Virus record (IMG/VR): IMGVR_UViG_3300032046_000006
Span: 41,888 to 105,887 of that record
Strand: one strand, 5' to 3'
Origin: a virus
Length of the DNA: 64,000 bases
Below are positions 1 to 64,000 of the stretch, piece after piece. The translations under genes were made by a program, and so were the position numbers. The notes beneath the pieces are model-generated. The model did not search any database, was not told the DNA's origin, and saw only the letters and a program-made list of their open reading frames with translations. Within the stretch, counting starts at the first letter, position 1. Every line of letters begins with the position of its first letter.

Positions 1-391
1 CGAAGCAAGAGGCGACCTCAATGTTAAAGAAATAGATGAGAAAATTAAAGTTTTAGAAGCCCAAGAATTAGATTTGCAATTAAAATTGGGCGAAAGTCTT
101 TCTAAAAAAGAACCAGAAACCATCCTAAAAACCTATAAAGAACAAATAGATGAATTGAGACTCCAAAAATATATTTTATCAACTCAGAAAAGTTTACTTT
201 TGGAATTTTCTCTTGAGAATCAGTTACTTGGTTATGTCGCAAAAATAATGACTTGGCTTTCATTGGAAAGATTAGAAGGAGAAATATGGCAGAGAGCATT
301 TAAGATATTAGAAGATTTTGACAAATGCAAAGATGATACTTTAATAGAGAAAGCAGCAAAAATTGCTATTAAATTACAGTATGGGATATAA
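1..391 (+). CDS. 5'-truncated protein, probable tail assembly chaperone
   Basis: Frame is open from the window start; helical protein two genes upstream of the tape measure gene (synteny only). Confidence 0.4.
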   Translation, partial: EARGDLNVKEIDEKIKVLEAQELDLQLKLGESLSKKEPETILKTYKEQIDELRLQKYILSTQKSLLLEFSLENQLLGYVAKIMTWLSLERLEGEIWQRAFKILEDFDKCKDDTLIEKAAKIAIKLQYGI

Positions 392-393
392 AA

Positions 394-774
394 ATGCCCG
401 ATATTTATGATTCATTAATTAAATTGGCGAAGAGTAATAAATATCAGAATCTCTTCACAGTTTCAAAAGAATTATCTGGAATAAAATTGTTTCATAATTC
501 TACTGAACTATCTAATATTCAAGATATATTTTTAAATTATCTCTATATTTTTGATAGTATTAATCGGGATATAATAGTTGATAAAATAAGTGAACATGTT
601 TTGGATGATGATACGAATATATATTGGGAAAGCTATTTGTATTGGAAGAAAAAAAATAGGAACAAAGAACCTGAGCAAAAAGATAATAATAGAGTGAGTG
701 AACTTAATTTGGTAGCGGGTAAAAAGGTAAATTTTCCAAATAAAAAAAATAAAAATAAGAAGGTTAAAAAATAA
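394..774 (+). CDS. Pre-tape-measure protein (chaperone-like)
   Basis: Stop overlaps the tape measure ATG (TAATG); function from position only. Confidence 0.4.
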   Translation: MPDIYDSLIKLAKSNKYQNLFTVSKELSGIKLFHNSTELSNIQDIFLNYLYIFDSINRDIIVDKISEHVLDDDTNIYWESYLYWKKKNRNKEPEQKDNNRVSELNLVAGKKVNFPNKKNKNKKVKK

Positions 775-3700
775 TGGATACTAAAACTTTTATAGGAATA
801 ATAAATCTTGAACTTAATAAACAGGGAGTAGACGAAGGAATAAAAAAGACTGGTGCCACTATGGAAGAAGTGGCAGGAAAACCAATTACTTTTCCTTGGG
901 TTGCCAAGGCATATGAATCTCTAAAAAAGACCAGCGATGCAACTAAAGATTTTTCCTCTCAATTAGAAGGATTTAATGTAGTTAGTGCAAAATCTAATGA
1001 AATTTTTAAAGAGGGAGAATCGGTAGGTAGAAAAACGGCAGTAACTTTTAGAAACTTTGCTGGAGATATGGAAGTTGTTACAAGAGAATTTGATAAAGAT
1101 GGAAAACTTGTTTCTCAAAGTATGCAATCTATGGGACAAGGTGCGGCACTTGGTGCAGTAGGTGTTAAAGATTTTTCTGGGGAATTGGAGGGATTTAGTA
1201 AAATTTCTACTAAAATAAATACTATTTTCGAACAAGGCAATGAAGTGGGAATGAAATCGGTAGAAACTTATAAAAATCAAGAAGGTGCCCTTAAAGCAGT
1301 TACTATGGGTTTTGATAAGCAGGGCAACATAGTTTCTCAATCATTGCAAGAAACCCAAAAACAGGCAGAAGCAGCAACTTATGCGGTCAAAGATTTTTCT
1401 ACTCAACTTCAAGGATTTACTCTTATTGGAAGTAAAACTACGAGTATATTTAAAGCAAATAATGAAGAAACTAAACAAAGTATAGATATTTATAGAAATC
1501 AGTCAGGTGCAATAAGACAAGTTACGACAGATGCAGATAAAAATGGAAAAGTAACTGGACAATCTCTAAGAGATATAACCAAGGGTGCAACACAAAGTGC
1601 AACTATGATGGAACAACTCGGAATGGCTATGAAAAGAGCTTTAATTGTTGCTCCTGTATGGATGATTATGCGTGGTGCCATACAAGCACTTATGGTTCCT
1701 GTTAAAGAATTAATTAAGGCATTTTTTGAATTAGAAACAGGTTTAGCAAAGGTAATGACAGTATCTCGAATTTCTGCTTCAGAACAAAATAAATTTTATG
1801 GAGAATTAACAGAGGTAGCATGGAAGTATTATAAAACCTCATCTGCTAGTATGAAAGAAATTACAGAAGCAATGTATCAAATAGGAACAGCAGGAAGAAG
1901 TACTGCGGAAATTTTACAGGGGTTTACTCATGTTTTAAATTTAAGTATCGCTACATTTGGTAATGTAACAGATGCGGGTAGAGTTCTTACAGGAATTTTA
2001 AATGTTTATGGGGGTTCGTTGGGCAACTTAATTACTGCCGAAGAAAAGATGAGATATATTTCTGATTTATTAGTTGATACATGGTCAAGACATCAAGTAG
2101 AATTAAATGAAATATCAACTGCAATAGGATATGTTGGCTCTGTATCGGAAGCTCTAGATATAGATTTAAAAACTTTAGTGGGAACTATAGGTTTTTTAAA
2201 TGATGGTCTGCTCAGAGGTTCAAAAGCTGGAACTTCGTTATTAAATACGTTCGTTCAATTAGCAAAAAGTCCAGAAAAATTAAGAGATTTAGGAGTTGTT
2301 TTTGACCCAAGAAAACCCTTAGATTTAGTAGATGTAATGCAACAATTACATAATAGATTTATAGAAACTGGGAAATCGGTGGAATCAACGGGTGATATGT
2401 ATGCCATATTTGGAAACAGGGGGGCTAAAGCAGTTGAAAGAATTATTCAAAATTGGGATAAATGGATAGAGTCTATTCAAAGAGGGGACGAAGAATTTCA
2501 AAAATTTGCAGAAAGAACAAAAAAGACCGCAGAAGAAACCCTGCCAAAAGCATTTGCCAAATTTTTAAAATTGGGGATGATGCCGAGTTTTCCTTCAAAA
2601 GGGAAAAATCCTCTTACTGAATGGCTCAATGAGCAATCCGATGCAATGATTAAAGCTAGTGAAAATTTAGAATTATATTATAAATTAGTTGCTAAAGGAA
2701 TAAAATTACCAGAATTACCTACGAAATGGGTAGGGGGAGATATTTTCGGAAGATTAGTTGGATTTGTTCCCGAAGATTTGGCAAAAAAATTAGAACCGAT
2801 TAAAGAATTTTTAGATTTAATAGGAGTCGCAGAAATAGAAAAAGAATTAGGCAGACCAATAGGGGAAGTCGCAAGCAATTTAATGTCAGCAGGGCAAAGT
2901 GCAAAAGTATTATTAGACCAAGCTGTAGCTAATAATGAAACGTGGGAACAAATGGCAGATAATGAAGGTAAAATAGTTGCTGATTTATTAAATATGACAG
3001 ACGAAGAATTAAAACAAAACAGTTATTTGAAAGAAATTTATGAATATAGATTAAAAAATAAAGTTGAGGTAGAAAAAGAAGGAGTAGGTCAGAGAGGACT
3101 GAGTTCTGAATTAAAGAGAAAATTAGAGTTGCAGGAACAGGAAGTTACTTATTCTCTAGCAAAAATGGCTGGAATGAAAGATGAAGAAATTACTTATGCA
3201 AAAATAGCAAATAAAGTTAATTATTTAAATAAATTAGCGTCGGAAGCAAATAAATCAAGAAAAGCAGAAGGAAAAGAGATTTATCAAATGGTAAATCTTT
3301 CAGATGTATTAAGTGGAAATTGGAAAAAAATTCAAGAATCTGGGTCGACTCTTTTGGATGAAGACAAAGACATAGTTGAATTGGATAAAATGCGGAATGA
3401 TTTGCAAATTCAAATTTCTCAACATGTACAGCAACAAGTATCTCTGGTTTCATCAGTATATCGATTTATGGGTTTGCAAGAATCTAGTATTATAAAACAA
3501 GAAATGATTTTTAAAGCAATAATGAATGGAGAAAAATATATAGTCAATAGTGAAGAAGATAGATTAAGATTAGCACAAGCATTAAGTGCAGAAATGACCG
3601 AACAGGAAAGGAAATCCTCAAGTTTGGTTGAATTATATAAAATAGCAAAACAATATGGCATGGGAGTGGCTCAGGAAGTTTCTAATTTCTTGGGAGGAAT

Positions 3701-4025
3701 ATTAAAATTTAGTGAATTAAGTGCTGGAGCTATAAGTGCTTTGAGAAGAAATATTCCTGGGGAATATGAACAAGGTATTGCTGGTCAATATTTAGGAACC
3801 AAAATAAAATTCCCCGAAGAAATAGAAAAAGCAAGAATAGCAACCAGAAATATATCACTTCTAAATCAAATAATGGTAGAACCAATGACAGTAAACGTAA
3901 ATCTGGATAGTCAGGGCATTACGGCAGAAATTTTAAAGAAAATAGCCCCTTTATTAGAATTAGAATTTGAAAAGAAAGGTTCTTCTTTGAATAATGTGTT
4001 ACATAAAGAAATTAATATACATTAA
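774..4025 (+). CDS. Tail tape measure protein
   Basis: 1083 aa, helical; TP901-type core (FELETGLAKV..EAMYQIGTAG..LRGSKAGTSL..AIFGNRG); three N-terminal ~69-aa repeats (KDFSxQLxGF). Confidence 0.9.
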   Translation: MDTKTFIGIINLELNKQGVDEGIKKTGATMEEVAGKPITFPWVAKAYESLKKTSDATKDFSSQLEGFNVVSAKSNEIFKEGESVGRKTAVTFRNFAGDMEVVTREFDKDGKLVSQSMQSMGQGAALGAVGVKDFSGELEGFSKISTKINTIFEQGNEVGMKSVETYKNQEGALKAVTMGFDKQGNIVSQSLQETQKQAEAATYAVKDFSTQLQGFTLIGSKTTSIFKANNEETKQSIDIYRNQSGAIRQVTTDADKNGKVTGQSLRDITKGATQSATMMEQLGMAMKRALIVAPVWMIMRGAIQALMVPVKELIKAFFELETGLAKVMTVSRISASEQNKFYGELTEVAWKYYKTSSASMKEITEAMYQIGTAGRSTAEILQGFTHVLNLSIATFGNVTDAGRVLTGILNVYGGSLGNLITAEEKMRYISDLLVDTWSRHQVELNEISTAIGYVGSVSEALDIDLKTLVGTIGFLNDGLLRGSKAGTSLLNTFVQLAKSPEKLRDLGVVFDPRKPLDLVDVMQQLHNRFIETGKSVESTGDMYAIFGNRGAKAVERIIQNWDKWIESIQRGDEEFQKFAERTKKTAEETLPKAFAKFLKLGMMPSFPSKGKNPLTEWLNEQSDAMIKASENLELYYKLVAKGIKLPELPTKWVGGDIFGRLVGFVPEDLAKKLEPIKEFLDLIGVAEIEKELGRPIGEVASNLMSAGQSAKVLLDQAVANNETWEQMADNEGKIVADLLNMTDEELKQNSYLKEIYEYRLKNKVEVEKEGVGQRGLSSELKRKLELQEQEVTYSLAKMAGMKDEEITYAKIANKVNYLNKLASEANKSRKAEGKEIYQMVNLSDVLSGNWKKIQESGSTLLDEDKDIVELDKMRNDLQIQISQHVQQQVSLVSSVYRFMGLQESSIIKQEMIFKAIMNGEKYIVNSEEDRLRLAQALSAEMTEQERKSSSLVELYKIAKQYGMGVAQEVSNFLGGILKFSELSAGAISALRRNIPGEYEQGIAGQYLGTKIKFPEEIEKARIATRNISLLNQIMVEPMTVNVNLDSQGITAEILKKIAPLLELEFEKKGSSLNNVLHKEINIH

Positions 4026-4057
4026 AATGATAAATTAAATACAGGAGGTCGAGCAAT

Positions 4058-4447
4058 ATGAGTGTTTATTTTAAATTATTTGAAAGCGATGGGACTACTC
4101 CAGTTTATATATTCCCTGTAGTATTTTCGGCAAATTATCCGCATACTGGAAAAAAGATAATTGAGTATACTAATCCAAGGGGAAAAGGAAGCATAACCTT
4201 GGATGGTGGCTCAGAATCCTGGGATTTATCCATTAAAGGAGTTCTTAAAGCAAATGATTATAATGCACTGATGACTCTGGTAGATGCTATGGAAGAAGAT
4301 GTTGAATTAAATGTTCCCTATGTATTAACAATTACTGGGGGGTATTCTTATAATGTTAAAAGACTGATTCCAATTACTTATGAAGAAAATTCATTAAGAA
4401 CAAACTATATAGAATATACCTGTGTTCTTAGGTGTTTATCGTGGTAA
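4058..4447 (+). CDS. Tail protein (distal-tail-like)
   Basis: Directly after the tape measure gene, beta-rich, GGAGG RBS. Confidence 0.5.
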   Translation: MSVYFKLFESDGTTPVYIFPVVFSANYPHTGKKIIEYTNPRGKGSITLDGGSESWDLSIKGVLKANDYNALMTLVDAMEEDVELNVPYVLTITGGYSYNVKRLIPITYEENSLRTNYIEYTCVLRCLSW

Positions 4448-4489
4448 TAATTTCTAAAAGAAAAGGAAATAAATGAGGAGGAATAAAAG

Positions 4490-5128
4490 ATGGGATTATC
4501 GATTTATGTAAATCATACATCAGACGATGTACCGAGATTACCTAGCAATGAGAGCAAATATACTTTGATGGGAACTAATGATTTTTTACTTTTTTCTAAT
4601 GGGTATACTGATTTTGTTTATGATGGTGCAGATATACCATCAGACCCAAATCAATTAACTTCTGCTGGGTCTTTAATTACAGCAGGTTTAGTTGATGTAA
4701 CTCATTTTTACTTGGCAGATTATGATGCGGGAAAATTAAAAGAAATCTATAATGCTGGAAAACATAATAAAATGCACGCATTTTGTTTCTCTTTTAGTGC
4801 TGCAACTGCTTCGGAACCAAAATTAGAATTATGGGATGATAGTGACATGGATTCTTTTGACAGTTATGCGTTGGGTGCGGGAGTTGCAACTAATTCTATG
4901 ATTAGGGGATTTGTAACTACCGATGCTACTCCCCCAGGTTCGGATGATTGGAATGGTATTATCTTGGCAGGAAGCGATTCAAGTCATGTGTTATGGTTGA
5001 ATAAAGGTGCAGGAGAAAGTCCTTTAACTGCGGCAAAAGACCTCTATGCCAATTTGAGGGTAACGATACTTGGCTCGTACCCATATTCGTTTTCTCTAAC
5101 ACCGTGCATAGCAATTAAATATACTTAA
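4490..5128 (+). CDS. Putative virion structural protein
   Basis: GAGGAGG RBS; Gly/Ala/Asp/Ser-rich; tail module context. Confidence 0.5.
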   Translation: MGLSIYVNHTSDDVPRLPSNESKYTLMGTNDFLLFSNGYTDFVYDGADIPSDPNQLTSAGSLITAGLVDVTHFYLADYDAGKLKEIYNAGKHNKMHAFCFSFSAATASEPKLELWDDSDMDSFDSYALGAGVATNSMIRGFVTTDATPPGSDDWNGIILAGSDSSHVLWLNKGAGESPLTAAKDLYANLRVTILGSYPYSFSLTPCIAIKYT

Positions 5129-5143
5129 TAAGAGGATAAAATC

Positions 5144-5719
5144 GTGAAATTAAATTATGAATTTTTAGATAATGAGAAGATTACCGCCCAATTTGTATTA
5201 GGCGATGTTGTGTGGATTGCTTTTGCTAGTGTCGATGGAATTAGCAAAGTATATGGATGTAGTATTTATGATTTGGATATAATATATTGGGAATTAGATG
5301 TTGTGGGAGAAATCTCCTCAATTATCTCTATTGATACTTATCTATATTTGGCTTTGGATGATGATACCAATATTTGTGCCGAATTTAATAGTAGTAATCC
5401 TTCCGATATTTGGTATCTGGCAAAAGATGAAGAAGTAACAGAAGAAGCAATAGATTTGGTTTGGGATAGTCTATCTTATCAAGTTTATTTTTTATCTCCA
5501 GGATTAGCAACTGGAGAAAATGCAAAAATAACAGTATATGATTATAGTGATAATTATGTAGAAACTATAGATTTGCCTACAGTTTCTAATGCCTCTAAAA
5601 TTTCTGCGGATGAAGATGGGAATTTATGGGTTCTATCTGATTTAGATTCAACGCCAATAATTACCAAGATATGGCAGGAGACGGGTGGCTGGGATTACTT
5701 TAGTTATCTTTTAGTATAA
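5144..5719 (+). CDS. Acidic beta-propeller-like tail protein
   Basis: Propeller-like strands (ISADEDGNLWVL); tail context. Confidence 0.4.
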   Translation: MKLNYEFLDNEKITAQFVLGDVVWIAFASVDGISKVYGCSIYDLDIIYWELDVVGEISSIISIDTYLYLALDDDTNICAEFNSSNPSDIWYLAKDEEVTEEAIDLVWDSLSYQVYFLSPGLATGENAKITVYDYSDNYVETIDLPTVSNASKISADEDGNLWVLSDLDSTPIITKIWQETGGWDYFSYLLV

Positions 5720-5748
5720 AGAGGAATAAAAATGAGAAGAGGATAATC

Positions 5749-5886
5749 ATGATAGAAAAAAGAGATTTCGTAGAGAGGACTATTTATCTTATTAGGAAAT
5801 TATTAGAAGACCATTTGCCCCAAGAAGATACATTAGCAGAGATGATTGATAAGAGGAATAAATTGTTGCAAAAATTTATTCAATAA
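5749..5886 (+). CDS. Small hypothetical protein (45 aa, MIEKRDFVER...)
   Basis: Read manually; GAGGA RBS; fills the intergenic gap. Confidence 0.45.
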   Translation: MIEKRDFVERTIYLIRKLLEDHLPQEDTLAEMIDKRNKLLQKFIQ

Positions 5887-5899
5887 AGGAATAAAATAA

Positions 5900-7924
5900 A
5901 TGTCATACACGAATAGATTTATACATACCTCCGAAGAAACGGGAGCAAATTCCTATGCTTACATTATAACCGATACTTCTCCCGCAAAATTAATTAAAGT
6001 AGATTTATCTAATCCTACGAGTTATGAAACTTATACTTTAGATGATACTGGAGAAGATTTAAATTATGGAAAAGCACTAATAATAAATGCTGATACAGAA
6101 TATCTTTATGCTTCTTTTGATAATGGTTATGTTGCTAAAATTAGTTTAGATGACCCAAACAATAGGGAAATCTTTTATGTTGGAGAAGCCAATCAACTTA
6201 ATGCTATTGCACACGACCCTACTCGTTTACTTACTTTTGTAGGGGATAATATTTCTGGTTTGAGCGAATTTGTTATTGATGAATCCACTGTAAGTATAAT
6301 AGATACAGATTTGAGAGTTTTATTGGAAGAAACAACTCTAATTAATACATACTTAGCGGTTTTGAATGGGGCAATAATAAATACTGATTTGCGTGTTAAT
6401 AAAGAAACCATATCCCTAATAAATACAGATTTACGAGTTAATAAATATACTTATGTGGATACTAATTTTTATCCTTTAGGAAGAGAAGATTTTCGCATAT
6501 ACATAGATGGCGATGAATCGGCAAATGAATTGGGAGATGATGATTTAAAATTAGATTCTATTCAGATTACTCATACTATAGATAATAAAAGTATTGCAAA
6601 ATTTACTCTACTTAGAAAACACGACGATATTGACAATCCCACGACTATTAGCGAGAATAATGCAGTAGAAATTTATCTTGGTAATAAGTTAGAGTTTACT
6701 GGAAAAATATCTAACTTAGATTGCTCAAGCCAAGACGAAACTGTGGTGGTTTCTTGTGAATCAGATAGTATTACTGACGATTATGATTCGACACAAAAAG
6801 ATTTACCATTAACAACATTAAATACACAAATTCATTTATATGATGTATTATTAGACGACATAACAATTGATAATCCTATTTTGGATACTAGATTGATTAT
6901 TGTTTCTGATGGTGGAAGGTATTGGACTGGTTCAAGTTGGAATAGAAAATTAAGTTTGGCTTTAACTTTTGTTAATTTTGCAACTGCATCGGCTTATTTG
7001 GAAACTAATATAGACGATATTTTTATTAAAGGTAATCCCTCGATAGATAATTATGAAAGAAGTCCAAAATATTATAATGGAATTAGAGTTAATTTAGGAA
7101 CTAAAATAGAAGAAAAAGTTAGTGGATGGGTTGCTTTGGCAAATTCTACAAAGACAGCAGAAGCAATAGAGGAAGGAACATTTAAATTTAATTCAGGATT
7201 TACTTATTTTTGGCATGTAGATGTTATACTATATGATTTGCCTTCTATTTCGACAGGTGTTAGTTCTACTCATACTCTTTTGCCTCATATAAGAACTGCT
7301 TTATATAAATATATAGGCACCAGTTTATCTTCATTAAGTTCTGATTTATATGAAATAACTGGAGGATATTATCGCTATCAAAATATTTTAGATGATATAG
7401 AGACTGAATTGGGAGAGTATACTTTAGGAACTGCTCCTTATAAAGAAGTTTCGGCAAAAAATGGAATTAAAATAGCCAAAGGAAGATGGGTAGATAAAGA
7501 TGATGGTCTTTATTGGGATAAAGGAATATCTTATGATTATGAACAATATGCGAAAGATGTTGCTTCTGCGGAATATGCCAAAATTAAAAATATAAATGGA
7601 GATGTTTCCCCCAGAACTTCTGCGAGTATAGATTTAACACTTGATGGTTATTTATATTATGACTTAAATTTGCTCAATAGAATAAATCTAGTCAATACTA
7701 CAATATTAAATGCTTATAAAAATTCTAATGGATTTCCGATAAGTATTAAACAAATAAATATAGACTCCAATTCTATGAAAGTTTCTATTTCATGTGATAA
7801 TGAATATGCACAAAATGAATTAGATGTATTGGATACTATTTATGATAATGAACCATTAGAAACTCCAGAAACTTCGGTTAGATTATATAGAAAATTTGAT
7901 TTACCACAATGGGAAAATGTCTAA
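5900..7924 (+). CDS. Tail/baseplate hub-like protein
   Basis: N-terminal propeller-like part, INTDLRV repeats, hub-like segment (AVEIYLGNKLEFTGKI; ISIKQINID). Confidence 0.55.
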   Translation: MSYTNRFIHTSEETGANSYAYIITDTSPAKLIKVDLSNPTSYETYTLDDTGEDLNYGKALIINADTEYLYASFDNGYVAKISLDDPNNREIFYVGEANQLNAIAHDPTRLLTFVGDNISGLSEFVIDESTVSIIDTDLRVLLEETTLINTYLAVLNGAIINTDLRVNKETISLINTDLRVNKYTYVDTNFYPLGREDFRIYIDGDESANELGDDDLKLDSIQITHTIDNKSIAKFTLLRKHDDIDNPTTISENNAVEIYLGNKLEFTGKISNLDCSSQDETVVVSCESDSITDDYDSTQKDLPLTTLNTQIHLYDVLLDDITIDNPILDTRLIIVSDGGRYWTGSSWNRKLSLALTFVNFATASAYLETNIDDIFIKGNPSIDNYERSPKYYNGIRVNLGTKIEEKVSGWVALANSTKTAEAIEEGTFKFNSGFTYFWHVDVILYDLPSISTGVSSTHTLLPHIRTALYKYIGTSLSSLSSDLYEITGGYYRYQNILDDIETELGEYTLGTAPYKEVSAKNGIKIAKGRWVDKDDGLYWDKGISYDYEQYAKDVASAEYAKIKNINGDVSPRTSASIDLTLDGYLYYDLNLLNRINLVNTTILNAYKNSNGFPISIKQINIDSNSMKVSISCDNEYAQNELDVLDTIYDNEPLETPETSVRLYRKFDLPQWENV

Positions 7925-8352
7925 TGCCTATTTACGAAAAAACTACAAGAAAATTACAACACTTAACTAATAAAACTTTAGAAAATGAGGAACAACTAGC
8001 AAAAATAGATAAAGATTCTCCTCAAATAACCTCTTTTTATTATAATAAGAATATATCTAAATATTATATTTTTAATCGAAAAAAAATGGATAACATCAAG
8101 TCATTGACTACTCTGACCATTAATTTAAATAATTTTCCAGAAGAATATCTTCCTTATATTAATTTTGTCGCAATAAGTTATGGTATTACTGGAGTCCCTA
8201 ACTTTGTTTTTAATGGTTTAAACTATTCTTTTTTTCAAGTAGCACAACATAATTATAGATTAGAGTTCACTAATTGTAACTTCAACTTTGTTTACACTGC
8301 TTTTTTTTCGTTATACTTTACAATAAATTTACCAAGAGATTATAATAATTAA
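7924..8352 (+). CDS. Tail-associated protein, paralog 1
   Basis: ATG overlaps the upstream TAA; N-terminus resembles those at 8364 and 9672. Confidence 0.5.
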   Translation: MPIYEKTTRKLQHLTNKTLENEEQLAKIDKDSPQITSFYYNKNISKYYIFNRKKMDNIKSLTTLTINLNNFPEEYLPYINFVAISYGITGVPNFVFNGLNYSFFQVAQHNYRLEFTNCNFNFVYTAFFSLYFTINLPRDYNN

Positions 8353-8363
8353 AGGAAAGAAAT

Positions 8364-8510
8364 ATGAATACAATAAAAAAATTACTCGATAAAACAGAAT
8401 CTACAAAACAACAAATAGAAAGAATAGATATAAAAAAAAGAAAATTAACTCCCCACAATAAAGTTAAGAGAATAATTACCTTATTGACCGATTGGGTTAA
8501 GTATAATTGA
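8364..8510 (+). CDS. 48-aa protein resembling the N-terminus of 9672..10181
   Basis: AAGGA RBS; KRIITLLTDWVK vs KKIFSLETDWEK. Confidence 0.55.
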   Translation: MNTIKKLLDKTESTKQQIERIDIKKRKLTPHNKVKRIITLLTDWVKYN

Positions 8511-8518
8511 GGAATAAT

Positions 8519-9682
8519 ATGCCTTTTGAATATCCTGAAAAAATAAATTCAAATATCCCCATAGCACTAAATATAGACTTGCCTATTACTGAAGATATGC
8601 TATCGTGGGTAAAAGTTACTCCTTTGATAATCGGTAAAGGTGCAGAAGAATTAAGTTTTTTTGATAGTTATAAAATACCTACATGGAAAGAGAATTGGGA
8701 AATTATTGCAGATGGGCAAACCTTATGGAAAGGCAATTTTGCTCCAGGGGAAGCCACAGTAAACGCATTTTATGATTATGAAAACACAAGAGATGGAGTA
8801 TATGTTTATAATCCTGAAGGATATTATCCCGATTGGTGGTATAATGGTTCTGAACAATCTGTTGATTTTTCCAATCTTTATAATTGGTATATTTTTGGAT
8901 GGGATAAAAACTTAGATAATCAATATTTGTCGAGAGCAAAATATACTTATTTGGGAGGGGCTTGGTGGGAAAATCCCCCAATAACAAGATTAGTTAGATG
9001 GATTAATTCTGATATTATTTTTGAAGATTTTCGGTGGTGGAAGGGAAGTGATTGGACAATAATTCCTGGGCATTATTTTTGGTATAACATGTTTTTTCGG
9101 ATGAATATAGAGTTTCCATATTGTTCAAATTTGATGTGGGCTAAAGTTTTAAAATCAGATTATAGTATAAAAGAAGTATGTCTTCCAGAAAGTGTTTTTA
9201 TGGTTGTAAGCGATTATGGTGGATTAAATCCAGAAAATCCTCCCGATATTCCCAGTCCTATTCCTTTTGATACAATACAAATAAAGAGAAACATACCAGA
9301 TATAGAAGAATATCAAATCTCTTCTTCTTATTTTTCATATTTTCAATTGTCCAAAAATTTTACTAGAATAAATGATAATAAGTTCAATCTTTCTATCAGT
9401 GGAAATATATATGTAAGTAATAAACCAATTTTATTTGATGAAACTTCATATCCAACTTTAGATAATACTTATGTTTTAAATAGGCAAATTACTCCAGGGC
9501 AAATACCAGGTGGTGGTCATGCGATATGGAGATATAGATGGTCATTTAATTTAGTTTCATCTACTATATCTTCTCTAATAAAAAGAACTCCCTTACCATT
9601 AAATCCTACTGTTCATACTAAATTTTTAGTAACTATAGTAAATCCTAATAGCAATGAGGAAGTGCAAAGATATGAAATATGA
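8519..9682 (+). CDS. Aromatic-rich tail-associated protein, possible receptor-binding protein
   Basis: GAGGA RBS before ATG 8519; very W/Y/F rich; near the end of the tail module. Confidence 0.45.
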   Translation: MPFEYPEKINSNIPIALNIDLPITEDMLSWVKVTPLIIGKGAEELSFFDSYKIPTWKENWEIIADGQTLWKGNFAPGEATVNAFYDYENTRDGVYVYNPEGYYPDWWYNGSEQSVDFSNLYNWYIFGWDKNLDNQYLSRAKYTYLGGAWWENPPITRLVRWINSDIIFEDFRWWKGSDWTIIPGHYFWYNMFFRMNIEFPYCSNLMWAKVLKSDYSIKEVCLPESVFMVVSDYGGLNPENPPDIPSPIPFDTIQIKRNIPDIEEYQISSSYFSYFQLSKNFTRINDNKFNLSISGNIYVSNKPILFDETSYPTLDNTYVLNRQITPGQIPGGGHAIWRYRWSFNLVSSTISSLIKRTPLPLNPTVHTKFLVTIVNPNSNEEVQRYEI

Positions 9683-10181
9683 TAATCTTACTCATAAAAT
9701 AGAAACTATATGGAATAAAACAGAAGAGAATAGCACCAATTTAAATAGAGTTAAATCTATAAATAGGAAGAATCCTACCAATTATAATGCTAAAAAAATA
9801 TTTTCGTTAGAAACCGATTGGGAAAAAATGGAAGTATTTGCTCACTATGATATAAATGATGAGATAGATTATTATGGGGCTTTTTATAAGACTTATGAGA
9901 TAACTATAGTAAATTTTCCTTTAAGATTTTTAAATTGTATAGATTGTTGTGTATTATATCAATATACAATGCCAGCAATTGATAGTTTAAATTTATCCGG
10001 TAGTAGTAGTAAATTTGTTTATATTTATGATTTAGATACTACGGAAGAGATTAATGATGCAGTAAAAACAGTAAAAATTTATGTTAGCCATCTACTTGCC
10101 CCTACTTCAAACCCTACCACAAAATATCAAGTCTATTCTAAATTAAAAATGACCATCGCAAACAATCAATCTTATAAATAA
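9672..10181 (+). CDS. Tail-associated protein, paralog 3
   Basis: GAGGAAG RBS; shared N-terminal module. Confidence 0.5.
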   Translation: MKYDNLTHKIETIWNKTEENSTNLNRVKSINRKNPTNYNAKKIFSLETDWEKMEVFAHYDINDEIDYYGAFYKTYEITIVNFPLRFLNCIDCCVLYQYTMPAIDSLNLSGSSSKFVYIYDLDTTEEINDAVKTVKIYVSHLLAPTSNPTTKYQVYSKLKMTIANNQSYK

Positions 10182-10898
10182 TTAATTAGTTAGTTTATCT
10201 TTTATTTGCTGTCTTAATTCCATTTGATTATACCTAACATCTGACATTAAATTAAACATTGTTGGGTAATCGACTTTCTCGAAATTTTGAATCGCCGATT
10301 GTGGCGATACATTAAAAATTTTTGATTTAGAATTATTAAAATGTTTAAAAAATCTATCTGGGTCGTTGTGATTATAATATGAAACAAGTCCACTCCCACG
10401 ATGTAAAATTTTTTTTCCGTAATAATGAATGTCTTCTTTAGTTTGGGTTATCTTTTTATCTTTTGGATTTAGTTGCCCATAATCGAATCCGCATAAAAAT
10501 AGATTTTCAGGTTCAAACAATAAAGCCAGTTGCAAAGAAAAAATCCCAGTTAAAAAAGTTAAAAAACCATCTCGTAATGGATTATCTGAATAATTAGCAT
10601 TTCTTTTTAATAAGATAGTATTGGGATGTATTATTAGATTGGCTTTTGGTTTCATTGTACTGATAATTAGAGGTTCCTCTTTTAATCGTTCATAAATATC
10701 GGGATGTCTAGCAAGATTGGTAGAACGATAAAATTCCCTATCACAACAAGTTAAAAGAGTATGGTCAAAATGAAAAAAGGAAAAATTGCATACTATCACA
10801 AACTTATCTTTTATTTTATCTTTTAGACCTAAAGAGATTCCGTCAGATACAGATTTTCCTCCACCAATAATTATGATTTCTTTTATTTCTGGCACCAT
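10182..10898 (-). CDS. Sialyltransferase-fold (CstII/Maf-DUF115-like) glycosyltransferase
   Basis: IIIIGGGKS..VCN..D..TGIFSLQLA..LFLCGFDY pattern. Confidence 0.6.
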   Translation of the reverse strand: MVPEIKEIIIIGGGKSVSDGISLGLKDKIKDKFVIVCNFSFFHFDHTLLTCCDREFYRSTNLARHPDIYERLKEEPLIISTMKPKANLIIHPNTILLKRNANYSDNPLRDGFLTFLTGIFSLQLALLFEPENLFLCGFDYGQLNPKDKKITQTKEDIHYYGKKILHRGSGLVSYYNHNDPDRFFKHFNNSKSKIFNVSPQSAIQNFEKVDYPTMFNLMSDVRYNQMELRQQIKDKLTN

Positions 10899-11063
10899 TT
10901 ACATCCTTTTCCTCTTCTAAATTTGAAATTAGGTAGATTGCGTAAACAGTTAGGGCATTGCTCTATTTTAGAGCATTTTGGCTCATAAAATGCCACTTTT
11001 CTGCTTGTTTTATGCTTAAACCCACATAATATATGTATTTCTTCTAATAATCCTCTAATCAGG

Positions 11064-11222
11064 TCATTCTTCATTTTTTACCTTTCTTATTTCCCAGAAT
11101 TTTTTACGAACAATAGTTCCATCTAATAAACGAATATCTAAATCTTCGGAATAAATTTCGATAACATTTCCCTCACATACTTGATTATTGTTTTTCACTA
11201 ATACTGGGCACCCGAGGTACAT
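11064..11222 (-). CDS. Small hypothetical protein (52 aa, MYLGCPVLVK...)
   Basis: Read manually; AAGGA RBS; coupled to its neighbours. Confidence 0.45.
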   Translation of the reverse strand: MYLGCPVLVKNNNQVCEGNVIEIYSEDLDIRLLDGTIVRKKFWEIRKVKNEE

Positions 11223-11223
11223 T

Positions 11224-11781
11224 TTATCCTTTTATTAGTTTAATATTTTTCTTTTCTTTTATCCAATTTAAAATTAAATCTTTTTCAAAATCACCAAGGT
11301 GCCAAGGTTGTGTTTTTAAATTATGGTAAAAAGTCCCCGATTCAAAAAAATCAAATCCATAAATAGTTAATGATTTAAATTCTATATATTTTATTAAAAA
11401 ATGTATTGCTAAAAGTCCGGTCGAAGGAAGTTTATCTTCGGGAAAGAAAAATTTAAGTTCTCTCCAATCTTCGGCTGGGTTTTGGAAAGCATTTTCTTTT
11501 ATCCAATCTGTTGCTAATCTATTATCTGCGGTCATCCATACGACATACTTTGCATTAAAATTGCGTTTTAATTCTTCTTTGAAGCGGGTAGATATAAATA
11601 ATACATCAGTTCTTTTTCCTATAAATTCTTCTTTTCCTTGAGAAATCCCCCGGTTCATTCTACAAATTATATCAAATTTTTCTATGTCTTTTTTGGTATT
11701 TAATATACTACGGGCATTTCCTAATAAACAAATATCTTTATCCTTTAAATATAATTGTAACTTAGTTAGGTTAGTTTTCAT
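11224..11781 (-). CDS. GT29 sialyltransferase-like glycosyltransferase
   Basis: Sialylmotif-like L (ICLLGNA..IEKFDIICRMN..GKRTD), S (PSTGLLAI..YGFDF) and VS (HxxxxE). Confidence 0.8.
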   Translation of the reverse strand: MKTNLTKLQLYLKDKDICLLGNARSILNTKKDIEKFDIICRMNRGISQGKEEFIGKRTDVLFISTRFKEELKRNFNAKYVVWMTADNRLATDWIKENAFQNPAEDWRELKFFFPEDKLPSTGLLAIHFLIKYIEFKSLTIYGFDFFESGTFYHNLKTQPWHLGDFEKDLILNWIKEKKNIKLIKG

Positions 11782-12374
11782 TTTAAATGCCTTGTTTTCC
11801 TCGATAACTGATACTGTTCGATTATCGCATTATCTATCGGATTATGAGTTAACCCCTTTGGTGTTGTAGGAATATAACAATATTCCCAAGGCAAATTAAA
11901 ACAGGTTATTTCTGGATGGCATTTTAATAACTCAGTCAATTCGTGTCTGTGAGAATGAGTTATATTGGCAATGATTTTTGCAAGTTCTTCTAATAACAAT
12001 TTGGTTTTATTATTATTTTTTATAAATAAAGTTCCATCCAATAATTCTAATCTTTCTTGAGTTTTTCCGAAATGTTTTTTCCAAGATAAAATATGAAATC
12101 CTAAATCTTCAGTAATTTCAAATAAAAGAGAGGGGTATCGCAAAATATTGGCATCGGCGTCGACCCAAACAAGGTCTTCAGTAGAACTATTCAATTTTTC
12201 TAAAATAATATCTACTTTATGAGAACTATTTTTTTGCCATTTACCGAGAGATTCAAAAGGTTTAACCCAATAATTGAGATTAAATTTTTTAAATGAAGGA
12301 ACGAGTACATTATTGATTTGTTCTTCATAAGGAGTGTTGACAGTGTATCCTGATATGAAAATTAAATTATTCAT
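11778..12374 (-). CDS. Nucleotide-diphospho-sugar transferase (GT-A fold)
   Basis: VWVDADA DxD motif, GTLFIKNN, LPWEYC. Confidence 0.75.
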   Translation of the reverse strand: MNNLIFISGYTVNTPYEEQINNVLVPSFKKFNLNYWVKPFESLGKWQKNSSHKVDIILEKLNSSTEDLVWVDADANILRYPSLLFEITEDLGFHILSWKKHFGKTQERLELLDGTLFIKNNNKTKLLLEELAKIIANITHSHRHELTELLKCHPEITCFNLPWEYCYIPTTPKGLTHNPIDNAIIEQYQLSRKTRHLK

Positions 12375-15300
12375 TTAATAATGACTAATAATTGGGACTA
12401 TTGTGGGAGATTTTTTATTGGTAGAAACAACATAGCAATATTCAGAAGGTAATTCAAATAATTTTATGTCTGGATTTTGTTTTAAGGCTATCTCAAAAGC
12501 GATTCGCTGTCTTTGTTCGCAATTAGGTAACTCTTTTTCCCATGAATCGAGAAATTTTAATACTTTTTCGTTATTTCTTAAAAATATAGTTCCGCATAAA
12601 GGATGTTTTGGAATAATCTTGTTATGTATTTTTGTTTCTTCTGTATAATGAATGGCAATGTCATAATATTCTGGAATTTCATCAAATAAAGAAGGATAAG
12701 AATTAATAGTTGCGTCAATATTTATGAATATGACATCTTCTTCATGAGTTAATAAAAACTGCTTGATAAAATCAATACGATAATTGCTATTTAGTCGCCA
12801 ATTTCCTAAAGAAGGAACTTCATTAATATAATAATTTAATTTGAGATTTTTTACAGAAGAAAGTAGATATTTTTCGGCGATAGATTTTTGCTCATTAATA
12901 TAATAACTGATTATTGTGTTATCTAATTTAGTAGAAACTATAATATTGGGGGCTGTTTTGATTTCAGTTAAATAATTATTTGTAAGATTTTTTATAGTTT
13001 CATAATCCTTTTCATAAATTGATTTGTAAATTTTATCCCATTTGGGTTGCAATAAAGACCAACTAAAATATTTTTCAACCCATAAACGATTTCTTTCTCC
13101 TATTTGTTTTCTTAATTTAGGATTTTGTTTTAAAATATCCAAACATTTATTCATACTATCAACAGTTTTATCTTCTTCAACAGGGACTATCCATTGAGGT
13201 TCAAGAAGTAATCTAATAGACCCAACATCGGTAGAAATCACAGGTATTCCGCATGCCATTGCCTCCAGAACTACTCTTGGCATAGCTTCACTTGAACTCG
13301 TCAATACAAGAACATCGATAGTTTTATAGAACTCTTTCATTGGGTCTAAGTTTGTTTCTTTAAGAAAGAGTTTTTCATTATGTCCAGAACATTGTTTGAT
13401 TACTGGGTATTTTAATTTATCAAGCAAATGTGTTCTTTTTACTGGGGCTTCTCTTCCCACCCAGCCAACATTAAATCTATTTCTATTAAATTTATTGGGA
13501 AGAAAATAATTGGTATCTATTCCTTTAGGTAACCATACGGTTTGTTTAGGTAAATATCTTTTTTTAATGGTAGGTAAAAAATTAAGAGATAGAGTAGCAA
13601 ATAAATCAATATATTCTGCGGGATATTCACGATTTGCTTCTCCTCCATCAGACCCGATTATTATTAATCCACTTTCTTTCGCTTTTTTTAAAATGGGAAT
13701 ATTATAAGAATGAAACATAACTGGAGAATGGAAATACATTATATCATATTTCGTGAAGTCAAAATCATTAAGTTTTTCATATAATTCTTCTATTTTAATA
13801 CAATCTAAATTATATTTGGAATATTTTTTCCGTTCTAAATAATTAAAATAAAACGCCCATCCATACTGGTCTACTATTTCAAGAATTCTTAAAGAGGGAT
13901 TAATTATTGTTTTTGCTTTTTTAAGAAAGTCGTCAGTTATCAATTCTATAGTATCAAAATCGTCATAATATAAAGATTTAAATACTTTATCCCAAAGTGG
14001 TTGATTAACTTTCCAACTAAATTGTTCTTCCATTCGTTCTCTGTTTTTTTTACCTATTTCTTTTCTCAGATTTGGATTTTTTTCTAATAATTTCAATTTT
14101 TGATTCATTTCTTTAATACATTGAGTTTGTTCAATGGGAACCATCCATTCTTCATTTAAAAGAATAGGAACACTACCAACAGGGGTAGAAATTACAGGGA
14201 TTCCGCATGCCATTGCTTCTAAAACACTTCTTGGCATACATTCTTGCTCGCTCATAAGAACTAAACAATCCAAAGATTGATAAAACTTTTTCATTGGTTC
14301 TAATGTTCGTGTTTCTATAAAGAATTCTTTTCCATGTTGCGTTTGAGTTTCAATTGGGTAATTTAATTGTTGTAAAAGATTATTTCGCTTTTCTCCACAA
14401 TTTATTCTTCCTACCCAACCCACTTTAAATTTTGTGTTATCAAATTCTTTTTTAGGTAAAAAGAAGTTAGTATCAATAGATTCTGGCAAAAAGACCACAT
14501 GGATTCCTGGATAAGTTTTTTTTAATTTTTCTATATCATTATAATCAATCGCCACAATTAAGTCAGCATAAGGATATTTGCCTAATATCATACCTGAATG
14601 TGCTCCAATAATTTTGGTATTTTTAAATTTTGGAGATTTTTTGATTTCTGGAATAATATTAAAAACGCTATTACTGATATTAGTTTGAGGAAAATAAATA
14701 ATATCAGGAGTTTTAGTTTCTAAATATTTATTTAAATCTTGCAATCGGCAATATTCTATATTATGCTCGCTATATTTTTGTTGTTCTTTTGCTATAAAGA
14801 AATAAGCCCATCCGAATTGGTCAATTACTTTGAGTATATTTAATTTTTTGGGGTTGAGTTGAGTATTTTTTATATTAAAATCAAGATTTAATTTGGCAGA
14901 ATATACTCCTAATAACGCCCAAAAATCGATTTCGTTAAATCCGCACAATAATCTTTCTAAAAATATTTTTTCAAAATCCCCCCATCCCGTCCATTTATAT
15001 TTTTTAATTTTTTGAGTTAAAGTATAATATCTTTGATAAATCAATTTATTAGTCCACAAAGGCGAATGAATTCCCATTACCATTTTATTCTTTAGGGTTT
15101 TATATCCATTTTTTTCTATTTGTTCATGAAAATCGGATGTTCCGTCTGTATTGGTGGAATCATTCAATATATTAAATTTATAATTTTTTACTATTTCGTA
15201 TTTATAGCATTTAAGAGCATCAATTTTCTTGTTTAAATGTTCATCCAAAAGTTTAAAAATATAACTAAATGTTTTGCTGTCGCTCTGTTTTAGAGTATTA

Positions 15301-15539
15301 TAAACAATCTCAATAGCATTAGGATAAAGAATAAAATCTCCATCACATTGTATAAAATAAGGAGTTTTGCATCGATTAATCATTTCTTGCATTGCTTTAT
15401 TTTGAGGACATATATCTTTTATTATATCTAATTTAAATTGAACTGTTTGTTTTTTTAATGCTTCTATACAACCAAGATAATTAGGATTGCCCTCAATTGA
15501 TAGAACAAATACAGTTAAACTTGCTGATAAATCTACCAT
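12375..15539 (-). CDS. Four-domain glycosyltransferase (GT2-like + GT4 + GT4 + GT-A)
   Basis: FIQCDGD; two copies of VGWVGR..S..E.MPR.VLEAMACGIPVIST.VG..FSW; C-terminal domain paralogous to 11778..12374. Confidence 0.85.
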   Translation of the reverse strand: MVDLSASLTVFVLSIEGNPNYLGCIEALKKQTVQFKLDIIKDICPQNKAMQEMINRCKTPYFIQCDGDFILYPNAIEIVYNTLKQSDSKTFSYIFKLLDEHLNKKIDALKCYKYEIVKNYKFNILNDSTNTDGTSDFHEQIEKNGYKTLKNKMVMGIHSPLWTNKLIYQRYYTLTQKIKKYKWTGWGDFEKIFLERLLCGFNEIDFWALLGVYSAKLNLDFNIKNTQLNPKKLNILKVIDQFGWAYFFIAKEQQKYSEHNIEYCRLQDLNKYLETKTPDIIYFPQTNISNSVFNIIPEIKKSPKFKNTKIIGAHSGMILGKYPYADLIVAIDYNDIEKLKKTYPGIHVVFLPESIDTNFFLPKKEFDNTKFKVGWVGRINCGEKRNNLLQQLNYPIETQTQHGKEFFIETRTLEPMKKFYQSLDCLVLMSEQECMPRSVLEAMACGIPVISTPVGSVPILLNEEWMVPIEQTQCIKEMNQKLKLLEKNPNLRKEIGKKNRERMEEQFSWKVNQPLWDKVFKSLYYDDFDTIELITDDFLKKAKTIINPSLRILEIVDQYGWAFYFNYLERKKYSKYNLDCIKIEELYEKLNDFDFTKYDIMYFHSPVMFHSYNIPILKKAKESGLIIIGSDGGEANREYPAEYIDLFATLSLNFLPTIKKRYLPKQTVWLPKGIDTNYFLPNKFNRNRFNVGWVGREAPVKRTHLLDKLKYPVIKQCSGHNEKLFLKETNLDPMKEFYKTIDVLVLTSSSEAMPRVVLEAMACGIPVISTDVGSIRLLLEPQWIVPVEEDKTVDSMNKCLDILKQNPKLRKQIGERNRLWVEKYFSWSLLQPKWDKIYKSIYEKDYETIKNLTNNYLTEIKTAPNIIVSTKLDNTIISYYINEQKSIAEKYLLSSVKNLKLNYYINEVPSLGNWRLNSNYRIDFIKQFLLTHEEDVIFINIDATINSYPSLFDEIPEYYDIAIHYTEETKIHNKIIPKHPLCGTIFLRNNEKVLKFLDSWEKELPNCEQRQRIAFEIALKQNPDIKLFELPSEYCYVVSTNKKSPTIVPIISHY

Positions 15540-16192
15540 TTTTTTTCTCCGCAGTTAAAAAGATAATCAATTGCTGAAAGTCCAGGTAAGAATGGTTCAT
15601 ACATCTGATTATAGATAGGATGTTCAAATTCGTGAAAGACCACATTTATTCTTGCACACTTAAATAGAGGTAAATCTAAGTAATCCATTCCACTCTGTCC
15701 AGATAAATAAGTATCTGCTCTCAACATTTGGCAAATTTCCAAACATTTTCCAGAACCATGTTTAGAGTATAAATTGAGATTAGAAGTAAATTCAATACGA
15801 GGTTTAATATTAAACCAGTTTAACATTTGACATAATAATTCATAATTATAATCAAATAAGAAATCATATTTTTTATTAATAATCTCTTGAATTTTCGGAA
15901 AATATTTATCGAAATAAGAAGATTTAGAGTAATTTTGTTGAATCGAATTTAACATTTTTCTTTGCCAATCGGATTCATGTACTACTTTTACTTCTTTAAA
16001 ATTTAAACCAAGGTGAAAGTTAGTAGGAATAGTAACCCATTGGCAACCTTGCGGGGTTCTGATTTTGTTGCGATTGTCATAATAATTCTTTTTCACTTGA
16101 AAAGTATCTGCAATTACAAAAGTATCTGCTTTTGAGACTTTATCGAAAAATCCTAAATATGACAAAAACTCTGGTTGGTGAATCACTAACAT
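15533..16192 (-). CDS. WbqC-like protein
   Basis: IHQPEFLSYLGFFDK..NRNKI..YLSGQSGMDYL..Y.Q..F.PGLSAIDYLFN. Confidence 0.9.
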   Translation of the reverse strand: MLVIHQPEFLSYLGFFDKVSKADTFVIADTFQVKKNYYDNRNKIRTPQGCQWVTIPTNFHLGLNFKEVKVVHESDWQRKMLNSIQQNYSKSSYFDKYFPKIQEIINKKYDFLFDYNYELLCQMLNWFNIKPRIEFTSNLNLYSKHGSGKCLEICQMLRADTYLSGQSGMDYLDLPLFKCARINVVFHEFEHPIYNQMYEPFLPGLSAIDYLFNCGEKKW

Positions 16193-16827
16193 TTATACTC
16201 CATTTTTATAATATCAAATACTTCACTATATTTACATCCCAATTCTATGCCTCTTAATGTCGCTAAAGAAGTAACCAAATCTTTCCAATAAAGATATTTA
16301 GAATATTGACTTTTATGTTCTTGTAGAGATTTTAATTTAATGTTAAGAAAGTTGTCAATATTCACATAAAGTAATGGTCTGAATAATTGAGTAGATGTTT
16401 TAGAAGGAAATAAAGTTTCGAACATCCAAATAGTTGGGCAATATCTTGCTGCCGACATTACTGCTCTTGCAGTATTAAAATGGTCAGAATGACTCTCATT
16501 GAGGGCGTGAGTTATGATAATGTTTGGTTTAAAAATATCCATCCATCTATTTAACGATTCTATTAGATTAGAATTGAAAGGAACATCTTTCGTGGGATAA
16601 TTTAAACAAATCATTTTTTGTACTCCCAAAACTTCAAAACTCTTGACTCCTTCTTCTTTTGCTTGTTGTTCTGTTCGCAAGATAGCCCCATTATAGGAGG
16701 TATAATCTGATTTAGTAACTGTAATAGTCCATACAATATCTCCTTGAGAAGTAAATTTTGCAATAGTTCCTCCACAGGAGAGAACTGCATCATCAAAATG
16801 TGATTCTACAATTAGTATATTTTTCAT
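16186..16827 (-). CDS. PIG-L/LmbE family deacetylase
   Basis: SHFDDAVLSCGG, HSDH, HKSQ. Confidence 0.9.
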   Translation of the reverse strand: MKNILIVESHFDDAVLSCGGTIAKFTSQGDIVWTITVTKSDYTSYNGAILRTEQQAKEEGVKSFEVLGVQKMICLNYPTKDVPFNSNLIESLNRWMDIFKPNIIITHALNESHSDHFNTARAVMSAARYCPTIWMFETLFPSKTSTQLFRPLLYVNIDNFLNIKLKSLQEHKSQYSKYLYWKDLVTSLATLRGIELGCKYSEVFDIIKMEYKC

Positions 16828-17730
16828 CTACTTCTCCATAAAATTTCTAAAACAATATTTGCAAGCCAACGGTAATTCTCCATAGAAACCTTTTCTAAAT
16901 TGGGTACAGTATTCGTTTTCCCATACATTTTTATCGTAAATAGTTCCATTTTCTTTCTTGGGGGAAAAAATTGAGTTACAAATCGATATACTTCCATTTC
17001 CATTTATTGATATTCTACTCCACGCCAATCTACACCATTTTTTAAGATTGTTTGGGTCAATTAAAGTCGGATAGCAGGTAATTAAATTTGATTCAGGTAA
17101 AGTTTTTATTTTATCTATTGATTCGTTTTCCCAATAAGTTAAAACTCTATTTAAAAATTCATTCTTGGTTTGTTCATCTTTTATATGATGAGGCAAAATA
17201 TTTATTAGATGGACTTCTCTTACTTTGAGTGTTTTTGCTAATCTTAAAAATTCAGGAATATGAATAAGATTAAATTTATCGCAAACATAAGATAAATAAA
17301 TATTAAATCCTTCTTTTATATATAATTTTATTCCTTCTAAAATATGAATAAATTGATTTTTATTATGACAGATTTTTTCATGTAATTCTTGTGTCGGGGC
17401 ATTAAGACTAACCGAAATATAATTGGGGGAATATTTTTTAAGAATATTAAATCTGTCTATTAATAAACTTCCATTAGTAATAAGTCCGCAATATACATTT
17501 TTTTCTTTGATAAATTTTAAAATTTCTTCTAAATTCTCGCACATAAGAGGTTCGCCAAAACCTGCTAAACATAGTCCTTTAATTGTAGGGAAAGATTCTA
17601 ATAGTTTCTCTATTGCCTCTATAGACATATCTGGAGATGTTTCTATTTTTTTGCTTTGTCTAAGGCAAAAGGAGCATTTAAAATTGCATTTGTTGGTCAT
17701 AAATAAAGTGGCAATAGTAGGAAGATTCAT
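16828..17730 (-). CDS. Radical SAM protein with SPASM/twitch domain
   Basis: CNFKCSFC, GFGEPL, TNG, C-terminal C..C..CKYC. Confidence 0.9.
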   Translation of the reverse strand: MNLPTIATLFMTNKCNFKCSFCLRQSKKIETSPDMSIEAIEKLLESFPTIKGLCLAGFGEPLMCENLEEILKFIKEKNVYCGLITNGSLLIDRFNILKKYSPNYISVSLNAPTQELHEKICHNKNQFIHILEGIKLYIKEGFNIYLSYVCDKFNLIHIPEFLRLAKTLKVREVHLINILPHHIKDEQTKNEFLNRVLTYWENESIDKIKTLPESNLITCYPTLIDPNNLKKWCRLAWSRISINGNGSISICNSIFSPKKENGTIYDKNVWENEYCTQFRKGFYGELPLACKYCFRNFMEK

Positions 17731-17731
17731 T

Positions 17732-18346
17732 TTATTCCTTTTTTAATATCATTAAAAATTCTTCTTCGGTATATGTGGTAATTCCATCTGCATACTCTCT
17801 CAATCCAATCCAAGGTATTTTCCGTATAGATAATCGAGTATATCGTTCAGTAAGTTTCATTATATCTTCTTCTAACAGACAATATGGATGGGCAGAATCT
17901 CTAACTTTCTTTTCTTTAAAAAACTCTACAGCTAAAATAAAATGTCCTTGTGGTTTTAATACTCTATAAATTTCATTATTTGTTTTTTCAATATCATCAA
18001 CATGGTCAAGAGCATTAGAGCAAAAAACTACATCAAAAAAATTATCCTTAAATGGGATGTTTTCTCCTTTTGCTTTTAAAATGTTTAATTCAGGAGGATA
18101 ATCGTATAATGTTTTATAAGTTTCTGCTAATGGGTCTATCCCAAATCTTTCTCCTGGAAGAAAGTGCAAAATAGTAGAAATTCCACATCCCATATCCAAA
18201 ATAATGGATCGATTATTAAATTTACAATGGTCAAGAATAGTATCAAAATATCTATATTTTTGCCAATATTCTAATACTTTTTCTTTATTATTTTTAAATA
18301 TTTTTGCCCAGCGTTTTTGAAATAATAATTCGTCTTCGGCTTTCAT
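17732..18346 (-). CDS. Class I SAM-dependent methyltransferase
   Basis: LDMGCG, IPFKDNFFDVV, LDH, RVLKPQG; start taken at the ATGA overlap. Confidence 0.9.
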   Translation of the reverse strand: MKAEDELLFQKRWAKIFKNNKEKVLEYWQKYRYFDTILDHCKFNNRSIILDMGCGISTILHFLPGERFGIDPLAETYKTLYDYPPELNILKAKGENIPFKDNFFDVVFCSNALDHVDDIEKTNNEIYRVLKPQGHFILAVEFFKEKKVRDSAHPYCLLEEDIMKLTERYTRLSIRKIPWIGLREYADGITTYTEEEFLMILKKE

Positions 18347-19248
18347 CGAATCATCTCCTGAAAGTGGGAATCTATTATTCGAACTGCAATCTTCATTTCT
18401 GTCATCAAATTGATTTTGGAATTCCATAGTTCTACATCTACAGGTTCTTTAATTAACCTTATAAGTTCTTCGCCATTTGAAAAGGTAGAAAGTTCTAAAT
18501 CCTCCACCATTTCTGGTTGAATGTAAGTTTCTCGGCTTAATTTTTTACTTCTAGGAATTAATGTTCTTATTCCTCTCCCAACCATATCAAGAACAGAAAA
18601 TTCATAACTTCCCGCATGAGTTTGAATGAATGTTTCTATTTGAGAAGTATTATTCATATACTCTTCATAAGTTGGAGTATTTAACATTGGCTTTATATAA
18701 GAAGCAACAGTTTCTTTTTTAGTAAACTGATAAATTTGATATTCTTCTTTAAGAGGTTTTAGCCACTCTGCAATTTCTTTAGATATATCACGACAATCGG
18801 GGCATACTCCTACATCATCTAATAAAATAGTTTTCGGAATTTTGGGTTTATTAATCATAAAATCTTTACTATATGGAAAAGGAATATAACAATCCATCGG
18901 TTTTTGTTTTCTATGTAATCCAAAGAAATAATCAACGGGTTGATTAGATGATTCTATGAAAGAGCAAATTTGATATTTAATTCTTGGTTTAACTTTTTGT
19001 ATTTGGTCAATAGGAGGGTAATGATTCCAAGTATGAATTAATAAAAAATCCAGATTAGGTATTTTATCAAGAAAAAGATTGGGATTGTTCCATTCTCCTC
19101 CTCCAGATAAGGGCAATAAATGCAATGTTACATAAGGCAAAAGTTTAAATTCTTTTTCTAATCCAGCATAATTCATTTCGACTGCTTGAGTGCACTCTTT
19201 CAAAGAATTTGCTCTCCAACCTATTAATCCTAACGAATAATTATTCAT
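18343..19248 (-). CDS. Divergent GT-B-like protein
   Basis: FIQTHAGSYEFSVLDMVGRG resembles the GT-B E-x7-E region; operon context. Confidence 0.45.
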   Translation of the reverse strand: MNNYSLGLIGWRANSLKECTQAVEMNYAGLEKEFKLLPYVTLHLLPLSGGGEWNNPNLFLDKIPNLDFLLIHTWNHYPPIDQIQKVKPRIKYQICSFIESSNQPVDYFFGLHRKQKPMDCYIPFPYSKDFMINKPKIPKTILLDDVGVCPDCRDISKEIAEWLKPLKEEYQIYQFTKKETVASYIKPMLNTPTYEEYMNNTSQIETFIQTHAGSYEFSVLDMVGRGIRTLIPRSKKLSRETYIQPEMVEDLELSTFSNGEELIRLIKEPVDVELWNSKINLMTEMKIAVRIIDSHFQEMIR

Positions 19249-19250
19249 TC

Positions 19251-19382
19251 TTAATCCTTTAAAATATAATAAAGTTTCTTTATATTTTCCCAAGTTAATT
19301 TAAATAGTTCACTAGTGAATATAAATAAAAATATAATTATGCCACAAATAAACCCGATAAAAAAATAGAACAATTTACTCAT
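19251..19382 (-). CDS. Small membrane protein (43 aa, MSKLFYFFIGFICG...)
   Basis: Read manually; single hydrophobic segment. Confidence 0.5.
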   Translation of the reverse strand: MSKLFYFFIGFICGIIIFLFIFTSELFKLTWENIKKLYYILKD

Positions 19383-19914
19383 TATATTTTCCTTCTTTTA
19401 ACCATTGAGAATATGCCTGTAAAATTTCTGATATTGTAACAGGGCAATAATTCCATTGTTCCACCGAAACATTACAGCAATCTGTAAATGTCATACCCTT
19501 ACGAAATCTCTTAAATTTCCACTTTTCATGTACGTGTCCGCAAATATTGAAATTATAGTTTACATTGCAATATTCTGGGTCATGAACTAAAAATATTCGT
19601 TTCCCTCCAAGTTTGATAACCAGATTTTGGATGGGAGTTTTACATCCATTATTTTTATCATGGCTCCCATCAAGGAATATGATATTCCCCTTTAATAATG
19701 GTCTAATAGTATCGAATTTTTGCCCATCGGGAGCTTCAGTTGATTTAGTAAACCCCCAATCACCCAAGAAGAATATAGTATCGTTAGATTTAACTCTTGA
19801 ATTCCAATTATCTATGATTTTTTTATTCATTTCCTCTACATTAGAGAAAGGTCTATTGCAATAAGATATAATTTTTGTATGTGAAAAATGGGTATCACTA
19901 ATAAAGAAAAACAT
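19375..19914 (-). CDS. Calcineurin-like metallophosphoesterase
   Basis: SDTHFSH, LGD, GSHD, GHVH. Confidence 0.85.
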   Translation of the reverse strand: MFFFISDTHFSHTKIISYCNRPFSNVEEMNKKIIDNWNSRVKSNDTIFFLGDWGFTKSTEAPDGQKFDTIRPLLKGNIIFLDGSHDKNNGCKTPIQNLVIKLGGKRIFLVHDPEYCNVNYNFNICGHVHEKWKFKRFRKGMTFTDCCNVSVEQWNYCPVTISEILQAYSQWLKEGKYNE

Positions 19915-19928
19915 TTATTTTATCCTTT

Positions 19929-20522
19929 TTATCTAATTATTTCATCACATACTTTTTTTCGCAATGCTTCTTCTGCTGTTAACCATAATTCGCCTGCATT
20001 CATTTTGTGCATATCGAGATTGGTTAATTTAGTATATTTTTTACAAAGATTATCCATATTTTTTTCAAGTTGAGTTAAAAATTTTACTCTATCTTTTATA
20101 TATTGTAAATAATCGCATTGACCCTCGCTAAGAGGATGAAACATAATATAACTATTAGCATACATTTTTCTTCTTTTACCTGTAATAAAAATCAAAGCGG
20201 ACATACTGCATGTTTCCCCACTAATGATAGTATGAATTGGGGCTTTGCTATGTTCTATAGCATTAATAATAGAAAATCCGCAACTTACTTCCCCTCCAGG
20301 ACTATTAATTTCAATTGTGATTGGTTTTTTATCATCAAGAATATTCATAGCTTTAATTTTTGTTACTATTATATCTGAAGATTCATTAGTAATAATGTCA
20401 TAAAGTAAAATATATCTTTCTTTGTTTAAAATTTTGAAATAGTAATCTTCCCCCCATTTTTCTTCTTTTTTAATTGCAGTAATTTCTTCTTCATTTTCTT
20501 TATCACGATAAAAACTATTCAT
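19929..20522 (-). CDS. clpP: ClpP-like protease
   Basis: INSPGG, CSMSA (Ser), IMFHP (His), ELWLTAEEA. Confidence 0.85.
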   Translation of the reverse strand: MNSFYRDKENEEEITAIKKEEKWGEDYYFKILNKERYILLYDIITNESSDIIVTKIKAMNILDDKKPITIEINSPGGEVSCGFSIINAIEHSKAPIHTIISGETCSMSALIFITGKRRKMYANSYIMFHPLSEGQCDYLQYIKDRVKFLTQLEKNMDNLCKKYTKLTNLDMHKMNAGELWLTAEEALRKKVCDEIIR

Positions 20523-21695
20523 TTATTCCTCCTTTATTTTTAAATACTTAATTATGGGTAGGCATAAAAATGAAGTTCCCGCCGAAAGAATAATAAGCCA
20601 TTTTAATCCCACCAAAGGAAATAAAAACGCTCCACTAAAACTACTCGCAGTTCCTGCTGATAAATTATTTATACCACATAACAAGGCAAATGTAGTTGCT
20701 TCTAATCCTTTTATTGAGGACTTAGCAAGGAAATCCATCATAATAAGATGAATAATCATTCCTATAAGAGAATAGATGCAAAGATAAATAATAGCGCTTA
20801 TAGAAGTATAATAAAGATATGATAGCGTTATTAATGCTCCTAAAAAGACACTATAAGTAAGCCATTTTTTAATATTAATTTTTTGACTAAATTTCCAATA
20901 AATCATAGCTCCGACAATTGAAATTACGGAAGCAATAGTTCCTAAAAATCCCATAAATTGAAAACTCCATTTGAAATTATCACGTTCCAGATAGGATAGT
21001 GGTGTGCCAAAAGAGGGGGAATATTTATATAAAAATAAAAATAAACAAGCCCATAAAAAGGATTTATGTTTAAAAATTTCTTTATAGGATTTTATCATAT
21101 CTATTATTTTTATTTTAGTATGCTTAATTTTTTCTTCTCTATAAAAATAAATAGGAATAAACATCATTATATAAAATGGTATGAGTAATAAAAATCCTGC
21201 TTTATAAGAATGATGGTCAGCTAAATAGCCCCCCAGTAATCCTGTTATAATTGTAGCAATTGTAATAAATATCCATTGTAAACTCTGAATTTTGCCTGTA
21301 GCATTGTATTTTTTCCCTTCTATACACATTGTGCCATCTACAGCGACATCCCTTATAGCAGAATTTGTAGAATTAATAAACATCATAGTAATCAACAAAA
21401 CTAAAGGCAAAGACCAAATTCCCAAAAACAAAACCGTTATAATGTCTAAAATAATAGAAATAGAAATCCAAGTTTTTCTTGACATAAATTGGTCTATAAA
21501 AAATCCCCATAAAATTTTAGGTATCCAAGCAAGTCCTATAATAGCATTTAAAGTCATTAATTTTTCAGGAGGATACATAAGAACTTCCTTAAAATATTTA
21601 AAAAGAGAAAGACTCGGCAAGCCTTCAATGCCCTGTATAAAATAACACATCGCCGATAATGAATAAATCCAAAATAATTTTTTATCTATTTTCAT
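20523..21695 (-). CDS. MFS transporter, BT1 folate-biopterin family-like
   Basis: About 12 TM segments; YFIQG, AWIPKILWGFFID, DVAVDG, GKIQSLQW. Confidence 0.75.
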   Translation of the reverse strand: MKIDKKLFWIYSLSAMCYFIQGIEGLPSLSLFKYFKEVLMYPPEKLMTLNAIIGLAWIPKILWGFFIDQFMSRKTWISISIILDIITVLFLGIWSLPLVLLITMMFINSTNSAIRDVAVDGTMCIEGKKYNATGKIQSLQWIFITIATIITGLLGGYLADHHSYKAGFLLLIPFYIMMFIPIYFYREEKIKHTKIKIIDMIKSYKEIFKHKSFLWACLFLFLYKYSPSFGTPLSYLERDNFKWSFQFMGFLGTIASVISIVGAMIYWKFSQKINIKKWLTYSVFLGALITLSYLYYTSISAIIYLCIYSLIGMIIHLIMMDFLAKSSIKGLEATTFALLCGINNLSAGTASSFSGAFLFPLVGLKWLIILSAGTSFLCLPIIKYLKIKEE

Positions 21696-21786
21696 TCTTT
21701 CATTTCCTTTATTAAACAAAAAAATGCAGCAACCCAATACCCAATATACCATAATAACCAAATAATAAATAATCCTATGTAGAAGT

Positions 21787-22353
21787 TTAGCATTTTATTT
21801 TTTTTAATTCTAAAATAATAAAGGGTCTTCTTACTCCTGCACTAAAATTTTCGGCACATTCTAACGCATTTCTTACTATTTCTTTGCCCGACAGTTTTTT
21901 AGAATTAGTATAAATAGACCCCAAAGCATAAGATTCCCCGCATCCGCATGAATCATAATTATCGTAGGTCATTGCCACTTGCAAATCGTCTACTATTTTA
22001 TAAATTTTACTATTATAACCAACTAAAAAGGTTCCTATTTCTTCTTGATTATCTTCAATTTTACTATATCCATTATCTTTTAAACATTTTCTTACTGCAT
22101 CAATAAATTCTGTACACATATATTCATAATCGCTGACTTTATCTTTATGAACAGGTATTTCTAATTTAAATCTCAATAACTGTCCCATTCTGAATGATGA
22201 AGTATATCCCATTAACATATTTTCTTTTTGAAATACTTTTACATCACTTCTAATTCTAATATCATGCCTTCCTACTCCTGCTGAGTCGCCTCCCATAAAC
22301 ATGTTTCCTTTATTGTCTACATAACCAACAATACAAGTAGTTGTTGTAATCAT
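21787..22353 (-). CDS. Ntn-hydrolase protease (HslV/proteasome-beta-like)
   Basis: N-terminal TTCIVG, GGDS, KVF, CGCGESYALG; AAGGAGG RBS before 22353. Confidence 0.7.
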   Translation of the reverse strand: MITTTTCIVGYVDNKGNMFMGGDSAGVGRHDIRIRSDVKVFQKENMLMGYTSSFRMGQLLRFKLEIPVHKDKVSDYEYMCTEFIDAVRKCLKDNGYSKIEDNQEEIGTFLVGYNSKIYKIVDDLQVAMTYDNYDSCGCGESYALGSIYTNSKKLSGKEIVRNALECAENFSAGVRRPFIILELKKIKC

Positions 22354-22587
22354 TTTTTCCTCCTTATTAATCTTCATCTATGAGCAATCCGCAGTTTAAA
22401 CAATCTGTAACCCATCCATCTGGATAAATCCCTATAGTAGAAATTCTACCTCCACATAAACATCTTGGCGGTTTTTTGTATTGCCCTATCTTGTAATAAT
22501 AAAAATACTGTAATTCAGTAGCAAGAGATAATCCAAATTTGGTGCGATAATGAATTTTTTCTAATAAGTAAAGAATTAATTCAATCA

Positions 22588-23184
22588 TTATAATATTCCT
22601 TTCCATAATAAATAAAATACATAAGGAAGATATAAAATATTTATCGTCATTAAAATTATAAATCCTATTCTACATATTTTTTCCATTAATTTATATCCCT
22701 TTTCTTTTCCATAAAATTTTTCTAACCAAACCAAATAAGGATAGCTTCCGTCAAGGCAAGGCACCGGAAGCAGGTTAGTTACCCCTAAAGACAGACCAAT
22801 TGCCCCAAAATAAAATATATTAAAATTCATTATTTTTAATCCAATAATATAAAATACTATTCCAAATAAAATATTTGTCAAACATCCTGCTATTGCAATT
22901 AATAATTTTTTATGATAAGGGAGATTGGTAAACGAATCTTTATCATTACCATTTGTAAGTTCGTCGTGTAACTTGGTATATCCCCCCAAAGGAATATAAG
23001 TAATTTGATAAATAGTTCCTTTAATTTCTTTTCTATAGAATGGTCGCCCAAAACCTAAAGATACTATGTCTACGCCACAATGACACCCTTTGGCAGCGAT
23101 AAAATGCCCTAATTCATGAATAATAATACATCCCATGATAGAAATTAAAAATCTTAAAAAATGAAATAAAAAATTAAGTATCAT
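22588..23184 (-). CDS. Site-2 (M50/RseP-like) intramembrane metalloprotease, no PDZ domain
   Basis: IHELGH, SLGFG, IPLGGY, NLLPVPCLDG. Confidence 0.9.
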   Translation of the reverse strand: MILNFLFHFLRFLISIMGCIIIHELGHFIAAKGCHCGVDIVSLGFGRPFYRKEIKGTIYQITYIPLGGYTKLHDELTNGNDKDSFTNLPYHKKLLIAIAGCLTNILFGIVFYIIGLKIMNFNIFYFGAIGLSLGVTNLLPVPCLDGSYPYLVWLEKFYGKEKGYKLMEKICRIGFIILMTINILYLPYVFYLLWKGIL

Positions 23185-23829
23185 TTATCTCCCATGATTT
23201 ATGTCTCTATGGCGCTTATCTATTATTAATTTGCCTTGTAAATGGTCGACCTCATGTTGAGTACAAAAAGATTCGGTATCCTGCATCATCATTAATTGTT
23301 GTTTTAAAGTCTCATCTTCAAACTGTACAGTTATAAAGACCCACCTATCAGTATCAATTCTTAAATTCGGTAAACTAAGGCAACCTTCTTTTTGAACAAC
23401 AATTTTTCGGGTGTGTTCGACTATTTTTGGATTAATCAAAACCAATTCAGTAAATTCAATCTTCTTGTCTACGATTTTGGGGATTTTTATATAACTTATC
23501 TTTTTATTGTATCCGATTTGATTGCTCGACAGTCCCAGACCGCCGACTTTATTTAGAGTTTCTTTTAATTCAATTATGATTTGTTTAATATCTTCATCTT
23601 TCTCAACCGCAGTGCAAGGAATTCGCAATAAGTTAATATTGGTAGTGATAGGTCTAATGTTAGGAGTAGGAGTTTCTTCCTTTATAAATTCAGGTTTATA
23701 TCCTTTTTCTAACATTTTATTTAAGACAATTCTTTCAGAACGGGTTAAATAACCCATCTTCATTCTTGCTTCTTGTTCACCAAGGTAGGTATCGAAATCT
23801 GATTTATTCTTAAATTGATTTTTCAACAT
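23185..23829 (-). CDS. def: Peptide deformylase with N-terminal extension
   Basis: GLGLSSNQIG, EGCLS, QHEVDHLQG. Confidence 0.92.
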   Translation of the reverse strand: MLKNQFKNKSDFDTYLGEQEARMKMGYLTRSERIVLNKMLEKGYKPEFIKEETPTPNIRPITTNINLLRIPCTAVEKDEDIKQIIIELKETLNKVGGLGLSSNQIGYNKKISYIKIPKIVDKKIEFTELVLINPKIVEHTRKIVVQKEGCLSLPNLRIDTDRWVFITVQFEDETLKQQLMMMQDTESFCTQHEVDHLQGKLIIDKRHRDINHGR

Positions 23830-24043
23830 TCTTCCTCCCGAGTCCAATCTTCTTCTCTCATTACAAAGGTTTCTATTCCTGAAAGCATCTTAATTTTGTG
23901 TGCTACTTTTCCAAGAGTTCCTATTTGTTTATCCCCAATGTAAATACCTCTTTCTCCTGCCCAAGGATGTTTTCCACAAAGAATTATTCTATTATTTAAT
24001 TTCATTATTCTCCTTTATTTTAATATGATAAAAAGTCCAATTC

Positions 24044-24364
24044 CTATCTCAAATATAGCCACATTTTGGCGAGGGCATCGGGTAAATTTCCCCAACAAGT
24101 TTCATTTTCTAATGCCAATTTAACCATAACTTTATTACCATTTATTGATTTATAGTTTTCAACCTTAATTCCTACGGGTAACTCCTCTAAAATCTCTGTG
24201 GCAAGAGGGGCAGGCATACCTTGTCCATTATTTAATCCTTCTTCTATGTATTCTAATCCCCATACACCAAAAGAATTTTTTGTCCAACAAAACTCCGTTT
24301 CCTTCTTCCACCCTGCAATTTTTAACTGCTCAGCTAATTCAAGTGATACGCAATGTTTCTTCAT
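24044..24364 (-). CDS. Phage hypothetical protein
   Basis: VSLELAEQLK..APLATEILEELP..DALAKMW pattern; GGAGG RBS. Confidence 0.6.
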   Translation of the reverse strand: MKKHCVSLELAEQLKIAGWKKETEFCWTKNSFGVWGLEYIEEGLNNGQGMPAPLATEILEELPVGIKVENYKSINGNKVMVKLALENETCWGNLPDALAKMWLYLR

Positions 24365-24721
24365 AGTCTATTTAACCTCCTATTATAAATACCTTTTTGC
24401 GGTATTAATCAAAATTTTCTTGGTCTTTAAAAGTTTGTTTAAGCATTATTCTTATCCTCCTCATCGCACCCATCTTCTTTTGTGCATATATTGCGATAAC
24501 TTCTTTTATCGCCATCATCATCTTCTACATAATCAAGATAAGAACAGTATTTGCATTTTTTTGGTATCATTAGTTTTCTCCTTTATTCTAAATTATTTAA
24601 TCTTTCTATTTCTTTATTAAGATTTTCTATTTCTTCTAATGATTCACATAATGGGCAAAACCTACATTCATAACAAATTTCATCATGTGAATTATTTTTA
24701 TCTCCAGAGCAAATGGTCATT

Positions 24722-25156
24722 TTATTTACCTCCTAAAATTAATAATCCCGTTCCAATGAGCATCCCCCACCAATAAGTAATGGGTAATCCCAAAAACCAG
24801 CGAGAGTGCCATTCAATATTCTTTTTTAAAAATCTTTTAAAATTATAATGAGGATTAAAAACAAACCACATTGTATCTTCAATTACAAAAAACCAAGATA
24901 CCAATCCAAAAATAGTAGATTCCGTTTCCCAATTTCCCAATTCATTAATAAATAATCCATGAAAAACAGTAATAAAGAGTAACAACAAAAAAACATGGTA
25001 ACCGGTCAATGCCTTGCCTCCTAATAATTTTCTAAAGAATACATTAATACGAAATGTAGGAAGTAATTTAGCCCATCCCCATTTTCCTTCAACCTGAATC
25101 TCCCATAAGGCAGTTATAATCGCTAAAATAATAGTAAAAATATAATATTTAATCAT
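24722..25156 (-). CDS. Multi-pass membrane protein
   Basis: Four hydrophobic segments; EIQVEG..GWA, EDTMWFVFNP. Confidence 0.55.
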   Translation of the reverse strand: MIKYYIFTIILAIITALWEIQVEGKWGWAKLLPTFRINVFFRKLLGGKALTGYHVFLLLLFITVFHGLFINELGNWETESTIFGLVSWFFVIEDTMWFVFNPHYNFKRFLKKNIEWHSRWFLGLPITYWWGMLIGTGLLILGGK

Positions 25157-25372
25157 TCTAAAATAGCCAACTTTTATGGAGCATTACTCTTATGTTTTCT
25201 ATGATTTGATGGATTTCTTTTATTTCTATTCCATATTGTTGAATTAGTTCAAAAGATTTAATAGATAAATCATATATTTTGTAAGCTGCCCCAATCATAG
25301 CAAAAGTAAGAACAATCATTAAACTTCGCTGGATAATTCCTATTATATAATAGATTTTTTGTAGTTTATCGT

Positions 25373-26119
25373 TCATTTTTGTAATCTTTGTTTTATTATT
25401 TCACAATACTTTTCTTCTTTTTCTATTAAAATAAATTTACGATTAAGGTTTTTACAAGCCACACCAGTAGTTCCGCTTCCTGCACAATTATCCAAAACTA
25501 AATCGCCTTCATTGGTATAAGTTTTTATTAGATATTCAAATAGTGCTACTGGTTTTTGGGTGGGGTGATTTTTCCCTTCAAATTCTGCTGTGGTAAATTT
25601 TTGTACACTTCTTGGTAATCTTAAACCATCTTTTGATTCTCTAATATGTTCGTGGTAATTTGGGATCTTATTTGTAGTTTCAGGATTATTATGTTTATCT
25701 TTTATGCCTCCTCTAAAATATGGTTTCCCTTGTGTTTTTTGCGGATTATACTTTGGTGTTCCTGTAGAAAATATAAGTATGTTCTCGTGTGCTTTTAATG
25801 GTTGTTTTTTCGCTAATAAAAAATTACTTGCTTTACTTTTTTCCCAAATCCATTCATACTTGAACATCTTAATATTACTCATCACCAAAGCACTTGTGAA
25901 AGGTTGAGAAGCAGTTAAAACTATCGCCCCATTAGCTTTAATAATTCTCTTGTATTGCTCCCATAATGGCTCAAAAGGAATAATCGTATCCCATTTACAA
26001 GCAGTAGTTCCATAAGGTAAATCACATAAAATCATATCAATAGATTGGTCTGGTATTTGTGGCATTATTTCTAAGCAATCCCCATAAAATAATTTATTCG
26101 AAAAATCTTCTATTATCAT
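25373..26119 (-). CDS. N6-adenine/N4-cytosine DNA methyltransferase (beta class)
   Basis: GDCLE, CDLPYG, HPTQKP, LDNCAGSGTT. Confidence 0.92.
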   Translation of the reverse strand: MIIEDFSNKLFYGDCLEIMPQIPDQSIDMILCDLPYGTTACKWDTIIPFEPLWEQYKRIIKANGAIVLTASQPFTSALVMSNIKMFKYEWIWEKSKASNFLLAKKQPLKAHENILIFSTGTPKYNPQKTQGKPYFRGGIKDKHNNPETTNKIPNYHEHIRESKDGLRLPRSVQKFTTAEFEGKNHPTQKPVALFEYLIKTYTNEGDLVLDNCAGSGTTGVACKNLNRKFILIEKEEKYCEIIKQRLQK

Positions 26120-26120
26120 T

Positions 26121-27596
26121 TTATTTTATTGCACTCACTCCATTTTTGCGTTCTACATTAATATAATTTACTTCTTTTATTTCTTTATTTACATTTTGAT
26201 AAATTATTATACTTTGAAATTGAAGGTTACTTATTATTTCTAATAATTTTTGGAAACTGATTTGGTCGCATGTATTTATTCCTTCATCGATGAGCAATAA
26301 ACCTTCGGAAATTCCTTCATTCAATAAAATACCAATTTTAAATACCGTATTAATAAAGGTCTTTTGCCCCGAACTTAATTGTTCGTATTTTAATTCTTGC
26401 TTGCCATCATTTACTTTTATGAAATCTTTTTCTATTGAAAATTTCACATTAATATTTATAGGTCTTAAAAGGTCATTTAATATAAATGAAAGATTATTCA
26501 ACCATTCCATAACATAATAAGCGCTGAAAGAATCTAAAGTTTTAATAGAATCGTTGTAAAGAGTAACATCGCTTGCTGTAAATTTATACTCTTTAAAACG
26601 AAATGCCTCTTTTAGTTTCATTAAACATTCTTTTGTCTTTTGAATTTTGGATTGTATACCGGCATACACATTATTGTAATGGTTCATCAAATCTTCTTCT
26701 GATTGTAATAGATTGTTGATTTCTTTTATTTCTGCATTTATAATTCCTATTTCTTTATTTTTTATAAGGTTCACTGTAGATAGTTGTTCACCAATTTGTG
26801 AACATTTAACATTTAGAATGGGACAAACTCCTCCATTGAGTTTCTTCTTGTCTTGTTCTTTAAAATAAATTATTTTATTTCTTGAAGAAATTTCTGATTT
26901 ATAGTTACCTAACAATTTGGATTGATTATCACAATCTTGTTTGGTAAGATTTAATTCTTCTTGTAATCTTAATAGTCCATTTTCAAGAATAGTCTGCCTT
27001 TTAGTAGATAAATAAAAATGATATAATTTCTTATTTACATTAAAATTCTCTCGTTCCATTTTTTTGGCGAGTAAATTATTTCTTATTCCTATGAATTGGG
27101 TATTAACTAAACCCATTAAACTTTTTCTAAGAGAAACAATTCCTAATCCTAAAAGGTCAATCCCTTTATTTTGGTCTATCATGCGATAGGTACGGAATTT
27201 ATTTAGGTCTTCGCCAATCAATTCATTTAACCACTTTTGGGCGATTGATGCGGTATTGAATTTATGTTCTCCTTCATCACTCCAGATTTGTAAATCAGAA
27301 GGAATCTTACGAATAATTTTGTATTGTTTACCATTTTGTGAACAATGGAGTTCTATTGAACATTCTTTTTCCCCGATTTTTATTAAATCTTTCAAATTTA
27401 TGCCAGTAACTTCTCCAAATAAACAAAATAAAATACTACTAACAATTGTGGATTTTCCCGACCCATTGCCCGAATAATCATTATTTAATTCTTGACTATC
27501 AAAATTAACCCCATTGATGAGATTAGTCTTGGAGAAATTAATCTCGGCATCGGAGAACAATTGGAAATTTTTTAAAATTATTTTATTTATTATCAT
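26121..27596 (-). CDS. SbcC/Rad50-like ATPase
   Basis: GNGSGKST, coiled coil with CPILNVKC hook, LSSGQ, LLIDEG. Confidence 0.88.
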   Translation of the reverse strand: MIINKIILKNFQLFSDAEINFSKTNLINGVNFDSQELNNDYSGNGSGKSTIVSSILFCLFGEVTGINLKDLIKIGEKECSIELHCSQNGKQYKIIRKIPSDLQIWSDEGEHKFNTASIAQKWLNELIGEDLNKFRTYRMIDQNKGIDLLGLGIVSLRKSLMGLVNTQFIGIRNNLLAKKMERENFNVNKKLYHFYLSTKRQTILENGLLRLQEELNLTKQDCDNQSKLLGNYKSEISSRNKIIYFKEQDKKKLNGGVCPILNVKCSQIGEQLSTVNLIKNKEIGIINAEIKEINNLLQSEEDLMNHYNNVYAGIQSKIQKTKECLMKLKEAFRFKEYKFTASDVTLYNDSIKTLDSFSAYYVMEWLNNLSFILNDLLRPININVKFSIEKDFIKVNDGKQELKYEQLSSGQKTFINTVFKIGILLNEGISEGLLLIDEGINTCDQISFQKLLEIISNLQFQSIIIYQNVNKEIKEVNYINVERKNGVSAIK

Positions 27597-27886
27597 TAAA
27601 AGTCCTGCGTTGTATGTATCTCTTTTAATTCTTTCGGAGTTAATTTTGCAGATTTTTTCTTTTTCTTATTGGGCATAATTTGAGTCTTGGGGTTTCTCGC
27701 CCAAGTTCTTCTAATAGGAATATAAAAATTGCATGGTTCGTTACATTTCGTGCAAATGGCATAACAAGTTCCTATTAAAGGATAATTATCACCCAGGAAA
27801 TCGGGGGCTGGGTCAGAAAATCTTATTTTGGCTCTGCAACAACCGGATTTATTATTATTTTTCTTTTTCATTATCATATCCTCCAA
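27596..27886 (-). CDS. Cys-rich small protein
   Basis: SGCCRA..DFLGD..IGTCY..CTKCNEPC. Confidence 0.55.
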   Translation of the reverse strand: MEDMIMKKKNNNKSGCCRAKIRFSDPAPDFLGDNYPLIGTCYAICTKCNEPCNFYIPIRRTWARNPKTQIMPNKKKKKSAKLTPKELKEIHTTQDF

Positions 27887-28487
27887 AAATCTCTTTTAAA
27901 ACATCAGGAATATCTTTATCCTGACATTTAGCACATAAACCATTTTTAAGTGCATCAAATTGTTGGCAATATTTACAATAACCCAAGTAAAAGACATCTT
28001 CATTATATTCCGTCATTTCATTCCTCCAACTCATTTTCAATTATTAATCTTAATTTTAGATAATTAGCAAAATCTTTTATATCTATTTCATTCTGAGTTC
28101 TTAAATATCGGGCAAGGAATTTATCTATATGCTTTATATTATTTTTTATTACTTCTAATTCTTTTAAATCATCAATAATACAATCACATCTTTTATCTAA
28201 TTTATCTATACATTGTTTATGCGCCATCTATTCTATCTCCTCCATATACCAAACAATTTCACCAAATCCAACATTATCTTCAAAAGTATGCTTTCTTATT
28301 TTAGATGCTTTAAAAATTTTATGCCCACTATTTGTATAGCAAGCAAAATAATCGGAAATTCCTAATTTTTTATTTCCTTTTCTTCTTTCAATTTTAAAAT
28401 TAGGGCAAACCAATAATTCTCTAACTTTTCTTAAAGACCATCCATCCGAAACATAAAAACGAAGAGTTAAGGCAGCTACTATAATTT

Positions 28488-29471
28488 TCATTTTAATTCC
28501 TCCAATAATATTTTTCTAATCTTTTCATTTACTTGATTTTTTTCCATCCAATTAATTAAACTTTCTTTTAATGTCAAGTTGTCTGGCTTAGTTTCAGCTA
28601 AATTACAGTTCATAATGAAATCTTTTTTTTGTTTAAATAAAATGAACTTATCCACATACTTTTGATAATATGGGAGAAACTCAACCCAAAGAGAGTAATC
28701 TTTAAATATGATTCTAACTTTGTTCTTTTCTGGAAGTTTATCTAATTTTTGGCATAATGCTAAAACTGTGGCTTCTAAAGCGTGAATTTTCTCACCAGAT
28801 GACCCAGGAACCACTTTTTTGGCTTCAGTGGGGTCTTTTACGGACTGTTTTTGACTATTTTGTTCTAACTCTATGTCCATCATAGGAATAGGAGAATTTA
28901 AGGGTATAAAAATAACTTTTTCTTTCTCTCCCCGATAATCTTCTATTATGGCAATAACTTTTTGACTATCCTTTGCCTCATCAAAATTAATAAATCTACA
29001 TGACCCAAGAAAACAATAATTTGGTTTTATAATATGATAATGGTGGTCATGACCACTAAATACATATTTAAATTGTTTAAAATCTTTTAATGACCTTTTA
29101 GCCCCAAAATTTAAATTATTTTCTTTAATAAATTCATGAAGACATAATAAATAATCGTCTTGGTATTCTTTTACCACAATTATGGTATCATTGAGAATTC
29201 CATAGTGGTTTAAGATACTTTGTTTTTCTGTTTCAGACTCATGGGAATCGGCTGCAATGATAATTAATTTTTTATTTAATCTTCTTATAAAAGTGGCAAA
29301 GCAATCTAACTCCAAAGAACTTGGTTTGAGATTATCAAATGTGTCGCCCAAATCAATAACTAAATCAACTTTATGTTGATTAGCTAACATTCCTATTTCT
29401 TCAAGGATTTGGATACACTCAGGAAGGTCTTGTTGGGTAAGATGTAAATCGCCGAATAATAATAAATTCAA
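28488..29471 (-). CDS. SbcD/Mre11-like nuclease
   Basis: GDLH, LGDTFD, SGHDH, GS; near the SbcC-like gene. Confidence 0.85.
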   Translation of the reverse strand: MNLLLFGDLHLTQQDLPECIQILEEIGMLANQHKVDLVIDLGDTFDNLKPSSLELDCFATFIRRLNKKLIIIAADSHESETEKQSILNHYGILNDTIIVVKEYQDDYLLCLHEFIKENNLNFGAKRSLKDFKQFKYVFSGHDHHYHIIKPNYCFLGSCRFINFDEAKDSQKVIAIIEDYRGEKEKVIFIPLNSPIPMMDIELEQNSQKQSVKDPTEAKKVVPGSSGEKIHALEATVLALCQKLDKLPEKNKVRIIFKDYSLWVEFLPYYQKYVDKFILFKQKKDFIMNCNLAETKPDNLTLKESLINWMEKNQVNEKIRKILLEELK

Positions 29472-29481
29472 CTTTAACTCC

Positions 29482-29844
29482 TTATAATCTTTTTCTGTAT
29501 TTATCTGATTGAATAGAATTTAAAAAATATACCCACAAATTAGGTCTTTTAAAATTCGCACAACCTCTCATACGATAGGGATAAAAATAATATAAAGTTA
29601 ACCAATATTCCCCCACAAAGAAAAGCATTATTATTGTAGAGATAACCATATATAAATCCCAATTTTTAAAAATAAAATATAATAACATAAAAGAGTCTAC
29701 CCCAGCAGCAATATTTCCAAAATCTCTGGAATGACCTCTCGCTAATTTAAATTTCCTAATTTTTTGAGTTTGCTTATGATATTTGTATCCATCAAAAAAT
29801 CTGGCAATAATTAAACCAATTCCCCATAAATTAATTAGATTCAT
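29482..29844 (-). CDS. PQ-loop/SemiSWEET-like small membrane protein
   Basis: Three hydrophobic segments; QTQKIRKFKLARGHS resembles the PQ-loop consensus. Confidence 0.4.
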   Translation of the reverse strand: MNLINLWGIGLIIARFFDGYKYHKQTQKIRKFKLARGHSRDFGNIAAGVDSFMLLYFIFKNWDLYMVISTIIMLFFVGEYWLTLYYFYPYRMRGCANFKRPNLWVYFLNSIQSDKYRKRL

Positions 29845-30055
29845 CTTTTCCTTTTTTTAATAACCCAGGAATCCACTCCTCATACCAACAAGAATCTGTA
29901 TTTCTATTATAAAATGTACAACACATACATTCTTCATCTTGATGTACATATTCTTGTCTCTTATCGCAATATATCATTTCTTTTTTCCTCCCCAAAAAAG
30001 CCAAATCAAAAATATCACATATCCCAATATCATCAATTTTAAACTTATTAAATAA

Positions 30056-30565
30056 TTATTCATTTTTTCTTTCTACCGTACATATCGTATCATTATGTAA
30101 TCTTCCATGGGAAACTAACAATATTTCTATAATTTCAAATCCTCTATTTTTCCCCAATCCTATACTATTCCAACCAAAACTTATTGCTAGCCCCCCTACT
30201 TTAATCTTATCTGCTAAATAAGATTTTGTTTCACTATAAAATTTTGTAGTTGCCCATTTTTTATCAACTTTACAGCCAATTCCTTCATAACATTCCATTA
30301 TTTGCCGTAGTGAATACGGGGGGTCATATAATCCCCCAGTATAATTATTTCCTTCTAATTGTTTTAAAAATTCTATTGCTTCCAAATGAAATTTTGCCGG
30401 TGAATTGGGATTGAGGTCATTAGTGAATTCTGCCTTAGAATTATTTCCAGAAAAGGGGTCAATCCATCTTTTTCCATCGCCAACATACCTATTCACCAAT
30501 TCTTTAATTGGTTTAATAGTAAAAGTCCATTTATTTGGCATTGCCCATACTCTATTTATTATCAT
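30056..30565 (-). CDS. Small amino-methyltransferase (adenine-specific DNA methylase-like)
   Basis: IDPFSG and YDPPYS motifs. Confidence 0.8.
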   Translation of the reverse strand: MIINRVWAMPNKWTFTIKPIKELVNRYVGDGKRWIDPFSGNNSKAEFTNDLNPNSPAKFHLEAIEFLKQLEGNNYTGGLYDPPYSLRQIMECYEGIGCKVDKKWATTKFYSETKSYLADKIKVGGLAISFGWNSIGLGKNRGFEIIEILLVSHGRLHNDTICTVERKNE

Positions 30566-30616
30566 TTTATTTTTCCTTTATAATCTTCTGATAGATAATA
30601 TTCATTCATCTTTTGG

Positions 30617-30645
30617 GAAGGAGTAGAAAAAATTCTAACTCCTTC
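30617..30645. terminator. Intergenic hairpin, possible terminator
   Basis: GAAGGAGT-AGAA-aaaa-TTCT-a-ACTCCTTC. Confidence 0.5.
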
Positions 30646-30885
30646 ATTTTTATTATTCTTTTTTCTCTTTTTGTTTTTCAATTGTATCTAATGGTATTTC
30701 TAATTTGGTCATTATTTTCGTAGTATTGGTTCTGCAATTTAAGATAACTTTAACTATTTTTTCGAGTTTTAAACTCAATTTTTGATAATCGTTAAGTTTA
30801 TCATCAGCATCAATTTTTTTGAAATCATCCCAAATGCCTTGAGCTGGAATCATTATCTTACCTCCTTTTGTTAAATTTTTATTTA

Positions 30886-30981
30886 TTATTTTTTTCCGTA
30901 TGTCTGGTAAATTAACATTCCCCCTCCGCCCACTATTACTCCTATCACGAAAGCTACTATCTCCTTGAGTAGAACTATCAT
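30886..30981 (-). CDS. 31-aa membrane peptide nested out of frame in ORF 30653..31042
   Basis: AAAGGAG RBS; MIVLLKEIVAFVIGVIVGGGGMLIYQTYGKK. Confidence 0.55.
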   Translation of the reverse strand: MIVLLKEIVAFVIGVIVGGGGMLIYQTYGKK

Positions 30982-31486
30982 TTTTTTCTCCTTTCTTTAA
31001 TTTTTCCGATATTTGATTTAACTGTTCTTTCCAATTAGACATTATTTATATCCTTCCATTTTTCTATTACAAAATGGACATATGTAACCTGCACAACCAT
31101 TAATGGAAGGAAAATTAAATCTCCCATGACAATCGGGACATTCATAATTAAATTGCGGAGAAGGATTATAATAAATTGGATAATTTTGATTTGCATGACA
31201 ACAACCGATACAAGTAGGTTGATAACATTCTAAATTAGAAAGATAACACCACATTTTATTCCTCCTATTTAATTATTATATACCATTTCTTTTTAAATCC
31301 CATGCAGTTGTTGTTTTTATTTCGTGCTTCTGGAGAATTTTGCAAAATTTTATATTCATGAATAGCGTCTCTTTCTGTAATAATATTAACTGGGTGATAA
31401 CATAAATAACAAAATTCTCCCATTGCACCTTCGTAACTACTAAGATATTTACAATTTTTACAATAAATTGTCATTTTTATCCTCCT

Positions 31487-32065
31487 TTATAATTTTAATC
31501 CCGCAAGGGCAAGCAAAATCGCATCCGCAATATCCGAACTTTTGATTTCTTCTTCAACAATATTAGATATGAATTTCATAATTTCTTTTTTCTTTTGGTC
31601 AGTTGGGGTTCCTCTTGGCAATACAGAATGAAATCCAACTAATTTACGAGCAACTGTAGGAAGATAAAATTTTATCTCATCAAAAGAATCATAAAGTTCT
31701 GAATAAAAAATGCCTCCAAGACTTCTGAGATACCCAAAAGTTTCTGGACTCATTAAAAGAAAAGATTGTTCTAATACCAAAATAGATGGTGCTTTTATAG
31801 TTATTTGATTTTTATAATCTCTAATTAAATTAAGGGCACTATCCATTGCTTGTTCGTATTTTTCTGATTTTTCCATTTGGTCGGCTATTTTTCTTGGAAT
31901 TGTAGGCAATTTAAAAATAGAATAATCTATGATTGCCTTTTCCCCAAAAGTAGAAATAAGAGCCAAACCGGTAGTTGAAGCAGTATCAACGCCAAGTCCC
32001 ATTACATTCTTACGAAGTTTAAGCCCTAAATTCTTTTCTAATTTTTTAAGAGATAATTTAATCAT
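31487..32065 (-). CDS. RuvC-like resolvase
   Basis: GLGVDTASTTGLA, LVLEQ, DIADAILLA. Confidence 0.75.
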   Translation of the reverse strand: MIKLSLKKLEKNLGLKLRKNVMGLGVDTASTTGLALISTFGEKAIIDYSIFKLPTIPRKIADQMEKSEKYEQAMDSALNLIRDYKNQITIKAPSILVLEQSFLLMSPETFGYLRSLGGIFYSELYDSFDEIKFYLPTVARKLVGFHSVLPRGTPTDQKKKEIMKFISNIVEEEIKSSDIADAILLALAGLKL

Positions 32066-33414
32066 TTTTAGTATTTTTTATTCTTTCTTGTGCAATTTTT
32101 AAATAATCTAATGATAATTCTATGCCAATAAATTTCCTACCTAATAATTTTGCAGCAACTCCAGTTGTGCCACTTCCTAAAAAACAATCTAAAACAGTAT
32201 CTTCTTTTCTACTTCCTAAAGTAATAAGATAAGACATTAATTTTATTGGCTTAACTGTTGGATGGCAATTCTTAGAAGGAGCTTTTTCACTCCCGAATTT
32301 ACCAGAAGCCGAATTAACATCTTCTAAATAATCTCCTATACCACCCCCACCCCCAGTAGTTTGTTTTATTGATAAATTATCCAATCCTTTATTTTTTTCA
32401 CTCTTACTTGCCTTTGGACAAATTAAAAAAGGAAAAGTATTACAATCTTCGGAAATATCATTTTCTTTAGCCCAAGCATCTAAATCAAAATAACGAGAAA
32501 AAGAACCAGAATCATTATAAGTTTGCCCTGCTGGTTTGCCTGTAGATTTTTGCCAAATTCCACCAGAGGCAGATTTATCATCTTTAGATTTATTTGATGT
32601 TCTTTCTTTTCCATCATTTAAAATATCATCAGATACTAATAAATTAGCAGGGAATCTTCCTTTTTCTGAACCAATTTCTACATTATCTTTATATCCATAA
32701 TTTCTTTCTTCTGATGTGGAATTTAAATTTCCTCTTGTTTGCGGTTTATATTTTTTCTCATAAGGAATTCTACAATCATCTAAATTAGTAATTCCTTTGC
32801 CATTTTTTAATGCTTGGTCTATGTAACTTTTTTCTGATAAAGGTTTCATTACTACAATTATTATTTCTACTGCTGGTTTTGGTTGAAAACCACCATAAAA
32901 TCCATCAAGAGTTTTTGCTTCATCAGAAATGGGCAATCCATCTTCAAAAACTCTTGACATACTATTTTCTCCTTCTATATTACAATTATAACAACCAGAA
33001 CCACTATTAGTTGCTTTGCCATCGGTTCTCGTAATACCTGTTCTTTTTAATCCTTTTCTTTTATCTATTGCTTTAGAAATGTTTATTGCTTTAGGAAAAC
33101 CAGTCGCATAACAATAATAAATTGATGTAAATCCTGTTTCAAATCCTGCTTCTTGTAAATTATAAATCATTCTTCCTAATACCTCTTGTCTTGGTGCGGA
33201 CATTATAAAAGCAAATGCTCCTGGTTTCAATACTCTTAAACATTCTTTCCAAGTAGAAGAAGGAATAACTACTTTATCCCAATCCTTACCCATAAAAGAA
33301 TAACCGTCAATATGGTGGGTCAGTACAAATTAAATCAATAGAATTATCTTCTATTTTTTTTAATACTTCTGCACTGTCCCCTAAAAATAATTTGATTTTA
33401 GGTTCTTCCACCAT
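32058..33414 (-). pseudogene. DNA methyltransferase interrupted by 4 extra nt (pseudogene or recoded gene)
   Basis: 33414..33307 encodes GDSAEVLK..CTDPPY-stop; the +1 frame continues GYSFMGKDWD..HPTVKP..DCFLGSGTT. Confidence 0.85.
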
Positions 33415-33882
33415 TTATTCCTCACCTCCTCTATAGAAAGAAGAAATAACCGCTCCGATTTGTTTCATTTGGTCAACAGTAAATCTTCTTCCTCTCGTCA
33501 TATTACATATATGACATGCAATGATTACATTATTTATGTGATGTCCATCTTGATGATTTATTCTATCAAATCCTAAATTTATATTATTGCCACAATAATA
33601 ACATTTACCGGTTTTTAATAATTGACAAAATTCTCTTACATTTAATATTATTGACTTATAATTATGTTTTCTATCAAATGCTTTATATTTATAATATTTT
33701 CTTCTTCTTAAAATATCGTCTACACCATAACCAGTTCCTAATCGCATTGGTGCTACCAAACCTAACATCATACCTTTTTCTTTATGCTTTCTTGAACAAA
33801 ATACATTTTTACTTTTTATATGAGATTTATCTCTATAAAAAATTTTATCACAAATAGCACAGTTACATTTAATTTTAGGCAT
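33415..33882 (-). CDS. HNH endonuclease
   Basis: CYYCG..FDRIN..GH..NNV..CHICN. Confidence 0.8.
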   Translation of the reverse strand: MPKIKCNCAICDKIFYRDKSHIKSKNVFCSRKHKEKGMMLGLVAPMRLGTGYGVDDILRRRKYYKYKAFDRKHNYKSIILNVREFCQLLKTGKCYYCGNNINLGFDRINHQDGHHINNVIIACHICNMTRGRRFTVDQMKQIGAVISSFYRGGEE

Positions 33883-33925
33883 TACAATCTCCTAAATATA
33901 ATTGTATTTGTTTATTAGTATTCAT

Positions 33926-36900
33926 TTATTCCTCATAATAGGCTTTAAGTTCTTTTTTTAATAAATCATCATTCTCATAAACACTTTGTTCATTATTTTT
34001 CGGACATTCTTCTGGATTTTTAGATAAGCATTTACCTTCCTTTTCTTGCCCACATTTATTAAAATCACAAAGATTATCTTCTTCTATAAAATCTTTTTCA
34101 GTAAAAGTAGGTTGAGATTGAATTATTGATTCTTGCTCTTTAACTATTTTTAAAGCGATTTGAGCTTTAGTTTTTCGTTCTTTTTTAGGTTTAGTTATTA
34201 TGCCAATTTTTTCTTTATTCCATTTAAGAGCATCAAAGATTTTTTCGGCAATGTCTAAAATATTCCTTTTAGTCATCATGTCATAATCTATTTCTATTAT
34301 TTGGTTTTGGGTTTCTTCATCATAAGCGAGGACATTTTTTTCTATCATTGTATGGGATTCTTTTAATTCCTTTTTCCCAGTTTCTTTATTTTTACGCATT
34401 TGCTTGGCATGTCTTTCTGATGTGCCAAGTGATTTAACATAACAATAATAAAAAGTCTCTCCAGAATTTTTAGCAAATCCAAACAATTCTTTAGAATAAT
34501 CCAAAGCTCTCAAAAAAATAGGAGGACTTTTATAATCTTGTGCATTATTTATTTTAGAAGGAAATCCGATTTCAATTACAGGAACTTTTATAATCGCTTC
34601 TTTTTGTGAAGCGATAAATTCTATAATCGCTTCTTGAGATTCATTGTTAAGAACCTTTTCTATTAATTCTTCTTGAAACTTTTTCATAAAAATAGAACTA
34701 TTTCGTCTTTTTACTTCCACTCCTTTAATTTCTTTTTTGATTCCTGCTTTTGATTTTAGGTAACCAACATAATGACATAAAGCTACTACTAATAATCTAT
34801 CAAAGATACCCTCACAATCAAAAGAAATATCTAGGTTTGGCTTATTGTATTGTTTTGCCCAATCTTTTACTAAATCATTTAATAAATTAGTAGGGTCTTC
34901 TTTGGCTAATACAAATAAACTATCAGTATCTACATAAGTTACTTTCATTTGTTGTTCCTGTAATTTATTTTCTACAAAATGAAGTAAATCTCTTACTATA
35001 CTGGTAATAGCAGAGGCTATCCGAACATCATATAAACGAAACGCTTTTAAAGCAGTTACCCCGAAGAGACTATTTGTGAGTGCCTTGGTCGCATCATATT
35101 TTATTTGTAAATCTTTTGCGTCTTCACTTTCTGGATTTAAAGATTTTAATTGTTTTTTTAATATGTCTTTTTTGGCGATTAATTTTCTTGCTATAATAGG
35201 TAATAAAGTATTTTGATTTTGTTTAACATAAATAGAATATTTTATTTCATTAGTTTCTCGGTCAGTTATGTCTATTTTTTGTTCATTTTTATTTTCAGTA
35301 AGATTGGAAATATCTAAACAAAAATTAATAATAGTTTGGGGATAAGCACTACTCAAATCAAGTTTATAGACCTGCTCAAATCGGCCAAGTTCGGCTCTTC
35401 TATATGCTCCCTCAAATTCCTTACCTTCTTCTATTATAATATCTTCCGCATATTTTTTTGAAGGAAGAATTATACCGAGTTTTTTTGCTTCAGTTAAAAG
35501 CATTACATCAAGAACTTTTGAATTTCCACTTAATACTATTCGTTCATTATGTCTTATCAAAAAATTATGATATTCGTTTTCTATACACCAAATTTTGCCT
35601 TCATATCGAATTTCTTTTTTAGCGTGATAACGAAATAATTTAAATGGATTTTTTACAATGTTTCCTTCATAATATATTCCTTCATTTTTAATTCTTTTAT
35701 GTGTTCTAACATTCCATCCAGCTAAAATACATAATAATTGAAATTGATTGATTAATTCTTTGCTTTTAGAATAATAACAACCACTATTTCTGGATTGCCA
35801 ATGCCCATCTCCTTTCATCATAGTTTCGATTAATAGTCTTTTTTGTTGAATAGATAATTCAAAAACAAAATTGGGTAATTCTTTCTTATTTCTCAACAAT
35901 TGTTTATATAAAGAAGTATAGACTGCTTTAATACGAAAATTAATACAGTTATTATTTTTATGTATATATTTAGAATATCCTAAATTTTCTTGATTTAATA
36001 ATTCTTCTATTTCATTTGCTTCTTTGCCTTTATTTTGATAAATAGAAATAGCTTTACTACATTTCTCAAAATGCCCTTCAGAAATAATCCATCCAATAAG
36101 TTTAATTTGATTATCTGTTAATTGATTGAATTTTCCTTCATAGCCCTCCGAACCGACAAAAAAATATCTATCATCCCTGTCGGGTATAGAATCTATTGTA
36201 TTTTCTTCTAATTTTAGTGTATTTCGTTCAGGTCTGTTATAAGTCATTAAAAATTTATGATTAGGGGTAACGCAAAAATTAATTCGTTCATTTTGATAAT
36301 TAATCATTTTACCTTTATAATTATAAATAAATAGATTTTTAATATTTGATACTTCTAATTGAAATGTTTTTGGATTCATCGAATAAACTTTATCTGATTT
36401 TTTTATTTCATTATATTTTTTCCAACCATTTTTAGTAAGAATTTCTGTTTGTTCATCAAGACAATTCCATGTAATGTCTTCCCAAACACATTTTCCCATT
36501 CTACGAATTTCATCATAATAAGTTATAATATTTTTTTCTTTTTCAATTCCTACCATATCTTCGATGTCTTCTTTATTTTTTTCCTTAATATCATCAGTAA
36601 TTTGACTAAAATCTACTTTCTTTTTCGGAGGTTTCTTTAAATATTTTTGGGCAATATAATCTAAGGAATAAGATACTTCTTTATTATAAATTTTTTTAAA
36701 CAAATCTAGATAATCTAATATACTAATTCCTGATGGATAGGGAATATCCATTTCTTTTATTCCATAACGATATTTATTTATTGGGGAAATCAATTCGGCT
36801 AAATCTAAATTCCATAATTTTTTTATACGAGCATATAAATAAGGATAATCGAATAAAATAAAATTCCAACCTAATAAAATATCTGGTTGTTCTTCTTTTA

Positions 36901-37414
36901 TATACTTTACAAATTCTTTTAATAATTCATCTTCGGCACATTCTGTTTTATCGATTCCTTCTCTTTTACCAAATTCATAATAATCTTTAATCCAAAAAGT
37001 TTTAATTTCTTTAGATAAAGAATTATAAATACTAATACTTGTTATTGGCTGATTAGGATAAAGATAATCGGGTACTCCTGTTTTTGTTTGAATTTCAATA
37101 TCAATAAAAATATATTTGATAGGGGATTTAATAATTTCTCCTACCTTATCAATTAAATAACGTTTCGGGTATAAAATGTCTGCCTCATAAGAATTTTCAT
37201 CTCTTTTGCGAGCAACTTCTGAAGGTAATTTACAGAATACTTTATTTACTTTTTTCCCATTAATAGTTCTAAAGATTCCTGTAGAAGATTCTTTGAAAAA
37301 ATAAGGCATGAAATTCTTATCCCTAAACTGAGATAATTGACCATCGGGTTGACGATTGAATAGGATTATCTCTCTGCCCGAATTACTGATATTTTGGATT
37401 GGCAAACTTAACAC
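33926..37414 (-). CDS. polB: Family B DNA polymerase with intein
   Basis: FIDIE, GWN..FD.PY, DLSSAYP, KALTNSLFG, YVDTDS, KGVE. Confidence 0.93.
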   Translation of the reverse strand: MLSLPIQNISNSGREIILFNRQPDGQLSQFRDKNFMPYFFKESSTGIFRTINGKKVNKVFCKLPSEVARKRDENSYEADILYPKRYLIDKVGEIIKSPIKYIFIDIEIQTKTGVPDYLYPNQPITSISIYNSLSKEIKTFWIKDYYEFGKREGIDKTECAEDELLKEFVKYIKEEQPDILLGWNFILFDYPYLYARIKKLWNLDLAELISPINKYRYGIKEMDIPYPSGISILDYLDLFKKIYNKEVSYSLDYIAQKYLKKPPKKKVDFSQITDDIKEKNKEDIEDMVGIEKEKNIITYYDEIRRMGKCVWEDITWNCLDEQTEILTKNGWKKYNEIKKSDKVYSMNPKTFQLEVSNIKNLFIYNYKGKMINYQNERINFCVTPNHKFLMTYNRPERNTLKLEENTIDSIPDRDDRYFFVGSEGYEGKFNQLTDNQIKLIGWIISEGHFEKCSKAISIYQNKGKEANEIEELLNQENLGYSKYIHKNNNCINFRIKAVYTSLYKQLLRNKKELPNFVFELSIQQKRLLIETMMKGDGHWQSRNSGCYYSKSKELINQFQLLCILAGWNVRTHKRIKNEGIYYEGNIVKNPFKLFRYHAKKEIRYEGKIWCIENEYHNFLIRHNERIVLSGNSKVLDVMLLTEAKKLGIILPSKKYAEDIIIEEGKEFEGAYRRAELGRFEQVYKLDLSSAYPQTIINFCLDISNLTENKNEQKIDITDRETNEIKYSIYVKQNQNTLLPIIARKLIAKKDILKKQLKSLNPESEDAKDLQIKYDATKALTNSLFGVTALKAFRLYDVRIASAITSIVRDLLHFVENKLQEQQMKVTYVDTDSLFVLAKEDPTNLLNDLVKDWAKQYNKPNLDISFDCEGIFDRLLVVALCHYVGYLKSKAGIKKEIKGVEVKRRNSSIFMKKFQEELIEKVLNNESQEAIIEFIASQKEAIIKVPVIEIGFPSKINNAQDYKSPPIFLRALDYSKELFGFAKNSGETFYYCYVKSLGTSERHAKQMRKNKETGKKELKESHTMIEKNVLAYDEETQNQIIEIDYDMMTKRNILDIAEKIFDALKWNKEKIGIITKPKKERKTKAQIALKIVKEQESIIQSQPTFTEKDFIEEDNLCDFNKCGQEKEGKCLSKNPEECPKNNEQSVYENDDLLKKELKAYYEE
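35522..36463 (-). mobile_element. Intein (314 aa) with LAGLIDADG endonuclease in PolB
   Basis: N|CLDEQTEILTKNGW, VTPNH, LIGWIISEG, MMKGDG, IWCIE, LSGN|S. Confidence 0.88.
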
Positions 37415-38122
37415 AAATAAACTCCTTTGCTAATTTAATCATTTCTTTATATGTAAATAAATTAGATTTAATATAATTACATCTACAACAAGCCAATGCA
37501 ATATTTTTGATAGTATATGGTTTATTATTATTTTTTCTATCTAAAGTTAGTTTATTAGAAATCATGGCTAACTGAGAATATTTTTTAAATTTTAATTGAT
37601 ATTCTTTTATTCCACAATAAACACAAATTTTTTCTTGTTTATTAAACCAATATATGAATTGCTGTTTTGTAATTAAAACTTTTATATTTCTTCTTTTTGC
37701 TCTATAAGTAAAAGACCACCATTTTAATAACGCCTGATGTGAATTTTTATATTTATTTAATATTCTTTTACTTTTTAATGGATGTTTTTTTGCCCATTCT
37801 AAATTTCTTTTATTGCATTCTTTTTTATGAGTTTGATAATAATGAGGAGCTTTCCTTGCCCATCTTTTATCAGATTCTTTTTCCCGCCTTGTCCCTTAGG
37901 CGGTGACGGTGGCGGACTTGATGGTTTTGCATTAACTCCACCCTTCTTCACCGTTCCCTCTTTTATCCTCGTTCTACTGGATCCTTTTGACATTCTCAAC
38001 CTCCTTCCGCATTTACAAATTCGCCGAATTTGTTTAAAATATTCTTTTATTTCTTTTCGATGTTTTTTGTGATATATTCTATCGTATTTTTGTTTATCCT
38101 TTTTTCCTTTTATTGAACTCAT
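37383..38122 (-). pseudogene. HNH endonuclease interrupted by a ~188-nt insert
   Basis: The 37565 frame is open back to about 37895 (CVYCG..LTLDR..CCRCN) but has no start; its N-terminus is at 38122 in another frame. Confidence 0.7.
37842..38029 (-). mobile_element. GC-rich minigene insert with its own RBS
   Basis: About 45-50% GC; AAGGAGG-ATG; KKGGVNAKPSSPPPSPPKGQGG; palindrome at the left junction. Confidence 0.55.
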
Positions 38123-38451
38123 ACTTTAAAAGTTAAAATAAGAACTCTATCATTTTCACTAATACCAAACTTTGCAAATAAATCTTCAATTTCATAATTA
38201 TTAACCATTCCGGTATCAACATGCAACAATCCATTAGGAATAGTTTTAAAATCACAAATATCAATATCTATTAAATTTGCTTCTTTTATTTTTTCATTAT
38301 TCAACAAAACATCAAAATTACTTCCCATTAAATCATTATAATAATGGTATTTTTCTTCTGTATATTTTCTAATAGTTGTAAAAATATTATGATTTAATTT
38401 ATTATTCCAATTATGGGAAAATTTTATTTTATTCATTTTATTCTTTGCCAA
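38119..38451 (-). CDS. ASCH/PUA-like protein
   Basis: IKFS..WN.KL...FTTIR pattern. Confidence 0.45.
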   Translation of the reverse strand: MAKNKMNKIKFSHNWNNKLNHNIFTTIRKYTEEKYHYYNDLMGSNFDVLLNNEKIKEANLIDIDICDFKTIPNGLLHVDTGMVNNYEIEDLFAKFGISENDRVLILTFKV

Positions 38452-39121
38452 TTGTATATATTTTTCCTCTTTTAAGCGAAATTGTTCCCATTTTATACTC
38501 CTTCTTTAATTGTATTCTTCCTATCCAAAAATTAATTTCTTCCCATATACAAACAAATATTCCAACAAATATTATTACTGGCAAAAAAATCAATACTAAT
38601 AAATTAAAAGTATTATTTTTCATTTTCAAATATCCACCAGTTTAAATTTTCTATTTTCATTTTTTAGTTAGACCATTGATAAAATTCATTATATTATCTT
38701 TAATCCACATATCTAACGCATCCAATTCTCTAATTCTATTACATTTATAGCACATTTCAAATAAATGATTTTCATCAAAAATTATTGTTGGTTCTTCACA
38801 ATTACAATAAATCATTATTTATCCTTTCCTTCAAAATGAAAAGTATCGTCATCATTTGCTCTAATGGTTTTGCCTATCCAATTAGATAATGCTTGCCAAA
38901 ATCTTTCATCGGGATGAGCAATACAATAATGAATAAAATCATTTAAAACTGCTATATTTTTAGATGTTTTCATTCTGTTGATTCCTCCTCTATTAATTTC
39001 ATTACATCTGGATAAGGACATTCTGGAACTGGAGGTTCGGTTATCTTTAATATATCAATTCTTAAAAAATGGCATAAGATTTTAGAAAACAAGAATTTTA
39101 TATTTAAAATAAATAAGTTCA

Positions 39122-39697
39122 TTATTCCTCCATAGATTTTCCAAAATCTTTAATATATCTAAAATAAACATACCAATAATCTCTATTAGCATTTGTTTTA
39201 GCATGACATTTTTTACAAAGACAGATTAAATTTTCTTCTTTACAATTCATTTTATCATAATCTATATGATGAGTAGAGTTGCCTGAGTTATTACATAATT
39301 GGCAAATATAATTATATTTTTCTCTAATATGAATTTTTATATATCTCCAATTAGGAGCATAGGGGAAATAAGCAATTCCTCCTTGCCAATTATTATTTTT
39401 ATTTCCTTTTCGAGAAGGAAATTTAAAATATTTACTATTTTGTTTTAACCATTTAATATAACACATTCTACATTTTTTTGCATATATATTTTTTAATCTT
39501 CTACCGCATTTACAATAATATTTAATTCCTTTATAATTAGGATTATTTTTTCCATTATAATTTCTTCTATTTTTCATTCTTTTTATAATACTTATCTCAT
39601 TAGCGTGTTTTTGGCATCGTTTGCTAATAAAACTTATTTCTTCCCCACAATCAATGCAAAAAGATTTATTTTTATACATATTATTCCTCAGATTCAA
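39122..39697 (-). CDS. HNH endonuclease (NUMOD3-like N-terminus)
   Basis: GKNNPNY, NWQGG, CQLC, HHIDYDK.N...NL..LCKKCH. Confidence 0.88.
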   Translation of the reverse strand: MNLRNNMYKNKSFCIDCGEEISFISKRCQKHANEISIIKRMKNRRNYNGKNNPNYKGIKYYCKCGRRLKNIYAKKCRMCYIKWLKQNSKYFKFPSRKGNKNNNWQGGIAYFPYAPNWRYIKIHIREKYNYICQLCNNSGNSTHHIDYDKMNCKEENLICLCKKCHAKTNANRDYWYVYFRYIKDFGKSMEE

Positions 39698-40760
39698 ACT
39701 CTATCCAATCTTTAAATGTTTTTTTAATTTGCTCTTCGGTAGGTTTTTCAAAAGCATACTCATAATAAAAAGGCAAAGTAACTACAGAACTTTCGGGAGC
39801 AGTTCCACTAAGTTTTGTTTTTTCAATTTTTATATTTAAAGGAAATCCAATTATTATTTCTTTTGACTTATCGTTTATTTTAAAACGATATCTAGGGGAA
39901 TCTGCTTTTGCCCCTCTATAGGTTTTAAGTGTTATTGCCGACCAATGTTGAAGAGCATGACCAGAACTAAGAGCATCGAGTTTAATAAAACTACCCAAAT
40001 CTGTTCTTGCTTGCCCTATAAGTAATACTGCCACTTTGCCGGAAGCTACACCAGAAGCAGTCATTCTAAAGAATTGAGATAACTTACGAGCAAGTAAAGC
40101 CATCGTATCATCTGCTACAGACCTTTCCTTGCCTGTTTTAGTTTCTTTTTCGCCTTGCGGACTTAAAGATTGAATAGAATCAAGTACAATTAGCCCCACA
40201 CTTTTTTCATTACATAATTTAATAATCATATCAAATGTTTCTTCGGCATTTTTAGATTTATTAGCTATTAATAAAGTATCTAAATTTACTCCCATTTTAG
40301 TCGACCAAACTTTATTAAATGATTGCTCTAAATCAATATAGAGGGACTGTATTCCTTTTTTCTGTGCTTGAGCAATAACCAAATAAGCAAGAGTAGATTT
40401 TACGGAAGATTTATTCCCCCACAATACCGTAAACATTCCCTCTGTAATCCCCCCACCTATTAAGTCATCTATTTGCTTTATTCCAAAAGGAATTTTGCCT
40501 TTTTCTGGTTCTTCGGAGGCAAAATGAATAACCTCATGTCCAAACTGTTTAGTCAAATTATTTACCGTTCTCTTTAGATTTGGATTTATATTTTCTTCTT
40601 TTTTATTATCTTCTTTACGTTCTTCTAATAATTTCTTATCTAAAGGTTCTAATTTTCCTTCTTTGGCTTCTTGTAATCCTTTTTCTACTAATTTTTTAGA
40701 TTCTTTTGATAAGGGAATTTGTTTCTTATTTTTTGACCCTTTAGGTCTTCCTCTTGGCAT
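39681..40760 (-). CDS. recA: RecA-like recombinase with N-terminal AT-hook
   Basis: LIGGGI, GNKSSVKST, YIDLE, VLDSI, ARKLSQ, SGHAL; RGRPKGSKNK. Confidence 0.88.
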   Translation of the reverse strand: MPRGRPKGSKNKKQIPLSKESKKLVEKGLQEAKEGKLEPLDKKLLEERKEDNKKEENINPNLKRTVNNLTKQFGHEVIHFASEEPEKGKIPFGIKQIDDLIGGGITEGMFTVLWGNKSSVKSTLAYLVIAQAQKKGIQSLYIDLEQSFNKVWSTKMGVNLDTLLIANKSKNAEETFDMIIKLCNEKSVGLIVLDSIQSLSPQGEKETKTGKERSVADDTMALLARKLSQFFRMTASGVASGKVAVLLIGQARTDLGSFIKLDALSSGHALQHWSAITLKTYRGAKADSPRYRFKINDKSKEIIIGFPLNIKIEKTKLSGTAPESSVVTLPFYYEYAFEKPTEEQIKKTFKDWIEFESEE

Positions 40761-40787
40761 TTTTAATCTCCTTTAATTTAATCCATT

Positions 40788-41381
40788 TTAGTCCCAAAAA
40801 GCAAAAAACCATTTCGCAAAAAGTTTCATACCTTCATTGTATTGCTTCTCATATTTTTCTTTCCATTCGACAGGAGTTATATCCAAATCAATATATTTTT
40901 TAGCCAATTCAAATGATTTTATTATTTTATTTTGTATTTCATTCCATTCTTTTTTGGCTTGGTGTTCAGATTTTCCTTTTTTCCAAGTAGGTAATCCAAT
41001 CGAATATTTTTTTAATTGTCTTAATGCTTGAGGAATCATTGTTGACAAATAATTGTCAAAATCCCAAGTATTATTATCGCCAAAACCTCTAAATCCTCTT
41101 TGAAAAAACCAATAAATCCTTCTTGGTAACATATCCAAATAATTCCAAAAATATCTATACCACCAAGATTCTAAATACCATAATAGAGTTCTTTTACTTT
41201 TTAATCCCTTTCTCATTTCTTTCACAGAAATAAATCCTTCCTTAACATCACAAGGTTGCCCGCATTTTTGACAAGTATAATAACAAGTTCCTATTTTCAT
41301 TGTTTTGGGATTATCACCAATGAAATCGGAGCACACTTCTGATTTTACTTCTGCCAAACAACATTTTGAATATTTTTTCAT
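40788..41381 (-). CDS. Hypothetical protein with N-terminal Cys-rich module
   Basis: SKCCLA..DFIGD..IGTCY..CQKCGQPC; FQRG.RG..TWDFD..FWD. Confidence 0.6.
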   Translation of the reverse strand: MKKYSKCCLAEVKSEVCSDFIGDNPKTMKIGTCYYTCQKCGQPCDVKEGFISVKEMRKGLKSKRTLLWYLESWWYRYFWNYLDMLPRRIYWFFQRGFRGFGDNNTWDFDNYLSTMIPQALRQLKKYSIGLPTWKKGKSEHQAKKEWNEIQNKIIKSFELAKKYIDLDITPVEWKEKYEKQYNEGMKLFAKWFFAFWD

Positions 41382-41848
41382 TATTCCTCCTATTTATAGA
41401 CCATCGCAAAATGTTTAATTTCTTTCCATAAATCTCTTTCACTATTAGCTCTAAACATTGTCTTTCTTCCTTGCCCATGTTCTATTGTAACTAAAAAAGC
41501 AACGCATTTATTATCAATGCCACTATCATCTTGGTATTGCTCAACTAATCGGTCTATTTTTATGGTTACATCTCGGAAGATTTTATCTTTTAATCTTTTT
41601 TTCATTTTATAATCCTATTCGTAGGCGTTCTAAAACTTTTATTTCTTCTTCGTGCTCGGATAATATTCTAATGTATTCGTCCAATACTTTTAATCCTTCA
41701 TCTACATAATCTTTTAAGTTTCCGCTTGCACCAGGTATTATTCGATTTATATAGTCCCATAAATATCCATGTAATTCTTTAATGTAATCAAAAATTTCGC
41801 TATTTGAATCTATTTTATCTTCTCCCAAAAATGCGAAAGGTCTATCTT

Positions 41849-42181
41849 TCATCTTTTCTCCTTTAATAATCGGCATAAATCTGAAAAAGTTAAACAAACC
41901 ATAATACCTTCTATAGGATGTTTAATAACATAAAGAACTTTTTTTGAACTACCAAAAGGAATTGAATTTAATAATTTTTGCCAAACTTTTATTTTAAACC
42001 AATTATCGTCGTTTTTATCTTCTACAAATAAATTATAAGAAGTAATATCTCCTATTTCAGTATTATGTAATCCGCCTGAAGAGGCTTTTGATGGGCGAAT
42101 AGGAGGGGTTTCTTTAAAAATCTCTTGAAGTTGGTTAGCGACAAAAATATCTAATTCTTTGCCTTTATCGTAAGTATTCAT
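41849..42181 (-). CDS. PD-(D/E)XK nuclease, Holliday junction resolvase-like
   Basis: KGKELD..SSGG..GDI..FVEDKN. Confidence 0.6.
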   Translation of the reverse strand: MNTYDKGKELDIFVANQLQEIFKETPPIRPSKASSGGLHNTEIGDITSYNLFVEDKNDDNWFKIKVWQKLLNSIPFGSSKKVLYVIKHPIEGIMVCLTFSDLCRLLKEKR

Positions 42182-42420
42182 CTTTATAAATTATTTTTTT
42201 CCATGTTTTAAAACTTTAACAATAGAATTGAATTTTCTTTTATCTTCGGTTTCTTGCATTTTTTGTGTAGTTAATTTAAAAGCATCCATTAAAAATTGTT
42301 CTGAAAGATTAATTTTGTGTATTATTGAAGAATGATTGCGAAACATTTTTCTAAAAAGAGAATAATTTTTTCTCATTGAATCATAAATTTGATTTAATTT
42401 AATTATATGTTTTATTAAAC

Positions 42421-44352
42421 TCATAAATTATTTTTTAATTTTATCTCTTTGGTCTCAAAATTAAAATATGTTTCTTTTATTGCTGTTGAATAATGCCCTA
42501 TCGGATTCCTAATTTTATCACAACTAAAATGAGATACTAATCCAATATCATTATCATCCCAAATAAAACGTGCAGCAAAAGCAGGATAGGTATTGATTAA
42601 ATCAGGAGCAAACCATTCATGGGTCGTTTTCCTGATTTGAACAAATATAACCAAAATCCCGCCACTTCTTCGCATCTCTTCATTAAAATGTTTTAAAATA
42701 CTTTGAGTCTTAGCAAAATCTTCGGCTTGGTCAAGCCAATCAATAATTGTAAATGAATGAGATTGGATTTCTATTTGCATAGGATTTACGGGAGGATGGT
42801 CATCATCTACTTTTGGTGTATAATAATCGTTGCAAGTTAATCCCATTGCCTTAATATCTTCTTCAAAAGAACTTCCACTTTCTAATGGAATATAATATGG
42901 TTTTACTCCTTGTTCTTTAAGTTGTTTTATGAAGTTGACTGCGAGTGTCGTTTTGCCTTCCCCATAAGCGCCACCGATTAAAATAATATTTCCTTCATAA
43001 AATTTGGCAACTTCATTAAAATAAGGCATTTTTATAAGAGAAAGAGGATTAATTATTTGAGGTTCATCAGTCCAGTCCACTTGTTGTTTACAATTATATT
43101 TTCCTCTTCCTACTCTACTCAATTTTCCTTCTTTATGCAACTTAGCCAAATATTTATCAACTGTTGCTCTTTTTTTATTATCCCCAGGAAAAACATGGTC
43201 TATTATATCTTTTGCTCCAATATCGTTTTGAATTATTTGGCATGCATCATAAATCGATTGTTCTTGGGTTTGTTCTTCGGTTCCTTTGTATCCTTCAAGA
43301 CTTCCTAACATTGCCTCAATGACATTTGTTGGCATTGGATTTCTTAACCAATTTTTATTTAAATAAAATAAAATTCCTTTAACTATATCTACTGGCAATC
43401 CCATTTTTACTAATACTCCTCCGAAACGAACAAAAGTATCGTTGCAGCATCCTTCAAGATTATTGTTCACTAATTCTATGGGATGTTCTATTGCATCTTT
43501 AGTTTTTTGCGATAATTCGGATGTTGATTCTGTTTTTCTGCCTTTATCTACCTCTATTAATTCCAATAATTTAGATTTTAATTCTGAAGAAATTATTTTT
43601 ATTTCCACCCCAAGATTAATCCAATTATAAGAATTTCCTTCGTATTTAGAAGGAGAAACTAAAAAATATCCTTTCTCAGTTCGGGTATCTATGGCTAAAC
43701 CAGCCACATTTACCTTTTGTTTAACCCAAAGTTTCGAATCAAAAATAAATACGAAATGTTTCCCGCCTCTTGGGGTATTTTGGGTTAAAGTTTTATTATC
43801 TTCTAATAATTTTTTTAATTCATCTCTTAGAGGAATAGATTCTTCTTTTATTTCTTTATCATCAAAATCAATTATCATTACATTACTAAATTCGCAATTG
43901 ACTGCTAAATTACATCCGCTTTCTAACCAATTTAACCATTTAGATTTTTCTTTAGTGCTTACTCCTTCTTCTCTCCAATGTTCATCTTTTAATGGCTTTT
44001 TACTATTTTTAGCAATAGCAAATAAACTCCATCCGTACTTTTGATAGGCGTCGAGTTCAGGACATACATCCATTTTCATAGTATCGGTCATAAAGGAGAC
44101 AATTTCGTCATTTGTAAGGTTGGGTTTTTTTTCTACTAAACGAATAAGGTCATAGGTATCTCCTTTAAATCCGCATACAAGACAATACCATTTACTTGAC
44201 CCAGGAATAGTAGTCATCGTAGGAGAAATAGATTGAAATTTATGTTCTGATTGTTGAGGACAAGTAATTAAAATCTGTCCCCGCTTACTGGTTTTAGTAA
44301 AATTAGGAATCTTTTCTTTTAGATATTTTAATAGGTCTTCTACATTAATCAT
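42421..44352 (-). CDS. Zn-finger + bifunctional primase-polymerase + RecA-type helicase
   Basis: CP..H..CLVC; NLAV..IIDFD; TPRGGKHF; GGAYGEGKTT; IIDWL. Confidence 0.85.
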   Translation of the reverse strand: MINVEDLLKYLKEKIPNFTKTSKRGQILITCPQQSEHKFQSISPTMTTIPGSSKWYCLVCGFKGDTYDLIRLVEKKPNLTNDEIVSFMTDTMKMDVCPELDAYQKYGWSLFAIAKNSKKPLKDEHWREEGVSTKEKSKWLNWLESGCNLAVNCEFSNVMIIDFDDKEIKEESIPLRDELKKLLEDNKTLTQNTPRGGKHFVFIFDSKLWVKQKVNVAGLAIDTRTEKGYFLVSPSKYEGNSYNWINLGVEIKIISSELKSKLLELIEVDKGRKTESTSELSQKTKDAIEHPIELVNNNLEGCCNDTFVRFGGVLVKMGLPVDIVKGILFYLNKNWLRNPMPTNVIEAMLGSLEGYKGTEEQTQEQSIYDACQIIQNDIGAKDIIDHVFPGDNKKRATVDKYLAKLHKEGKLSRVGRGKYNCKQQVDWTDEPQIINPLSLIKMPYFNEVAKFYEGNIILIGGAYGEGKTTLAVNFIKQLKEQGVKPYYIPLESGSSFEEDIKAMGLTCNDYYTPKVDDDHPPVNPMQIEIQSHSFTIIDWLDQAEDFAKTQSILKHFNEEMRRSGGILVIFVQIRKTTHEWFAPDLINTYPAFAARFIWDDNDIGLVSHFSCDKIRNPIGHYSTAIKETYFNFETKEIKLKNNL

Positions 44353-44701
44353 TTTATAATTGCTCCCATTCTATTTCTTTAGTTTTTTCAATTAAGTTAT
44401 TTCCACATTCTAAACATCTAGTCCAATAATGAACAAAAATTACATAACCAGTTACATCCAACCAAGATTCTACGACAGCAGTTTGTTTAGTTTCTTTTTG
44501 GCAAAATGGGCAATTACTATGAATAGTTCTCATTTTTAATATCTGTAATCATATTGATATATTTCTTCTTTTCCGCAACGCTGACATTTATAATGACCAT
44601 AAATAGACATTCCACTATCTATTCTGGTTACTATAAAATTATTATGTCCAAATAAATAACAAATTAATTTTTTTAACATTTTATTCAAAAAAAATGAATA
44701 T

Positions 44702-45250
44702 CTATTCAGCCCGAAGATAATCTAATAATTGTTCAGCTATTATTTTTACCGCTTCTGCTATAGTTTGCGGGTCGCTTCCTGCAAAATTACCGCTTACCGC
44801 CGCTCCTGCCGCATTGATAGAATTTCCTTTCATTATTTGAGCAGTTTTCTCAGGATTATCATAATTGGTATATGTTCTTTCTTTTTTTGTTTCGTTAGGT
44901 TTTGTTTCTTCTTTAGGTGATATATCTTTACAACCCCAACATTTAGGATAATTAACTCCTTTTCCTTTTAATTCTTTTCCGCAAACTGAACAATTAGTAT
45001 AAGTTCCACCTGTATCTTCTTTGGGAGATTCTGTTTTTGCTCCGCCAGAAACTTCTTTGATTAATGTTACTTCTCTTTTTACTCCTTTTTGAAAATAGGT
45101 AACTTCTACTACTTTTCCTTCGTCAATCTTTGCAAGAAAAGGAACTACATTATCATTAGCATTAAACCAACCTTCCTGCCCTTCCAAAATAAAACCCTTG
45201 CCATTTCCCGCTTTCTTTGTTATCTTTGATGTTAGTGTTAATACAGCCAT
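44702..45250 (-). CDS. Putative ssDNA-binding protein with Zn finger
   Basis: OB-like N-terminus, CSVC..CWGC; replication context. Confidence 0.35.
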   Translation of the reverse strand: MAVLTLTSKITKKAGNGKGFILEGQEGWFNANDNVVPFLAKIDEGKVVEVTYFQKGVKREVTLIKEVSGGAKTESPKEDTGGTYTNCSVCGKELKGKGVNYPKCWGCKDISPKEETKPNETKKERTYTNYDNPEKTAQIMKGNSINAAGAAVSGNFAGSDPQTIAEAVKIIAEQLLDYLRAE

Positions 45251-46578
45251 TTTTTATTCCTCCTTTTCGTTTATTAATTCTATTCTAATTTTATGAACGC
45301 AATCAAATCCGGATAAAGATTTATTTTTCAATAAATAATTAATATCATCCTTATTTACTTCAATTGTAATAAATCCATCTTTAAAAATTTCAAAATACAT
45401 TATTCCTCCTTTTTAATTAATTTAATGTTTCCTTTAAAATGAAACTCTATTAGTTTTCCATCTTTATCTATTATTACATTGCCATTATCACCTCTTAAAT
45501 AACAAGTAAATTCTCCGGTTTCGTCGTCTGCTTCTTGAACTCCAGGAATTATAGTATCGGTATTCATATCAATAACATTATATTCAAAATGTTTTGGATT
45601 TTCAATATTAAGATACATTCTTTTTCTCCTTTTTAAATAATTTTTAAAATTCTATTATTTTTATCAACATAACTGTAAAATTTTTTTAAAATTTTTACTC
45701 TATTCTTCCCAAAGGTTTCAATTTACTAATTTCTTCATCAATTGTTAATAACTTTCTATTAATGTTTTCAATTAAAGTAAAAATTTGGTTAACTACTGTT
45801 GATGATATAGTATCTTCCAAATCTGGAAAACAACCTAATTTTTCTCTAATTTCACTTACTCTTCGATAAGTTATCAATAATTCATTTACAACTGTTATAA
45901 CTTGTTTTTCTTCCATTTTAAATTCCTCCTTTTTAATATTCTTGAGATATTCTTTTTGATAAATTCTTAAATTCTTTTTTGGATAGTTTTCTCTTTTTTG
46001 AATTATCCTTGCTCTCATTATTTCCACTCAAATCAATATCAAAACTATCCGATAATTGTGCTATTTCTTTTATTTTATCTTTAGTTGCATAAGATTGAAT
46101 TTCAAAATAAGCAGGTTTATCTAATGGTTCGCCAGTAACTTTAAGATAAAGACTAAACCCTTTCCTAATTATTTTTCCTTTATTCATATATTTCTCCTTT
46201 TAAACATTTTTTACATCTTTTTATTCCTGCGAAATTTTTCAATAAATTCGATTTAAACAAAAAACATCTAAATCTTGGATTGTCTTCTCTATAATCTTGG
46301 CAATCGCAATAATAACAATATCCGCAATATTTTTTATCAGGAGCAACATTTATAGTATAAATTCCTCTAACTTTTATAATTGGCATTATTATTCCTTATT
46401 TCAAAGTATCAGCATCTATTGCATACTTTCCATATATAAAAATATAATGACTTTCCGAATACTTTCCAGTTCCATTACATACTTTACATTCTTTTTGGGG
46501 AATTGGTTTGCCTCCAATATTAGAACAACAATAACAAGATGATTTTGTTATTTTTTTAATTACTTTAAGTTTTTTCAT

Positions 46579-47319
46579 TTATTTTTCCAATTTGTAAATT
46601 TTAGCAAATTTAATTTGCATACTTTTAAATGGAATTTTATGTGGATATAAATTTTTTGGAATTATTTTGTTCAATGCTTCTTTAATCGGATTCTCGATAT
46701 ATTCGGGAAGAGGATTTATCAAATCAACAATCATTTTTCTCTTTATGAATTCTGCTTCTGAAGAAGGCTTGGTTAATAAATTATCCGACTTATCCCCCTG
46801 AATCTTTTCAAGCAAAACTTTGGTTGGGTTAAGAACTACTTTAAATTTTTTACTGCGTGGTGAAAAAATAGAAACATTTGAAAAAGTTAATAACATCTCC
46901 CAATCGACATCACTTGAAATTAAAATTATCTCCTTATTTCTATAATAACGACAACAAACGCTTGCAATATCATCAGCCTCCGCCTTATAAATTTTAATTT
47001 GATGAATGGGTAAACTTATATTCATTTTTTCATATAAATTATTGAATTTCTTATAACATACTGCTCGCCATTCTTTTTCTTGTTCTGCTATTATGGCTCT
47101 CTGTGCCTTATAAGATTTGTCGATTTCTTTTCTCCAAGAACCATAATCTAATGCAAGGATAATTTCATCATCTAAAGTAACATTCAATTTATTAAAATAA
47201 CCGCTTATCATATTTAAATAGGTATATTCTACGGGAACATTCGGATTTGCCTTTGAGGCATACATGGCGATAAACTGTATATTTCCGCCATCTATTACTA
47301 TGACTCTTTCATTTACCAT
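46579..47319 (-). CDS. 5'-3' exonuclease / RNase H (PIN, T4-type)
   Basis: VIDG, YKAQR, EADDIA, SSD.D, GDKSDN. Confidence 0.88.
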   Translation of the reverse strand: MVNERVIVIDGGNIQFIAMYASKANPNVPVEYTYLNMISGYFNKLNVTLDDEIILALDYGSWRKEIDKSYKAQRAIIAEQEKEWRAVCYKKFNNLYEKMNISLPIHQIKIYKAEADDIASVCCRYYRNKEIILISSDVDWEMLLTFSNVSIFSPRSKKFKVVLNPTKVLLEKIQGDKSDNLLTKPSSEAEFIKRKMIVDLINPLPEYIENPIKEALNKIIPKNLYPHKIPFKSMQIKFAKIYKLEK

Positions 47320-47323
47320 TTTA

Positions 47324-47770
47324 TTAATTTTCTTCCTTTTCTCTCGAATATTCTCTTCTATTTCCTTCTATTCTATCTTTTGCATCAAAAATTAATGCCT
47401 CTGCTGACCTAATATATCCACATAATAAATCTCGCAAATCTCTAAATACTCTAACATAATCTTTCGATAATTTTTCTGTAGCTCCATCCTTAAAACCCGT
47501 GCCCAAGGTTTCCTTTTGTTCTGCATAATAACGATATTCTTTTTGTTTTTTTATAGATAATGCTTTGCTATAAATAGGTTGAAGAGTTGCTACAATACCT
47601 GTTAATCTGGTCTTTGCTTCTCTTAATTCATCACTTGCAGATAAAATATCTCCTATAAATTGAGCAGCATAATCGTCTATAGTATCAAACATTTCTTGGC
47701 AATCTTTCAATAATTGGGTTACTCCTATTTCACCTTCATCAAAATATTTTTGAATTTTATCATAACGCAT
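47324..47770 (-). CDS. Helical protein, possibly UvsY-like recombination mediator
   Basis: Size, coiled-coil character, YRYY motif and context. Confidence 0.35.
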   Translation of the reverse strand: MRYDKIQKYFDEGEIGVTQLLKDCQEMFDTIDDYAAQFIGDILSASDELREAKTRLTGIVATLQPIYSKALSIKKQKEYRYYAEQKETLGTGFKDGATEKLSKDYVRVFRDLRDLLCGYIRSAEALIFDAKDRIEGNRREYSREKEEN

Positions 47771-48003
47771 TATTTTCTCCTTTTTTGCCGGCGTTCTAAT
47801 TTTCTTTTTCTTTCGATTCCCCCTAATAATTTATGTCTAATCTCTGATTTTTTGATGTGGTATTTTCTTTCTTTAATTTCCTGCAATATTCCTTCTTTTA
47901 TCACCTTTTTCAAGAAATCTTTTAACATCTTCTCAAAGGCAAAATCTACTGGAATATTTTCTGATAATTTAATTTCTTTTTTGATTTCTTTTGGGTCTGT
48001 CAT
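47770..48003 (-). CDS. rpsU: Ribosomal protein bS21 homolog
   Basis: FEKMLKDFLKKVIKEGILQEIKERKYHIKKSEIR matches the bS21 consensus; basic tail. Confidence 0.8.
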   Translation of the reverse strand: MTDPKEIKKEIKLSENIPVDFAFEKMLKDFLKKVIKEGILQEIKERKYHIKKSEIRHKLLGGIERKRKLERRQKRRK

Positions 48004-48392
48004 TTTATTCCTTTTTCGATGAATGGACGGGTTTCTTTTTCTTTTAAAATTTCAAATAAATAACCTTGAGTATTAAATAAAATAGCGCATAAAGCCTCTA
48101 TCATACTTATTTCTTCGCCTGTTCGTTTATCTATTCTTTTATATCCTCTATGAATCGCCCAAACATCCAATACATGTCTTAATAAAGATTTCATATATGC
48201 AGTCTTGGGGATTCCTTTTTTCCAATTATCTGAATCTCTTAATTTCCCATCTGCCTGTTTGCGATGTTTAGTCATATAATTACCAAATGCCTCTATTACC
48301 AAGGGGTCATAGAATCCTTCGTAATCTGCTTTTCCTTCCTCGGAATTTCTAGTTGCCCCCGAAGAAAAAGTTCTCATGGTTTTGTTTTCCAT
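48000..48392 (-). CDS. dATP/dGTP diphosphohydrolase-like (DUF5664-type) protein
   Basis: RTFSSGATR..GK.DY..DNWKKGIP..SLLRH..AILFN. Confidence 0.7.
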   Translation of the reverse strand: MENKTMRTFSSGATRNSEEGKADYEGFYDPLVIEAFGNYMTKHRKQADGKLRDSDNWKKGIPKTAYMKSLLRHVLDVWAIHRGYKRIDKRTGEEISMIEALCAILFNTQGYLFEILKEKETRPFIEKGIK

Positions 48393-48393
48393 A

Positions 48394-48828
48394 TTATTCT
48401 CCTTTATTCCAAGGAATATGTCCTTTTTTAAATCTGGTTTTAAATCCATTTTTAGGAGCTGTTCTGTTCAATCCATATAAATAAGCATGTTTATTGTTTT
48501 CTCTTTTTGTTACCCATTCTAAATTTGTAAATAAATTATTTAATTTATTACCATCTCTGTGATTAACTTCTGGTTTGTTTCTTAAATTTAACACAAAATA
48601 TTGGGCTACTAATCTATGAATAGAAAAATCTTTATGTTGTTTATTATGATATAATCTAATTCTTCTATATTCCCAACTCAAAAAAGGTTTTAATATTCTT
48701 TCTCTTAATTTTTGTGGTTTACTTCCTTTATGTCCGCAATACAATAATCTTGAAATTCTCTTAACTCTTCCATGAGAACTAATTTTATAATTATCATATT
48801 CTTTAATAGTTTTCCAAAATTCACGCAT
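48394..48828 (-). CDS. NUMOD4-HNH endonuclease
   Basis: EFWK.I..Y.ISS.GRV, IHRLVA, VNHRDGNKLNN..NLEWVT..EN. Confidence 0.92.
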   Translation of the reverse strand: MREFWKTIKEYDNYKISSHGRVKRISRLLYCGHKGSKPQKLRERILKPFLSWEYRRIRLYHNKQHKDFSIHRLVAQYFVLNLRNKPEVNHRDGNKLNNLFTNLEWVTKRENNKHAYLYGLNRTAPKNGFKTRFKKGHIPWNKGE

Positions 48829-48838
48829 TTTATTCTCC

Positions 48839-49918
48839 TTAACGAAATTCTGTTGCATTTTTTCTTAATAAATATTCTTCACTAAGATTTTTTAATATCT
48901 TTCTTCCAAAAATTCTACCTTTATATTCATACTTTTCATTTTCTATTTTAGGTTTTATTACACAACCTTCTCTTATTTGTTCTGAACATCGTAAGGACTT
49001 TCCATCGGTGCATAATTTTAAGGTATCATAAGTATATTGCCCCTCAAATAAAACAGGAACATAAGGCAAATTATATTGAATACAAAAAGAAACAACATCA
49101 CACCAATCCAAATATTTATTTTTATATTTTATATCGAAAATAATTAAATCTCTTCCTTTTATTCCATAAGTCAAATCTTGAATTCCTTCGCCATAAATTT
49201 CCCCATAAATAATGTAATCTGTAGGAATGATTTTATCTAAATTATATTTTTTTACCATTTCATACCAAATGTCTTCTTTGTAAAATCCCTTATGAAGAGA
49301 ATATTTTTTCTTTTGGACAGTATGCGATCCGTATACGAATTCATACTTTTTCCCAAACAAAAACATAATTATATTCCATAAATTATTTTTGGGTCTTGGA
49401 AGATTGCCTACCCGAAAATTGCTTCCATGAATTTTCTCGCTAATTATTACTTCTTCGCCTTCCAGAAACATATCCGAAAAGTGTTTGAAGTTTTCTATAT
49501 CAGTATACTTGTCAAATAGAGGATTTAATTTCTTTTTTGTTACCTGTCCTTGCGACTGATTGATTGCTGGCTCCGGAACTTCGTATTTGGTTATACCTAA
49601 CATTTCTGCTACATTCATTCCTTCGTTAAGTTTATAATCTTCTGGAACATCTAAAATTAACCCTTGTGAAATTTCTCCTCGCAACTTTATGGTTCCTACT
49701 CTCCCATTTTTCTTTAAAAATTCTAATTTATATTTTTCAATAAGATTGGTAGGAATAATACTATCAGGAGGGCAAAAAATAACTAAATCCCCTTCCTTAT
49801 ATTGGTCTAATCCTACAATACATCTCCATCCCTTGATAGTAATAATTGAAAGTTTGTCTGCATTGGGATGTTTTTCTATCTTATTTACTTTACAAATTTC
49901 AACAATAAGTTGGCTCAC
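48839..49918 (-). CDS. RNA ligase (Rnl5/DRB0094-like)
   Basis: HPNADKL, KLRGEISQG, EKIHGSN, GEIYG, FDI, EGCVIK, K..SEEYL. Confidence 0.9.
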   Translation of the reverse strand: MSQLIVEICKVNKIEKHPNADKLSIITIKGWRCIVGLDQYKEGDLVIFCPPDSIIPTNLIEKYKLEFLKKNGRVGTIKLRGEISQGLILDVPEDYKLNEGMNVAEMLGITKYEVPEPAINQSQGQVTKKKLNPLFDKYTDIENFKHFSDMFLEGEEVIISEKIHGSNFRVGNLPRPKNNLWNIIMFLFGKKYEFVYGSHTVQKKKYSLHKGFYKEDIWYEMVKKYNLDKIIPTDYIIYGEIYGEGIQDLTYGIKGRDLIIFDIKYKNKYLDWCDVVSFCIQYNLPYVPVLFEGQYTYDTLKLCTDGKSLRCSEQIREGCVIKPKIENEKYEYKGRIFGRKILKNLSEEYLLRKNATEFR

Positions 49919-50529
49919 TTCTTCTCCTCTTTAGGTTCTTTTCTTTTTAATTTATATTTTTCGTCAATAAATCTTAGGTATTCAGGTAGTGTATTAAAAA
50001 CTTCTCCTTCACTTACAAGAATTATTTGTAATAAACTTTTCGGCAAATCTTTTTTTGGCATATCGGTAATGAGATAAATGGGAATTCCATGTTCAACTGA
50101 GATACCACATTCGGCAAACGATCCGCATGGGCGATCGCCTTTATTATAAATAAAGGTCAACCAATCTGACATTAATACATAAGCAATATCACCAGGAATA
50201 TGCACTAATTCGTTTTTTCCATCGATGTATCTCTTCCCTTTCCAAATCTCTTTTGCACGTTCTTTGAATAAATCCCAATTTCCTGAAGAAACCCATCCTA
50301 TCATTTTTTCTTTTATTTCCTCAGTTTTCATTCCTGTTTTTGATGCTTCTAATGAAACTGGGTCAATTGGATAAACATTCCTTAATAATAACTCTTTTTT
50401 TGGTTCTGTTCTTTTTCCAGTACCATCATCTTTTTCAGCACAAATTTCCATTGAGCCGATAAGATAGCTTACATACTTAAATTGTTCTTCTAATTGGTCT
50501 GGAGTAGGATATGATTTATTTTCTTCCAT
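49915..50529 (-). CDS. Nucleoside 2-deoxyribosyltransferase-like N-glycosidase
   Basis: YLIGSM, IDP, DIAYVLMSD, GSFAECG, IPIYL. Confidence 0.6.
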   Translation of the reverse strand: MEENKSYPTPDQLEEQFKYVSYLIGSMEICAEKDDGTGKRTEPKKELLLRNVYPIDPVSLEASKTGMKTEEIKEKMIGWVSSGNWDLFKERAKEIWKGKRYIDGKNELVHIPGDIAYVLMSDWLTFIYNKGDRPCGSFAECGISVEHGIPIYLITDMPKKDLPKSLLQIILVSEGEVFNTLPEYLRFIDEKYKLKRKEPKEEKK

Positions 50530-51533
50530 TAATTTATATCTCCCATAAACTGTATTATTTGATTAAGTCTAATTGCACCATTTGTAACAAATGGAGGAAA
50601 AATCCCTACTGAATTTGCAATAATAATAGAAATTATTCCTATTAATTTGCCTTCTAAAGTATAAATTCCCCCCCCAGAAGCACCAAAATAAGAATGGTCT
50701 TGAAAATAACAATAAAATCCACCATACTTAATTATTCGCCCTTTACTAATTACATCATCTATTCCCAAAGGATTTCCCACAACATATATTTCCGAACCTT
50801 GCGTCGATTCGATTTCGGCAAGTTCTGTATATGCTATAGGTATATAATTCGGATTTTCGGGTTTAAAAAGTGCAATATCTCTTTCCTTATCTAACTTAAC
50901 TAACTTTAATTTACAAATAATTTCTCCCTTTTCCTTCAAATATAATAAATCCTTTTCATCTTCCACCAAATGTCCTGCACTTAAAATATAATAATGGTTT
51001 TTATATAAAACAAAACTTCCACTACCTTGCCAGGCTCCTGTATTATTAAATATCATTACATTAATATCTCGAAATTTATTTTCTAATTTTTGAGTATTTT
51101 CTTTATCTTTATTTATTTTTTGTTCAATATTTGAATCTTCTTTTATTTCATCTGTCAATCGTTGTTCTTCTATTTCATTTTTTAAGGAATCTATTTCTAT
51201 TGATATTTTGTCTTTTGTTTGTTGCCCTAATTCTTTTTTTAAAGAATCTGTCTTTTCTAATAATTCATTTTTTGATACCTTATCTTCCATAAGTTTTATT
51301 ATTGTATCTTTTAATTCATCATTTTTAATAAGAATAGTTTTAATCTCTTTTTCTATATTCTCAGTATTTGTATTTATATTATTAATAGAATATCCAATAA
51401 TCGATAACCCTTCGGATATATAAGAAATTTCTCGTTTAATATTTATTATAGTTACAATATCTAATATCAATATAAAAGTCAAACTACCTATTACAAAAAA
51501 TTCGACAATCCGATTTAAAATCTTTTTTATCAT
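50529..51533 (-). CDS. Membrane-anchored trypsin-like serine protease with coiled-coil stalk
   Basis: N-terminal TM, coiled coil, SAGHLV, DIA, GNPLG, GASGGG. Confidence 0.85.
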   Translation of the reverse strand: MIKKILNRIVEFFVIGSLTFILILDIVTIINIKREISYISEGLSIIGYSINNINTNTENIEKEIKTILIKNDELKDTIIKLMEDKVSKNELLEKTDSLKKELGQQTKDKISIEIDSLKNEIEEQRLTDEIKEDSNIEQKINKDKENTQKLENKFRDINVMIFNNTGAWQGSGSFVLYKNHYYILSAGHLVEDEKDLLYLKEKGEIICKLKLVKLDKERDIALFKPENPNYIPIAYTELAEIESTQGSEIYVVGNPLGIDDVISKGRIIKYGGFYCYFQDHSYFGASGGGIYTLEGKLIGIISIIIANSVGIFPPFVTNGAIRLNQIIQFMGDIN

Positions 51534-51944
51534 CTTATTTTTCCTTTCCCAAATTCGATATTGGTTCGGGGATTTTCTTTTTTGAGTTCTCCCAAAGTAA
51601 ATTGCAATAAACATTTATAATTACAAAAATGATATTCTTCCGAACCATCCAAATTACTTCCATATCCAAAAGAAAGAGTAATTGGAACACCTAAAAATAA
51701 ATTGGCTCCACATGTATCGCATAAATATTTCTCAAAAGAACCGCCACATTCTTTACATTTATTTTCTTTTTTCATCATATGGTTCCTTCCTTTAATGTTG
51801 TTTTTATAATCTTTTTATCATTATAGCCATAATGAATTAATTCATTTCTATAAAAAAGTGCTTCTTCAATATCTGAAAAAGATTTGGCATAATATACTCT
51901 TGTGTTTCTTTGTGATTCAGTTTTAAAGAATAAGACATAGTGCA

Positions 51945-52685
51945 TTATTTTATCTCCTTAAAATTTTTGAGAATTGAGTTGATAATAGCAATTCCTCCTT
52001 GAACCATTTTTTGACCTTCCATTTTTTTAGGTAATTCGAGAGTAAGAGAATATTTTACTCCCAATTTTTCAAGAAATCCTTCCAAACCAATGTCGTATTT
52101 TGGCGGAATAATTACTCCATTTTCTAAAGGCGTTTTATAAATTGTTTTTGCTTTAAGATAAGAAATAATGGCATCATTCTCCAATAATGCTTTTTGTGCT
52201 ATTGAGGGTAAATTTTCTGCTTTATGTTCGTAACAATAACATTCTGATTTATCAACATCACCGTGAATATCCAAAATTAAATCGGCTGTGCGGGGAAATT
52301 CTTCAAATAAAATAGCCAATTCTGGAACTTTAGAATCTTTCATAAAATGAGTATCGTTATTTGTTTCTTGTCTATTACCGTTGTTTCTATAATTTTTTTC
52401 ATAACCATAAGGATTACAAATTGGAAATATAAAATAATTAAAGTCGGGAAATAAAATCGGTTGTTTCAACCAATGAAGTAAGACATTAATAGAATAAAAT
52501 TCTTCTCCATGATGCCCTGAAGTTAAAATTACTGTCTTTTGAGCCATTTTAGAAATCAATTTTAATGCTAACATTGGGTAAATTTTGTTGGCATAAGTAA
52601 CATAACCAATAATTTCTATACGATAAGGAAGATTAAGATTAATCAACTCAGTAACTAATTTATTATACGACCTTACTGTTTTCAT
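51945..52685 (-). CDS. M14 family zinc carboxypeptidase / amidohydrolase
   Basis: GHHGEE, NPYG, RNN..TN, DIHG, TLE. Confidence 0.8.
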   Translation of the reverse strand: MKTVRSYNKLVTELINLNLPYRIEIIGYVTYANKIYPMLALKLISKMAQKTVILTSGHHGEEFYSINVLLHWLKQPILFPDFNYFIFPICNPYGYEKNYRNNGNRQETNNDTHFMKDSKVPELAILFEEFPRTADLILDIHGDVDKSECYCYEHKAENLPSIAQKALLENDAIISYLKAKTIYKTPLENGVIIPPKYDIGLEGFLEKLGVKYSLTLELPKKMEGQKMVQGGIAIINSILKNFKEIK

Positions 52686-53377
52686 TAATTCCTCTCAAGT
52701 GAGTCTCTTACAAAAGTCAAGACAAAATAAATAGCTTCTTTAATTTCTCTATAAGTAACACTGCCAGAAAATAACCTAAATTCAATTGTCTGGTAATCGT
52801 TCTTGGGTAGATGATTTACATTTAAACTATAATATTTTTCGTCTATGTAACCATATGTTCTGAAAGAATAATTACTTGAATTTCTAAACTTATGTATGGC
52901 TTCTTCCGTTAATTCTTTTACTTCATCTTTAGGTAAAAGTTTGCATGTATCTTCAAGTCTAAATTTATCTATTTCAAATCTCTTAACTATATAATCTTGT
53001 CGATGTACCCATTCGTTTATTATTTTGAGTATTTCAGAGTCTTTAAATTTTTTTGCGTCTAAATGAATATGTAATCCACATGTCTTTTTTCTAATAAATC
53101 CCCTATGAACTCTCACTATCGCCAATACTTCCGCTATCTGCATAAGAGATTCCTCATTCCAATAAAGATGATTTGAATTCTCTGGAGAAAGTTCAATTCC
53201 GTTGTCTAATGTCATATCCGACTTGATCTCCCAGCCTTTTAAGGTTTTACCCCTATCAATAAGTTTTTGAGCATCTTCTTTTTTAGGCAATTCAATTTCG
53301 AGTTCTGGTGCGAATCTAATGGATTCTATTTTTATTAATTTGATGTTATCTTTTTTAATTTTCTTTTTTCTTTTCAT
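52685..53377 (-). CDS. Amidoligase (COOH-NH2 ligase, Amidoligase_2-like)
   Basis: ELEIE, IKSD.TL, ELSP, CGLHIH, KYYSLN, TIEFR. Confidence 0.82.
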   Translation of the reverse strand: MKRKKKIKKDNIKLIKIESIRFAPELEIELPKKEDAQKLIDRGKTLKGWEIKSDMTLDNGIELSPENSNHLYWNEESLMQIAEVLAIVRVHRGFIRKKTCGLHIHLDAKKFKDSEILKIINEWVHRQDYIVKRFEIDKFRLEDTCKLLPKDEVKELTEEAIHKFRNSSNYSFRTYGYIDEKYYSLNVNHLPKNDYQTIEFRLFSGSVTYREIKEAIYFVLTFVRDSLERN

Positions 53378-53907
53378 TTTATTTAATAAGATGTAACATC
53401 ATAGCCAGCCAATTCCCAATCCCGCACGACCCAGCGTATACCAATAACATTTTTACGGAATCTGATTTATCCTTGGCTATTTTATTTATTATTCCCAAAT
53501 AAATTATCATGTAACTGAACATCAAAATACTTGATAGTCCAATAAGATAACGAGTAAGAGATAAAAGATAAAAAGTATAAAGAGTTTGCTCTCCCAATCC
53601 AATAAAGAATATTAGTATAAGTTTTTTCATTTTATTTCTGATTTTATCTTCTGTGATAAGTTAATCAGGTCGTGGTCAATTTCGTGCAATTCTCGTAAGT
53701 CTTTTTCTATTTTTTCTACGGTATAATCCCCTACTTTATGTCTGCAAAGAATACAAGATAATTCATCAATTGATGATTCTATTTCCATGACTATTTCACC
53801 CAATCTTTTTGCGTCGTTGTATAATATATCTTTTTGATAAGGGGAAGTATAATTTATATTCAATTTTTGGCAAATATCAATTATTGCACGAGATATGCTC
53901 TTGTCCA

Positions 53908-54171
53908 TTAATTTATATCTCCATTAGTTTCTCTGGCTTCATCTTCTCTTTTATCTAAATATCTACGTCTAAATTCATCTGCACAATGTTGAATGGCATA
54001 AACACATTCATGTAAAGTAGAGTAACGAAACTCTCTGGTAGACATAAATTTCTTCATAAGAACAAACACCAAATACTCCAAATCTCCTTTAGTTTCTATT
54101 TTTTCTAAATCATAGATTTGATTAGTAATCTTTGCGTATTTTCCTCTATCCTCTTGAGTAATGTAGGGCAT
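53908..54171 (-). CDS. Conserved phage protein (MPYI.. family)
   Basis: MPYITQEDR..GDLEY..EFRRR..ED.A..NGD. Confidence 0.55.
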   Translation of the reverse strand: MPYITQEDRGKYAKITNQIYDLEKIETKGDLEYLVFVLMKKFMSTREFRYSTLHECVYAIQHCADEFRRRYLDKREDEARETNGDIN

Positions 54172-55133
54172 ATTATCCTTTTACTCCATAAATGTCTTTC
54201 ATCAATTCTCGCTCAAGTTCTTTAGATATTTTTCCGTAACATAAAAAGTCTCTACGAATTTGTTTGCGTTCTATTCTCTTTTCTCCTTGCTTGAGCATCC
54301 ACTGAATTATTTTCCATGCGTTAGCAATATCTTTTTTGTATTGTTTATGTTTTTCAAATTGTTTTTTTTGTTCTTGATACTTTGGATTAAATTGGAGGAA
54401 TATCTCAGCATACATTCTCAATAAATATTTAAAATAACTCTTTAATACATCTCTCAAGAAATAAATTAATTGTTTAAGAGATTTCTTTTTCTTTGATTCT
54501 ATACGAAGAACCTTAATCAAATCTGCGTGCAATTTTATTATTTTTAGCATTTTTATTCAACTATAAATTTTTCTAAATCTTTTCTAATTAATTCATCCGA
54601 TTCTTCTGCATTGTTTCTAATATCTTCGTATTGGCAGAATAATTCATCATTATAAACTTCTTCTCCTTCTTCTGCATCTGGGTAAAAATCCATATGGGAA
54701 TCTTCAAACAACATTTCGGCTTTTTGTATTGCATCTTCTAAATCGGCAAATATACTTTCTTTTTTAAGAGGAAGTTTAGTTTTCCCAACCCAATAATCAT
54801 CAAAAATACTTCTAACTACTGCATAATGCCACTCTGATTTTTTCATTTATACCTCCTTATTCAAAATCTTATCGCAAATAATACATTTTGAAGTATTATG
54901 CGGATTGGGTTCTGATTTTTTACAAGTACAATAATCTATTACATAATTCCAAGTAGGTTCGGGTAATGTTATTTCTTTTACCTCAACTTTATCATAATAT
55001 CTATCCAAAATTAATTCTAAATTTGCTTTATCCATTGGAGGATAGGATTCGGTGGGATTTCTTCCCAATTCATTATAAATAATTTTAAATATTTTTTCGG
55101 TCATAGATTTTATCCTTTGCTTTGTCTATTAAA

Positions 55134-55541
55134 TTACTCAAATACAATCTCTTTTCCATTCCACTCTTTGCACCCACACCACTTATCGTGCCATGCTTCT
55201 CGGTCTGCCTCATCCCAAGCCTTGTCTGCCTCATCCCGAGCCTTGTATGCCTCATCCCGAGCATTGTCTGCCTCATCCCAAGCCTTGTATGCCTCATCCC
55301 GAGCCTTGTTTGCCTCATCCCGAGCCTTGTATGCCTCATCCCAAACCTTGCATGCCTCAACCAATTTCACAGGCAACTCTGCTATCGCTTCTTCTGGCAA
55401 TAGCTCAAGTAGGCGCAATCTTATCCCTTGTTCGTTTTTGGGTTTGGTATCTTTTATAGCTTTCACTCGCCCCTCATAATCATAGCACCATTCAAACATC
55501 TCCTTGTGATGAACATGTATTGCCCAACCTGTATTTTTCAT
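55134..55541 (-). CDS. Heptad-repeat protein, copy 1
   Basis: AAGGGAG RBS; HVHH N-domain, 7x DEA(Y/D/N)K(A/V)(R/W), WH..WCGCKEWNG C-domain. Confidence 0.75.
   Translation of the reverse strand: MKNTGWAIHVHHKEMFEWCYDYEGRVKAIKDTKPKNEQGIRLRLLELLPEEAIAELPVKLVEACKVWDEAYKARDEANKARDEAYKAWDEADNARDEAYKARDEADKAWDEADREAWHDKWCGCKEWNGKEIVFE
55203..55359. repeat. 21-bp tandem repeat, about 7 units
   Basis: TGCCTCATCCC recurs every 21 nt from 55206 to 55332. Confidence 0.95.
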
Positions 55542-56111
55542 AGTCTATTTATTCTCCCTTGATGTTTTCATTATAAATCCTCCTTTATCTCTTTGGCGAT
55601 TTTTTGGGCTAAATCTATAAAACTCCATTCAGTAGCAATATGTAATTCATTACCGCCTTGATAAAGTTTTAAAATTTTAATTATCTTCTCCAATATCTCT
55701 CTTATTGTTTTAGGTTTGCCCATTAGATTTCTCCTTTGCTTCCTGCTCTTTAATCTTTCGGCAAGTATCACATAAAGGAACTATCATTATTCTCCCTTGA
55801 TTTTTAATTTGAATTGGTTCCAACACGCTAATTGGTAATTCTAATCTGCATACGAAACATTGTCCAAATTTAGGCATTTTATCCTTTTATCCTATTAGCA
55901 TCACAAACATTATTTTTTAACAATTCTTTAATCAATTCAAAACCTTCTTCGTGCCAAAGTAAATGTTCGTTTTTACAAGTTCCATTAAGATGAGCAATTC
56001 GATAAATCGAATAAATTATTTTTTCGGCTTGTTCATGAGTTCGATTTCCATCTTGATAAACAATAGTCAATCCTTCAATAATTCTTAATTGTTGTTGTAA
56101 GGTTAATTTTT

Positions 56112-56636
56112 TCATTTTTTAAATACTTTTTTGATCCATCTAAAAGGTGCCATTAATGGGTTTAGTTTATTTACTTCATTTACTATCACTTCTGGAACTT
56201 TTGGTATCTCTACTTTTGTTTGCTGAGTAATGCTTGCCGAGCAAGATTTAACGCAAGCTACTTTTAAAATAGTAAATCCCATTGGTTGAATTGCCAATGC
56301 ACATTTTTCGGTACAAGTTTCTCCTACTCTTTGGTCAAGATAAACATCTCTATTATTTCTTATATTATTTTTATAATCGGTATCATAATCGTATGTTGCC
56401 CTAGTTATTTGGTGATATAATCCCAGTGCAAGAACTATCATTAAACCATAATAAATCAACTTCCCTTGGACTCCACCTGCAAAAATATTAAAACCTCCCG
56501 CAAATTTAGCAACACTAAAACTACCAGTAAAAATATTTTTAATTATACTTCCGCCCATTATAATTCCACCAACTATTAGTAGCAACCAGCCAAATTTAAG
56601 ACCTAAAATAAATTTTATAATCGTTAAATAATTCAT
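56112..56636 (-). CDS. Membrane protein
   Basis: Two hydrophobic segments plus a Cys-containing soluble part. Confidence 0.5.
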   Translation of the reverse strand: MNYLTIIKFILGLKFGWLLLIVGGIIMGGSIIKNIFTGSFSVAKFAGGFNIFAGGVQGKLIYYGLMIVLALGLYHQITRATYDYDTDYKNNIRNNRDVYLDQRVGETCTEKCALAIQPMGFTILKVACVKSCSASITQQTKVEIPKVPEVIVNEVNKLNPLMAPFRWIKKVFKK

Positions 56637-57803
56637 TATAATTTCTCCTTCTCTAATCGACACTCGCAATTAATACACTTTACTCCAGTAATAATATCAT
56701 TAAGATGAACTCCCTTTTTAATTAATACTATAGTATTTCTATTGCAGTTTGCACATCTTACACCCATAGTATAATAATCTTCGGCAAGTGCTTTTTTTGC
56801 ATAAGGACTTCCTTCTACAAAATAATTTTTTCCAAATAATTTAACTAATATTTTCATCTTATCTCCTTGTTAATCAAAATAAGTTTCTTTCCCGCAATAA
56901 AGTTGATATGTAAATCTATCCACATCATGCCTATACATTAGAGTAATTTTTTTATTTCCTTCTCTTATAATTGGTACAGTATTAACTCCCGCTATTTGCC
57001 AAAACTTATCCCAAGTTGCTTTATTAATCTTTTTAATGGGTTTCCCTCTACAAGAAAGTATTTCATTATACCTTAATTTTAACCATTCTCTAATTTCATT
57101 GTTAGTTAATCCCAATCTATATTTTCCAAAATCATAAATATCTAACATTTATTCCTCCTTATTAAGTAAACCAAATACATTATACAAATCAAACAAATTA
57201 TTAGTTCGTATATTTTCATTTTAGTTTGTTGGCTTTTTTATTTTTTCTAAATACCAATTTAATTCTTTTAATGGTTTTCTTTTTGTTTCTTGTTTAGTAT
57301 TAGGATTAATAATTTCTTGTTTTCTTTCATCAATAAGATGATTATACCAATCCGTTATCTTATTTACTTTATTATTATATGCTAATTGGCTTCTTTTTTT
57401 AATCGGAGTATGTCTCATTTTTCTAATTCCTCTCGAAGTATTAACTCCATCGTTCTTTCAGAATTACCAAATCCTGAAAATTCATTATCACAAAAAAATA
57501 GTTCAATATTAGGAATTCCTGTTAATTCTTGTATTGATTTTTCTAATTTGGTAACTTCTTTCCAATATTGTTCTTCTATTAATTTATAAGTTAATAAAAA
57601 GGGTTTAAGTCGTTTAATTAATTTTTTTGATTTTGGATACTTATATTTGTTTGTCATTTATTTTTCTTCTGCTTCTAATGAATCAGCTAAATCATTACAA
57701 AACTCTGCAAGGTCTCTTAAATCATCAATATCTAAATCATTTGCTTGTGCTATTAGTTCTTCAACTAAACTTTTATTTTTCATTTAATCTCCTTTTTTAA
57801 AAA

Positions 57804-57898
57804 CGAGGTGCAGAGAATTATCTCTTGACTTACTAACATTATCATTAACTTTATTCATTTCTCTTTCATTTGGTAAGATAATTGACATCTACACCTCG
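57804..57898 (-). ncRNA. Candidate structured intergenic RNA or attenuator
   Basis: 11-bp and 9-bp stems around a ~50-nt loop, followed by a U tract. Confidence 0.4.
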
Positions 57899-57925
57899 AT
57901 GGTTATTTTAATCTTTTATCTTTTT

Positions 57926-59089
57926 TTATAATTTAAATCCTTCTACTATCTGAACCCCTTTAAAATCTAATTCAAATGCTAATGTTATCGGTCTAATTTT
58001 GTTCGTTGAAAAAAACCATTGTTTTGGTTCTGTATAGATGCCATATAACTTACGGGCATAATCATCGAATGGTATCCATGCGCCATTTGTCAATAGAGTT
58101 CCTTTGTCTCCTATAGGGTCTTTCTCAAGAGAATGAAAATGTGCTAACATATAAATGTCATATTTTTCATCGGGCAAATTAATATAAGTATCTTTGGCTT
58201 TTCTAATACGAGTAGTTTTTGCTCCTCCTCCCGTTTCGTCCCCATGTGTCATATAAAATAGATGATTATATACTTTGGTGGAATAATAACGAGAAGTAGG
58301 AACAGTAATTGTTACTTTATCATTTTTAGCTGTTTTAAACATTAATTCTAAAGTTTTGTAAATATGATACTCTAAATAATTTTGAACTGGCATATCTGCT
58401 TTACGATTATTGGTTGCCATTGAATGATTACCTACCAAACAAAAAACTTCAACTTTGGGAAATAATTTACATAATTCATTTATTAAAAACGTAAAATCTC
58501 TTACTGCATCCCAAAGTTGGTCTCCTGCTATTTTCGTAATCTTAAATTCTTGTCCTTCAAAAACATATCCATCCCCATCAATTAAATCTCCTAATAAAAA
58601 AATATTTAATTTTTCAAAATAATAAGAACTTTTTTGCATTGAAATAATTTCTACAACCGAATCTAAATATCTCTGCAACATCCTCATTCTGATTTCATCG
58701 TCATAAGTAGTTATTTCTTTTTGCAGAGGAGGATAATAAATTTTATTTAATTTTCCTATGTGCATGTCAGAAATAATTAAATTTGCAATTTCAGTCTTCT
58801 TATTTCTTGCATAATTTGTTAAACATTTTACTGGTCTTAATCCGCATACATATTTGTCTATTTGACTATCGAAAATTTCAAATATTTGATTATATAATTC
58901 ACTTCTATTGTTTTTGTCTATATTTGCCTTTGGTCGATTTGCCTCTATCGGTTTTGATAAACCTAAATTTCTTCTTTTATGTTCAATAGAATAATTAGAT
59001 TTCCCCATTCTAATACCTATTTGAGTATCAGTTAATCCTTGGTTGACTAATTCTTTTAATTGATTAATTTCTGGGTTAGTCCAATTCAT
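57926..59089 (-). CDS. HTH + calcineurin-like phosphoesterase/nuclease
   Basis: MNWT..EI..L HTH; SDMHIG, LGDLIDG, VGNH, THGD, AHFH. Confidence 0.8.
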   Translation of the reverse strand: MNWTNPEINQLKELVNQGLTDTQIGIRMGKSNYSIEHKRRNLGLSKPIEANRPKANIDKNNRSELYNQIFEIFDSQIDKYVCGLRPVKCLTNYARNKKTEIANLIISDMHIGKLNKIYYPPLQKEITTYDDEIRMRMLQRYLDSVVEIISMQKSSYYFEKLNIFLLGDLIDGDGYVFEGQEFKITKIAGDQLWDAVRDFTFLINELCKLFPKVEVFCLVGNHSMATNNRKADMPVQNYLEYHIYKTLELMFKTAKNDKVTITVPTSRYYSTKVYNHLFYMTHGDETGGGAKTTRIRKAKDTYINLPDEKYDIYMLAHFHSLEKDPIGDKGTLLTNGAWIPFDDYARKLYGIYTEPKQWFFSTNKIRPITLAFELDFKGVQIVEGFKL

Positions 59090-59460
59090 TTTATCCATCC
59101 TATTCTTTGAAATACAAACAATATAATTAAAATAGATATAAATTTCATAACATAAAGCCAAAAAGTCAAATAACCAATGTATTTCGTATCGGAATTTTTT
59201 AAAGTAACTTTAATATCCCATAAAATATAAGCGAATAATATTGATACTGCATTTAAAATCATTTTTACCTCCCTGTAAAAGGATGGAAATACAAAAACAG
59301 ATAAAGTACAAAAAGTGAAAAATTAATTCCCGCAAAGTTATAATCTCTTGTAGTAGGAAGTAAATTTATTATACTCATTAGAAGAAAACTCCCTGTTGCC
59401 ACGATTTGTAAAATTGTTTGAATTAGCTGTAACATCTTAATCTCCTATAAACAAAAAATC

Positions 59461-59498
59461 CCCTATATACTTATTCCCAAAAAATAAGTTAATAGAGG
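59461..59498 (-). terminator. Probable intrinsic terminator
   Basis: CCTCTAT..ACTTATT-loop-AATAAGT..ATAGGGG followed by ATTTTTTGTTT. Confidence 0.5.
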
Positions 59499-59513
59499 AC
59501 AATAATAATTTAC

Positions 59514-60374
59514 CTAAATAAGAATCATTAAACTTAAACATAATTTGATAAGCGTTTGAGCTTTTAACCTTTCAATTAAAGTATCTGCTAAAAATCGATT
59601 TTTAGCAACCACTATTTTATTTCCTTTTGCTCGATTCTCCTCCGCCCAAAGTGGTTGTAGGTTAGTATAATGAAAGCATTTGCGTTGTTCACTCGGTTTG
59701 GTTAAGTCAAACGAGGCACAGGGTCTTATATGGTCTACATGCCATTTACCATAGTTATCCCAAGACATACCTTCAACGAATTTAGATTCTAAACGTTTCT
59801 TCAAATATTCAACGGAACACCCTAACAATTCAAGAGTTCTCGCCGACTTATCTTTGCCCTTTAATGCTTGATATAATCTTGTTCTTAAATATTTTAATAT
59901 TCTGAAATTTAAATCCTCTCTAAATCTCTTTTTTTGATACTTTATTATGTTTATATACCATTTTTGTTTGTTTTTTATACGCCAGTTCTTGCAGTGTTCA
60001 GAATGTGTTAAATTATAACATTTTTTACATAAAGATTGTGTTTTATAAAATTCGTTTATAGATTTAATTTCTTTACAATGACCGCACTTTTTGAATCCTT
60101 GATTTAATAAATCTTCTTTAATTTGATTATTTCTTAATCTTTTTGTGGCAGGATGTTTCAATCTATATTGCTTAGATTTTTCTTTTAATTCTTCTTTATG
60201 ATATTGATAATATTTTCTTGCTAATTTTTTGTGTTTCTTATTATAGTTATTACGGACTTTTCTTTGACATTCCCTACATTCAGGTCGTAAATGAAAACTA
60301 CCATCTCTACAATTTAATCCAAAATATTTAATTTCATATGGTTTTACTATACCACATTTTGAGCATCGTTTCAT
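59514..60374 (-). CDS. HNH endonuclease with Zn-finger repeats
   Basis: CSKC/CREC/CGHC; LLGCS..GMSWDNYGKWHVDHIRPC..HYTNLQPLWA.EN..K. Confidence 0.88.
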   Translation of the reverse strand: MKRCSKCGIVKPYEIKYFGLNCRDGSFHLRPECRECQRKVRNNYNKKHKKLARKYYQYHKEELKEKSKQYRLKHPATKRLRNNQIKEDLLNQGFKKCGHCKEIKSINEFYKTQSLCKKCYNLTHSEHCKNWRIKNKQKWYINIIKYQKKRFREDLNFRILKYLRTRLYQALKGKDKSARTLELLGCSVEYLKKRLESKFVEGMSWDNYGKWHVDHIRPCASFDLTKPSEQRKCFHYTNLQPLWAEENRAKGNKIVVAKNRFLADTLIERLKAQTLIKLCLSLMILI

Positions 60375-60934
60375 TTTAATCCTCTTTTTACCAGTCTTTT
60401 TCTAAATTCTAAAAGAATTTTAGATATTGCTTGATGAGTTATTTCTAACTTTTTTCCTATTTCTTCTTGAGAAATATCTGGATTTTCTAAATATAATTGA
60501 CAAATCCTTCTCTCGTTTTCAGTTTTACATTCGCTTAAAATATCTTCTATTGCAAGATTTGCATCTGGTTTCTCTGAACGAATATCCTCAATATTTATTT
60601 CCATTGGTTCTCCCTCTTCATTAGACTTAGAAAGAGATTCATAATTTATAGTATCCTCTATCTGAATTTCTGGTTGCCAAGTCCAAATACTAGCAAAAAA
60701 ATATTTTTCAAAAGATTCTTCCACATTATAATTTTTAATTATTTCCATAATTTTGATATATAATTCTTGTTTTATATCCGATATTTCAATATTGAACTTT
60801 TTTAATTCGTTACATATAAAATTTGCTTTCTTATTAATCGTTGGTTGCAACTTTTCAAAAATTTGAATCAATAATTTTTTATCTTTTTTCTTTTTATATT
60901 CTCTTACTAATTCTCCCAGTAGTTTATTGCCCAT
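60371..60934 (-). CDS. Sigma-70/ECF-like transcription factor
   Basis: DIKQEL..I.NYN..FEKY region 2; SQEEIGKKLEITHQAISK region 4 HTH. Confidence 0.7.
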   Translation of the reverse strand: MGNKLLGELVREYKKKKDKKLLIQIFEKLQPTINKKANFICNELKKFNIEISDIKQELYIKIMEIIKNYNVEESFEKYFFASIWTWQPEIQIEDTINYESLSKSNEEGEPMEINIEDIRSEKPDANLAIEDILSECKTENERRICQLYLENPDISQEEIGKKLEITHQAISKILLEFRKRLVKRGLK

Positions 60935-61634
60935 TTTATTCTCCTTTGTCTTTGGCTTCCCATTCATTATAACACTCTATCGAACACATGTATACTTTTT
61001 TTGCTTTACATAAAGCAATTAATTGTTTGTCTCGTTTCCCAATTTCTTTTTCACAATATTGACATATTATATTATCCATTTTTCTTTCTCCTTTCTTCTT
61101 CATCTGGATTTAAAATTTTAAATCCTTTTTCTCTTAAATTTCCAGTTAATAAATCTTTGTCCATTTCAGTTTCTCCAAGATATTTTATTTTATCTAATAT
61201 TCCTTTTTTCTTGGCTATCTCAAAAAATTCTTGAGACATTTCTTCACCTTCTTTTTTGCCTCGTTCTTTACCTAATATAATAGCTTCTTCCATAACTTGT
61301 AAATAAGTATCTACATTCATTGTCCAAATATCATTCATTTATCTCCTCCAAATCTTGTTCATAAGATTTTTTCCCTATAGGATTATCACATTCTTCTTCA
61401 TTTCCGAAACAATTACATTCTTCTTGAATACATCGGCATTGCCCTTGATGATGATAAATATAATAATATTCACAAGGAAAAATATCCCAAATCCAACCGC
61501 AATGATGGAAATTAAAACATTGAATACTATCATTAACCAATAAATACTCACAAGGATAAATACCTATCCATTCTTTACATCCTATACAATAAAATTTAGA
61601 TTTATCTTTATTAAAGGTCATTGGATTCTCTTTT

Positions 61635-63485
61635 TTATTTCTCCATAAATTTTTTAATTTGCATTTCCGTCGGATTTAAATAAATCATCGTCGTGATAAT
61701 TGAAGAATGACCCAACATCGATTGAATATATGTCAATGGCACTCCTTTATCCATTAGATACTTTCCAAAAGAATTACCAGTAAGAAATATTGAATTATTT
61801 CTTTTTGCCAGAAATGTTGAATTTTCTGTTTCTGGACACCAAACAATACCTTTATATTGTATCAATTTTAAATTCTTTTCCAAACTACTTTTACTTATTT
61901 GACGATAATTGCGTTTGCATATATATAATCTAAAATAATTCTTATTGTCTTTAGATAAAGTACTGCGATAACCCAACAAAGTACAAATGGTTTGTAATAA
62001 TTCTATTATTTCTGGCTCTTGACCTCTAAATTCAATGCAATTGCATTTTTGTTTACATCCATCTCCTAAAATTAACCCCCGAAAAATATAGTCCAATTCT
62101 AATCTACTTAACTTATATATTGTATTTTTTGGCATTTTATTTCTTTTAAGCCAATTAAAAATCCAATCCTGCGAGTTTACACATATTCTAAAAGTTTTCA
62201 TTTGATATGGTTTCCCATAATTACCGATAATTTTTTTTGACAAACTTTCAGTAAAATCAATGTTTGCTTTTATCAAATGTTCTTTTATTATTTCGCATTT
62301 ATCTTTATTTGCACTCCAGCTTTGACTTATTGTTATTTGTCTACTATCATAATAATAAACTTCACTAATTCCTTTATATTTAGTTTGATGATAGTTAATA
62401 TTTCCATCTGCCATTAATATTCCCAAAACAAATGATTTGTGTATTCCTATTATGTTCTTGCTCTTTTTAATTTTAGCAGAAACTATATATCTAAATGGAT
62501 TAGTAACTTTATTTATTGATTCTAATAAAGGAGCAGTCCATTCATTTTTTTTATTTTTCCAATTCCATTTTTGTATAATTATTTTATGGTCTTTTGTAAA
62601 TAAAGTATCTACACAACCAACTTTTAAATGATTTATTTTTTCGTTTATATTATATTTATAAATATTTATTAATGCTTTGTATTCCAAAATATTCTTTCTA
62701 AAATTATATGTAAGTATTTTATCTTTTATTTTTATTTCATTATATTTCTTCCATCCTTTTTTTGTAAATACTTGGGTATCGGCACTTACACAATGCCTAA
62801 ATAAGTGCGGGCTAATCTTTCTATCCACTAAATATTTATTCATTCTCCTAAAAAAATAATTTACTTTTCCTATTGTCAAATTAAAAACATTAATCGTTTC
62901 TGGTTCGCTTGCAAAATAATCTATTAATTCTTGTTTTAATTTGGGGGAATATTTTTCACAAAAATATACAAATCTCTCCTTATCCCCCTTTCCAATTACC
63001 TTAATTTCACAAGGATTAGATTCCAAATTTATATCTGCTCGTTTTAGTTTTAATAATTCTTCCTTCCTTAATCCTGTCATATAAACAAAATTAATAAATA
63101 CTCTGGCTTTATTGGGAAGCATTAATCTATTTTCATAAGTGCAAAATTGAGAAATTATCTGTCCTAATTCTTCTATTGTTAAAAATTTAGGGGTATTCTT
63201 ATGCCCCTTAAAATATTTTATTTTATACCATTCGGTGTTTTCTTTTGGAATTTGTAAAAATTGAGAGTAAAAATGACGACCCGCTTTAATATATTGGGTA
63301 AGAGTTCTTTTTTCATAGTCGGGATGAGAATTAAAAAAATTAGTTATAATCTCCTGCGTGATATTTTGATAATCTAATTTTTGTTCTTCTAAATAGCCAA
63401 GAAAGATACGCATAATATTATGATAATTAAGACTTTGCTTTCTGGCAATAAGAAAGGATTTATATTTTTCGAGAATTTCATTCAT
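61635..63485 (-). CDS. XerC/D-like tyrosine recombinase with intein
   Basis: TGLRKEEL, GKGDKER, HLFRH|intein|SFG, LGHSSIITTMIY; 276-aa extein. Confidence 0.92.
   Translation of the reverse strand: MNEILEKYKSFLIARKQSLNYHNIMRIFLGYLEEQKLDYQNITQEIITNFFNSHPDYEKRTLTQYIKAGRHFYSQFLQIPKENTEWYKIKYFKGHKNTPKFLTIEELGQIISQFCTYENRLMLPNKARVFINFVYMTGLRKEELLKLKRADINLESNPCEIKVIGKGDKERFVYFCEKYSPKLKQELIDYFASEPETINVFNLTIGKVNYFFRRMNKYLVDRKISPHLFRHCVSADTQVFTKKGWKKYNEIKIKDKILTYNFRKNILEYKALINIYKYNINEKINHLKVGCVDTLFTKDHKIIIQKWNWKNKKNEWTAPLLESINKVTNPFRYIVSAKIKKSKNIIGIHKSFVLGILMADGNINYHQTKYKGISEVYYYDSRQITISQSWSANKDKCEIIKEHLIKANIDFTESLSKKIIGNYGKPYQMKTFRICVNSQDWIFNWLKRNKMPKNTIYKLSRLELDYIFRGLILGDGCKQKCNCIEFRGQEPEIIELLQTICTLLGYRSTLSKDNKNYFRLYICKRNYRQISKSSLEKNLKLIQYKGIVWCPETENSTFLAKRNNSIFLTGNSFGKYLMDKGVPLTYIQSMLGHSSIITTMIYLNPTEMQIKKFMEK
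61773..62792 (-). mobile_element. Intein (340 aa) with LAGLIDADG endonuclease in the recombinase
   Basis: H|CVSADTQVFTKKGW, TKDH, LGILMADG, GLILGDG, VWCPE, LTGN|S. Confidence 0.9.
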
Positions 63486-63697
63486 TTCATTTAAACTCCT
63501 TTATTTTCTGGTCTTCTAAATATAAATTACATTGCTGAATCAATCCTGTCCTAAAATTACCAACAAAAGAGTTGCGATACTTATCTTGGATATATGTATT
63601 TTTCATCCATTCGATTAAATCGCCAATTTTTATATCAACTATATCTTCTGTTCCTTTCTCTATTATCATATCTTCTCCTTTATTGATTTAAGTTTCT

Positions 63698-64000
63698 TTA
63701 TAGTCTATCAAATACAATCTCTTTTCCATTCCACTCTTTACATCCGCACCACTTCTTATGCCATGCTTCACGGTCGGCCTCATCCCAAGTCTTGTATGCC
63801 TCATCCCGAGCCTTGTATGCCTCATCCCGAGCCTTGTCTGCCTCATCCCAAGCCTTGTATGCCTCATCCCAAACCTTGTATGCCTCATCCCGAGCCTTGT
63901 CTGCCTCATCCCAAACCTTGTATGCCTCATCCCGAGCCTTGTATGCCTCATCCCGAGCCTTGTCTGCCTCATCCCAAGCCTTGTATGCCTCATCCCAAAC
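63698..64000 (-). CDS. Heptad-repeat protein, copy 2 (5' end outside the window)
   Basis: VWDEAYKAWDEADKAR...WHKKWCGCKEWNGKEIVFDRL; paralog of 55134..55541. Confidence 0.8.
   Translation of the reverse strand, partial: VWDEAYKAWDEADKARDEAYKARDEAYKVWDEADKARDEAYKVWDEAYKAWDEADKARDEAYKARDEAYKTWDEADREAWHKKWCGCKEWNGKEIVFDRL
63773..64000. repeat. 21-bp tandem repeat, at least 11 units
   Basis: GCCTCATCCC every 21 nt to the window end. Confidence 0.95.

What the first reader, a model, noticed from the sequence alone, without database searches (positions are those of the whole stretch)
10182..19248. Phage-encoded soluble glycan assembly and tailoring operon with two sialyltransferase-fold enzymes, abutting the tail module
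Seen: a tightly coupled operon with up to eight glycosyltransferase domains (CstII/Maf-like, GT29, GT-A, a 4-domain GT, GT-B-like) plus WbqC, PIG-L deacetylase, radical SAM/SPASM and a SAM methyltransferase. None of these enzymes has an obvious TM segment, and there is no flippase, bactoprenol transferase or Wzy. Known: serotype-conversion (gtr) systems are membrane-based; GT29 and CstII/Maf folds transfer CMP-activated sugar acids such as nonulosonates; PIG-L enzymes free N-acetylated amines and WbqC is a proposed glycyl transferase. Inference: the phage builds a multi-sugar, acid-capped and chemically tailored glycan on a cytoplasmic acceptor, most plausibly virion proteins and alternatively DNA. 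This is far more elaborate than the 1-3 GT sets typical of phages, and is the best candidate for an undescribed system here.
Basis: partly seen in the sequence, partly recalled or inferred. Interest (0 to 1): 0.8.

Follow-up and report, generated by a model that had tools for sequence, protein, structure and literature searches.

The report
Phage glycan-building gene island beside tail genes
An uncultured 106-kb phage carries twelve tightly packed genes for soluble enzymes that build and chemically tailor a complex sugar chain. It most likely decorates the phage's own particle proteins, but the target is unproven and host-surface remodelling remains a serious alternative.

Summary
Window 10182-19248 (minus strand) is a 12-ORF operon with gaps of at most 1 nt or overlapping start/stop codons. 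It encodes eight glycosyltransferase-like domains, seven with intact catalytic motifs.

The tailoring enzymes are WbqC, PIG-L, a radical SAM enzyme with a single four-Cys auxiliary cluster (not a full SPASM domain) and a SAM methyltransferase.

New here:
- WbqC folds like the bacillithiol ligase BshC (Z 13.7).
- WbqC is paired with PIG-L in 58 of 72 viral WbqC loci. This implies a 'remove N-acetyl, then ligate an amino acid' step on an amino sugar.
- The 185-aa protein is a mini-GT29 that keeps residues matching, from my recall of the motifs, sialylmotifs S, III and VS.
- The 198-aa protein is the closest structural match (Z 18) to the chlorovirus capsid-glycosylating enzyme A64R.

The operon is a mosaic of modules that recur, shuffled and fused, in many uncultured phages. 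It sits at the same site in three related genomes. It is not a recent copy of a host LPS locus.

The complete genome lacks hydroxymethylase, TET/JBP, C5-methylase and ParB, so a DNA target is unlikely. It also lacks donor-synthesis genes and lipid-carrier machinery. The acceptor cannot be settled from sequence: virion protein about 0.4, host envelope glycan about 0.3.

This scan has noted similar cassettes on other phage DNA.

The parts
18343..19248 (-). 301-aa GT-B (GT4-like) glycosyltransferase; first gene of the coupled block
   Evidence: No Pfam hit. ESM Atlas structure matches to GT4 clusters, TM 0.71-0.78; nearest feature clusters are mostly viral. 52% identical orthologue in G001; homologues in L006, L007, L010-12.
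17732..18346 (-). SAM-dependent methyltransferase (class I). The likely start is M28 of the longer ORF, forming an ATGA overlap with the upstream stop
   Evidence: Methyltransf_11 E 5e-18; start analysis. Absent from G001.
16828..17730 (-). Radical SAM enzyme with one C-terminal four-Cys auxiliary cluster (Twitch / short SPASM)
   Evidence: Radical_SAM E 3e-22; SPASM 18.4 bits, below the 21.5 cut-off. Invariant C15/C19/C22 plus C233, C251, C290, C293. Fused to the GT-A N-domain, with or without GT4, in L007-9, L010, L012-14 and L018. Profile hits NifB, MoaA, viperin, CteB, BlsE and BtrN.
16186..16827 (-). PIG-L/LmbE-family de-N-acetylase
   Evidence: PIG-L E 3.5e-21; BshB1 E 9e-19, below cut-off. 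The HFDD motif is visible at residues 10-13. 76% identical in G001, the best-conserved cassette gene.
15533..16192 (-). WbqC-family protein, predicted ATP-dependent amino-acid:amino-sugar ligase (BshC-like core)
   Evidence: PF08889 205 bits. AF2 model pLDDT 95.9. Top Foldseek hit BshC 4wbd. VIA Z 13.7, rmsd 3.1, 210/219 aligned; next is class I LysRS at Z 10.6. PIG-L lies within 10 kb in 58 of 72 viral WbqC loci and is adjacent in 45.
12375..15539 (-). 1054-aa four-domain protein: GT2-like GT-A (aa 1-215, DGD), GT4 unit a (aa ~225-540, EX7E at 433), GT4 unit b (aa ~545-862, EX7E at 751) and a degenerate A64R-like GT-A (aa 863-1054, NxD)
   Evidence: Two Glycos_transf_1 stretches. Weak GT2 and Nucleotid_trans hits for the ends. 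The GT4 units are tandem duplicates, 38% identical. The C-domain is 36% identical to the 198-aa protein. Motifs. Homologues with shuffled architectures.
11778..12374 (-). 198-aa minimal retaining-type GT-A, A64R-like, with DAD motif
   Evidence: AF2 pLDDT 94. Foldseek top hit PBCV-1 A64R, E 1.9e-8. VIA Z 18.0, rmsd 2.8, 182/198 aligned. Family of 1481 cluster representatives with invariant D72, D74, S191 and R192.
11224..11781 (-). 185-aa mini-GT29 sialyltransferase-like enzyme
   Evidence: PF00777 29.1 bits against a cut-off of 23. ST3Gal-I 2wnb E 0.0017. About 50 homologue clusters, nearly all ~185 aa, most with PF00777. Invariant GN, RxN, RTD, PSTG, GFD, Y152 and H161-x4-E166. Adjacent or fused to the 198-aa family in 15 of 49 viral loci.
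11064..11222 (-). 52-aa conserved small ORF, function unknown
   Evidence: 54% identical orthologue in the same place in G001. No family hit.
10883..11074 (-). 63-aa small ORF with CxxC...CxxC (zinc-ribbon-like), function unknown
   Evidence: Sequence. No family hit. Only a weak 26-aa match in G002.
10182..10898 (-). 238-aa MptE-like/DUF115 (Maf/WaaZ-type) putative ulosonic-acid transferase; last gene, its stop abutting the convergent tail gene
   Evidence: PF01973 E 0.01, below threshold. ESM Atlas structure TM ~0.7 to MptE-like and WaaZ_KDO_III clusters, mostly viral. Orthologues in G001, G002 and G003 at 34-41% identity.
19375..19914 (-). Metallophosphoesterase; possible cassette member
   Evidence: Metallophos_2 and phrog_547. 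In G001 its orthologue lies inside the glycan cassette, between GT2-TPR-LicD and the RmlD-like gene.
20523..21761 (-). BT1/MFS 412-aa membrane transporter upstream on the same strand (context; link to the glycan unproven)
   Evidence: BT1 E 1.7e-21, MFS_1 E 1.3e-15. Conserved in G001, G002 and G003.

Best explanation
A phage-specific, cytoplasmic glycan assembly line made of four recurrent modules.

Shown: twelve translationally coupled genes encode seven catalytically intact GT domains, one degenerate GT domain, four tailoring enzymes and two small proteins. The phage makes no sugar donors and no lipid-carrier or export machinery, so it must draw on host nucleotide sugars.

Inferred order of events:
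1. A GT4 unit installs an N-acetyl-hexosamine.
2. PIG-L removes the N-acetyl group.
3. WbqC, a BshC-like class-I-aaRS-core ligase, re-acylates the freed amine with an amino acid, using ATP.
4. The radical SAM enzyme and the methyltransferase tailor further.
5. The GT-B protein, the A64R-like GT-A, the mini-GT29 and the MptE-like enzyme extend and cap the chain. The last two probably use host CMP-activated ulosonic acids (Kdo, Pse, Leg or Neu type).

Most likely acceptor (inferred, unproven): one or more of the phage's own structural proteins. The virion would then leave the cell glycosylated, as in mycobacteriophages and chloroviruses.
For: - Coupled operon and domain calls.
- WbqC resembles BshC and the PIG-L/WbqC pair is conserved in viruses.
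- GT4 EX7E and GT-A DxD motifs are intact.
- The mini-GT29 motif residues are invariant.
- The A64R capsid-glycosylating GT is the best structural match, end to end. Glycogenin ranks next and GlyE appears further down the list; from general knowledge both glycosylate proteins.
- MptE/Maf-type enzymes are cytoplasmic flagellin glycosyltransferases (established knowledge).
- Relatives of the GT4 unit are fused to TPR protein-binding repeats (P0042-44), and G001 encodes a GT2-TPR-LicD protein.
- The families are mostly viral. Among 185,579 species genomes there are only generic GT4 hits plus one probable phage contig.
- The island sits at the same place, against the convergent distal tail genes, in G000, G001 and G002, with different content in each.
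- No hm-pyrimidine, TET, C5-MTase or ParB route to DNA exists.
- No PGT, WecA or Wzx is present.
Against: - No acceptor is identified.
- The ESGE motif proposed as a sequon is enriched only in G000: 4 observed against 0.23 expected. It is not conserved in orthologues of G001. G002 and G003, which share the GT29/GT-A/MptE module, have none in any protein.
- The operon lies with early/middle and auxiliary genes on the minus strand, not in the late structural operon.
- Soluble GTs can also act on lipid-linked or nucleotide-linked host intermediates.
- Donor specificities are inferred from fold only.
- The phage is uncultured and its host is unknown.
- The radical SAM substrate is undetermined.
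Confidence: 0.42

Rival explanations
1. Host-envelope remodelling. The soluble enzymes act during infection (or lysogeny; the phage has a tyrosine recombinase) on the host's nucleotide sugars or undecaprenyl-linked intermediates. The host's own export machinery then displays an altered LPS, capsule or surface glycoprotein. This would mask the receptor against superinfection or stop progeny from re-adsorbing.
For: - Marine myophages carry GT and radical-SAM cassettes in the hypervariable host-recognition cluster next to tail fibres, and these were read as O-chain modification (PMC7029224).
- Soluble prophage enzymes EpaA/EpaB rewrite capsule pseudaminic acid (PMC12053666).
- WbqC, LicD and GT4 are classic surface-polysaccharide families.
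- In other viral loci the WbqC/PIG-L pair sits with DegT, PseB-like and NeuB sugar-nucleotide genes.
- The island co-varies with the distal tail genes.
- Phage_integrase is present, and a BT1/MFS transporter lies upstream.
Against: - There is no priming transferase, flippase or other membrane component, and the enzymes have no TM segments.
- The families are predominantly viral and long diverged from cellular homologues.
- The best structural analogue of the GT-A is a capsid-glycosylating enzyme.
- Relatives with the same modules include 250-390-kb contigs; from general knowledge such jumbo phages are usually lytic.
Confidence: 0.3
2. DNA hypermodification. The glycosyltransferases and tailoring enzymes build a tailored (amino)sugar on a base of the phage genome to block restriction.
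For: - Phage GTs can put diverse glycans on DNA (Pyle et al., bioRxiv 10.1101/2023.12.21.572611).
- Other cassettes in this scan with PIG-L, radical SAM and GT were read as DNA-directed.
- The phage invests in anti-restriction: ArdA and two N6/N4 methylases.
Against: - The genome is complete (DTR, CheckV 100%) and has no thymidylate-synthase-family hydroxymethylase, no TET/JBP, no C5-methyltransferase and no ParB at E<=1.
- From general knowledge, sialyltransferase-type and A64R-like enzymes have no known DNA substrates.
- The island is next to tail genes, not packaging or replication genes.
Confidence: 0.06
3. Small-molecule product. The GT4 / PIG-L / BshC-like ligase / methyltransferase set makes a bacillithiol- or mycothiol-like aminoacyl-glucosaminide, or an aminoglycoside-like metabolite, for redox control or competition. 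The other GTs are accessory.
For: - The enzyme logic is the same as BshA/BshB/BshC and MshA/MshB/MshC.
- WbqC-BshC Z 13.7.
- PIG-L's best NCBIfam hits are BshB1 and BshB2, and the GT4 region hits BshA and MshA.
- GT4, PIG-L and a Twitch-type radical SAM co-occur in butirosin and neomycin pathways (established knowledge).
Against: - All the NCBIfam hits are far below the equivalog cut-offs, and generic EPS GT4 models score higher.
- Seven GT domains are far more than such a product needs.
- There is no acceptor-forming enzyme (inositol-phosphate or 2-DOI synthase, aminotransferase) in the Pfam sweeps.
- WbqC is only the core of BshC and does not match BshC by sequence.
Confidence: 0.06

Closest known systems
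Virion glycosylation of mycobacteriophages (Che8, Corndog, Myrna; Freeman et al. 2023, as summarised in PMC12619734)
   Same: Phage-encoded soluble glycosyltransferases, with methyltransferases in some phages, decorate the phage's own capsid and tail-tube subunits in the cytoplasm, using host donors.
   Different: Those are actinobacteriophages with 2-6 GTs (my recollection of Freeman 2023, which is not held in the library). No PIG-L, WbqC, radical SAM, GT29-like or MptE-like enzymes are reported. Here the acceptor is unproven, and there is no sequence relationship.
Chlorovirus PBCV-1 capsid glycosylation machinery (A064R multi-domain GT plus methyltransferase)
   Same: Virus-encoded, cytoplasmic, multi-domain GT together with methylation. 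The 198-aa protein and its paralogous domain superpose end to end on A64R domain 1 (Z 18.0).
   Different: That is a eukaryotic giant virus, and sequence identity is only about 9%. The deacetylate/ligate pair, the radical SAM enzyme and the sialyltransferase-type enzymes have no counterpart there.
Bacillithiol and mycothiol biosynthesis (BshA/BshB/BshC; MshA/MshB/MshC)
   Same: GT4 GlcNAc transfer, then PIG-L de-N-acetylation, then ATP-dependent ligation of an amino acid by a class-I-aaRS-like enzyme. WbqC's best structural match is BshC (Z 13.7).
   Different: WbqC (219 aa) is only the Rossmann core of BshC (540 aa) and is not a sequence-level member. The phage enzymes sit among six further GT domains, which implies a glycan rather than a thiol cofactor.
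Flagellin O-glycosylation with pseudaminic/legionaminic acid by Maf (DUF115) and FlmG, and Kdo transfer by WaaZ
   Same: The MptE-like/DUF115 fold. Maf acts directly on a protein in the cytoplasm with a CMP-activated ulosonic acid.
   Different: The 238-aa phage protein is a bare catalytic core without substrate-binding extensions. Its Pfam score is below threshold. Donor and acceptor are untested.
GT29 eukaryotic and poxviral sialyltransferases (e.g. ST3Gal-I, PDB 2wnb)
   Same: The Pfam GT29 hit is above the gathering score. GN, RxN, PSTG...YGFD, Y and H-x4-E positions are conserved, matching my recollection of sialylmotifs L (part), S, III and VS.
   Different: It has only 185 aa against about 270 for the catalytic domain. 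It is cytosolic, with no stem or TM segment, and the canonical disulfide pair is not evident. It is carried by phages of bacteria.
Hypervariable host-recognition clusters of pelagimyophages and cyanomyophages (PMC7029224) and prophage EpaA/EpaB (PMC12053666)
   Same: Variable islands of GTs and radical SAM cassettes next to tail-fibre genes in low-GC marine phages that also encode peptide deformylase. In the EpaA/EpaB case, soluble phage enzymes edit a nonulosonic acid.
   Different: Those myophage islands were only annotated, with no module analysis, and were read as host O-chain modification. This phage is an unrelated lineage with a tape measure protein and no cultured relative.

Membership tests
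GT29 sialyltransferase (PF00777) | Profile match above Pfam's gathering score | tested here: met
   29.1 bits against a cut-off of 23, covering profile positions 73-155. Most of about 50 homologue clusters carry PF00777.
GT29 sialyltransferase (PF00777) | Sialylmotifs L, S, III and VS, including the catalytic His of VS | tested here: met
   Invariant G21 N22, R41 N43 (L-like), P119-S-T121-G122...G142-F-D144 (S), Y152 (III) and H161-x4-E166 (VS) in a 17-sequence alignment. The motif definitions come from my own knowledge of the family. No eukaryotic sequence was included in the alignment.
GT29 sialyltransferase (PF00777) | Full ~270-aa catalytic domain with conserved disulfide; CMP-sialic acid donor | tested here: not met
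   The family is uniformly about 185 aa, and no Cys is invariant in the alignment. Donor use cannot be tested here. I therefore call it 'GT29-like mini enzyme', not a GT29 member.
MptE-like / DUF115 (Maf, WaaZ) (PF01973, PF27901) | Profile match above threshold | tested here: not met
   16 bits against a cut-off of 34.6, E 0.01.
MptE-like / DUF115 (Maf, WaaZ) (PF01973, PF27901) | Shared fold with family members | tested here: met
   ESM Atlas structure search gives TM 0.68-0.70 to clusters in which 47-58% of members carry PF01973 and 43% carry WaaZ_KDO_III. Both sides are predicted models only.
GT4 (Glycos_transf_1) | Profile match and EX7E motif | tested here: met
   E 1e-31 with two stretches. 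EX7E at residues 433 and 751; E751 and E759 are invariant in 20 homologues.
WbqC (PF08889) | Profile match | tested here: met
   205 bits against a cut-off of 21.3, full length.
BshC bacillithiol cysteine ligase | Sequence-level membership and the full 540-aa architecture | tested here: not met
   No NCBIfam hit for WbqC. phmmer and profile searches against the PDB do not find BshC. Only the fold matches (Z 13.7, 210/219 aligned). It works like BshC but is not a member.
PIG-L / LmbE deacetylase (PF02585) | Profile match and N-terminal metal-binding H-x-D-D | tested here: met
   E 3.5e-21. SHFDDA is visible at residues 9-14.
Radical SAM with SPASM domain | CX3CX2C plus a seven-Cys SPASM motif binding two auxiliary clusters | tested here: not met
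   CX3CX2C is present. SPASM scores 18.4 bits, below the 21.5 cut-off. Only four C-terminal Cys are invariant, which fits a single auxiliary cluster (Twitch-like).
A64R-like minimal GT-A | End-to-end fold match and DxD | tested here: met
   Z 18.0, rmsd 2.8, 182/198 aligned. D72 and D74 are invariant. The paralogous C-domain of the 1054-aa protein has NxD.
Phage DNA glycosylation (T4-type, MT-TET-GT, ParB-dependent) | An enzyme that creates the acceptor base (hydroxymethylase, or C5-MTase plus TET/JBP), or a ParB partner | tested here: not met
   PF00303, PF12851, PF00145 and PF02195 are all absent at E<=1 in a complete genome.
Serotype-conversion / lipid-carrier glycan pathways (gtr, Wzx/Wzy) | Membrane components: priming transferase, flippase, polymerase | tested here: not met
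   PF02397, PF00953 and PF01943 are absent, and the enzymes have no TM segment. GtrA/B and Wzy families were not searched individually.
Virion glycosylation systems (mycobacteriophage, chlorovirus) | Glycan covalently attached to capsid or tail proteins | not testable with these tools
   This needs virions or heterologous expression. The candidate ESGE sequon is not conserved.

The most novel reading that the evidence does not exclude
The phage leaves the cell with structural proteins carrying a glycan of a kind not described for any virus. The glycan would contain an amino sugar whose N-acetyl group has been exchanged for an amino acid by a PIG-L/WbqC pair. That would be the first function for the WbqC family: a minimal BshC-like ligase. 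It would be capped with a ulosonic acid by a 185-aa GT29-type enzyme, a sialyltransferase family I believe is otherwise known mainly from eukaryotes and their viruses. The cassette would be one instance of a modular, shuffling glycosylation toolkit spread through many uncultured phages.
Probability: 0.25. Interest if true: 0.8.

Novelty: new variant of a known kind. Interest (0 to 1): 0.6.

Why it matters
Virus-encoded glycosylation of phage particles has so far been shown only for mycobacteriophages. This island gives concrete, testable enzymology:

- a predicted activity for the uncharacterised WbqC family (PF08889), together with its obligate partner PIG-L;
- a minimal cytosolic GT29-like enzyme, which bears on the origin of sialyltransferases;
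- Rosetta-stone fusions that tie a radical SAM enzyme to glycosyltransferases.

If the target is the virion, it implies that marine or environmental phages commonly wear custom glycans. That would affect adsorption, defence evasion and particle stability. If the target is the host surface, it is a soluble, export-independent route to receptor remodelling.

Tried and rejected
- Near-DNA and protein searches against 50,697 phage records found no relative. Only weak PrimPol hits appeared, so the host cannot be assigned. Peptide deformylase, RuvB and bacterial RecA argue for a bacterial, not archaeal, host.
Context was obtained through the search for related loci and the genome search instead.
- A single-sequence scan of IMG/VR with the 1054-aa protein found nothing; the alignment-based scan worked.
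- Promoter and terminator scans were no better than shuffles.
- The ESGE 'sequon' lead: enrichment in G000 structural proteins is real against composition (4 observed, 0.23 expected). But 4-mers shared by four or more proteins are common in shuffles. The motif is absent or deleted in G001 orthologues and absent from G002 and G003. It is rejected as a conserved sequon and left unexplained.
- The 185-aa and 238-aa proteins are not detectably related to each other by BLASTP.
- WbqC has no sequence-level PDB relative.
- The context of WbqC in Ralstonia phage RP13 was uninformative.
- The radical SAM enzyme could not be assigned to a sugar or a peptide substrate.
- Freeman et al. 2023 is not held in the library.

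Full report
**Setting.** The window is the last 64 kb of a single 105,887-bp IMG/VR virus record with direct terminal repeats. CheckV rates it 100% complete. GC is about 29%. A tape measure gene lies at 774-4025. Plus-strand tail genes run to 10181. From 10182 onward everything is on the minus strand.

No cultured phage is related at DNA or protein level. Peptide deformylase, RuvB, bacterial-type RecA and ArdA point to a bacterial host.

**The observation.** Twelve minus-strand ORFs fill 10182-19248. Every junction is a 0-1 nt gap or an overlap. The first gene starts at the ATG at 19248, which has an AAGGA ribosome-binding site. The methyltransferase most likely starts at its M28, giving an ATGA overlap.

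- Pfam gives WbqC (205 bits), PIG-L, Radical_SAM, Methyltransf_11, two GT4 units in the 1054-aa protein, and GT29 for the 185-aa protein, above the gathering score.
- The three proteins without Pfam hits were resolved by structure. The 301-aa protein is GT-B/GT4-like and the 238-aa protein is MptE/DUF115/WaaZ-like (ESM Atlas). The 198-aa protein is a minimal GT-A.
- The ends of the 1054-aa protein are a GT2-like GT-A with a DGD motif, and a paralogue of the 198-aa protein (36% identity, E 2e-27) that has NxD instead of DxD and lacks the family's C-terminal S-R. That end is probably non-catalytic.
- The two GT4 units are tandem duplicates, each with EX7E.
- The radical SAM enzyme keeps only four auxiliary Cys, so it has a single-cluster Twitch or short SPASM domain.

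**Soluble, and self-insufficient.**
- No enzyme has a convincing TM segment.
- The complete genome has no Bac_transf, WecA-type transferase or Wzx.
- It has no CMP-sugar synthetase, NeuB, DegT or PseB-type dehydratase.

Donors must therefore come from the host. One caveat to 'no membrane parts': a BT1/MFS transporter (20523-21761) and an M50 protease lie just upstream on the same strand, with peptide deformylase and ClpP. This block is conserved in the relatives.

**WbqC and PIG-L.** WbqC is described in the literature only as an uncharacterised O-antigen-cluster protein.

An AlphaFold model built from 44 homologues (pLDDT 95.9) has BshC as its top Foldseek hit. On re-alignment it gives Z 13.7, rmsd 3.1 Å and 210 of 219 residues aligned to BshC. 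That is well above class I LysRS (10.6) and TyrRS/GluRS (7-8). From general knowledge, BshC is the enzyme that adds cysteine to the amine freed by the PIG-L enzyme BshB, after the GT4 enzyme BshA.

In the phage, PIG-L and WbqC overlap by 7 nt and follow a GT4 protein. PIG-L is the best-conserved cassette gene (76% identity to G001).

Across IMG/VR, 72 loci encode WbqC. Of these, 58 have a PIG-L within 10 kb and 45 have it directly adjacent. Many of these loci are close relatives of one another, but they span GC 0.27-0.57. Their usual neighbours are DegT aminotransferases, PseB-like dehydratases, NeuB, GT2 and radical SAM genes.

I infer that the pair exchanges an N-acetyl group on an amino sugar for an aminoacyl group.

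**Sialyltransferase-type enzymes.** The 185-aa protein belongs to a family of about 50 clusters, nearly all about 185 aa long. So it is a real minimal enzyme, not a fragment. Its invariant residues, compared with my recollection of the sialylmotifs, are:
- GN and RxN, which resemble motif L;
- PSTG...YGFD, which resembles motif S;
- a Tyr at the motif III position;
- H161-x4-E166, which resembles motif VS.

ST3Gal-I is the best PDB sequence hit.

In 15 of 49 viral loci the mini-GT29 is adjacent to the 198-aa GT-A family or fused with it in one ORF. In three loci the MptE-like gene follows. Both the GT29 and the MptE/Maf/WaaZ folds use CMP-activated ulosonic acids (established knowledge). The donor here is untested.

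**Mosaic of modules.** The GT2-like N-domain, the radical SAM enzyme, the GT4 unit and the A64R-like domain occur in many combinations:
- one 1103-1128-aa protein in L007-9;
- [GT4] plus [N-domain-rSAM] in L010, L012-14 and L018;
- [GT4-N] in L011;
- [N-GT4] in L005 and L006;
- TPR-bearing giants P0042-44.

These fusions tie the radical SAM enzyme functionally to the glycosyltransferases. Neighbouring genes in those loci are TylF-type and other methyltransferases, a GT10-like enzyme and a sulfotransferase.

Among one genome for each of 185,579 prokaryote species, only generic GT4 similarity and one probable phage contig were found. The refutation condition 'near-identical to a host locus' is therefore not met.

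**Conservation of place.** G001 (97 kb) shares 80 of 169 genes with this phage. G002 (91.6 kb, complete) shares 56, and G003 (82 kb) shares 45. In G001 and G002 a glycan island lies between the replication/auxiliary block and the convergent distal tail genes, which themselves are not conserved. The position in G003 was not examined.

Content differs between genomes:
- G001 has GT4-GT4, PIG-L, WbqC, GT-B, the 52-aa ORF and the MptE-like gene. It also has GT2-TPR-LicD, an RmlD-like gene, a nucleotidyltransferase-kinase, LicD and a GT2.
- G002 has PseB-like and RmlD-like genes plus the GT29 / GT-A / MptE trio. G003 has the same trio, with a LicD homologue upstream in its locus L121.
- G000 combines both sets and adds the radical SAM enzyme and the methyltransferase.

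**The acceptor.** A DNA acceptor is unlikely. There is no thymidylate-synthase-family hydroxymethylase, TET/JBP, C5-methylase or ParB in a complete genome.

Evidence for virion proteins:
- The best structural analogue of the GT-A is the PBCV-1 capsid-glycosylating A64R (Z 18.0). Glycogenin follows at Z 15.4 and GlyE appears lower in the list; from general knowledge both glycosylate proteins.
- Maf-type enzymes glycosylate a protein in the cytoplasm (established knowledge).
- TPR fusions occur in relatives.
- The families are predominantly viral.

Evidence against, or neutral:
- No acceptor is identified.
- The ESGE motif noted earlier in the scan is enriched in G000 structural proteins. But it is not robust to multiple testing, it is not conserved in G001 orthologues, and it is absent from G002 and G003.
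- Soluble GTs can build on lipid carriers. Soluble prophage enzymes are known to edit the host capsule. Similar islands in pelagimyophages were read as O-chain modification.

I put virion-protein glycosylation at about 0.4, host-glycan remodelling at about 0.3, and DNA and small-molecule products at about 0.06 each. The rest is unassigned.

**Verdict.** This is a real, elaborate, phage-specific glycan island. It is a new variant of a known kind: virus-encoded glycosylation clusters. It yields three concrete new leads: a BshC-like function for WbqC paired with PIG-L, a minimal GT29-type enzyme in phages, and GT/radical-SAM fusions. The acceptor and the donors remain to be shown. This scan has flagged comparable cassettes on other phage DNA.

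Noticed in passing
window 19929-23847 (minus strand): A block of peptide deformylase, M50 membrane protease, BT1/MFS transporter and ClpP-like protease lies directly upstream of the glycan operon. Most of the block recurs in G001 and G003; G002 was seen to share only the transporter. A folate-biopterin-type transporter in a phage is unusual, and its substrate is unknown.
   Followed up: partly
genome 18964-41034 (L002/L003); e.g. L003:3772-5034: ESGE(E/S) occurs in four unrelated structural proteins of this phage and in no non-structural protein (4 observed, 0.23 expected). It is absent from the three related genomes' orthologues, so its meaning is unexplained.
   Followed up: yes
L042-L113 (72 IMG/VR loci): WbqC and PIG-L form a conserved adjacent gene pair in viral contigs, usually inside cassettes with DegT, PseB-like dehydratases, NeuB, GT2 and radical SAM genes. 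These look like phage-encoded nonulosonate or diamino-sugar pathways.
   Followed up: partly
L115-L120, L122: Single ORFs, mostly ~650 aa, fuse the mini-GT29 domain with the A64R-like GT-A domain. This is a Rosetta-stone link between the two enzymes that are neighbours in this window.
   Followed up: partly
genome ends (G000:C1:1-60 and 105828-105887): The record begins and ends in a ~21-bp tandem repeat (CCTCATCCC[A/G]A[A/G]CCTTGT[A/C]TG). This may be the terminal repeat or an assembly artefact at the DTR.
   Followed up: no
genome 18108-18668, 28608-29321, 38392-38883; window 59514-60374: Several paralogous copies of a ~180-aa domain (46-47% identical to G001 ORFs at 85968-86519 and 76715-77323) are scattered through structural and replication modules. 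They are likely homing-endonuclease-type selfish genes.
   Followed up: no
window 10181/10182: The last tail-module gene (plus strand) and the last operon gene (minus strand) end on adjacent bases, with no intergenic nucleotide. Convergent transcription has no room for a terminator.
   Followed up: partly
P0026: A 1063-aa GT-A/radical-SAM/GT4 fusion is deposited as 'radical SAM protein [Nitrosarchaeum sp.]' from a MAG. Given its exclusively viral relatives, that 33-kb contig may be a mis-binned virus.
   Followed up: no
window 42421-64000 and genome 1-12412 (alignment A3): An Amidoligase_2 protein and a second radical SAM protein are encoded elsewhere in the genome. Their positions and roles were not examined.
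   Followed up: no
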